Shown piece by piece: positions 1-36,015 of a DNA stretch of 36,015 nt (positions within the stretch are counted from its first letter, which is position 1; every line of letters starts with the position of its first letter). Location of the stretch: the IMG/VR virus record IMGVR_UViG_3300049140_000034, positions 1 through 36,015 of that record; one strand, given 5' to 3'. The notes beneath the pieces were generated by a model, which saw only the letters and a list, made by a program, of their open reading frames with translations, was not told the DNA's origin and ran no database searches. A program made the position numbers and the translations under genes. Origin of the DNA: a virus (Duplodnaviria; Caudoviricetes).

Positions 1-208
1 GGTCAGCGAGCCGTTGTTCTGACCACGCTCTGATGTGCTGCTCGATCACTGCGAACTGGGCCGCGCTCTCATCACGGTTGAGCAGGCAGTCCTGGCGCTG
101 TGCGCGGGCGATGTGGAACGCCAGCTCGTAGGCCTCGATCGTCGGGTAGTCCTCGTACCGGGGCAGCGGGATCGGGTGCGGCTCGGTAGCCACGACAAGG
201 GTGAGCAC
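1..208 (-). CDS. Hypothetical protein, truncated at left window edge
   Basis: GGAGG RBS then GTG at 208; open frame with high GC3 (MLTLVVATEPHPIPLPRYEDYPTIEAYELAF...) runs off position 1; not in ORF track. Confidence 0.55.
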   Translation of the reverse strand, partial: MLTLVVATEPHPIPLPRYEDYPTIEAYELAFHIARAQRQDCLLNRDESAAQFAVIEQHIRAWSEQRLAD

Positions 209-219
209 TCTGTCCTCCG

Positions 220-513
220 CTACGGTCCGGCGAACCAGTCGACGCTGGTGACGAGTTGGACGACGTCGGCGAGCGGCCGGTCGCCCTTCTCGTTGTTGCA
301 CTTGCGGAGGCAGACGGGGCAGCCGGCGTTGCCGTGGATGGGGGCGAGGTTGTCGGGGTCGAGCTTGGTGCCGCCCTTGCTGACCGGCACGACGTGGTCG
401 ACGGCGTCGGCTGCTCCGTGCCCGCAGACGATGCACACGTCGGACTCGGCGAGGATGCGGCCGCGTATTCGCCGGTACTCGTAGGAGACGAGCTCGTCGC
501 GGCTGGCGGCCAT
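220..513 (-). CDS. HNH endonuclease (packaging-associated)
   Basis: CxxC...DHVVP...G...NL..H...CxxC...CNN.KG HNH/zinc motif; GGAGG RBS; typical genome-end position. Confidence 0.9.
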   Translation of the reverse strand: MAASRDELVSYEYRRIRGRILAESDVCIVCGHGAADAVDHVVPVSKGGTKLDPDNLAPIHGNAGCPVCLRKCNNEKGDRPLADVVQLVTSVDWFAGP

Positions 514-652
514 GCCACCTCCCGCAGGGCGTGAGACGGGACCGCCGGAGTCGTCAGCGCCAGCGATGGGAACTTACGCCCCGTTGGCCACCCACCAGGC
601 GAAGCGCCAGAGCAGGGCGGCCCCGTCCGTTCAGGTCAGGGCCCATGGGCCC

Positions 653-686
653 GCATGACGAAGGCCCCGCTGGTGGGCGGGGCCTT
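653..686 (-). terminator. Hairpin terminator
   Basis: AAGGCCCCGC (661-670) / GCGGGGCCTT (677-686) inverted repeat, followed on the minus strand by CGTCATGC. Confidence 0.65.
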
Positions 687-729
687 GGGCGTCTGTGGGT
701 GCCGTTTGAGGGCACAGTTGTTCACCGCG

Positions 730-759
730 ATCGTCACACAGGGTCTGACCTGCGGTCAA
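730..759 (-). promoter_or_regulatory. Candidate late promoter
   Basis: Minus strand TTGACC (759-754), 18 bp spacer, GACGAT (735-730), upstream of a terminator and the HNH gene. Confidence 0.4.
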
Positions 760-956
760 GCTGCTGCGTTCGCTCGTCGTTGTGCGGAGATGGCGGCGAC
801 GTCTTGGACGGTGTACCAGGGGTGTCGGTCGGTTCCTCCTGCGCGCTTGAGTCGGCCTCGGTAGACGAGGTTGCGGAGGGCTCCGGGTGTGATGCCGAGG
901 GCGCGTTGGGTGTCGCGGGCGGTGAGGTAGCCGACGGGTGCGAGCTGGTCGTCCAT
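756..956 (-). CDS. Small MerR/excisionase-like HTH DNA-binding protein
   Basis: LTARDTQRALGITPGALRNLVYRGRL...WY...DV pattern; GGAGG RBS. Confidence 0.8.
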   Translation of the reverse strand: MDDQLAPVGYLTARDTQRALGITPGALRNLVYRGRLKRAGGTDRHPWYTVQDVAAISAQRRANAAA

Positions 957-973
957 GCCCTCCAGTGTGCGGC

Positions 974-1142
974 AGGGAGGGAGGCGTAGGCGGGGATCCG
1001 GAGAGGCCGTTTGCGGGGTCCTTCAAGGACCCGGCAAGGCGCCTCCCTTGCCTCCCTCTGCTGGCATATGTGCAGGTCGCGCCGGGGGAGGCAGGGTGGG
1101 GAGGCGGTGAGGGAGAACTCCCTCAGATTTCGTCGCCTCCCT
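974..1142. repeat. clt-like cluster of 8-bp GCCTCCC(T/C) repeats
   Basis: AGGGAGGC 978-985, GCCTCCCT 1041-1048, 1050-1057 and 1135-1142, GGGGAGGC 1085-1092 and 1098-1105, plus degenerate copies; immediately downstream of the TraB-like gene. Confidence 0.75.
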
Positions 1143-3258
1143 CGTCGTCGGAGTCCTCCGCGAGGCGATCCAGGATGGCGTCGTGGACGCGGTTTCGGGC
1201 CACGGTCGACTTCCCGCCGCTCTTGTACGGCTCCGCCCCATACGGCTCCAGCGCCTTCTTCAGGTCGACGGGCCCCCATGCCAGGTATGCGTCCGGGCGG
1301 CGCTCGGCGAGCCGGTTCAGAACCTCCTGAGTGAGCATGCGCGGCGCGTCGCCGAGGACCGCGGCGACGTCGGTAAGCGCGTCGGCCGGCTCGAACGTCG
1401 GCTCCTCCACGGAGCCCGTGCCCTCGTACAGTCCCATCGCCCGCTCGACGACCGGTGTCACCTCGTCGACACCCTTCTCGGGGTCGCGGGCGACGTAGTG
1501 GGAGCGCACGACCTCGAACGGCTTGTTGCTGAACCCGACGGTCACGGCGGTGCCGACGTCCTCGCCGGGGATGAGCGTGGTGGCAGTGATGCCGGCCTTG
1601 TGCTTGCCGGAGCCGAGGAGTCCGTCGTTGGCGACGTGGTCGCCGACCGCGAACGCGACGCGGTGGCTGGTGTTGCGGGTGACGTCACGCGGGATGCTGT
1701 CCGCCGTGGGCGACACGGTCACGAAGACGAGGGTGATGCCGACCTTGCGGGCCTTCTTCAGCACCTTTACGGCCAGCTCGGCGGCTTCCTTGCCGTACTC
1801 CTTGTGCCCGAACAGCTCGTGGACCTCGTCGAAGACGACGACCTTGGGCCGCATCCGCGGGTCCTTCAGGGCCAGTTCGCGCGTCAGCTTGGTGGCGTCG
1901 CCGCCGAGTTCTTCCAGCAGCTTGCCGCGCTCGGTGACCTCGTCCCGCAGGTTCCGCAGCGCGACCAGGGCGGCCCGCAGGTCCTCGTCCTCGTCGCCCT
2001 TGACCAGCACCCGCATGCGGGGCTTGAGCGGGTCGTAGTCGACGTTGTACGCCATGACGTAGGCCTCGACGATGACGAGCGGGTCGAGGATCGCCCCGAG
2101 GAGCAGGGCGATGACGATGGACGTCTTACCCGAGCCCATGATCCCGCCGACCATCCAGTTGGCGGCCATGAGCTTGCCGATGATGGGCTCGCCGCGCTGG
2201 GAGACGGCGACGGGCACGCCCTTGAAGTAGTCGGTGGTGCCTTCGGTGAGCAGCGGCCACGGCGGCACGACGCCGGAGAGAGAGCCCTGGTCGGCGACCC
2301 ACAGGTCGAGGACGCCGGGCTGCTTCGGGGGTTCGGTCGGCCACGTCTCGACGGGCTTCCTGAGCAGGTTGTGGGCGAGGACGTTCTTCTTCGCGGCGAT
2401 CATCTCGACGGTGACGCCGAGGGGAAGCTGCAGCTGGGTGTGCCAGCCGTTGCCGGAGCGGGTGGTGGGCTGCACCCAGCGGGGCTGCCAGCCGTCCTTG
2501 ATGGCCTTGTTGAGCGGTGCGATGCCGAGGTTGCCGAGCGCACGGAGGATGGCGCCCTCGTCGGGGACGACGTCACGCTGCTCGGGGTCGCCGGGCAGGG
2601 CCCAGGCCGGGGCGGTCTGCCGGTGGCGGCCGACGGCCCACACCCCCGCGAGGGCGAGCCACGGCAGGCAGACCAGCAGCGGGTCCCAGACGACTCCGGC
2701 GATGAACGCGGCCCAGCCGACCAGCTCGATCACGGTGGTGATGGGGGTGAGCACGTCGGAGACGTCGTGGTTCGCCCAGGCCAGCATGATGCCGAGCATC
2801 AGCAGAATGCCCGCACCGCCAGCCGCGCCCATGGCGATGGCCTTGGGGGCGTTGATGGCCAGCTGCAGCAGCTCCATACGGCGGCGGTGGCGGGACTGCC
2901 GGAAGATGTAGGCGCGCTGCTCCCAGTCGCGGGCCACGTCTTCCTGACCAGCAGCTTCGGCGGCGCGCATCATCCGCTCGTGCCGGGCGGTCGTGCGGGA
3001 GTCCCAGGCCCGGCGGGTGAGGATGCGGGTGCCGCCGACGAGGTAGGAGCCGTGCCGGACGACGGCCCGGTACCCGGCGTTGGTGCGGACCTCGACGACG
3101 GCGCGCCGCAGGTGGTCGATGCGTACCCGGCGGCGGGCGCGGGGCTTGTCCTCGACGACGGCCGGCACCGGCGTGGTCGGCGGTTCGGGCGCGAACTTGA
3201 GGAGGTTCACCTTCGGGTCGGCGTGCCCGTTGACACGCTCGGCGGTGGTCTCGGTCAT
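1123..3258 (-). CDS. traB: FtsK/SpoIIIE-family conjugative DNA translocase (TraB-like)
   Basis: N-terminal TM helices, Walker A GIMGSGKT, Walker B VVVFDEVHE, C-terminal wHTH-like domain; Spd-like neighbours. Confidence 0.85.
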   Translation of the reverse strand: MTETTAERVNGHADPKVNLLKFAPEPPTTPVPAVVEDKPRARRRVRIDHLRRAVVEVRTNAGYRAVVRHGSYLVGGTRILTRRAWDSRTTARHERMMRAAEAAGQEDVARDWEQRAYIFRQSRHRRRMELLQLAINAPKAIAMGAAGGAGILLMLGIMLAWANHDVSDVLTPITTVIELVGWAAFIAGVVWDPLLVCLPWLALAGVWAVGRHRQTAPAWALPGDPEQRDVVPDEGAILRALGNLGIAPLNKAIKDGWQPRWVQPTTRSGNGWHTQLQLPLGVTVEMIAAKKNVLAHNLLRKPVETWPTEPPKQPGVLDLWVADQGSLSGVVPPWPLLTEGTTDYFKGVPVAVSQRGEPIIGKLMAANWMVGGIMGSGKTSIVIALLLGAILDPLVIVEAYVMAYNVDYDPLKPRMRVLVKGDEDEDLRAALVALRNLRDEVTERGKLLEELGGDATKLTRELALKDPRMRPKVVVFDEVHELFGHKEYGKEAAELAVKVLKKARKVGITLVFVTVSPTADSIPRDVTRNTSHRVAFAVGDHVANDGLLGSGKHKAGITATTLIPGEDVGTAVTVGFSNKPFEVVRSHYVARDPEKGVDEVTPVVERAMGLYEGTGSVEEPTFEPADALTDVAAVLGDAPRMLTQEVLNRLAERRPDAYLAWGPVDLKKALEPYGAEPYKSGGKSTVARNRVHDAILDRLAEDSDDEGGDEI

Positions 3259-3344
3259 GCTGGGGGCTTCCTGCCTCTTGCTGGGGTACGGAGGCCCGGG
3301 GACGGCAGCGGCTTGGCGGTTGCAGTGCCGTCCCCGGGGCGTTG

Positions 3345-3521
3345 CTACTTCTTCTTCTTGCGGCGGAGCGCCTGGTTCTCGATCCGCTCGATGCGCCTGG
3401 TCAGGTCGCTGATGTCGACGCTGTCCCCTGCGAGGCCGCGCTTCGCGGCGCGGGCGGTCAGGACGGCGATGCGGACCCGCTCGCCGCCGGTGAAGTCGGA
3501 AAACTTCAGGTCGTCAGCCAC
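3345..3521 (-). CDS. Small basic protein of transfer module (resembles DUF6257)
   Basis: GAGGA RBS, GTG 3521 to TAG 3345; MADDLKFSDFTGGERVRIAVLTARAAKRGLAG...RRKKKK, 58 aa; missing from ORF track. Confidence 0.7.
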   Translation of the reverse strand: MADDLKFSDFTGGERVRIAVLTARAAKRGLAGDSVDISDLTRRIERIENQALRRKKKK

Positions 3522-3675
3522 GGGTGTCCTCCTCGTCGGCGTTGGTGACGGTGACGTTGACGATGTGGCCGACTTGGAAGGGCAGGTCTTCGTAGGCGCG
3601 GGCGGTTGCGTCGTCGCTGACGGTGGTCTCGATGACGTCGCCGTCGGACTCGTAGATCGTGACCTTCTTGGCCAT
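3514..3675 (-). CDS. Small acidic hypothetical protein (53 aa)
   Basis: AAAGAGG RBS before ATG 3675; overlaps the start of the next gene. Confidence 0.7.
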   Translation of the reverse strand: MAKKVTIYESDGDVIETTVSDDATARAYEDLPFQVGHIVNVTVTNADEEDTRG

Positions 3676-3771
3676 GGCGGCCTCTTTTCGGGTTGGGGTG
3701 GAACGCTGGGCGGTTCCCCTCACCGCCCGGCCCAGGTCCGGGCGGATCGGGTAGCCGGCCAGCTGGGGTGG

Positions 3772-3957
3772 TTAGTCCTGCGCCCGGTGCTTCTCCATCG
3801 CCTTCAGTTCGTTGATGCGGTCGAGGGCGGCATCAGCATCTGCGGCGGCCTGGCGGGCGCGGGGGCCGTCTCCCATGAACGTTGCGTCGGCCTGAGCGCG
3901 GCTGGCTGCGAGCGCTGCGTCTTCCTGCTCGACGATCTTGCGGTTGTAGATGCCCAT
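3772..3957 (-). CDS. Small helical hypothetical protein (61 aa)
   Basis: GAGAGGAG RBS before ATG 3957 (MGIYNRKIVEQ...). Confidence 0.7.
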   Translation of the reverse strand: MGIYNRKIVEQEDAALAASRAQADATFMGDGPRARQAAADADAALDRINELKAMEKHRAQD

Positions 3958-4058
3958 GACGGGGCTCCTCTCGGTTGTGGGCTGGCCGGTTGGCCGGCCC
4001 CACCGCGCCCCCGCAACCGTGTCCGTATGAGCACGGTTGGCAGAGGACGGAGGGACCG

Positions 4059-4382
4059 TCAGCGGCGGCCCTTCTGCATGTCGCGCCACATGTCCCGAAG
4101 GACGAGCACGATGATCGCGGCGACGCCGCCGAGGATGGCCAGCGCGAGGGACGCGAACGCCAGCCCGATGGAGCCGACGCACACCGCGCACGCGATGCCG
4201 ATCCACTCGCCCGTGCTGCGGCGGGCCTTGCCGTGGTCGTGCTGGCACTGCTGCGGCGGCTGCGCCTGCTGCTGGGTGGCGAGCTTCGCCAACTCCATCG
4301 CGGCCATGGCCAGCTGTACGGCGGCCGTGTCGGTCTCGGCCGCGGTGACGGCGGCCTCAGCCTTGTCGAGGGCGTCGCTCAC
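4059..4382 (-). CDS. Small membrane protein, Spd-like
   Basis: Coiled N-terminus plus long hydrophobic C-terminal hairpin; coupled to upstream gene by GTGA overlap. Confidence 0.7.
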   Translation of the reverse strand: MSDALDKAEAAVTAAETDTAAVQLAMAAMELAKLATQQQAQPPQQCQHDHGKARRSTGEWIGIACAVCVGSIGLAFASLALAILGGVAAIIVLVLRDMWRDMQKGRR

Positions 4383-5332
4383 GACGTCTCACCGTCCTCC
4401 GCGAGGGCCTTCTCCCTGTCGTACAGGGCATCGACCACGTCCCATCCGCCGGTCAGCCCGCGGGCCCGCATGGCCTCCCGCATAGCCTCCCTGAACTTCC
4501 GCTTGGACGGCGGCGGGTCGGTGGCGTACAGCTCGGCGGCGAGCATGGCGACCGCCCGGAGGTTCGCGTTCTGCGGCCCTTCGAGGGAGGGCGTGCCGGA
4601 TTGGCGCGGTGTGACGGTCACGGGGGTTTCGGTGAGGGCGAAACCCCCCGTGCCGCCTGCGGTTTCGTCGTCCGGCACACCCCCCGACAGGAGGGCCTCA
4701 AGCTCGTGGTCGGAGACGAGGGCGGGCAGGTCGGTGTGCCAGTCCGGCACGGGGTGCTGGTCGATGATCTCGGCGTGGGCTTCGAGGGCCTGGTGGACGG
4801 TGGTGGTGGCTTCCGCTTCCGCTTTCCGGGACCGCTTCACGATGTCGGCGGCGGCCTTCGTCTCGTCGGCCCGTGCGGTGGCGAGGGCGCGGGACACGGC
4901 GATGCGGTCACGGGTCGCGGCACGCGTCCGGTCGATGGCCGACTGAGCCCGGGGGCTGATGCGGGTTGTGTCGCGGTCGATGGCCATCACCAGGGTGACC
5001 TTCGCGAGGACCGGGACCAGGCCGCCGACGGCCGCGGCGAGCAGGTCGGCGGCGAGGAGACCGTGGACGGCGAGGACCGCCACCGTGAGCGGGAGGAACA
5101 CCCAGCCCATGACCTTCGGGAGGCGGGCGCTGGATCCCTGACGGCGGTGCGCGGTTTCCTGGGCGAGGGCGTACAGCCATACGGCGTCGTAGAGGACGGC
5201 GACGGAGTAGGCGAACGCGGGATGGGCCTGGGCGGTGAGGATGTCGCCGATAGCGGCGACGGCCCACACGATGGCGACGGCGGTGAGCACGGCGGGCAGG
5301 ACCCAGGGGCCGGCCTTCTTCAGACGGTTCAT
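4379..5332 (-). CDS. SpdB-like multi-TM spread protein (317 aa)
   Basis: Start MNRLKKAG via ATGA overlap; ~4 N-terminal TM helices, coiled coil, basic C-terminal HTH-like region. Confidence 0.7.
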   Translation of the reverse strand: MNRLKKAGPWVLPAVLTAVAIVWAVAAIGDILTAQAHPAFAYSVAVLYDAVWLYALAQETAHRRQGSSARLPKVMGWVFLPLTVAVLAVHGLLAADLLAAAVGGLVPVLAKVTLVMAIDRDTTRISPRAQSAIDRTRAATRDRIAVSRALATARADETKAAADIVKRSRKAEAEATTTVHQALEAHAEIIDQHPVPDWHTDLPALVSDHELEALLSGGVPDDETAGGTGGFALTETPVTVTPRQSGTPSLEGPQNANLRAVAMLAAELYATDPPPSKRKFREAMREAMRARGLTGGWDVVDALYDREKALAEDGETS

Positions 5333-5691
5333 GCTTCGCCGACCTCCAGCGCGGACAGCCGCGTCGCCAGGCGCCGCAGATAGAGCGCGTGCCGGTGCAT
5401 CGCGTCCGCCAGCTCGTCCAGGCCCGCGGCGTCGAGGGTGCCGGTGTAGCCGCACTGCTCGACGTACACGCCGACCTGCGGGGCGCCGGAGAACGGGGAC
5501 TGCACGTACATCACCTTCCACAAGGTGGTGTCGCGGAAGTCGAGGTCGTGTTCGGGGCCGTAGTGAGTCAGGTCGGGCAGGAACTGGGCGTGCCCGTCGT
5601 GGTGTCCGGTGCACCAGTCGGGTTCTTCGACGGTGCGGTGCTGGGTGACGAGGACGTTGACGACGGTGGTGTTGGGCTCGGCGCTACTCAC
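5329..5691 (-). CDS. Hypothetical protein (DUF6907-like)
   Basis: PDWC..HH...H.G motif plus C-terminal amphipathic helix; coupled overlaps on both sides. Confidence 0.7.
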   Translation of the reverse strand: MSSAEPNTTVVNVLVTQHRTVEEPDWCTGHHDGHAQFLPDLTHYGPEHDLDFRDTTLWKVMYVQSPFSGAPQVGVYVEQCGYTGTLDAAGLDELADAMHRHALYLRRLATRLSALEVGEA

Positions 5692-6059
5692 TGGCCTTCA
5701 CCGGCCTCGGCGTGCTCGGCGGCGAGGAAGGCGGCGACGGTGGGGAACGCGCGGTCGACGGAGCGGCGGGCGGCCCTGTCGGCGGCCTCGGTCTCCTCGG
5801 CGCGGAGCCTGCCGCGGAGGAAGTCGGCGTTCCAGCCGATGCTGGCCGGGTCCTCCTCCAGGGCGCCCTTGACGGTGGCGCGGACCCAGTCGGCCCGGGT
5901 CTCCATCCGGCGGGCGTGCTCGGGGCCGTCGTAGGGGAGGGTGACGGCTTCGAGGACCGCTTCCAGCAGCTGGCGGAGGTCGCGGGCGTCGCCCGGGTTC
6001 TGCGTGGGGGTGGACGGGGAACTTGCGGGCGCGTCGGGGCGCACGGAAAGATCGGTCAT
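5688..6059 (-). CDS. Hypothetical protein (123 aa)
   Basis: AGGAG RBS before ATG 6059; first gene after a structured leader. Confidence 0.75.
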   Translation of the reverse strand: MTDLSVRPDAPASSPSTPTQNPGDARDLRQLLEAVLEAVTLPYDGPEHARRMETRADWVRATVKGALEEDPASIGWNADFLRGRLRAEETEAADRAARRSVDRAFPTVAAFLAAEHAEAGEGQ

Positions 6060-6158
6060 GCCGACTCCTGGTGTGAGATCCAAGTCGGTAGAGGGTCGGG
6101 CGGTGCGATCGCCTCCCGGGTGCTCCAACACCTGGGAGAGCTGCTGCCCGGCCCTCGT

Positions 6159-6398
6159 CTATTCGGTTGTGGCGTCCGGGTTGGGCGCCTTCTTGCGCTC
6201 GTCTCGCTTGAGCGCTTGGTCGATGGCCTGCCAGCTGCGCCCGAGGGCGCGTGCGACCTCGGCCTTGGAGCCGAGTTCCTGCACGCCTTCGCGCAGGGCC
6301 TCAGCTCGTCGTGCGGCGGACTCGGAGACGAGGCCTCGCAGCTGCTCCAACAGCTGTTCTTCCTCGTGGACCCGCTCCCGCCAGGGCTTCGTGTCCAT
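6159..6398 (-). CDS. Small HTH regulator heading the transfer module (79 aa)
   Basis: GSKAEVARALGRSWQAIDQAL helix-turn-helix; palindrome just upstream. Confidence 0.75.
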   Translation of the reverse strand: MDTKPWRERVHEEEQLLEQLRGLVSESAARRAEALREGVQELGSKAEVARALGRSWQAIDQALKRDERKKAPNPDATTE

Positions 6399-6410
6399 CG
6401 AGAACACGGT

Positions 6411-6430
6411 ATCCAACACTAGGGTTGGAT
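6411..6430. promoter_or_regulatory. Palindromic operator candidate
   Basis: ATCCAAC-actagg-GTTGGAT, 12 bp upstream of the HTH gene start. Confidence 0.65.
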
Positions 6431-6439
6431 GCAAGGTGG

Positions 6440-7063
6440 TCACGCTGCCTCGCTCGGCTGAAGCTTCCTCAACTCCAGCCAGGTCTCCGGCGGGTACGTT
6501 GTACCGCACCACCGGCACTCCACCTTCGCCGTGCCCGCCGGCACCCGCAGCACCGCACCGCACACGACACCGTCCTCGTACACAGCCGGGCAGTTCCCCA
6601 GCCGCATCGACCGCTCCGGCGGATTCACGATGGAGATGCCGTCCCGCTCCAGGCCGCGGATCTCCTCCGCGAACGCGCCCGCCATCGGCCAGCTCGCCGC
6701 GATCCAGTCGAGGTTCATGGACAGGGCGCGCGACGCGACGGCGATCCGCCGCTCCACGGTGCCCTCGATGGCGGGCTCACCCCACCCCCGGTCGGCCTGC
6801 ATCGCCGAGCGCCAGTCCTCCAGGACGCCGACCATGCCGCCGGGGCCGCGGAGGTTGAACGCGGGCTCGGCGATCGGCAGGGGTGCCTCGGCGGGCCGGG
6901 ACCGGCCGAACTCCGGGCGGCGCCCGGACGGCTGGAGGAACGCGGCGAGGGCTTCGTACAGGTGGGGCATTCGGTCGAGGCGTTCGGCGAGGGCGAGCGT
7001 GTCGCCGGGGCACAGGTAGCCGTGCTCCAGGTCGCGCTCACACAGGCCGCAGCTGGCGGTCAT
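6440..7063 (-). CDS. Zinc-ribbon protein, putative late-gene regulator
   Basis: N-terminal CGLC...LC and C-terminal CP...CG...CRWCG motifs. Confidence 0.75.
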   Translation of the reverse strand: MTASCGLCERDLEHGYLCPGDTLALAERLDRMPHLYEALAAFLQPSGRRPEFGRSRPAEAPLPIAEPAFNLRGPGGMVGVLEDWRSAMQADRGWGEPAIEGTVERRIAVASRALSMNLDWIAASWPMAGAFAEEIRGLERDGISIVNPPERSMRLGNCPAVYEDGVVCGAVLRVPAGTAKVECRWCGTTYPPETWLELRKLQPSEAA

Positions 7064-7260
7064 ACCCGGCTCCGGTGCTGCAGCTGGTACAGGCGGAGGC
7101 TGGACAGGTAGCGGTCGCCGGCCGAGCGCTTGATGGCGGCCTGGGCGCGGGCGGCGCTGCGGCGGGCGTCCTTGCTGGCCCAGTAGGCGTGCAGCAGGGC
7201 CATGCCCTGCGAGCCGAGGGCGATGCCGACGAACAACATCTGGATCTCGTTGGGGGTCAT
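7060..7260 (-). CDS. Small membrane-anchored hypothetical protein (66 aa)
   Basis: AAGGAG RBS before ATG 7260; N-terminal hydrophobic helix; ATGA overlap with the next gene. Confidence 0.7.
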   Translation of the reverse strand: MTPNEIQMLFVGIALGSQGMALLHAYWASKDARRSAARAQAAIKRSAGDRYLSSLRLYQLQHRSRV

Positions 7261-7306
7261 GTCGGTCTCCTTGCTGTGGGCCGAGGTCTTCTCAGGAAGA
7301 CCTCGG

Positions 7307-7831
7307 TCAGAACGGGGGCTGGTCGGAATAGCCGGCGCCCTGGGCGGCGGGCTGCTGCTGTTGCGCGCCACCCCATCCGCCACCCTGCTGCTGGCCGTTG
7401 GCGGGCCGGGCGTTCGCCCACGGGTCGCCCTCAACATTTGTTGAGGCCTGCCGCTGCCCTCCGCCCGCCGGGTTCTTCTCGACCTTCGCGGTGGCGCGGG
7501 CGAGGGTCGGCCCGACCTCGTCGACGTCGATCTCGTACACGGTCCGCTTCACCTGCTCGCGGTCCTCATACGACCGCTGCTTCAACCGGCCCTGCACGAT
7601 GACGCGGACGCCCTTGGCGAGGGACTCGGCGACGTTCTCGGCGGCCTGCCTCCACACCGAGCAGGTCAGGAACAGGGCGTCGCCGTCCTTCCACTCGTTG
7701 GTCTGCTTGTCGAAGACGCGCGGGGTGGACGCGATGCGGAACTTGGCGACCGCGACGCCGGACGGGGTGAAGCGGAGCTCGGGGTCGTCGACCAGGTTGC
7801 CGACGACGGTGATGACGGTCTCGCCTGCCAT
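7307..7831 (-). CDS. ssb: Single-stranded DNA-binding protein
   Basis: [25 protein letters not shown] actinobacterial SSB OB fold; G/Q-rich linker; acidic DQPPF tail. Confidence 0.97.
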
Positions 7832-7853
7832 GGCGGGGCTCCTTCTGGGATGG

Positions 7854-7923
7854 AAGCTTCCCGATGCCGGGAAGCTTTGCGGGATGCTGGAGGGGAGGCC
7901 GGCCCGGTTCCCGCGGGCCGGCC
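7854..7923. promoter_or_regulatory. Two inverted repeats upstream of ssb
   Basis: AAGCTTCCCG/CGGGAAGCTT 7854-7877 and GGCCGGCCCG/CGGGCCGGCC 7897-7923. Confidence 0.5.
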
Positions 7924-7936
7924 GTTGTCGTGCGGG

Positions 7937-8182
7937 TCAGGCGTGGTCCTCGTAGATCGCGCCGGTCAGGATGTCCTCCGCCATGGACTTGATGACGTCT
8001 CGGCGGGTGAGAGATCCATCCGTGGCGGGCGCGGGGTAGTCGGCGGGAAGGTCGCGTTCGACGGCGTCGACGACGTCGTCGACCTTGAAGGTGATGCCGG
8101 TGTGCGCCGAGAGACCGGCGATCTGTTCCACCGCCGCTTCGGTGCGGGAGATCAGATCCGCCGCAAGCATCTGAAGGTCCAT
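7937..8182 (-). CDS. Hypothetical protein
   Basis: GAGGAG RBS, high GC3, operon position. Confidence 0.75.
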   Translation of the reverse strand: MDLQMLAADLISRTEAAVEQIAGLSAHTGITFKVDDVVDAVERDLPADYPAPATDGSLTRRDVIKSMAEDILTGAIYEDHA

Positions 8183-8185
8183 GGG

Positions 8186-8404
8186 TCAGTTCTCCTCGAT
8201 GTTGTCGGTCACAGGGGTCCCGCCGGGACTCCTGTCGTCTCCGTCCGTCGTGCGGGCGGAAGCCTGGTTGCGGAGGCGGGCGGCGTGCCGGAGGGCCAGG
8301 CCGCGCTTCCGGTTCGCGGCGAGGGCTGCGCGGCGCTGCTTGGCGGCCTCGGCGCGGGCGCGGGCGGCGGCGATCTTCTCGGCCACGATGTCGTCGACGT
8401 TCAC
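8186..8404 (-). CDS. Hypothetical basic helical protein
   Basis: GAGGAG RBS before GTG; operon position. Confidence 0.7.
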   Translation of the reverse strand: MNVDDIVAEKIAAARARAEAAKQRRAALAANRKRGLALRHAARLRNQASARTTDGDDRSPGGTPVTDNIEEN

Positions 8405-8413
8405 GTGCGCTCC

Positions 8414-11086
8414 TCAGCTCGCTTCGGCCCAGAAGTCGTCGGGCTCTTCGAGCGGCACGTCCCACAGCCCCGCGTCTTCGGGCGCTGGAGGCGGCGTGGG
8501 CTGGGGCGTTGCTTGGCCCGAAGTGTGGGTAGCGCGCGTACCGGAACCCTCTGACGAGCGCTTCCCAAGATCGTTAAGGTCTCTTTCTTGGGGGGTTGGG
8601 GTTGGGTAACCAACACTTCGTGCCAAGGGAGAGCCCTCAGAATCGCTCGCTTGTTCGGTAGCGGTCTGCGCGGCCAGCACACGCGTCACCAGAGCCCGCT
8701 CCTCGCCCAACTGCCACGGGTTCGACGACGGGAACCCGGACTCCTCGGTGTCCTCGTCCTTCTCGTGGCGCGGACATGTCGTCAGCTCCAGCACCTCCAT
8801 GTCCTCCAGCGCCCGCCGGGCGACATGCCGGTTGAGGCCCGTCCGACGCCGGACTTCTGAGACCGTCATGGCCTCGCCACCCGCGAGCTGCCGGAGACAG
8901 GCGAGACGGGCCTGCGGCACCGTGTCGAGGGCGCACTTACCAGCGAGCGCCAGGGCCCGGCCGCGGGGCACACCGAGGGCAAGGAGTGACTTGGCGAGCG
9001 CGACGATCTGCCCTGTGACACGGGCAGGCTCCTCGATGACGGGGATTCCGTCGATCTCCCGGCGGCCGTAGGCGTTACGGGGAACGGCGGCGCGGCCGAG
9101 GCAGGTGAGCATGGCCGCGTCCTCCAGCTGGTCGTACATCTCGTCGTCCAGCTCGACGTCACCGACGACTCGCCGGGCGACACGCACGAGCTCGGACGCG
9201 CGACGTCGGGCCTCGGCCTGCTTCTCGGCGAGCCCTTCGATCTTCCGGCGCTTCCGGACGGTCGCCTTCTTGTGGGCGTTGTCGGTCTCGGGCAGGCGGC
9301 AGTACAACCACCGGGGACCGAGCGCGTCGGTGTGCGAGGAGAAGTTGTCGATGGCTGGGGTGACTGCAGCGAGCAGAGTGAGGCGTCCTGTCCAGGTCAG
9401 TGGACGTGGGGAGTTGCCGACCTCGCGGACGACGTGGCCGTCGTAGGCGCGGCGCAGGAGGGCGAACAGAGTGTCGCGGCCGCCGCGGTCGGACGTGGCG
9501 AGGACGGTGGAGAAGTCGGAGATGGTGACGAACGCGCGGCTGGGAATGCGGGTCAGGATGCCTGCGGGCTTGGGGTTCTTGCCCGGCATCCACGACAGGA
9601 GTGCAGGCCCGGTGATGTCGTCGACGTGCTCGTCGGCGGAGTCGTCGAGGGCCTTGACGGCCTCGCTCTTGCCGCCGGAGGGCGGGCCGACGAGCATGCC
9701 CCAGAGCGGTTCGCCGTCGAGGTCGGAGGACACGGCGACTGCGAGGGAGAAGATGATGTGTCCGTAGTCGTCGAGGTGGATGTAGGTCTGCATCTGTTTG
9801 AGGAAGTCGGCAAGCAGCGCGGCCGGCGACCCGGCGGGCGGTGCATCCGCCTCGTCCTCAGCGGCCTGCTCGGTCTCGTCCTGGGCCTGCTGCTCGTCTT
9901 CGGCGCGGGCCGTGGCCGCGCGGACGTCGTCGAGGACGACGGAGGGTAGGGCCTGAGCGGCAGCGCTCGCGTCGTCGCGGCCGTGGGCGGCGCGGATGAT
10001 GTCGCGTGAGGCTTCGGACTCGTCGCCTCCGTGGTGCAGTGCGGCGAACAACTGGCCGGAGGAGAGGACGTGGCCGATCGCGGCGGCTGTGATGCCGGGG
10101 AAGTTGTCGGTACGGATCGTGACGGCGGCACCGTCCTTGTGGACCGCGATGCCGTCCTTGGAGCAGGTGTCGTCCCAGCCGGGGCGATTCCACCGCTGGC
10201 ACCCCGAGCCGCAGTACGAGCAGTTGCCCGGGAGCTGCTCGGCGTAGGTCGCGCCGACATGCATGAGGATCTCGCCGCAGCACGCGTGATCACCGAGGAC
10301 CTCCATCGGCCCCCGGCCGCCGCGCGCCGAGCCGGGACGTGACGAATTGCTGCGCGGCGCCGATGGCTTCGGGGCCGAGCGCTTCTTCGGCTTCGGCTTC
10401 AGGTCGGCAGCCATCTGCCGGATGTCGTCTGCGCGGAAGCGAACACCGGTGTCCTCGATGACCCGGCACAGAGTCGGCGTCCGTCCCGGCTTGCGGTTGA
10501 CGGTGCCGGGCAGCCGCAGCACCCGCGCCAGATCCCTGACGCCGGTGCCGTAGCCGAAGCCCATCGTCTTCGCGCCGGCCAGGAGAATGTTTTGCCAGTC
10601 CCCGCCAAGCTCGGCGGCCGCCTCGAAGTCGATGTCCTCACCGATGACGAGCGGCTTCTCGAACTCCCACCAGACGTAGAGGCCTGCGCCGGAGTGCTCG
10701 ACGCGCGTGGGCTCGGGGAGCTTCGCGAAGCGCGGGATGTCGCGCGCCTCGTCCGCGTTGCCGGGCAGATCGGTCGCCTTGTGGAGGTCGTTGCCGAAGT
10801 CGATGTCGGACCACATGCCGACGAGGGCGCGAGAGTCGCGCGCGCTGCCTCGGGTCCCGGCGGGGAACCGCGACGTGACGGTGGTGACGCGGCAGTAGAT
10901 GCCCTCCGCCCCCGTGCGGTCCTCCTCCATGGCCCAGGCGACGGCGCGGTCCAGGTCGTCGGTCTGGATGCCAGTCCAGTTGTTCTTGGAGCAGAGCGAG
11001 ACGAGGCCCGGCGCCTCGAAGCGGGGGGCGAGCCAGGCCCGGGTGATCTCCGGGTCTGCGGCCAGCGGCTCGGTGTTGGTGTTCAC
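8414..11086 (-). CDS. Primase-helicase replication protein (RepB-type AEP primase, Zn region, AAA+ ATPase, wHTH)
   Basis: WSDID, HSGAGLYVWW and DLARVLRLPGT.N.K primase motifs; CxxC cluster; Walker A GPPSGGKS; C-terminal HTH; start placed at GTG 11086 (track start 11197). Confidence 0.85.
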   Translation of the reverse strand: MNTNTEPLAADPEITRAWLAPRFEAPGLVSLCSKNNWTGIQTDDLDRAVAWAMEEDRTGAEGIYCRVTTVTSRFPAGTRGSARDSRALVGMWSDIDFGNDLHKATDLPGNADEARDIPRFAKLPEPTRVEHSGAGLYVWWEFEKPLVIGEDIDFEAAAELGGDWQNILLAGAKTMGFGYGTGVRDLARVLRLPGTVNRKPGRTPTLCRVIEDTGVRFRADDIRQMAADLKPKPKKRSAPKPSAPRSNSSRPGSARGGRGPMEVLGDHACCGEILMHVGATYAEQLPGNCSYCGSGCQRWNRPGWDDTCSKDGIAVHKDGAAVTIRTDNFPGITAAAIGHVLSSGQLFAALHHGGDESEASRDIIRAAHGRDDASAAAQALPSVVLDDVRAATARAEDEQQAQDETEQAAEDEADAPPAGSPAALLADFLKQMQTYIHLDDYGHIIFSLAVAVSSDLDGEPLWGMLVGPPSGGKSEAVKALDDSADEHVDDITGPALLSWMPGKNPKPAGILTRIPSRAFVTISDFSTVLATSDRGGRDTLFALLRRAYDGHVVREVGNSPRPLTWTGRLTLLAAVTPAIDNFSSHTDALGPRWLYCRLPETDNAHKKATVRKRRKIEGLAEKQAEARRRASELVRVARRVVGDVELDDEMYDQLEDAAMLTCLGRAAVPRNAYGRREIDGIPVIEEPARVTGQIVALAKSLLALGVPRGRALALAGKCALDTVPQARLACLRQLAGGEAMTVSEVRRRTGLNRHVARRALEDMEVLELTTCPRHEKDEDTEESGFPSSNPWQLGEERALVTRVLAAQTATEQASDSEGSPLARSVGYPTPTPQERDLNDLGKRSSEGSGTRATHTSGQATPQPTPPPAPEDAGLWDVPLEEPDDFWAEAS

Positions 11087-11165
11087 GAACGTGTCTCTCG
11101 TTTCCCGTGATGCCGATGGTGTTCGTGATGGCGCGGCGCTACCCCCTGGCGGCGCCGCGCTCGCG

Positions 11166-11591
11166 TCACCGGGCGGGCTGGAGCTTGGCCTTGTCACGGG
11201 CGGCGTTGAGCTGCTGCATGCAGACGGTGTCGCCGCCGCGGTCGGGGTGGAGGACGGGGACGAGCGCCTTGTACGCCTTGTCGGCGAGGTCCTTGCCGAG
11301 GGCCTTGTACATGGAGTCGGCCCACGTGTCCGTGGTGCGCTCGGCGCGCGGGGGCGGAGCGTTGTATTCGTAGCTCGACCCGGCCGGTCGTGTGGTGCGC
11401 ACGGTGAATCCGGCGGCGGACAAGGCGGAGACGAGGGTGTCGACGGCGTACAGCTCGACGACCCAGCACTTCTCTGCCTTGTCCCAGTGGCGCCAGGTGC
11501 GGGGCAAGTCCTTGATGTAGTCCTTGGCCTCGAACGGGCTGTGGACCTTGGCGTCGAACCGGCCGACCTGAATGTGGACGGTGCCCTTCAC
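11166..11591 (-). CDS. Protein with C-terminal minimal J-domain (HPD motif), 141 aa
   Basis: GTGA-coupled start; YKALVPVLHPDRGGDTVCMQQLNAARD. Confidence 0.75.
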   Translation of the reverse strand: MKGTVHIQVGRFDAKVHSPFEAKDYIKDLPRTWRHWDKAEKCWVVELYAVDTLVSALSAAGFTVRTTRPAGSSYEYNAPPPRAERTTDTWADSMYKALGKDLADKAYKALVPVLHPDRGGDTVCMQQLNAARDKAKLQPAR

Positions 11592-11827
11592 GCCGCCTCC
11601 CGGGCCCGGGCGCCGTGGAACGCGGTCCTGATCACGGCCCGCTGCTCGGCCGTGAGGGGCGGCGCCTCCGCCACAATCGCGTCGATCCGGGCCCAGTAGG
11701 CGGCGTTCCGCTTGGGGTCGGGGTCGCGGATGGGCCGGTTGGCGCGTCGGGCTTGTTCGGCTTCGCTGAGGGCCGGGCGGCCGCAGGCTCCCCCTGCGGC
11801 CGCCACGGTGTTGGGCGGGGCGGTCAT
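11588..11827 (-). CDS. Hypothetical protein (79 aa)
   Basis: ATGA overlap; C-terminal IVAEAPPLTAEQRAVI segment typical of actinophage early genes. Confidence 0.7.
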   Translation of the reverse strand: MTAPPNTVAAAGGACGRPALSEAEQARRANRPIRDPDPKRNAAYWARIDAIVAEAPPLTAEQRAVIRTAFHGARAREAA

Positions 11828-12435
11828 GCGGTGGCCTTGGCGACGGCCGTTTCGACCTGGTCGGCGAGGGCGTCCACCTCGTCGGCGAACCGCCGCATCT
11901 CCTGCGCCTTCGCACGCGCCTGGCTCGGGGTGAGGTCGAAGCCCATGAACCCGATGTACGGGGTCCCGGCGGAGACGTGGGTGAACGCGGCCCAGATCTC
12001 CGGGTCTCCGGCTCCCGGGATTTCCAGGCCGGGGACGAAGTGCATGTCGCCGCCGTGGTCGTAGTGCCGGCCGTTGGCGTCTACGGAGTCTCCGGCATCG
12101 CCGTCCAGGGTGGTGCACAAGCCCGGGTAGACGTGGCACGGCCTGTTCTTGGCGCGTTCGCGGGAGATGACGTTCAGCACCTCTTCGAAGGTGGCCGTCG
12201 GGTCCGGCGAGGTGGCGACGAGGCGGGTGACCTCGTCCATGAACCGCTTCATGGCGGGCGTGTAGGTGCCGCGGGCCTGGGCGAGGCGGCGGATCTCGTC
12301 CCACTGGACGAGCAGGTTGTAGGCGGCGGCGATGCGGTCGTCGTCGTGGTCGCGGGCGTCGCCGTCGGTGGCGTGCTGGTCGGTCGGTGTCGACGGCTCT
12401 GTTGCCGTCGCCTGGGTGCGTGCGATAGTTGCCAT
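11824..12435 (-). CDS. Hypothetical protein with DUF6907-like C-terminus
   Basis: C...C...H.DH motif plus C-terminal helix; follows the Cro-like gene. Confidence 0.7.
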   Translation of the reverse strand: MATIARTQATATEPSTPTDQHATDGDARDHDDDRIAAAYNLLVQWDEIRRLAQARGTYTPAMKRFMDEVTRLVATSPDPTATFEEVLNVISRERAKNRPCHVYPGLCTTLDGDAGDSVDANGRHYDHGGDMHFVPGLEIPGAGDPEIWAAFTHVSAGTPYIGFMGFDLTPSQARAKAQEMRRFADEVDALADQVETAVAKATA

Positions 12436-12451
12436 GAGCTGTCCCGTTCTC

Positions 12452-12757
12452 TTACTTCGCGGTAGGGATGGATTGCTCGTTCGGAGCCGCCGGCTGGTAC
12501 CCGGCGGCTTCGCTGTTTCCGGCGGACGCCCCGGTCTGGTACACCGGGGCGGCGCCGTCCTCTTCGGCTATGACCTCATCGATCTGGCAGCCGAGTGCGT
12601 CGGTGATCTTCTTGAGCGTTTCGGGCCGTGGGTTGCGTTGCCCGTTCTCGATGCGGCTGAGCGCGGCTGCGCTGATGCCGACGAGGGCGGCGAAGCGGTT
12701 CATACCGTGACCCAGCCTGACCCTCTTGCGCCGGATCAAGCGTCCGTCCGTCTTCAT
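12452..12757 (-). CDS. Cro-like XRE HTH regulator
   Basis: MNRFAALVGISAAALSRIENGQRNP HTH_3 motif; divergent from repressor. Confidence 0.9.
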   Translation of the reverse strand: MKTDGRLIRRKRVRLGHGMNRFAALVGISAAALSRIENGQRNPRPETLKKITDALGCQIDEVIAEEDGAAPVYQTGASAGNSEAAGYQPAAPNEQSIPTAK

Positions 12758-12771
12758 GACGCCAAGCTAGT

Positions 12772-12927
12772 CAACGAGTGACAACGAATCAAGCAAAATG
12801 AACAACGAGCGACGGGTGTGACGGTTTCGTGACATTCGTTGGCGTGGTAGTGCCACTCGTTGGCTTTGGCTTGTTGCTCGCTGGGGACGCCGGTCGTACT
12901 GTTGAATGGAGCCGTTGCCAATCGTTG
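12772..12927. promoter_or_regulatory. Immunity operator region
   Basis: CAACGA at 12772, 12782 and 12803; reverse TCGTTG at 12836, 12857 and 12922; AT-rich divergent spacer. Confidence 0.65.
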
Positions 12928-12941
12928 ACAGGAGATCTCTG

Positions 12942-13772
12942 ATGTCTTTGCCTCGTACCCCAGAAGCGTGGGTGCGTCTGGGCTCCCGTATCCGGGCTGA
13001 GCGAGAGCGGCAGGGCATGGCCAGGAGGGACCTGGCCGAGCGGGCTGGCGTCTCTCCCGGCAGCGTTCAGTCGGCCGAGAAGGGCGTGGTACCGAGGGGG
13101 CGGTGGCCGCAGACTCTCAGTGCCATCGAAAGGGCGCTGGGCTGGGGGGCAGGCAGCATGCTCACTGTCCTTGAGGGTGGCGACGTGGAGTATCACCCCA
13201 CACTCTTCGACAATTCGAGTACACCGGCCGGAGGTGCCGACCACAGTGTCGATGCGGTAACCACGTTCCCTGATGGTGGAGAATCCTCCGAAGGGGGGGC
13301 GGAGCTACGCGGGAAATCCGAGAAGTCGAGCATGTCGACTACAGAGAATTTTACGTTCGACTATTTCGCCGATCGGTACGAAGTCAAGCTGGATTTGTTG
13401 CCGTCGGATATCGCTGCGATGGTGCCGATGGTGACTCAGTTCAGCACTCGCTGCCTTCAGTCGGGTGCATCGACGCGGCTGGTCACATCGTTCGATGGCA
13501 TGGCGGCGATCATGTTGGCCGAGGTGGGGAAGGCTCAACAGGAGAGGATGCGCAAGGAGGCGGAGCAGACACCTGAGCAGTTGATGGCGGCTCTCGAAGA
13601 GCGTCAAAAAAACATTCGCAAGGAAGCTGTCGAAGTTAGGGAAATGCTGCGGAAAAACCTTGCAGCGTTGAAGGCTGCTCCGCCGGACAAGAAGGGGAGA
13701 GATCTGGACATTCGGACTGCGGAACGAGGAATTGCGGAGATGGATGCTATCCTGCGCGAATTTTCGGAGTGA
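12942..13772 (+). CDS. XRE-family immunity repressor with long C-terminal domain
   Basis: LGSRIRAERERQGMARRDLAERAGVSPGSVQSAEKG HTH; AGGAG RBS before ATG 12942 (track start 12906). Confidence 0.85.
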   Translation: MSLPRTPEAWVRLGSRIRAERERQGMARRDLAERAGVSPGSVQSAEKGVVPRGRWPQTLSAIERALGWGAGSMLTVLEGGDVEYHPTLFDNSSTPAGGADHSVDAVTTFPDGGESSEGGAELRGKSEKSSMSTTENFTFDYFADRYEVKLDLLPSDIAAMVPMVTQFSTRCLQSGASTRLVTSFDGMAAIMLAEVGKAQQERMRKEAEQTPEQLMAALEERQKNIRKEAVEVREMLRKNLAALKAAPPDKKGRDLDIRTAERGIAEMDAILREFSE

Positions 13773-13776
13773 ATAT

Positions 13777-15258
13777 CTATCGCTTCCAGTCGAAGGTGAC
13801 GGCGTCGTAGTCGAAGTACCCACCGTCCGGCATCCGGCCCTGGCGTGGCGTCTTCAGCGTCACCTCGACCAGGCTCCGCAGCACGTTGCGCTGCCGGTCC
13901 AGCTCCAGCGCCCGCCACGCCTTCCGCACATCCGGCGCACCCACTAGGGCGACGAGCGGGTCGACGGTCGCCGCACGCGCCAGCTGCAGCGTGACGCCGG
14001 CGAGCTGCGCGCGGGCCGTGTCCATGCCCTCCGTGAACGGCTCCAGCTCCAGCTGACCCGCACCGAACAGGCCGCCCAGGTTCTTCATCCGCCGGCGGAT
14101 CAGTTCCTCCTCGGCCTGCAGTGCGGCCACGTCTACGTCGTCCGGGCCGGGCAGCAGCATCTCGTGCGCGTCCGGCTCCGACAGCCGGGCGACGATCGTG
14201 TCCTCGACGAACCTGTCGACGATCTCGGCGCGCCGGCCGCCGCCGTGCCCGGTCGGGCACCGGTAGCTCGGGTACTGGCGGCCACCCGACTGGGTGACGG
14301 TCATGCCCTCGCCGCACTCCGCGCGCCCGCACCGGTACAGCAGCGAGCCGACCCACTTCGGCTGGGCCCCCCGGTTCACGTTCCGCGCCGGGTCCATCAG
14401 GATCGCCACGACGGCCCTGTACTTCGTCTCCTCGACGATGGGCTCCCACTTCCCCCGGCCGACCTCCTCGCCCTTGTAGACGGCGATTCCGGCGTTCCTC
14501 GGGCGCATCAGCATGTCCCGCAACTCGGTGTGCGTGACCGGGTTCCCGCGGGTGGTGGTGATGCCCTTGTCGGCGCACCACTTCACCAGGGAGCGGATTG
14601 ATCCGCCGGACAGGATCGTGTCCGTCCAGTGGCGCAGTACCTCCGCCTCCTCGGGCACGACCTGGTTCATGTCGAGGACGTTCGCCTCGATCTCCTCGCC
14701 GGTCTTCCGGTCGGCCTTGGTGCGCGTCTCGCCGGTGGGCACACCCCACCCGAACGGGCGGATTCCGCCGCTCCACTCGCCCGCGAGGGCTCTCTGCTGG
14801 CGGGCGCGGGCGACGCGGTGTCCCTTGTGCTCGGACTCCTGGCGGGCGACGGCGCCGAGGATGCGGGCGGTCATCCGCCCGGACGGTGTGGCGAGGTCGA
14901 TCGTTCCGGCCTGCACGGTGTGTGTGGCGATGCCGCGCCGGTCGGAGAGTTCGATGTACTCCTCCAGCTCGACGATCGAGCGGGTGAGCCGGTCGGTGTG
15001 CCAGACGATGACGACGGTGGCGGTGCCCTGGTCGAGGTCGGCGAGCATTCGCCGGTAGTCCTTGCGGAGCTTGCCGGAGAAGGCGCTCACGTCGTTGTCG
15101 ACGTAGGTCTCGACGACGTTCCAGCCGTTACGTTCCGCGAGGGCCTCGCAGTCCTGGCGCTGCCGGTCGACGCCGAGGCCGGCGCCGGTGCGGTCCTGGC
15201 TGATGCGGCAGTAGATGACGGCGCGGGCGGGTGCGTCGGCCGGTGACGTGGGCTTCAT
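13777..15258 (-). CDS. int: Large serine recombinase (integrase)
   Basis: YCRIS catalytic Ser, DRLTR, recombinase domain, zinc-ribbon Cys and coiled coil. Confidence 0.96.
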   Translation of the reverse strand: MKPTSPADAPARAVIYCRISQDRTGAGLGVDRQRQDCEALAERNGWNVVETYVDNDVSAFSGKLRKDYRRMLADLDQGTATVVIVWHTDRLTRSIVELEEYIELSDRRGIATHTVQAGTIDLATPSGRMTARILGAVARQESEHKGHRVARARQQRALAGEWSGGIRPFGWGVPTGETRTKADRKTGEEIEANVLDMNQVVPEEAEVLRHWTDTILSGGSIRSLVKWCADKGITTTRGNPVTHTELRDMLMRPRNAGIAVYKGEEVGRGKWEPIVEETKYRAVVAILMDPARNVNRGAQPKWVGSLLYRCGRAECGEGMTVTQSGGRQYPSYRCPTGHGGGRRAEIVDRFVEDTIVARLSEPDAHEMLLPGPDDVDVAALQAEEELIRRRMKNLGGLFGAGQLELEPFTEGMDTARAQLAGVTLQLARAATVDPLVALVGAPDVRKAWRALELDRQRNVLRSLVEVTLKTPRQGRMPDGGYFDYDAVTFDWKR

Positions 15259-15277
15259 GTCCCGAGTCTGCCCGAGT

Positions 15278-15331
15278 AGTGGTGTCCTTGTCTGGGGTTC
15301 GGGAACCCCAATCTGTGCCTAGAACGCCACT
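15278..15331. other. Candidate attP (54 bp)
   Basis: Imperfect inverted repeat (17 of 26 positions by my count; outer AGTGGTGT/ACGCCACT) centred on AA at 15304-15305, 19 bp upstream of the integrase start. Confidence 0.7.
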
Positions 15332-15364
15332 GGGTAATAGTCACTAGGGGTTACCGCGCATGGA

Positions 15365-15399
15365 GCGGCCCCGGCCGGATCACGTCCGGTCGGGGCCGC
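15365..15399 (-). terminator. Hairpin ending the leftward accessory operon before attP
   Basis: GCGGCCCCGGCCGGA / TCCGGTCGGGGCCGC stem. Confidence 0.65.
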
Positions 15400-15421
15400 G
15401 GTAACGCTTCAGGTGATCAGG

Positions 15422-15586
15422 TCAGGTTGCTGGCTGTCCGCTGCCGGGGCACATCTCGCGGCTGCCGACCGCCTGGTGAGGCGCGGTGGGCTGGCCGGGT
15501 TCCGCGCTGCCGTAGGCGCCACATACGGGGCACGCGGCCGAGCACCGGCCGGGGTCGAAGCGATGGCTGCTCTGGTGGTCACACAT
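15422..15586 (-). CDS. Small Cys/His zinc-ribbon protein (54 aa)
   Basis: AAGGGAG RBS; CPVCG...H...CPGSG. Confidence 0.6.
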   Translation of the reverse strand: MCDHQSSHRFDPGRCSAACPVCGAYGSAEPGQPTAPHQAVGSREMCPGSGQPAT

Positions 15587-15666
15587 GATCAGTTCTCCCT
15601 TGGTTGTCGGGATGGTGCTGATGTGTGGTGCGCTCCCCGCGTCGCAGCTGCGCGGCTGGGGAGGTC

Positions 15667-16071
15667 TCAGATGCGCCGCACGAACGCGCGCGACCCGTTG
15701 TGGAAGCTGACCGTCAGGCCGACGTGATCGGGTCGGCTGCGGTCCCTGGTGGACCACCGCTCAATGGAAGCGATGGCCGGAAATTCGGCTCGGCCGACGA
15801 CTGCCGCGAGCCACTCCTCGCCGCCGTCCGCCACGGTGGTGTCCGTCCAGGCCGCGGGGGCCCCGTTGACCTCGGCGGTGGGGGTGTCGTGCTTCTCGCT
15901 GTCCGCGAGCTGGCCGGTGACCTGCCACTGCACCTCGTTGGACCCGATGGTCACGGCGAAGCCATACGGGTACTTGTTGACCCCCGCTTCTGCGAGCGTC
16001 TGTACGCGGGCCACGCCCGGCGTGTTCTTGACGCAATCAATGACAAACGGCACAAAGCTATCGGGGCGCAT
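15667..16071 (-). CDS. Hypothetical protein (134 aa)
   Basis: GGAGAGG RBS before ATG 16071; globular-looking sequence. Confidence 0.75.
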   Translation of the reverse strand: MRPDSFVPFVIDCVKNTPGVARVQTLAEAGVNKYPYGFAVTIGSNEVQWQVTGQLADSEKHDTPTAEVNGAPAAWTDTTVADGGEEWLAAVVGRAEFPAIASIERWSTRDRSRPDHVGLTVSFHNGSRAFVRRI

Positions 16072-16220
16072 CGTGGTCCTCTCCGGGCGAAGCGGCCAGT
16101 CTAGGCACTGGCGTGGCGACGGATTCAAGGTTCTGGCGGCCCCGGCCGGGATACGCGTACCGACCGGGGCCTGGTCCCGCCCGCCCCCAGGAACTCACGG
16201 GGTGCAGGGACGGGCGGGGG

Positions 16221-16370
16221 TCAGTGCCGTCCAGCCGGCGCAGTCTGGCGGGGCTTCGGCCTGCACCAGCGCTTGCATACCTGGACGGTGCTTCCGGAGC
16301 CGGTCGACCCCGGGTTGGTGATGGTGTCGTGGTCGCCCGGGAGGGGCTTGTCGCAGCGTGCGCAGAACAT
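16221..16370 (-). CDS. Small zinc-finger protein (49 aa)
   Basis: MFCARC...VCKRWC; TGATG overlap; GGAGG RBS. Confidence 0.65.
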   Translation of the reverse strand: MFCARCDKPLPGDHDTITNPGSTGSGSTVQVCKRWCRPKPRQTAPAGRH

Positions 16371-16597
16371 CAGGTGCCTCCCTGTGTGTTGGACTCCGGG
16401 TTGCGGTTGCCGGTGCGGGCGCAGGCCGGGCAGGAGTAGACCTCGACGCTGAGATCGTGAGCGCCGCTGCACCCTTGGGCTCGGCCGACGCTGACGGCTC
16501 TGGTCCATATGGCCTTGCCGCAGAAGCAGCACGCCCAGCCGGAGGACTGAGCCCACGTCAGGCCTATGACGGGCGGCGGCTCGGGCAGGTGGCTCAC
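16370..16597 (-). CDS. Small zinc-finger protein (75 aa)
   Basis: WACCFCG...YSCPAC; GTGA overlap. Confidence 0.7.
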   Translation of the reverse strand: MSHLPEPPPVIGLTWAQSSGWACCFCGKAIWTRAVSVGRAQGCSGAHDLSVEVYSCPACARTGNRNPESNTQGGT

Positions 16598-16758
16598 GGC
16601 TGGTCCGCCAGCGGGACGAGGTCGTGCTTCAAGCGGCAGCCCCTGCAGGCGAACAGGCGTCCGGCTTCGCCGGTCTGTACGAGGCGTGCGGTGTCGCTCA
16701 GCCCGAGGTGCCAGCTGCACCACGCGATCAGCCGCGGGGGCTCCGGCTGCTCGGTCAT
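16594..16758 (-). CDS. Small zinc-finger protein (54 aa)
   Basis: WCSWH...ACRGCR; ATGA overlap. Confidence 0.7.
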   Translation of the reverse strand: MTEQPEPPRLIAWCSWHLGLSDTARLVQTGEAGRLFACRGCRLKHDLVPLADQP

Positions 16759-17093
16759 CGCCGTTCCCCTAACTGCGCCCACAGCCCGCACTCGTCGGTC
16801 GTCAGGCCCGACTGGTTGGCCAGGCCGGACACGATCAGCCAGCCGGGGCCGTGGCTGTACAGCAGGGGGATCTGATCGGGGCCGCGCGCGGTGACGCGGA
16901 TGCGAGGGCCGGCGGTCGAGAGCGTCATCTCGACGACGTCGGCTCCCGAGCCGAGTACAGCCACGAACAGTTCGTGCGCGACCTGCGGGGCGTCGGGGTG
17001 CTTGACGCGGCCAGCGGTCCACAGCCGGACGTGGGTCGCTTCGATGGGCAGACCCTTGAACGGCTTTTGCCACGTCTGGCCGGACTCGGGCAT
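16755..17093 (-). CDS. Degenerate HATPase/RsbW-like protein containing a TTA codon
   Basis: DA..V.ELF, GPGW.IV..LA and LWAQL pattern of Streptomyces stand-alone HATPase proteins; N-box Asn absent; TTA at 16772-16770. Confidence 0.7.
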   Translation of the reverse strand: MPESGQTWQKPFKGLPIEATHVRLWTAGRVKHPDAPQVAHELFVAVLGSGADVVEMTLSTAGPRIRVTARGPDQIPLLYSHGPGWLIVSGLANQSGLTTDECGLWAQLGERR

Positions 17094-17116
17094 AGCTGAC
17101 CCCCGGAAACCTGGTT

Positions 17117-17207
17117 ATCTGAGTACAGGTAACTCTTATCTGTACTCAGATTGTCGCCGAGATTGGCGCGGGTCAAGCGGGACGGGAGAGTATGTGTACT
17201 CAGATTG
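17117..17207. promoter_or_regulatory. GntR operator candidates
   Basis: Perfect 12-bp inverted repeat ATCTGAGTACAG (17117-17128) / CTGTACTCAGAT (17140-17151); TGTACTCAGATTG repeated at 17195-17207. Confidence 0.8.
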
Positions 17208-17236
17208 ACTCGATCATTCGAAGTGGGGGTGTCTCG

Positions 17237-17992
17237 GTGGCACAGCCTGAGTACCTGCGAATCGCCGCCGACCTGCGGCGACGCATCTCCTCCGGCGAGT
17301 ACGGGCCCGGCGACCAGATCCCCACGCTCCCCGCCCTCTGCCGCGAGTACGGCGTCTCCGATACCACCATCCGCAACGCGCTCCGTCTGCTCGCCAACGA
17401 GGGCCTCATCGAGACCCGGGCCCGCGCCGGCACCCGCGTGCGGCCCCGGCCGCCCATCCACCGCATGGCCGCCGACCGCTACCGGGCCAAGCCCGGCGCC
17501 AAGTCGACGCCGTTCACGCGAGACCAGGGCATCGGCTGGGCCGAGTACCGCCTCGACAAGCGGTTCGAGAAGGTTCAGGCGGACGCCGAGTTGGCGTCCC
17601 TCTTCGAGTGCGAGGTGGGCGAGCGACTGCTGGCCCGGCACTTCGTGTTCTACGACAACGACCAGCCCACCCAGATGAGCACGTCCTACGTGCGCTGGGC
17701 CGACGTCGCCGGGACACCGGTCGCCGACCCGATCAACGAGCCGTGGCCGGGCGGGACTCGGGCACAGATGGCCAGCCTCGGCATCACGGTGAAGCGGATC
17801 ACGGAGTCGTTCACCTCTGCCATGCCCACCGAGCTGGAGGCGGCGACACTACGGATCGGCGCCGGCGTGCCGGTGCTGCGGTACACCCGCCGCCACATCG
17901 CCGACACGGGCCGCATCGTCGAGGTGGCCCACCCGATCGTGCGACGCGGCGACACCACCGTCGTCGACTTCGCCATCGACCTCGACGACTGA
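17237..17992 (+). CDS. GntR/HutC-family regulator with UTRA domain (KorSA/TraR-like)
   Basis: YLRIAADLR...G...PGDQIPT...L...YGVS..TIR.AL..L..EGLI wHTH plus UTRA-like C-terminus; start may be 17192. Confidence 0.92.
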   Translation: MAQPEYLRIAADLRRRISSGEYGPGDQIPTLPALCREYGVSDTTIRNALRLLANEGLIETRARAGTRVRPRPPIHRMAADRYRAKPGAKSTPFTRDQGIGWAEYRLDKRFEKVQADAELASLFECEVGERLLARHFVFYDNDQPTQMSTSYVRWADVAGTPVADPINEPWPGGTRAQMASLGITVKRITESFTSAMPTELEAATLRIGAGVPVLRYTRRHIADTGRIVEVAHPIVRRGDTTVVDFAIDLDD

Positions 17993-17998
17993 CCCCGG

Positions 17999-18048
17999 GC
18001 ATGACGAAGCGCCCCCTGCACGGCCGCATGGACCGTGCAGGGGGCGCT
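17999..18048. terminator. Bidirectional terminator between convergent genes
   Basis: 16-bp stem AGCGCCCCCTGCACGG (18008-18023) / CCGTGCAGGGGGCGCT (18033-18048). Confidence 0.85.
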
Positions 18049-18057
18049 GTCGTGGGG

Positions 18058-18684
18058 CTACGGGTACTGGCGGCGGGTGGGATCGAGGGCGGCGAGAGGG
18101 TTGTTGCCGTTGCCAGGCTCGTCGGGCTGTGGGGCGCCGTCACGGCGGCAGATGAGCGCGTCGGGGTCGTCGGCCGGCGCCTGGAGGCTGTAGTTGGCCG
18201 GGCACGTCTGCCCGTCCTCGCCATCCGCCCCATCGGCGCCGGCGGGACCGGGATCTCCCTGGGGCCCGGGTGGTCCCGGCTCGCCTTGGGGTCCCGGCGG
18301 TCCTGCCGGACCGGTCACGGATTCGCCGTCCTGGCCCGGTTCGCCAGGCTGTCCAGCGGTCCCGGTGGCGCCGTCCTCGCCATCCTCCCCGGGCTTGCCC
18401 GTGGCGTTCGCTCCCGAGGGCCCCACTGGCCCAGGCGGACCCGACGGACCGGGCGGCCCGGTGACCGACGTCCCCGGCTCGCCCCGAGACCCGGGCGGCC
18501 CGGCCACGGGCTTCCCACCGAGCTGCTGCACCTGCGACGCGAGGGCATCCCGAGCCTCGTTCGCGGTGCGCAGATCGTGCGTCAACTGCGAGGTCTGCCA
18601 CCAGATGTACGCCACCAGCAGGGCCAGCAGCCCGCCCAGGAGCAGGGCGACCGGGTCGCGGCGGGGCACTCTGTGCGCGCTCAC
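18058..18684 (-). CDS. Membrane-anchored collagen-like protein
   Basis: N-terminal TM, short coiled coil, ~30 interrupted GXY triplets, C-terminal Cys pair. Confidence 0.88.
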
Positions 18685-18685
18685 G

Positions 18686-18994
18686 TCACGAGCCTCCCTT
18701 GTTGGCGTTGTACAGCTGGATCGCCAGGAGCAGCACGGGTACGACGAGGCTGAAGAAGATCAGACGGCGGTCGGTCTGCCGCTGCTTGTCCTTCTCCTCG
18801 GCTTGTTGCTCCAGCTTCGCGACGCGGGCGACGAGGGCGGTGTGCCGCTCGTCCTGCGCCTGCTGGCCGAGGCGGAAGATCTCCGCGTCGACCTTCTGGC
18901 CGACGAGCCCGACGACTCCGTGAATGTCCTCCTTCAGGTCCTGGCGGAGGTCGTCCATTCGCCGGACTACTTCACCGGTCGTCGGGTCGGCCAC
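18686..18994 (-). CDS. Coiled-coil membrane protein in lysis cassette
   Basis: Coiled coil plus C-terminal TM ([15 protein letters not shown]). Confidence 0.8.
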
Positions 18995-19010
18995 GTGCGG
19001 CTCCGATCAG

Positions 19011-19238
19011 TCAGGCGTCGCTGCGCGGGGTGTGCGGTGCCGCCCATCCGCCGATCGCCGCGGCGGCCGCGGGCAGCATCGCGAGGACGAACGGCTCCAG
19101 CGCGTCGGGCATCGAGCCGATGAGCGAGGGGTCGTCGGTGACGGCGCCGACGACCGCCAGCCCGGCGACGCCCACCAGGTAGGTGAGCGCGGTCGCGAGC
19201 TTGACCTTCTTCTCGATCGGGGCGGAGGGAGATGCCAT
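19011..19238 (-). CDS. Holin (75 aa, two TM)
   Basis: GAGGA RBS; APIEKKV...GWAAPHTPR actinophage holin pattern directly after the endolysin. Confidence 0.85.
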
Positions 19239-19246
19239 GGTGTTCC

Positions 19247-19957
19247 TCACTTCTTCTCCAGCGCAGTGACGCGCTTCTCCAGAGCGGTCAGCCGCTCCTC
19301 GGTCGTCGGCTTCGGTGCCGGCGTCGTCGTGCCCGGCGACCAGCCCGCCGCGTGCTTCAGCCGTTCGGCGACGCGCTTGCGGATGTCCGGCATGGACACC
19401 CCGGGGCCGCGCGGGTCGACCTTGCCCGGCTGCCACTCGCGGTGGCCGATGACGGACGTGTCGCCGTCCTTGCCCCAGCCCTGCACCCGCACCAGAGCGG
19501 CCGACGCCCGCACCATCGCCTCGACCTGGACGGCGGGCCACGGGTCCTGGCCGTCGCCGAGGTTCTCGCACTCGAAGCCGTAGAAGTGCCGGTTGCCGTC
19601 GGTGTTCGCCTCGTTCGGCGCGGGCAGCGTCTTCTCGCCGATGACCGCCTTGAGGACGTCGTCGTCGCCGGAGCCGGCGTGGTTCGTGCGGCCGTAGCCG
19701 ACGAGGTGCACGGTGCCGTCCTTGGTGATGACGCCGTGGCACAGCGGGCCGGGCAGCCCCGCGTAGCCGTTGCGGCAGATCTGCACCGTGTTGGCGGTGC
19801 CCTTGGTGACGGTGTGGTGGATCATCACGCCGTGCACGGGCCCCCACGGGCCCATGTGGTCGCGGTTGTGGTCCTTCCAGTCGCCGACCTCGACGACCTT
19901 CGCGCCCTCCGCCTTCAGAGCGGCGAGGAACTTGGACGCGGACAGGGGTGTGGCCAT
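19247..19957 (-). CDS. Endolysin, N-acetylmuramoyl-L-alanine amidase (Amidase_2)
   Basis: IHHT, NHAG, YGFE and GHREW...K.DP zinc-amidase motifs. Confidence 0.93.
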   Translation of the reverse strand: MATPLSASKFLAALKAEGAKVVEVGDWKDHNRDHMGPWGPVHGVMIHHTVTKGTANTVQICRNGYAGLPGPLCHGVITKDGTVHLVGYGRTNHAGSGDDDVLKAVIGEKTLPAPNEANTDGNRHFYGFECENLGDGQDPWPAVQVEAMVRASAALVRVQGWGKDGDTSVIGHREWQPGKVDPRGPGVSMPDIRKRVAERLKHAAGWSPGTTTPAPKPTTEERLTALEKRVTALEKK

Positions 19958-19969
19958 GGGGCCTCCAGA

Positions 19970-20002
19970 TATGAGAAAGGCCCCGGCCTGGTGGCTCGGG
20001 GC
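19970..20002 (-). terminator. Hairpin between tail and lysis genes
   Basis: Minus strand GCCCCGAGCC-ACCA-GGCCGGGGC followed by CTTTCTCAT. Confidence 0.65.
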
Positions 20003-20020
20003 GGTGCAGGTGGGCGGTGG

Positions 20021-20551
20021 TCAGCCGATGCGGCGGTAGACCATGCGCGTGTTGTTGCCGCCGCGCAGGATCGTCTGGTTGGCGTGCGAGACGGCCTGAG
20101 CGAACTGCAGGGTGATGGCGCTGGTCGTGCCATCGGTGACGAACGTGCCCACGTCGAAGGCTGAGTGGAAGTTCGCCGGCGGGGACGTCGCGTCGGAGCC
20201 GCCGGCGAGACGGCCGGTCGTGTTCGCCGGGCGCCGCATCAGGATTGACTGCGGCGTGTTGGAGGTGCCGCTGGCGCCGGGGCTGGAGATGGCCTGCGTG
20301 AAGCTGCAGAGCGTCGCCCCACTGGCCAGCCAGCTCCACCGGAACCCGCTGTTGATGGTGGCCGAGTAGCTGATCCAGCACCAGTACAGATAGGTCGCGT
20401 TCGGCTCGGGCGTGAACGTGATCTCCGAGTTGATGACGGTGGTGGAACTGGTGACGGTCTGGTCGTTCTCCTGCTGGACCAGCCGCTCGTTCCGGGCGTT
20501 CATGTCGTCCGCGATGAGGATCTGGCCCGCGAACCACTGGGGAATGGACAC
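20021..20551 (-). CDS. Minor tail/fibre protein
   Basis: W.AGQ.L.A..MN N-terminus typical of actinophage tail proteins; beta-rich; last gene of the tail cluster. Confidence 0.75.
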   Translation of the reverse strand: MSIPQWFAGQILIADDMNARNERLVQQENDQTVTSSTTVINSEITFTPEPNATYLYWCWISYSATINSGFRWSWLASGATLCSFTQAISSPGASGTSNTPQSILMRRPANTTGRLAGGSDATSPPANFHSAFDVGTFVTDGTTSAITLQFAQAVSHANQTILRGGNNTRMVYRRIG

Positions 20552-20561
20552 TCAGGGCCTC

Positions 20562-23279
20562 CTACAAGGGGACGGGTGCGGGCTGGGCGAGCGAGATCGG
20601 GGTGCCCGCCGCGTGCGCCTTCTCGATGGTGTTGATGCCGCGTGTCACGGTCATGACCTGAGGGAAGACCTCCAGGTCATCGAAGGTGAAGGTGATCGGC
20701 AGGGCGTTGGTGTTCGCGGTGGGCACGAACGTGCCGAGCCCGACGGCCCCGGTGGTGAGGCTGGTGTCGGTCGCCGACACCTCCCAGTCCACCGGCTCCA
20801 CGCCGCCCACTGCCCAGGCCTTCGCCCGCACGGTGCTGCCCTGGGCCTGGAGACGGACGTGGTACGTCGCCCCCGCGGTGAACGGCAGGACGTGCGGGGC
20901 GGTCGCAAGCAGCGTCTCGGCGGGCAGCCTCTTGCGGAGGGTGAGCTGCACCGTGCTGGTCGTGCTGACCGACAGGCGGGCGAAGTAGTACGAGCCGACG
21001 CCGATGTTGGCGCGGGCCAGGACGAACGGGTTCACCTCGGCGCCGGTCGGCACGACCGGGATGGTGAGGCGGGCCCGTACCTCCACATCGGTCAGCGACA
21101 GAGAGTTGAGCGACGTGTACCGGAAGACGTTCCGGGTTCCGTGTGAGTGTCGGCCCACGGTGCCGTTGACGTCGTAGTCCGATGCCGCGCCGCCCGACGT
21201 CGACCAGGCGCCGCCGACCGTCGCACTGCCCCAGCCGTTCGACGTCGACCGCCCGAACTGGTCCAGCGCGGACGGCGTGCACGCGGTGCAGCGGACGACC
21301 TCGCCGCCGACCTTCAGGTCGAACGGGAAGTGGGTGGGCAGCAGCGCGGTGATGCCGGCGGACTGGATCCACGGCGCCCGGTCGTTGATGCCGTCGGGCG
21401 GGGTGTGCACGACGAAGCTGGTGTCGTCGGCGTCGACGGCGGTCACCAGCTGGGCCCCGCCGGTGTCGCACCGGTTGGGCTGGTTCGTGCCCGCGCTCGC
21501 GGCGTCGGCGGCGACCTGCGCCACCAGCCACGGCGTGCCGGGGCTGGCGTTGAGCTGCATGTCCCAGTCGTTGGGGTGGCCGATGGGTTCGGTGCCGCCC
21601 TCGGCGATCAGCTCGATGGTGCCGGGGGCCAGCCACTCGGGCGGGTTGGCGATGGTGATCCGGTCGCCGGGATTCAGGCCGGTCAGGTCGTCGGCCAGGC
21701 CGGGGTTCTTGGCGAGGTCGACGCGCACCAGGGGGTAGCGGTCCTCGTCGACGGTGGAGAGGAAGACGCGCCACGATGCCTGGTCGGGCAGCTGGGTGTC
21801 GTCGGCGACGTTGACCTCGATGCCCTCGTCGTAGACGCCGACCGCGTCGGCGTCCTCTGCCGGATCGCCGGTGTTCTGCGGGCCGGTCGTCTTGGCGTAG
21901 GTGTACTCGCCGCCGTCCGTCCGCCGGGCGGTGATCTCGTTGCGCAGCTTCTGGTCGTCGTCGGTCGGCTCGAACGGGTCGCTGATGTGGCCGGCCGCGT
22001 AGTCCAGGGCGAATACGCGGCCGGTGGCCTGGACGTAGGCGGTGTGCCGCATCATCTCGGTGCCGTCGCGGTAGCCGGTCCCGGTCAGCGCGATGGTGTG
22101 GCCGTTGTCCTGGACGCGCATGGTGCCGTACTGGCGGCGGCCGGAGACGGAGCCGATGTCGTAGTCGGTTTCCGAGGTCGACCAGGCGCCCGCGTCCAGC
22201 CCTGCGAACATGAACATGGGGAACCGGCCGTAGGGGTTGTGCGGGCCGGAGCAGATGGACAGGGCGTGCATGTCGGCGGTCACCATGACCATGCGGTCAA
22301 GCCATCCGGTGTCGCCGAACAGCTGGACCATCTCCAGGCGTTCGTGCAGGAAGTCGGACCAGGTGTCCTCGCCGCCGACCCAGCGGGACGGAGACTGCCA
22401 CACCAGGGCCTCGGCTCCGTCGTCGCGGGCGGTGGCGAGCAGGCCTTCCATCCACGTCTTCTGAGCGGTGCCCAGCAGCGTCTTGGCGGGGGTCTGCGGG
22501 TCGGTGTTGGGGTCGCGTGCCGAGCGGACGTCGGAGGCGATGTAGAGGACGCGGCCGACCTGCCAGCTTTGATAGATCGCGGACGCCGAGGGCAGGGTGT
22601 AGTGCGGCACCCATTCGCGGTAGACGGAGTTGGCCGCCGGGTTGGACGCGCTGGTGCGGTTGGAGTTGTTCGCGCCGAAGTCGTGGTCGTCCCACACGTA
22701 GGTGCTGGCCAGGGAGCGGAAGAACTGCGACTGTCGGCAGGCGGGGTTCACGAGCGCGCCGAAGTTCATGTTCTCGAAGTAGGCACTGCGGAAGCTGGCA
22801 GGCGTGTTGGTGGCGATGTTCTTGTAGTGCAGGTCCCCCAGGTGGGAGAACCACAGCCACTCCTCGGCGGCGGCCTGCGCCGTCATGGTGTCGAAGACGG
22901 GACTGTTGCTGACGGCGCTGGAGATGTACCCGTCGTAGCCGTCACCGGTCAGGCCCGCATCGCCCGCGGCCCCGAAGGTGTAGCTGGCCCGCTCCCCGGC
23001 GGCCACGGGGTGGGTGCGGAACGTGGCCTTGAAGGACGTGTTGAGGGCGCCGTCGTTGACGACGACCCAGTACGGGGTGCCCGGGTCGAGGCCGGTCACG
23101 GTCCACGCGATCACATTGTCGGCGCCGGGCGCGGTAGGGCCGAGCGTCACCGCCCCGGTCATGGCCTCGTTGTCGGCGACCAGGAGCGTGCTCGCGGTGG
23201 CCGAGGTCAGCCGGGCCTTGACGACCGCGCTGGTGTCGGTGGTCCCGCCGGTCCAGACCGAGGACACGTCGAACGCCAT
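20562..23279 (-). CDS. Tail protein with N-terminal PhoD-family metallophosphoesterase domain
   Basis: aa ~1-414 carry GL.PGT.Y, LGDLHY, WDDHDFGANN, DVRS.RD, LLG..Q..W, DTW and ADMH; remainder is tail-protein-like with a beta-sandwich region. Confidence 0.88.
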   Translation of the reverse strand: MAFDVSSVWTGGTTDTSAVVKARLTSATASTLLVADNEAMTGAVTLGPTAPGADNVIAWTVTGLDPGTPYWVVVNDGALNTSFKATFRTHPVAAGERASYTFGAAGDAGLTGDGYDGYISSAVSNSPVFDTMTAQAAAEEWLWFSHLGDLHYKNIATNTPASFRSAYFENMNFGALVNPACRQSQFFRSLASTYVWDDHDFGANNSNRTSASNPAANSVYREWVPHYTLPSASAIYQSWQVGRVLYIASDVRSARDPNTDPQTPAKTLLGTAQKTWMEGLLATARDDGAEALVWQSPSRWVGGEDTWSDFLHERLEMVQLFGDTGWLDRMVMVTADMHALSICSGPHNPYGRFPMFMFAGLDAGAWSTSETDYDIGSVSGRRQYGTMRVQDNGHTIALTGTGYRDGTEMMRHTAYVQATGRVFALDYAAGHISDPFEPTDDDQKLRNEITARRTDGGEYTYAKTTGPQNTGDPAEDADAVGVYDEGIEVNVADDTQLPDQASWRVFLSTVDEDRYPLVRVDLAKNPGLADDLTGLNPGDRITIANPPEWLAPGTIELIAEGGTEPIGHPNDWDMQLNASPGTPWLVAQVAADAASAGTNQPNRCDTGGAQLVTAVDADDTSFVVHTPPDGINDRAPWIQSAGITALLPTHFPFDLKVGGEVVRCTACTPSALDQFGRSTSNGWGSATVGGAWSTSGGAASDYDVNGTVGRHSHGTRNVFRYTSLNSLSLTDVEVRARLTIPVVPTGAEVNPFVLARANIGVGSYYFARLSVSTTSTVQLTLRKRLPAETLLATAPHVLPFTAGATYHVRLQAQGSTVRAKAWAVGGVEPVDWEVSATDTSLTTGAVGLGTFVPTANTNALPITFTFDDLEVFPQVMTVTRGINTIEKAHAAGTPISLAQPAPVPL

Positions 23280-23283
23280 GTCG

Positions 23284-24669
23284 TCACATCCCCTGGTTGT
23301 ACTTGGATCGCTGGGTCCGGTAGGCCAGGCCGGCGGTGTCCCGCGAGTCGTAGACGATGCCGCCGTCGACGTCGGCCGCCGACTGCAGCAGGTCGAGGAA
23401 CGCGCCCGACTTCTGCGGGCCCATGCGCGGGGTCTGGTCCAAGTTGCCGTTCACCAGCAGCGGCACGCCCTGCTCGGCACACAGCCGCTCGATACGCCGC
23501 CCCGCGCGTTCCCGGTTGTAGCCCTGCGCGGCGTGCCACGTGTCGGCTGCGGAGGACGGCGAGGGCCCCCAGTAGGTGATGTGCCCCAGCGCCATGGGCT
23601 CGGCCATCGAAGCGAAGGCGCCCCACCGGTAGCGGAAGCGGGCGACCGGCCGGTGCGGAACGGCATACGTGCCGCTGGCGACGCTGGAACCGTCGATGAA
23701 GAGTTGCCAGTCCGTCGAGACGCCGTTCGCCGTGGTCGTCAGCCGGATCATGTGCAGGGAGTCGTCGAAAACACCCGGGCCGGCGACGGTCGTGAGGACG
23801 GCGAGGGACGACATGGTCTCGCCTGACGACAGCACCCGCAGTTCGACGTCGTTGGCGACCCGGTCGGCGACCACGATCCACGCCAGGATCGGGTCGGGGT
23901 CCGTGCCCTGCCCGGTGTCGAAGACCGCGAGATCGTCCTCGATGCCGCCCGCTCCGGCCCGGTAGTGGTCGACCGACCACGACGTCAGCGTCATCGGTGA
24001 GACCTTGACGGTGAGGGTGCCCTCGGTGCTGGCGGGCAGCTGCACCGTGGGGTCCAGCCACGGGGCGAGGGCGCCTTTCCCCCAGTCGGGCTGTCCCTGG
24101 TAGAAGGATCCGGCCGTGCCGATGGCGCGCAGCGGCTGGGCGCCGGCGGCGACCTCGGACCCCTCGATGGCCCGCTCGCCGTCGGTCAGCGGCCAGTACC
24201 GCAGCGGCAGAGCGGAGCCGACGTGACGGCGTAGCGCGTCCTTGAGCGCCTTCGTTCCCTGCATCAGGCGGCGCTTCATCCCGTGGGCTGTGACCGTACT
24301 GAAGATGTCGTTGCCGCTCACGTCCCACTTGGTGGGCCAGCTGGTGATGTAGCCCTCGAACCGGCCGACCACCGCCCCGCTCGGCGTGGTCAGGTCGACG
24401 GCCACCAGTGTGCTCAGCCCCAGCAACCCGAACAGATCCGAGCGCGGGTTGCGGCGCGAGTACCGGCCGAGGATGCCGGGGCTGGCCTTGCTGTAGCCGT
24501 TGTTCAGGGTGAGCGGGCAGCGGGTCGGGTCGGCCGTCGACCCCCAGTCCTGCCGCCCCCACGTGACCGCGATCTTGTCGCGGTTGAGGACGTCGGCGGT
24601 GATGTCCACCCAGGCCCCGCCCAGGAACAGGGAGATGACCACGACGAGCGGAGTCTGAGGGAACACCAC
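23284..24669 (-). CDS. Minor tail (hub/distal tail) protein
   Basis: Follows tape measure; WVDIT.DV, YWPL.DG (LamG-like) and R..RLC.E.G patterns. Confidence 0.85.
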   Translation of the reverse strand: MVFPQTPLVVVISLFLGGAWVDITADVLNRDKIAVTWGRQDWGSTADPTRCPLTLNNGYSKASPGILGRYSRRNPRSDLFGLLGLSTLVAVDLTTPSGAVVGRFEGYITSWPTKWDVSGNDIFSTVTAHGMKRRLMQGTKALKDALRRHVGSALPLRYWPLTDGERAIEGSEVAAGAQPLRAIGTAGSFYQGQPDWGKGALAPWLDPTVQLPASTEGTLTVKVSPMTLTSWSVDHYRAGAGGIEDDLAVFDTGQGTDPDPILAWIVVADRVANDVELRVLSSGETMSSLAVLTTVAGPGVFDDSLHMIRLTTTANGVSTDWQLFIDGSSVASGTYAVPHRPVARFRYRWGAFASMAEPMALGHITYWGPSPSSAADTWHAAQGYNRERAGRRIERLCAEQGVPLLVNGNLDQTPRMGPQKSGAFLDLLQSAADVDGGIVYDSRDTAGLAYRTQRSKYNQGM

Positions 24670-24681
24670 GCGAGGGCCTCC

Positions 24682-26970
24682 TTAGCTGCCGAATGCCTTC
24701 TGCACGTCGCCGCCACCAACGTCGGCGACGACCTCGCGGAACAGGCGGACGATGGCCTGCGGGCCGTCGAGGGTGACGCGCACGTTGACCTGCGCGGCGG
24801 ACGCTGCCGTCGCCCCCGATGCCCCGGCGCCGAAGCGCGATGCTCCGGGCATGGCGAGAGCCGGGTCGACGAGGTCGCGCATCGTGGCGTCCAGCACGCC
24901 GCGGTTGTCCTCGGCGCCCTGGGCGATTCCCGGCGGAATCCAGTGGCCAACCTCGTCCGCCAGCAGCTTCGAGGGCGAGCCGATGTCGAGGGCATCCGCG
25001 ATCGGGCCCGGGATGTAGTCCCTCACGAAGCCCGCGAGCTGTCCGGCCAGCCACGACCCCATGCCCTTGATGCCATTCCACAGACCGCGGACCACGTCCA
25101 TGCCCTTGTTGTAGAGCAGGCTCCCCAGGTTGCCGACGGCCGCGACGGTCCGCCCCGGGAGGCGTCCCACCCAGGAGATGAACTCGACGGCCTTGTTCAC
25201 GCTCGCGGTTTTGAAGCGCTGCCATCCTGTGGCGGCCGCGCCCGCCAGCCTGCTGCCGAGGCTGGACAGACCGAGGATCGTGCGGCCTGGCAGCGCCGTC
25301 ACGGAGCCCATCCACGCGTCCCACTGACGGCCGACCGGACCGGACACGTACCTGCTCCACAGCCCGCCGAACCAGACGCCGATGGCGAGGCCGAGCGTGG
25401 TGAAGGTCTGGCCCGCCTCGCCCGCCTTGGTGCCGACCCAGCCGGTGAAGGAGTCCCACCACTCGGGCAGCTTCTCGCCCGTGGCGGTGACCAGCTCCGA
25501 GACGAACCCGCCGATGACCAGGAACGCGGTGGCGCCGATCGCTCCGGCGACAAGCATCGGCAGAGCGACCAGGGCCATGACCAGCGCTCCGGCGATCACG
25601 GCGATCTTGAAGACCTGCGCGGGGTTCGCCATCGCATAGTCGGCCATCTTCTGGCCGAACCCGGTCAGCGCCTCGACGGCCTTCGGCGCGAACTCAATGG
25701 CCTTGTCGACGAGCCGCTGCCCGAGCGTCTGGAAGAAGGCGACGATCCGGTCCGCGCCCTCGGCGCCGCCCGCGCCGGCCTCGTCCCAGATGCTGCCGAA
25801 CACGTCCTGGAACCGGGCCTTGAAGTCGACGACCGCAGGGATCGCGGTGCCGCCGAGGAAGTCCACCAGGTTCTGCTGCAGGCCCCGCTTGAACGCCTCG
25901 ACCTTGGTGCCGGCGTTGTCGCGCAGGGTCTCGCCCGCCCGCTTCGCCGCACCCTCGAAGTCGTCCATGCTGCCGGACGCGCCCTTGAGCGACTTCAGGA
26001 AGTCGGGGATGTCCTTGACGTTGAGGTCCTCAAGCGGCGTGCCGAAGAGGGCGATCGCGGTGTTGGCCTGGTCGGCGGGGTCCTTGATGTTGAGCAGACC
26101 GTCGATGATCTTCTGTGTGGCGCCCTTGGCGGAGTCGCCTCCCGCGAGGATGGCGTTGGCCATCTCGTGCGCGTCCAGCTTGATCTTCTTGTAGGCGTCC
26201 TGGCTGGAGGTCGACATGTCGGTGGACAGGATCGTGAATTCCTTGATCGCGTCCCCGGCCTTGTCGATGCCGTACTCGCCCTTCTTGGACATGTCGACGA
26301 GGACCGAGAAAGCTTCCTGCCCGTTGAACCCCAAGGTCTTGAAGAACTGCCCGTACTCGTCGGCCGCGTCCAGGACGTTCTCCCGCAGCTGCGCGGGAAC
26401 CTTCTGCGCGGCGGTCGTCATCAGGTCGAACGCCTCGGTGGCGTCCTTGGCGAGCCCGGAGTTGATCGCGGTGCCCGCGCTCTGTGCGGCGCGGGTGACG
26501 TCGATGTCGAACGCCTCGGCGAAGTTCAGGGCCTCGGCGGTCGCTTCCTTCAGCTCGCCCTTGGAGGCGTCGGCCATGCCGTCGATGGACGTCATCACCG
26601 AGCCGACCGCCATGTTGACGGTCTCGAAGGAGTCGCCGTAGGCGTCGGCGAACAGCTCGCCCGCCGCGCCGCCGACGCGGGCAGACTCCTCCTTCGTCAG
26701 GTCCAGCTGCGCCGCCAGCTTGCTGGACAGGCGGGACTGGTCCAGCGCCTCGGCGAACCCGGCGGCGACGATGACGCCCACCCCGACCATCGCCGCGGCC
26801 ACGCCGGCCTTCAGGGTCTCGCCGAACCCTGCGCCCGCAGTGGCGCCGCCCTGCTCGACGTCGGCCGCCATCGCCGCCGATTCGTCCTGCACGGTCTCCC
26901 GGGCGTCGCGCATGCCCTCGCCGGTGTCGTTCCGGGCGGACAGGGCGAAGACGAGACTGGTGTCCGACAT
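24682..26970 (-). CDS. Tape measure protein
   Basis: 762 aa Ala/Gly-rich helical protein, DKAGDAIKEF minor-tail motif, I.SPSK C-terminal motif; follows the chaperones. Confidence 0.93.
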   Translation of the reverse strand: MSDTSLVFALSARNDTGEGMRDARETVQDESAAMAADVEQGGATAGAGFGETLKAGVAAAMVGVGVIVAAGFAEALDQSRLSSKLAAQLDLTKEESARVGGAAGELFADAYGDSFETVNMAVGSVMTSIDGMADASKGELKEATAEALNFAEAFDIDVTRAAQSAGTAINSGLAKDATEAFDLMTTAAQKVPAQLRENVLDAADEYGQFFKTLGFNGQEAFSVLVDMSKKGEYGIDKAGDAIKEFTILSTDMSTSSQDAYKKIKLDAHEMANAILAGGDSAKGATQKIIDGLLNIKDPADQANTAIALFGTPLEDLNVKDIPDFLKSLKGASGSMDDFEGAAKRAGETLRDNAGTKVEAFKRGLQQNLVDFLGGTAIPAVVDFKARFQDVFGSIWDEAGAGGAEGADRIVAFFQTLGQRLVDKAIEFAPKAVEALTGFGQKMADYAMANPAQVFKIAVIAGALVMALVALPMLVAGAIGATAFLVIGGFVSELVTATGEKLPEWWDSFTGWVGTKAGEAGQTFTTLGLAIGVWFGGLWSRYVSGPVGRQWDAWMGSVTALPGRTILGLSSLGSRLAGAAATGWQRFKTASVNKAVEFISWVGRLPGRTVAAVGNLGSLLYNKGMDVVRGLWNGIKGMGSWLAGQLAGFVRDYIPGPIADALDIGSPSKLLADEVGHWIPPGIAQGAEDNRGVLDATMRDLVDPALAMPGASRFGAGASGATAASAAQVNVRVTLDGPQAIVRLFREVVADVGGGDVQKAFGS

Positions 26971-26982
26971 CGGCCCCCCTCT

Positions 26983-27156
26983 CTACCGCGACTTGCGGGC
27001 GTTCTTCTCCATCTGCGCCGAGTACTCCTCCAGCCAGGCGAGGAGGTGGTCCTCCTCCTCGACCCTCAGCAGGTCCCAGTCGCGGGGGGTCATGTTCAGC
27101 ACGTGGGCGGCGGTGCCGAGCTGCTTCAGGCGGCGAAGGGCAGCCGGGCTTTTCCC
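26983..27156 (-). CDS. Tail assembly chaperone, -1 frameshift extension (G-T type)
   Basis: Open -1 frame GKSPAALRRLKQ...KSR entered at the slippery site. Confidence 0.8.
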   Translation of the reverse strand, partial: GKSPAALRRLKQLGTAAHVLNMTPRDWDLLRVEEEDHLLAWLEEYSAQMEKNARKSR

Positions 27157-27521
27157 TCGCCGTCGTCCTCCGGCGCCTGCTCGCGCTGCTTGAGCATGGC
27201 CTCGATCGTGTTCTCGTTGCCGCCCTTCTCCTGCAGCTTGGCCACGGCCAGGTCCAGCTCGCCCTTGGTCATCTCGACCGTGAGTTCGTCCCACGCGAAG
27301 TCGACGTCGTCGAGGCGGAGCGTCGGGTGCTGCCGCTTCAGCAGGACGTGCAGCAGCGCCCGACGGCACCGCGAGTCTCCCTTCAGCACGCCCATGGCGA
27401 AGTCGCTGAAGCTCCGACCGGTGACCTTCTCCAGCGCCTCGCGCTCGACCGACATCAGCTTGTTCGGGTTGTAGTCGAAGACCTGCGGCTCGCCGTCTTC
27501 GGGGGTGTACGTGACCTTCAA
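27126..27521 (-). CDS. Tail assembly chaperone
   Basis: Position before tape measure; ends ...GEGKARLPFAA across the slippery site. Confidence 0.88.
   Translation of the reverse strand: MKVTYTPEDGEPQVFDYNPNKLMSVEREALEKVTGRSFSDFAMGVLKGDSRCRRALLHVLLKRQHPTLRLDDVDFAWDELTVEMTKGELDLAVAKLQEKGGNENTIEAMLKQREQAPEDDGEGKARLPFAA
27150..27156 (-). other. Programmed -1 frameshift site G GGA AAA
   Basis: In-frame X XXY YYZ heptamer near the chaperone 3' end. Confidence 0.85.
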
Positions 27522-27543
27522 GGTGACCGCCTCTGCGATGAGT

Positions 27544-28056
27544 TCAGGTGGACCGGGACGCGATCCGGTTGACCATGTCGGCCAGGGCCGACTTCACAGC
27601 GTGCTCGTACTGGTTCCGTCGCCCCTCGAACGCGTGGTCGAACCAGCGGACCTTGCCGGTCTGCTGGATCCACACCTCGCGGTTGCCGTAGACCGGGTGC
27701 CGCCAGCCCGACGCGCGGTTCGTGCGCTTGGCGGCGTTGGCGAAGCCACGCACGTTCGGCGTCTTGAACGCCTTGATCTTGGCGCCGGGGAACTTGCCGG
27801 AGATCCGCACCTCAGGCCTGATCTTCCGGGCGATCGACGACTTCAGGGCCGGGCCGCCATGAGGGGTCGCGGACCCCATCGACATGATGTTGCTCTTCGC
27901 CTGCACGGCCCCCGGCTTCAGCGCCTCCCGCATGTTGCGCGTCAACTCTTTGCGCAGCTCCTTGCCGTCCTCCTCGGTCCGCAGCGCACGGGAGATGTTC
28001 CGCAGGTTCTGCGGCGTGAGCTGCAAGTTGAGCGAGGCCCGCGAGCCGGCGGCCAT
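27544..28056 (-). CDS. Tail completion/neck protein (HK97 gp10-like)
   Basis: Basic protein with WRHPVYG...W..Q motif; tail operon position. Confidence 0.75.
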   Translation of the reverse strand: MAAGSRASLNLQLTPQNLRNISRALRTEEDGKELRKELTRNMREALKPGAVQAKSNIMSMGSATPHGGPALKSSIARKIRPEVRISGKFPGAKIKAFKTPNVRGFANAAKRTNRASGWRHPVYGNREVWIQQTGKVRWFDHAFEGRRNQYEHAVKSALADMVNRIASRST

Positions 28057-28466
28057 CAGGAGGTCGCCCGGGTCACGGCTCCCGAGGTCGGGAACCCCTG
28101 GCTGACGGTGGCCTCGTCACCGACCGACCCGGTGATCGGGCTCCAGCCGGTGATCAGGATGTTGCCGGTGTACTTCGGGTTGGACGTGCCGACGGCGGAC
28201 TGATCGGCCCGCACCTCGAAAGGAACGACCTGGCCCAGCAGCGGCCACATGATGGCGTCCAGCTTCGTGGCGGCGAAGTCCTGGAGGAACTCGCAGCCCA
28301 GCTCTGCCGACTTGATGCCGCCGAGGACTTCCTTCCACCCCAGGCTGGCGTAGTTGGTCACGTCCTTCTCTTCCACCTCGACCGTGAGTTCGGCCTTCTT
28401 GGTGTACTCGTTCAGGACGTTGGCGTTGATGGACAGGTACTCCGCTGTCAGAACCATCTTGGGCAC
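28056..28466 (-). CDS. Major tail tube protein (136 aa)
   Basis: AAGGAGG RBS before GTG 28466; DVT.Y...GW.E..GG and NP.YTG motifs. Confidence 0.85.
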   Translation of the reverse strand: MPKMVLTAEYLSINANVLNEYTKKAELTVEVEEKDVTNYASLGWKEVLGGIKSAELGCEFLQDFAATKLDAIMWPLLGQVVPFEVRADQSAVGTSNPKYTGNILITGWSPITGSVGDEATVSQGFPTSGAVTRATS

Positions 28467-28485
28467 GACGGGCCCTCCTTTCAGG

Positions 28486-28512
28486 GCATGACGAAGGGCC
28501 CGCATGCGGGCC
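28486..28512 (-). terminator. Hairpin between the tail-tube paralogues
   Basis: Palindrome GGCCCGCATGCGGGCC (28497-28512) followed on the minus strand by CTTCGTCATGC. Confidence 0.5.
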
Positions 28513-28529
28513 AGAGGTCGAGCAGGGGG

Positions 28530-29267
28530 TTACTGGATGCCGAGCGCGCCGGCGAACAGGAACGACGGCGTGGTGCCGGAGATGGTCCACGCCAGACGCC
28601 ACCACGTGTCGGTGATGGCGGTGCCGTCGGTGCGCAGGATCTGCCCGCCCACCGCGGTGGCCGCGCCGAACGTCAGCCGCGTGGTGGCCGACGAGAACCC
28701 GGAGTTGTCGTCGGACTCCACCCGGGCGGTGATGGACGGCGTGGTGCCCGCCACGGACAGCACGTGCAGCGTGGCGTACAGCCGCCTGCCCGCCGCGACC
28801 GCGCCGAGCTCCAGGCCGGTGCCCGTGCCGGTCGCGGTGCGGGCGGTGCCGGGCGGGTGGGCGAACTGCCCGCGCGCCACCGGCCAGGCCGACTTGGCGG
28901 TGCCGGTCCAGGGGGCGACCTCGCCGACCGCATCGAACAGCTTGTAGTCGGAGCGCAGCGCGCTGACCAGGTAGGCCAGGTCACCGACGGCCGCCGAGTT
29001 GTTCGCGCTGACCGACCAGGGTCCGATGCCGCCGAGCTGGCTCCAGCTCGCATCGTCGACCTTGGCCGGGTCGCCTGCTTCCCACTGCCCTTCGGCCGAC
29101 AGCTCCGCCGAGGCCAGGCCGCCGAGGACTTCGCCCCAGCCGTTCGAGGCGTAGTTCGTGGAGTCCTTCGATTCGACCTCCGCCGAGATCTCGACCTTGT
29201 TGGTGTTGCCCGTCAGGTCGGCCCCGACCGCGAAGCACCTGACGCTGGTGAGGATCGTCTTCGGCAC
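28530..29267 (-). CDS. Tail-tube paralogue with C-terminal extension
   Basis: N-terminal ~60 aa visibly similar to the 28056-28466 product. Confidence 0.8.
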   Translation of the reverse strand: MPKTILTSVRCFAVGADLTGNTNKVEISAEVESKDSTNYASNGWGEVLGGLASAELSAEGQWEAGDPAKVDDASWSQLGGIGPWSVSANNSAAVGDLAYLVSALRSDYKLFDAVGEVAPWTGTAKSAWPVARGQFAHPPGTARTATGTGTGLELGAVAAGRRLYATLHVLSVAGTTPSITARVESDDNSGFSSATTRLTFGAATAVGGQILRTDGTAITDTWWRLAWTISGTTPSFLFAGALGIQ

Positions 29268-29268
29268 G

Positions 29269-29466
29269 TCACCCCTCCCCCTCGTCTCGTGGCTTGCCGC
29301 GCCGCTTCGGCTTCGGCTCTGTCTCGGTGACTTCCTCGGCGACGCCGGACGCCACCAGGTGCGCGGCCTGCGCGGTGGGCAGGTCGATCTCCTCGCCCTC
29401 GTTCGGCCATGGCACCCCGTGGAGCATGGCGCCGGCGGGCTGCTGCTGAGTGATACGGATCCTCAT
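29269..29466 (-). CDS. Small virion-associated hypothetical protein
   Basis: GEEIDLP...A.HLV..G.AE pattern; GGAGG RBS. Confidence 0.75.
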   Translation of the reverse strand: MRIRITQQQPAGAMLHGVPWPNEGEEIDLPTAQAAHLVASGVAEEVTETEPKPKRRGKPRDEGEG

Positions 29467-29915
29467 CAGATGCCTCCTGGTCCGATGACTTTGATGACGA
29501 GTTCGGCGCCGACGAAGCTGGAACCCTGGTGTTCGTACCAGCGGTAGCCCTGCACGCGTTGCAACTGCAGGTCGTCAGCGAGGCCGCCCAGCGCCATCTG
29601 CCCGGGCGCACCCCGAGCCGCCTCGATCGCGGCCTTCAAGGACGATGCCCCTGCCCCGGACAGCATGGCGTCCAGGACGCGTTGGGAGGACCGGTCATCC
29701 GCGCGGCCGGCGAACACGCGGCAGGTGAACAGCAACTCGTCGGTGCCGCGCCCCATCGACTTGTCGTAGTTGACGTCGACCTCGCCGACGGAGAAGCACG
29801 GGGCGACGATCGAATCGGGCACGTAGCCGGTGCACGTCAGCTTCCCGATACCGGCGGGCAGCACGACCTCGCGGGCCGCGTCCGCGATGGCATCCCGGAT
29901 CGCAGAGATCTGCAC
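29466..29915 (-). CDS. Tail terminator-like protein
   Basis: Position after the head-tail adaptor; ~150 aa. Confidence 0.7.
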   Translation of the reverse strand: MQISAIRDAIADAAREVVLPAGIGKLTCTGYVPDSIVAPCFSVGEVDVNYDKSMGRGTDELLFTCRVFAGRADDRSSQRVLDAMLSGAGASSLKAAIEAARGAPGQMALGGLADDLQLQRVQGYRWYEHQGSSFVGAELVIKVIGPGGI

Positions 29916-29924
29916 GGCCGCCCC

Positions 29925-30521
29925 CTATCCGAAGCCGGGAAGGATGTACGGCTCGATCAGCGCCCACACGTCCGGGTCGCGGCGGGACAGGTTCCGCACG
30001 CCCCACTCGGCGCTGCCGATGATCCCCTCGGGGGAGTCCTTGCGCTTGTACAGCCGCGAGGCCTGGATGAGCGCCGCCTCGGTGATGTCGTCCGGCACGG
30101 CCGGCCACCCGAAGCGGGCAGTCACGCGCACGCGGGTGGTCGCCGTGCCCCAGCTTCCCAGGACGCGGAGCAGGCCGGTGATGGGTTTGCCGTCCGCCAG
30201 GGCGTTGTCGGGGCTCGTCTCGTAGCCGGTGACGGCTGTGAACGAGGCGCCCGATCCGGTCTCGACGACCAGGCCCGTGATACTGCCGATGTCGTCGACG
30301 AGGAGGAGGTCTCCGTCGTCCTCGCGCACCACGCGCCCGGGCAGCCGGAACGTGCGCTGTACGGCCGCAGGGTCCAGCCAGAAGCGGCGCCCGCAGGTCT
30401 TGTCGATACCTCGCGACGCCGACGCCAGCGCCGAAGTCAGCAGCGCGTCCCGGGTGGTGTCGTCTGTCTCGATGCCGAGCTTGGACTTCAGCGCGGCGAG
30501 GGTGCCGTACTCGTTGGCCAC
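29925..30521 (-). CDS. Head-tail adaptor (gp6/gp15-like)
   Basis: Y.TLA.LK..L, ASR.ID..CGR.F and GW..VP.DI..A motifs; start at GTG 30521. Confidence 0.85.
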   Translation of the reverse strand: MANEYGTLAALKSKLGIETDDTTRDALLTSALASASRGIDKTCGRRFWLDPAAVQRTFRLPGRVVREDDGDLLLVDDIGSITGLVVETGSGASFTAVTGYETSPDNALADGKPITGLLRVLGSWGTATTRVRVTARFGWPAVPDDITEAALIQASRLYKRKDSPEGIIGSAEWGVRNLSRRDPDVWALIEPYILPGFG

Positions 30522-30522
30522 G

Positions 30523-30741
30523 TCACGCCTGCTCGGTGCTCCGGGCCCGGCGGCCCTTCGGCGGTGTCGAAGGCGAAGCGGGCGCGCTGGTCTTCTCGTC
30601 GGTCGGCGGCTTGTGGCCGCGCAGCTTGAGCTGCTCGTCGACCTGGGCGACACGGTCGCCCATGCCGCGCTGCACGTACCCCTCGCGCTCGCGCAGGAGG
30701 GCGGCGACCATCGGGTCCTCGGTCTGCGGTTCGTCGGTCAT
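30523..30741 (-). CDS. Small hypothetical protein after capsid
   Basis: AGGAG RBS; ALLRER.GY motif. Confidence 0.75.
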   Translation of the reverse strand: MTDEPQTEDPMVAALLREREGYVQRGMGDRVAQVDEQLKLRGHKPPTDEKTSAPASPSTPPKGRRARSTEQA

Positions 30742-30769
30742 TGCTTCGCTCCTGCCGTGGGGTCGAACA

Positions 30770-30803
30770 CGCAGGGCCCGCCGGAGTCGAGGCGGGCCCT
30801 GCG
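30770..30803 (-). terminator. Hairpin after major capsid gene
   Basis: 13-bp stem CGCAGGGCCCGCC / GGCGGGCCCTGCG. Confidence 0.8.
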
Positions 30804-30814
30804 CGAGAGTGGGA

Positions 30815-32203
30815 TCAGACGCCGGTGAACGTCGGCGTGATCAGGCCGGTGCCCGCGATCTTCCGGGCGTGCGGCTGACGCTGGAAGGTGAAGGCGTAGT
30901 AGCCGTACACCACCATCAGGACGCCGAGGTTGGCGGCCTTGGGCTGCTCGGCGCGGATGTAGACCGGGGCGTCGGGGTCCTCCCACAGGTGGCACTCCTG
31001 CCGGTCCACGAGGTAGATCTCGTCCTCGTTGGTGCCCGCACCCAGGTTGGTCGCGATGTTGTTGTCGACGATGACCGGGGTGCCGTTCGGCAGGATGCCG
31101 CGCACACCGCGCCCGTATGCCTCGGCGTAGTTCGCGCCGAGGGTCTGCGCCACGACACCCGGCTGAGTGATCAGCGGGTACGAGCTACCCATGGCGTTCT
31201 GCATCCAGTACCAGCGACGGGAGTGCATGACGGCGAGGTTGTCGCCGGACGCCTGGTCCAGCAGCGCGGCCTCGACGCCCGACAGCCCTTCGATGACCTT
31301 GGGGTACAGCTCGGCCGTGGTCGGCGTGGCGTCGGTGTAGGCCACGGACGTGGCCACGTTTGTCAGACCCACCGTCGCCACGTTCAGGATGGTGTTGTCC
31401 AGGCGGCTGCCGTAGGCACGGAACAGGTCGTCGAGGATGACGTCCTCGACGCCGGCGCCCCGCTCGATGGACTGGCGGGACGCGGTCTGCTGGCCGGCCG
31501 CGGTACGGACCGGGATGGACAGCGCCGTGTCGTCCATGTCCTGCTCGGCGACCGCGGCATTCTCGGCCGACTGGTTGTCGACGCTGGACCCGGTGGTGAT
31601 CCGGGAGATCTCCACCGTCATGCCCGTGGGAGGCAGCGTGTGCTTCCGGCATGCGTCCGCGAACGGCCGGTTCGCGCGGGCCAGCGGTGCGTACATGTCG
31701 GTGAGGTACTGCGGGATGACCAGCCCGGTGAACGCGCCGGTCGCCACCGCACGGATCTGCTGCCCGCGCTCGGCGCGCTCCTCCTGCATGTGCCGGGCCA
31801 GTCGGGCCTGCGCCTCGTAGTCGCCGAGGAACGCGGCCCGGACGTCGAACTGGAAGGCCGCCCCGCGCTGGTCCTGGTCGGGCCGGTAGGTCCGCTCCTC
31901 CTGCCCGACGCGGTGCACCTGGTCGTAGGCCGGGGCACGGGTGGCGCCCGGGACGGTGCGAGCGGACAGGGCCGCGATCTCGTCCTCGCGGACCTGCTCC
32001 GCCTCCAGCCCTTCGAGCGCGGCCTGGCGGCGGGTGACCTCGGCGTCCGCCGCGTCGCGGGTGGCGACCCGTGCGGCGACCGCCTCCTCGGTCAGGGTCT
32101 CGTCGGAGCGCAGCGCCATCAGCGCGTCCTGCTCCTGCTGTCGTGCAGTGATCGCCGTGTCCAGCGCGGTGCGCGCCTGGGCGATCAGCTCGGCGAGAGT
32201 CAT
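30815..32203 (-). CDS. Major capsid protein, HK97 type with N-terminal scaffold (delta) domain
   Basis: Coiled-coil N-terminus, G.LVIPQY, G..I.GTPVIVD; GAGAGG RBS before ATG 32203. Confidence 0.92.
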   Translation of the reverse strand: MTLAELIAQARTALDTAITARQQEQDALMALRSDETLTEEAVAARVATRDAADAEVTRRQAALEGLEAEQVREDEIAALSARTVPGATRAPAYDQVHRVGQEERTYRPDQDQRGAAFQFDVRAAFLGDYEAQARLARHMQEERAERGQQIRAVATGAFTGLVIPQYLTDMYAPLARANRPFADACRKHTLPPTGMTVEISRITTGSSVDNQSAENAAVAEQDMDDTALSIPVRTAAGQQTASRQSIERGAGVEDVILDDLFRAYGSRLDNTILNVATVGLTNVATSVAYTDATPTTAELYPKVIEGLSGVEAALLDQASGDNLAVMHSRRWYWMQNAMGSSYPLITQPGVVAQTLGANYAEAYGRGVRGILPNGTPVIVDNNIATNLGAGTNEDEIYLVDRQECHLWEDPDAPVYIRAEQPKAANLGVLMVVYGYYAFTFQRQPHARKIAGTGLITPTFTGV

Positions 32204-32338
32204 CTCGTCGGTCCTCTCTCTCGTGATTACCAGGGCGCCCAGGTCCAGACAGACGGCCACCCGAGGCCGTGGCGCCGGGTGGTCTCGTGCGCGAAGAGCG
32301 CAGGGCAGTACTCCCGCCGGACGGCGGGAAGATCAGGG

Positions 32339-33013
32339 TCAGCGGGCGAGCGCGATCTCCAGCAGCGCGCGGGCCCGGCTCGACGTCGCCGCTACTGCGG
32401 GCTGCCGCAGCGCTGCGCCGGTGTGGGGGTTCGCGCCGTAGCCGACGATCGCGACGTCCCCGCGGTGGATGTCGTACCGGTTGATGCGGTACTCGGTGTA
32501 GTCCGGGGACCACTGGCCCGACTCGATGCGGAACGCGAACGACATCTCGTCCACCAGGCCGGCGCGCAGCTTCGGCGCGATGTACGCGACGTCGTAGTCC
32601 GCAGGGTCCAGGGCGGGCGCACGCACCGACAGCCCGTTCGCGTCCTCGACGAGGAACAGCGTGCCGGTGGTGGTGCGGGCCAGGCGGCGCAGCTGGTCGT
32701 GTCCGAGGACGAGCGGGACGTCGAGGTCGGCGCGGGCGAGCGAGTCGGAGCCCGCGCCCTCGGTGACGATCTCGGTGTACGGGCCGAACATGTCCCACAT
32801 CTCGTAGGCCTGCTCGTACACCGTGGCGTGCCCGAGGAACTCCAGGCCGGCGCCCCCGTCGGCCTCGCGCAGCTGCACGCCGGACAGCCGGGCGCGCACG
32901 GCGGCACGGGACCCGGTCTGCTCGGCGCTGCGCCGCTGAGAGGGACGGTCACGGCGCGCGGTGGTGTGCTGTGCCCGTTCGGCCGCTGCAGCCGCGAGCG
33001 CGGGTGTGGTCAT
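32339..33013 (-). CDS. HK97-family prohead protease
   Basis: GHATVY, E....GA, L..HD, MSFAF and V.IV.Y.ANP motifs. Confidence 0.93.
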   Translation of the reverse strand: MTTPALAAAAAERAQHTTARRDRPSQRRSAEQTGSRAAVRARLSGVQLREADGGAGLEFLGHATVYEQAYEMWDMFGPYTEIVTEGAGSDSLARADLDVPLVLGHDQLRRLARTTTGTLFLVEDANGLSVRAPALDPADYDVAYIAPKLRAGLVDEMSFAFRIESGQWSPDYTEYRINRYDIHRGDVAIVGYGANPHTGAALRQPAVAATSSRARALLEIALAR

Positions 33014-34224
33014 GGCGTAGCTCCCGGTACGACGGTCGTGGGTTGCGCGGGGACGGACCGCGAGCCGAACAGCCGGTCGAACTCGGCGAGCTGGTCCTCG
33101 GTGAAGGGCGGCAGGTTGTCCAGCGCCCGCGCCTCGGACGGGGCGAGCGTCCGGTTGGTGATGCGCTGCCCGATCGTGCGGGCACGGGCCTCGGGGTCCA
33201 TCCGCAGCAGCGCATCCGTGTTGAGCTTCACGAACCGCGGGCCCGACACGAGCTTGCGGCTGAACGCGTCCTCGCGGCGGCCCACCGCCGGCCCCAGATT
33301 CATGATGAGGAACTGGAGGTTGCGCTGGCCGATGTTGGCGTAGGTGACGCTGCTGCCCGACACCGCAACGTCGATCAGGTCGCCCGGGCAGCCGAAGAAC
33401 CGGGCGATGTCCTGGGCCCCGTACTGGCGGGCCTCGAGGAACGAGGACTGTGACGCTACGGCCTGGATCGGCTTGTACTCCCAGTCCTGGCCGTGGACGA
33501 ACAGGCCGGAGCTGTCGACTGCGGCGCGGAAGTTCTCGCGTGCCACCCGGGCGGCATCCTTGTCGACGGTCTTCGCGGTGTTCTTCAACTCGGCCAGCGG
33601 CACGGCCCCGCCGGCGAACCAGTCACGGGCGAACTGCTGCGCGGACAGCGTCTCCTCGATCGTCCACGCCGCGTAGGCCACGGGCGACAGGCCCAGCGGC
33701 ATGCCCGCCACGGTGTACTGCTTCTCGTGCCAGATCTCCCACGGCTCGTACTCCTTGCCGTGGATGACGAACTTGGTGATCGTCGAACCCTTGCCGCGGA
33801 CCGTGACCGCGCCGAGCTCCACCAGGTCGATGCGCCCGGGCAGGCCGCGCCCGTCCGGGCCGATGACCCCGGTCCGCTCGGTGATGATCCCGAAGCAGTT
33901 GCCGCCCCGGTCCAGGTCGAACTCCGTGGAGTAGACCCACTCCTTGATGCCGACCTCGATGCCGCCCGGGGAGACCAGGACGGGAGGCTTGGGGACCTCG
34001 ACCTGAATGCCGTTGACGTACCGGTAGACGTCGATCGGGAAGGACGACATCAGGTCGGCGCGCAGGCGCAGGCACGCCCACACCGCTGCGTTCCGCAGGG
34101 CCGTGTCGTTCGTGACGTGCACCCTGTTGGTGCGCCCCTCACGAGTCCGCGTGAGCAGATCCTCTGCGGAGGTGATCTGCGCGTCGCGGGTGAACGCGCC
34201 TTTCAGCCTGGACCAGGCGCCCAT
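33010..34224 (-). CDS. HK97-family portal protein
   Basis: AVWAC..L.AD, GLSP, IARFFG.P and EAR..DNLPP motifs. Confidence 0.95.
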   Translation of the reverse strand: MGAWSRLKGAFTRDAQITSAEDLLTRTREGRTNRVHVTNDTALRNAAVWACLRLRADLMSSFPIDVYRYVNGIQVEVPKPPVLVSPGGIEVGIKEWVYSTEFDLDRGGNCFGIITERTGVIGPDGRGLPGRIDLVELGAVTVRGKGSTITKFVIHGKEYEPWEIWHEKQYTVAGMPLGLSPVAYAAWTIEETLSAQQFARDWFAGGAVPLAELKNTAKTVDKDAARVARENFRAAVDSSGLFVHGQDWEYKPIQAVASQSSFLEARQYGAQDIARFFGCPGDLIDVAVSGSSVTYANIGQRNLQFLIMNLGPAVGRREDAFSRKLVSGPRFVKLNTDALLRMDPEARARTIGQRITNRTLAPSEARALDNLPPFTEDQLAEFDRLFGSRSVPAQPTTVVPGATP

Positions 34225-34236
34225 GTCCACCTCCCT

Positions 34237-35775
34237 TCACGCGAACGAGTCCGCGATGTCGTAGTCCTCGATCACGTGCGGGCCTCTGATCAGCAGCGCC
34301 CAGCGGGCGAACGTCGCCGCGCACAACGGGCTGATCTCTGTCAGGGAGTTGGTGCGGTCTAGCGTCCAGGCGTCACCGTTGCGGCGCGTCCTCGCCCCGT
34401 TGACGGCGGCTGTGAACGGCACCTGGTCCAGGTGGCGGATCGTGCCCTGGTTCATCGCGTCGGCCATCTGCCCGCACGCCTCGACGATGTCGCCGGTCCG
34501 CATCACGATCAGGTCGCCGCGCTCCGGGTGCTCCTTGTCCTTGGGCACGTCGATGCCCGCGGCCACCAGGTCGTCGATGAGCGAACCGGCCGGCGTCCCC
34601 ACCGACGCGATCGCCACGACCACCGGATTCCACAGTTTGTGCAGCTTCACCACGGCGGGCACCACCCAGTCTGTACCGGGACGGCGGGCCACGACCTCCA
34701 CGTGCACCTTGCCGTCCGGCCGCAGCGAGGCCGCAGAGATGGACGAGTGCGCGCGGTCCTGCGACACGTCGATGGCAAATGCCACGTCCCGAGTCGGCCG
34801 ACTCTTCGCGTCGACCAGCCCCGGCCACTTGGCCTTCGGCACGTTCGGGTCCGAAGGCGGAGTCGGCTTCCGCGTGCGGTTGAGGTAGGCCCGGTCGAAC
34901 TCGGCCGGATCCAACTTCTCCAGCTCGGCACGGATGATCGCCTCGGTCACCGTGTGGCCCAGAGCGGGCAGTGTCGCGTACCAGGTAGCCGGATCATCAC
35001 GCGGCATGTCCTCGGGAGCGAACCACTCGAAGTACGCAGCGGCCGGACGTTCCCCGGTCTGCCATAGCTGCTCGACCAGAACCCGGCCAGCCTCCCGCTT
35101 CTTGTTCAGCCATACCGACTTCGTCGTGCCGCCAGCCGACGCCCACCACAACTGCGCCATCGGCTTGGTAAGCATCGCGGGACTGAACGCCTGCTCCAGC
35201 CGATCATCCTCGTGAGCGAACGCCTCGTCGATCACGCCCAGATCGAGCGGGGGACCGTGGCCGGCCTTATCCGTGTTGGACGTGATGCCGAGCAAGGACC
35301 GGGTACTGCCCCAAATGATCGCCTCGTTACCAGTCGTCTTCCGAGGGCGGTATCTGCCGTGCAGCGAGGATGCGTCGAGCGTGGCAACGAACTCGTCCTC
35401 CCACCGCTTCTTCGCCATGGACCGGTTCTGCGCCCCGTAGGTAACGTTCTGCCGCTCCCACGCCATGATCCGGTGAACCATCACCGCGAGGATCTGCTGA
35501 GTCTTGCCCTGCTGACGCGGCACGCTGAGACCCACCTCGCGGTGCGCGAACACTCCCGTCGTTGGGTCGATCTCCAGCGCCACATCCAGCACGTACCGCT
35601 GCCACGGCATCGGCTCGAAGCCGAGGTGCTGCATCACCTTCGCGGCCTTGCCGCCCAGCGTTGGGAACTCCGGCCGACGAGGCGTACCCCATCGCGGTGG
35701 ACACGTCAGCCCGTACAGGTCCAGACACTGGTCGGCGAACTCAGGCGGGCTCTGCCAGGTCGGCGAGGTCGTCAT
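34237..35775 (-). CDS. terL: Terminase large subunit
   Basis: PWQ, Walker A VPRQQGKT, Walker B VIDEAF, P.LG motif, RNase H-like AID. Confidence 0.95.
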   Translation of the reverse strand: MTTSPTWQSPPEFADQCLDLYGLTCPPRWGTPRRPEFPTLGGKAAKVMQHLGFEPMPWQRYVLDVALEIDPTTGVFAHREVGLSVPRQQGKTQQILAVMVHRIMAWERQNVTYGAQNRSMAKKRWEDEFVATLDASSLHGRYRPRKTTGNEAIIWGSTRSLLGITSNTDKAGHGPPLDLGVIDEAFAHEDDRLEQAFSPAMLTKPMAQLWWASAGGTTKSVWLNKKREAGRVLVEQLWQTGERPAAAYFEWFAPEDMPRDDPATWYATLPALGHTVTEAIIRAELEKLDPAEFDRAYLNRTRKPTPPSDPNVPKAKWPGLVDAKSRPTRDVAFAIDVSQDRAHSSISAASLRPDGKVHVEVVARRPGTDWVVPAVVKLHKLWNPVVVAIASVGTPAGSLIDDLVAAGIDVPKDKEHPERGDLIVMRTGDIVEACGQMADAMNQGTIRHLDQVPFTAAVNGARTRRNGDAWTLDRTNSLTEISPLCAATFARWALLIRGPHVIEDYDIADSFA

Positions 35776-35986
35776 CTTCATCCTCTGCCGGGCGGCTGTC
35801 GAGCAGCTGCTTGAGCGTGGCGCGCAACTCCTTGTTCAGTGCGGGCAGCAGACGCCCGTCCTCCCCGCCCCCGTGGTCGATGTCCCGGGCCAGCGTGTAC
35901 GCCATCTCGGCCAGCGTCGGCTCCACACCGACCAGCCCGCCGATGGCTTCGACGTCCTCACGGACGGCGGTTTCTACCGGCCCCAT
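35741..35986 (-). CDS. terS: Terminase small subunit
   Basis: LAR.ID...L.KELRATL actinophage TerS pattern; overlaps terL; GGAGGG RBS. Confidence 0.85.
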   Translation of the reverse strand: MGPVETAVREDVEAIGGLVGVEPTLAEMAYTLARDIDHGGGEDGRLLPALNKELRATLKQLLDSRPAEDEDDDLADLAEPA

Positions 35987-36015
35987 GACGCTCCCTCCAT
36001 GATCATCCCAAGAGG

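What the first reader, a model, noticed from the sequence alone, without database searches (positions are those of the whole stretch)
957..6430. Intact-looking tailed phage carrying a TraB/clt/Spd conjugation module: a candidate conjugative phage
Seen: between the early/replication genes and the HNH gene lies a co-oriented cassette of an HTH regulator with a palindrome, small ORFs, two membrane proteins, an FtsK-family ATPase (GIMGSGKT, DEVHE) and a downstream 8-bp repeat cluster. Known: Streptomyces plasmids and AICEs transfer double-stranded DNA using only TraB plus clt repeats, with Spd proteins aiding spread within mycelium; no relaxase or T4SS is needed. Inference: after serine-integrase excision and primase-helicase replication, the circle could be either packaged or pumped into neighbouring hyphae, bypassing receptor-based resistance. 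The plasmid-phage pZL12 is a precedent from memory, but an integrating 36-kb siphophage spending ~15% of its genome on this is unusual.
Basis: partly seen in the sequence, partly recalled or inferred. Interest (0 to 1): 0.9.

Follow-up and report, generated by a model that had tools for sequence, protein, structure and literature searches.

The report
Temperate phage carrying conjugation DNA pump
A complete-looking temperate Streptomyces phage carries, as many of its relatives do, the DNA pump, docking repeats and membrane proteins used by Streptomyces conjugative elements, so it likely can also pass its genome from hypha to hypha without making virus particles.

Summary
Confirmed. The window is a whole 36-kb Streptomyces-type siphophage record (full virion and lysis genes, serine integrase, intact attP). 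Bases 957-6440 form an autoregulated operon: promoter with operator, HTH repressor, SpdB-like membrane protein, small membrane protein, and a 711-aa TraB (two membrane helices, FtsK-fold motor, winged-helix-like tail) followed by a GCCTCCC repeat array. It is neither an assembly chimera nor a nested AICE. The same genome slot holds full-length TraB in 19 of 28 close viral relatives but only 7 of 36 broader Streptomyces prophage loci. At least five divergent TraB types occupy the slot, each with its own repeat, and the repeat changes with the DNA-binding tail. Phage and non-phage alleles are intermixed in the tree. Best reading: the excised circle can be packaged or pumped by TraB into neighbouring hyphae and across cross-walls; transfer itself is untested. 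The concept is known from plasmid-phages (pFP4, pZL12), and plasmid pFP3 shares these virion genes with another TraB. An integrating prophage family with swappable TraB/clt pairs was not found in 10 literature searches. This scan has noted such modules before on other DNA.

The parts
6399..6434 (-). Promoter-like site (TTGCAT-17 nt-TACCGT-7 nt-ATG, predicted leaderless) with operator palindrome ATCCAAC-N6-GTTGGAT (6411-6430) in the spacer
   Evidence: Same layout in 12 of 12 loci whose HTH is at least 56% identical, 15 of 41 HTH-homolog loci overall; palindrome differs where the HTH differs (L040; L126, L111, L063). The E. coli-type promoter scan found nothing.
6159..6398 (-). 79-aa HTH protein, likely autorepressor of the transfer operon
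   Evidence: phrog_7061 HTH E=5e-4; operator in its own promoter
5688..6059 (-). 123-aa protein, no family
   Evidence: homologs in phage and non-phage traB loci
5329..5691 (-). DUF6907 protein (120 aa)
   Evidence: Pfam PF21848 E=6e-24; cluster present in 25 of 41 traB loci
4379..5332 (-). SpdB-like membrane protein (317 aa)
   Evidence: 3 hydrophobic segments; N-terminal 150 aa hit pIJ101 SpdB (E=8e-5) and an AICE 'spdB' (E=1.6e-6) in a first-round phmmer of about 4,200 local proteins
4059..4382 (-). 107-aa single-pass membrane protein, Spd-like
   Evidence: homolog in excised AICE NZ_CP108827 E=1.7e-10; cluster in 29 of 41 traB loci
3772..3957 (-). 61-aa ORF
   Evidence: one homolog locus
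3514..3675 (-). 53-aa ORF
   Evidence: homologs in two related phage contigs
3345..3521 (-). DUF6257 protein (58 aa), directly upstream of traB as in AICEs
   Evidence: PF19771 E=5e-23; same DUF6257-traB pair in AICE NZ_CP108827
1123..3258 (-). TraB-type FtsK-like DNA translocase, 711 aa: 2 membrane helices (141-159, 173-191), motor with GIMGSGKT/DEVHE, C-terminal winged-helix-like domain (about 627-707)
   Evidence: FtsK motor E=9e-16; winged-helix folds, Z 5-5.9
978..1142 (.). clt-like locus: GGGAGGC (1135-1141, in traB end), GGGAGTTCTCCC (1111-1122), GCCTCCC x2 (1099-1105, 1086-1092), central GACCTGC (1072-1078), GGGAGGC x2 (1050-1056, 1041-1047), GCCTCCC (979-985)
756..956 (-). 66-aa HTH_17/MerR-like protein, phage-side right border of the slot
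220..513 (-). HNH endonuclease of the packaging module
   Evidence: PF01844, phrog_338
6440..7063 (-). 207-aa phage protein (phrog_1467, 'g207'), phage-side left border of the slot
   Evidence: used as unbiased marker
8414..11086 (-). Prim-pol/helicase replication protein
   Evidence: phrog_2478 E=4e-10; 95% to a prophage of S. ossamyceticus
13777..15258 (-). Large serine integrase
   Evidence: Resolvase + Recombinase + Zn ribbon
15293..15310 (+). Intact attP core TGGGGTTC-GG-GAACCCCA
   Evidence: homology to three integrated relatives ends at 15305; the other half-site found 36.0 kb away in G003
19011..19957 (-). Endolysin (Amidase_2, 19247-19957) and likely holin (19011-19238)
20021..35986 (-). 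Complete siphovirus head and tail module: terS, terL, portal, protease, major capsid, connectors, tail tube, tape measure, minor tail proteins
   Evidence: Pfam and PHROG hits; lengths match homologs

Best explanation
This temperate phage carries an intact AICE-type transfer operon (repressor, Spd-like membrane proteins, TraB and its cognate repeat array) in a fixed slot of its genome, and likely uses it as a second, virion-free route of spread. Shown from sequence: the parts, their conservation, the intact attP, and the TraB-repeat covariation. Inferred, by analogy to pSVH1/pIJ101/AICEs: (1) the HTH protein keeps the operon low in the lysogen and is de-repressed on excision or entry into a naive cell; (2) the serine integrase excises a circle, which prim-pol replicates; (3) membrane-anchored TraB hexamers load at the GCCTCCC array through their winged-helix tails and pump double-stranded DNA into a contacting hypha; (4) TraB with the Spd-like proteins moves copies across cross-walls of the recipient mycelium; (5) the circle re-integrates at attB in the host cpaF/tadA gene or enters the lytic cycle.
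For: TraB anatomy complete. Nearest relatives are in non-phage elements (91%). 35 of 40 sampled sister-clade genes lie beside GntR, prim-pol or tyrosine integrase genes, the AICE layout. Slot filled by full-length TraB in 19 of 28 distinct viral contigs picked by phage genes, with five Walker-A types, each followed by its own repeat. Among 95 related TraBs, 91 have CCTCCC arrays and the 4 with a changed recognition helix and wing have TCACTG arrays in the same layout. Phage-borne alleles are not one clade (AU p=3e-9). Five closest phage traB pairs dN/dS 0.13-0.24. Same virion chassis carries a sixth, pJV1-like TraB in plasmid pFP3. Streptomyces plasmid-phages that conjugate and make particles are cited in PMC4170104.
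Against: No transfer, expression or binding data. No experimentally studied TraB is closer than about 27% over half the protein (pSVH1, pSG5), and the protein is below Pfam's FtsK cut-off and has no NCBIfam plasmid_TraB hit. The module is dispensable: only 7 of 36 g207-marked loci in 401 Streptomyces genomes have full-length slot TraB, 1 has a truncated one, 25 have none; TraB-less relatives often keep the membrane genes. Median pairwise dN/dS of phage traB (0.46) is above non-phage traB (0.39) and terL (0.24), though dS is saturated. Sequence cannot separate transfer between mycelia from spread within one mycelium.
Confidence: 0.6

Rival explanations
1. The pump works only inside the infected mycelium: TraB and Spd proteins move phage DNA across vegetative cross-walls (or into sporulating hyphae), enlarging the burst or spreading lysogeny, while new colonies are reached only by virions.
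For: In pSVH1, Spd proteins with TraB direct intramycelial spreading (abstract of PMC4447253). A phage already has a route between colonies. Spd-like genes are kept.
Against: The same alleles and the same clt layout are exchanged with AICE-like elements, and TraB with clt alone suffices for plasmid transfer between mycelia (PMC3583192), so nothing evident would stop transfer to a neighbour.
Confidence: 0.2
2. The module acts mainly on other DNA or other elements: it mobilises host chromosome from the integrated prophage, competes with or excludes incoming AICEs that use the same repeats, or inhibits neighbours (pock-like effect), and is lysogenic cargo rather than a transmission route for the phage.
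For: TraB mobilises chromosomal DNA (PMC11571958). The GCCTCCC specificity is shared with very common AICEs. TraB-less slots retain membrane genes; one prophage keeps repeats with a truncated traB (L218).
Against: The cognate repeat array is always placed in cis on the phage and is swapped together with the tail, which marks the phage genome as the substrate.
Confidence: 0.12
3. It is a neutral or decaying passenger: an AICE fragment picked up by recombination, or a nested AICE.
For: Absent from most of the wider family; 91% identity to a non-phage element suggests recent exchange; one truncated copy.
Against: No integrase, rep or att inside the module. Slot genes found in the viral census are all full length, 687-717 aa. 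Purifying selection in close pairs. A phage-slot promoter and repressor replace the AICE GntR regulator. Five independent TraB types in one slot of a roughly 36-kb genome.
Confidence: 0.07
4. Assembly chimera of a phage and an AICE from a soil metagenome.
For: The record probably comes from a soil metagenome; no single listed unitig spans the whole module.
Against: Even depth, unitigs bridge both borders; same gene order in isolate genomes, for example G001, G002, G003, G005.
Confidence: 0.01

Closest known systems
Streptomyces TraB/clt/Spd transfer modules of plasmids (pSVH1, pSG5, pIJ101, pJV1, pWTY27) and AICEs (pSAM2/SLP1 type)
   Same: Membrane-anchored FtsK-like motor with C-terminal DNA-binding tail, short-repeat clt directly after or overlapping the gene, SpdB-like membrane protein, no relaxase or T4SS. 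Same DUF6257-traB pair and repeat as AICE NZ_CP108827.
   Different: Sits in a tailed phage genome; regulated by a small HTH with an operator in its own promoter rather than a divergent GntR (TraR/KorA); uses the phage's serine integrase and prim-pol; TraB only about 27% identical to studied proteins.
Streptomyces plasmid-phage pFP4 (Chen et al. 2012, Plasmid 68:170; not read, seen as cited in PMC4170104 and PMC6950372)
   Same: An element described as able to conjugate as episomal DNA and to make infective particles.
   Different: Described as an episomal plasmid-phage; this element is integrative with no par or plasmid rep genes found. pFP4's sequence was not found in the collections, so gene-level relation is untested.
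Plasmid pFP3 of Streptomyces sp. F2 (NC_023067, 34,083 bp)
   Same: Near-identical virion module (capsid 92%, tail tube 86-88%, portal 83%, tape measure 77%, terL 73%) plus an FtsK/TraB gene, DUF2637 membrane gene and downstream repeats.
   Different: Its TraB is pJV1-like (30%) with no BLAST match to the window's; GntR-regulated, other position and orientation; ParA, DnaB and tyrosine integrase. No paper on it was seen.
Plasmid-phage pZL12 (Zhong et al. 2010; not held)
   Same: Phage and conjugative life cycles in one Streptomyces replicon (title and citation).
   Different: [quoted passage not shown]
'Conjugative prophage' Phi1207.3 of Streptococcus pyogenes (PMC4260502, passages)
   Same: Integrated prophage that moves by contact.
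   Different: Mechanism unknown there, no dedicated translocase module described in the passages seen; unrelated host and genes.

Membership tests
Streptomyces TraB translocases | FtsK/SpoIIIE-type motor with Walker A and B | tested here: met
   GIMGSGKT, VVVFDE; model matches FtsK motor, Foldseek E=9e-16. Pfam PF01580 hit is below cut-off, 19 vs 24 bits.
Streptomyces TraB translocases | N-terminal membrane anchor | tested here: met
   hydrophobic segments 141-159 and 173-191, helical in the model
Streptomyces TraB translocases | C-terminal winged-helix domain | tested here: met
   wHTH topology at pLDDT about 90; top structural neighbours mostly winged helices but each weak (Z 5-5.9, rmsd 2.6-8.8; Foldseek E>0.07)
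Streptomyces TraB translocases | Groups with plasmid/AICE TraB, not chromosomal FtsK or EccC | tested here: met
   in a 100-support clade of 47 rows (23 phage, 24 non-phage), far from 3 FtsK rows (FastTree); no FtsK_gamma or 4TM hit; no hit to NCBIfam NF041214 plasmid_TraB; deep branches unreliable (long-branch warning)
Streptomyces TraB translocases | Hexameric pore that binds clt and translocates dsDNA | not testable with these tools
   needs biochemistry
clt locus | Cluster of short direct/inverted repeats next to traB | tested here: met
   6 of 10 copies in 165 bp; 48 of 50 same-type loci have at least 3 copies; same method recovers GACCCGGA x4 after pSVH1 traB (that this is the known TRS is recalled)
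clt locus | Repeat sequence is specified by the TraB winged helix | tested here: met
   covariation: 91 CCTCCC vs 4 TCACTG arrays track the tail sequence, not the motor clade; three further TraB types have three further repeats. Correlative, not binding data.
clt locus | Required in cis for transfer | not testable with these tools
   needs mating assays
Spd proteins | SpdB/SpdB2-like multi-pass membrane protein in the traB operon | tested here: met
   first-round phmmer hits to pIJ101 SpdB (8e-5) and AICE spdB (1.6e-6); none to pSVH1 SpdB2
AICE | Integrase + replication protein + Tra on one element | tested here: met
   whole phage has serine Int, prim-pol, TraB; criteria from PMC3218068
AICE | The module itself is a self-contained element with own int/rep/att and no virion genes | tested here: not met
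   no int, rep or flanking att in 957-6440; full virion module present
Temperate siphophage | Complete packaging, head, tail, lysis, integration and immunity genes | tested here: met
   attP intact
Temperate siphophage | Produces infectious virions | not testable with these tools
   excised form and ends that stop short of the conserved pre-terS segment are consistent with packaged DNA but do not show it
Plasmid-phage (pZL12/pFP4 type) | Prophage maintained as an autonomous plasmid (rep/par) | tested here: not met
   no ParA/ParB or plasmid Rep among 47 scanned ORFs; relatives with the same integrase are integrated

The most novel reading that the evidence does not exclude
A widespread, uncultured family of integrating Streptomyces phages is truly dual-mode: a lysogen can hand the whole prophage to a neighbouring, even receptor-less or virion-resistant, mycelium through a TraB pore without lysing, and the phages swap TraB/clt specificity pairs with AICEs to escape competition or exclusion. 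These would be phage-ICE hybrids with a defined conjugation machine, and could also mobilise host chromosome.
Probability: 0.45. Interest if true: 0.85.

Novelty: new variant of a known kind. Interest (0 to 1): 0.62.

Why it matters
If true, temperate phages of Streptomyces have a lysis-free transmission route suited to mycelial growth, so host range and resistance measured by plaque assay would miss part of their spread, and AICE counts based on int+rep+tra would include prophages. The five natural TraB/repeat pairs in one slot give a ready set for decoding how the TraB tail reads its repeat. Sequenced lysogens exist, so the open question of a conjugative prophage with a known mechanism becomes directly testable. 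The general idea is not new (pFP4, pZL12), which caps the score.

Tried and rejected
No tblastn match of this TraB or of the sister type in 50,697 GenBank phage records; a third slot type hit only phage Gilgamesh at 27%, so no cultured member of this family with the module was found. NCBIfam named none of the small module genes. The E. coli-type promoter/terminator scan found no site on the module's strand. A terminator-hairpin reading of the repeats was set aside because the unit changes with the TraB tail. A 12-bp direct match between the module's flanks lies inside two HTH coding regions and is not taken as att. No terminal repeat in the record. The physical ends could not be tested with reads, so 'virion DNA cut at cos' stays an inference. 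Runs with small word shares were not used for habitat. The head-tail adaptor rows were dropped because my query was in the wrong frame (corrected). Iterated profile E-values are circular; only first-round values are used. Single-linkage clustering of tails did not separate the TCACTG group; the residue-level comparison did. In the viral census 43 of 76 loci did not span the slot and 3 distant terL loci were left out. The group table ('1 change') compares phage only with FtsK and is not informative; the phage/non-phage count is 15. pSAM2, SLP1, SCP2 and pFP4 sequences were not obtained (for SCP2; no pFP4 record appeared). No complex prediction was run.


Full report
What the window is. The window is the whole record G000, a 36,015-base virus contig, about 70% G+C. 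Read on the minus strand it runs terS, terL, portal, protease, capsid, connectors, tail, endolysin and likely holin, a GntR gene, serine integrase, repressor/cro pair, prim-pol, SSB, g207, the module, HTH17, HNH. Gene lengths match homologs. All close relatives are in Streptomyces. attP is intact: TGGGGTTC-GG-GAACCCCA at 15293-15310. Homology to three integrated relatives stops at 15305, where they continue into the Walker A codons of a host T2SSE-family ATPase followed by T2SSF and Flp-like genes (a tad/cpaF locus); in G003 the other half-site lies 36.0 kb away. One unitig spans attP at the same depth as the rest, so the sampled DNA is mainly the excised form. Both contig ends stop short of a segment conserved upstream of terS in five relatives; this fits linear DNA cut at cos, but is inference only.

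Observation check. The module is as described. TraB is 711 aa with two hydrophobic segments, a motor whose model matches FtsK (E=9e-16), and a C-terminal domain of winged-helix topology (each match weak, Z 5-5.9). The 317-aa membrane protein hits pIJ101 SpdB and an AICE spdB in a first-round search. Six of ten GCCTCCCY copies fall in 165 bp after traB. Run X1, probably the source and so not independent, covers module and backbone at depth 19-28 and bridges both borders.

It is a TraB of the AICE kind. There is no match among 50,697 phage records and 30 plasmid records match at 25-48%, the best an excised AICE with the same DUF6257-traB pair. 191 of 401 Streptomyces genomes hold a relative, with 16 copies at 64% or more (only two candidates scored per genome). 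Of 40 sampled sister-clade genes (33-39%), 35 lie beside GntR, prim-pol or tyrosine integrase genes, 1 lies in a prophage and 4 show no marker. In a 120-row FastTree the window's protein sits in a 100-support clade of 23 phage and 24 non-phage rows, nearest a non-phage element at 91%, far from chromosomal FtsK; at least 15 phage/non-phage changes are needed. On 31 of these rows, holding the 13 phage alleles together is rejected (AU p=3e-9). Deep branches carry long-branch warnings, and no studied TraB is close (about 27% over half the length).

It is a family trait, but accessory. Of 41 loci found with TraB, 21 are in phage context (18 with a terminase in the locus), with at least three head types. 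Sampling from the phage side, with g207 and terL in IMG/VR, 28 distinct contigs span the slot and 19 hold a full-length TraB. These belong to five Walker-A types; two phages 94-96% identical to the window in g207 carry a TraB only 32-33% identical. In the broader genome sample, 36 g207 loci occur in 35 of 401 genomes; 7 have a full-length slot TraB, 1 a truncated one, 3 a distant TraB elsewhere without a terminase in the stretch, and 25 none (three of the seven genomes were already known to me through TraB). TraB-less slots often keep DUF6907, DUF2637 and another membrane cassette. The five closest phage traB pairs have dN/dS 0.13-0.24; the median is 0.46 against 0.39 for non-phage traB and 0.24 for terL, with saturated dS.

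The repeats behave like clt. The array layout is conserved in phage and non-phage loci while spacers vary; 48 of 50 same-type loci have three or more copies. Other slot types have other repeats: CGAAACC (10 of 10), CTCTAC-like (2 of 2), CTAGC (1 of 1). Among 95 TraBs of the two related motor clades, 91 have CCTCCC arrays and 4 have TCACTG arrays in the same layout; those 4 alone have a changed recognition helix and wing, and two CCTCCC-type proteins nest among them in the tree. These 4 are related, so this may be one or two events. The counting method recovers GACCCGGA after pSVH1 traB, which I recall as its known recognition sequence. TraB binding of 8-bp clt repeats via the winged helix is described in PMC12857230 and PMC3583192 (passages).

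Regulation. The palindrome lies in the 17-nt spacer of TTGCAT-TACCGT, 7 nt before the HTH start. This layout recurs in 12 of 12 loci with a close HTH and 15 of 41 overall, and the palindrome differs where the HTH differs. I infer an autorepressed, leaderless operon, independent of the lytic cascade, in place of the GntR regulator of AICEs. A generic promoter scan does not see it.

Mechanism. Most likely (0.6) the excised, replicated circle has two exits: packaging, or TraB-driven transfer into a contacting hypha followed by Spd-aided spread and re-integration. I put about 0.8 on the module being a working pump for the phage's own DNA; the main uncertainty is whether it reaches other mycelia or only other compartments (0.2). 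Cargo acting on other DNA (0.12), passenger (0.07) and chimera (0.01) fit less well. No step of transfer is shown.

Known or new. Streptomyces plasmid-phages that conjugate and make particles are known (pFP4, as cited in PMC4170104; pZL12; originals not read). Plasmid pFP3 shares the window's virion genes (capsid 92%) and carries a pJV1-like TraB module; Pseudonocardia pPaSha2 also joins virion genes and a related FtsK gene. Phi1207.3 is a contact-transferred prophage of unknown mechanism. Ten searches of the open-access library showed no paper on integrating Streptomyces prophages with TraB/clt/Spd; subscription papers and supplements were not seen. Papers seen as passages: PMC9513070, PMC3218068, PMC4487206, PMC3583192, PMC5431353, PMC13587820, PMC4260502, PMC6950372, PMC4170104, PMC11571958, PMC12282955, PMC12857230; as abstract: PMC4447253. 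The scan's own notes report the same kind of module on other DNA; I read them after forming my view and do not count them as support. The tally includes one unpublished genome (G135); no other claim rests on it.

Verdict. Real, intact-looking and under selection; a new variant of a known kind (integrating phage with an exchangeable AICE-type transfer module). Interest 0.62.

Noticed in passing
window 15293-15310; L057, L190/L189, L116: The serine integrase of this group inserts into the Walker A codons of the host tad/cpaF pilus ATPase gene, splitting it; lysogeny would likely switch off Tad pilus assembly, possibly removing a phage receptor (no paper found).
   Followed up: partly
window 17117-17151 and 17192-17992: A GntR-UTRA gene (about 30% to TraR/KorSA-type regulators of AICEs and plasmids) is divergent from small ORFs, with a perfect 12-bp inverted repeat between them; a second AICE-like segment next to attP.
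   Followed up: partly
window 16594-16729 and 16136-16222: Short stretches 87% identical to DNA just downstream of traB in non-phage element L001, and 74-83% to several other non-phage traB loci.
   Followed up: no
L001, L002, L006, L013, L014, L020, L022-L025, L027, L029: Many non-phage elements with this TraB carry a large tape-measure-like gene and sometimes a few tail-like genes but no capsid in the stretch read: possibly phage satellites or a further phage-AICE intermediate.
   Followed up: partly
L039 (15-kb contig): Satellite-like element with terS, terL, prim-pol, tyrosine integrase and TraB module but no capsid gene seen.
   Followed up: no
L104, L114, L117, L144, L168: TraB-less slots hold a conserved alternative cassette (DUF2637-like protein, 47-aa and 170-aa membrane proteins, often a 115-aa protein) of unknown role.
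   Followed up: no
L218 (G362): Prophage with only the C-terminal 280 aa of a TraB but an intact repeat array; could be mobilised in trans or be decaying.
   Followed up: partly
L203 (pFP3, NC_023067): A record deposited as a plasmid has the window's whole virion module plus a different TraB module, ParA and DnaB.
   Followed up: yes
window 20562-23279: 905-aa tail-region protein with a PhoD-like phosphodiesterase domain.
   Followed up: no
window 1-30 and 35987-36015: Contig ends lack the segment conserved upstream of terS in relatives, a candidate cos region.
   Followed up: partly
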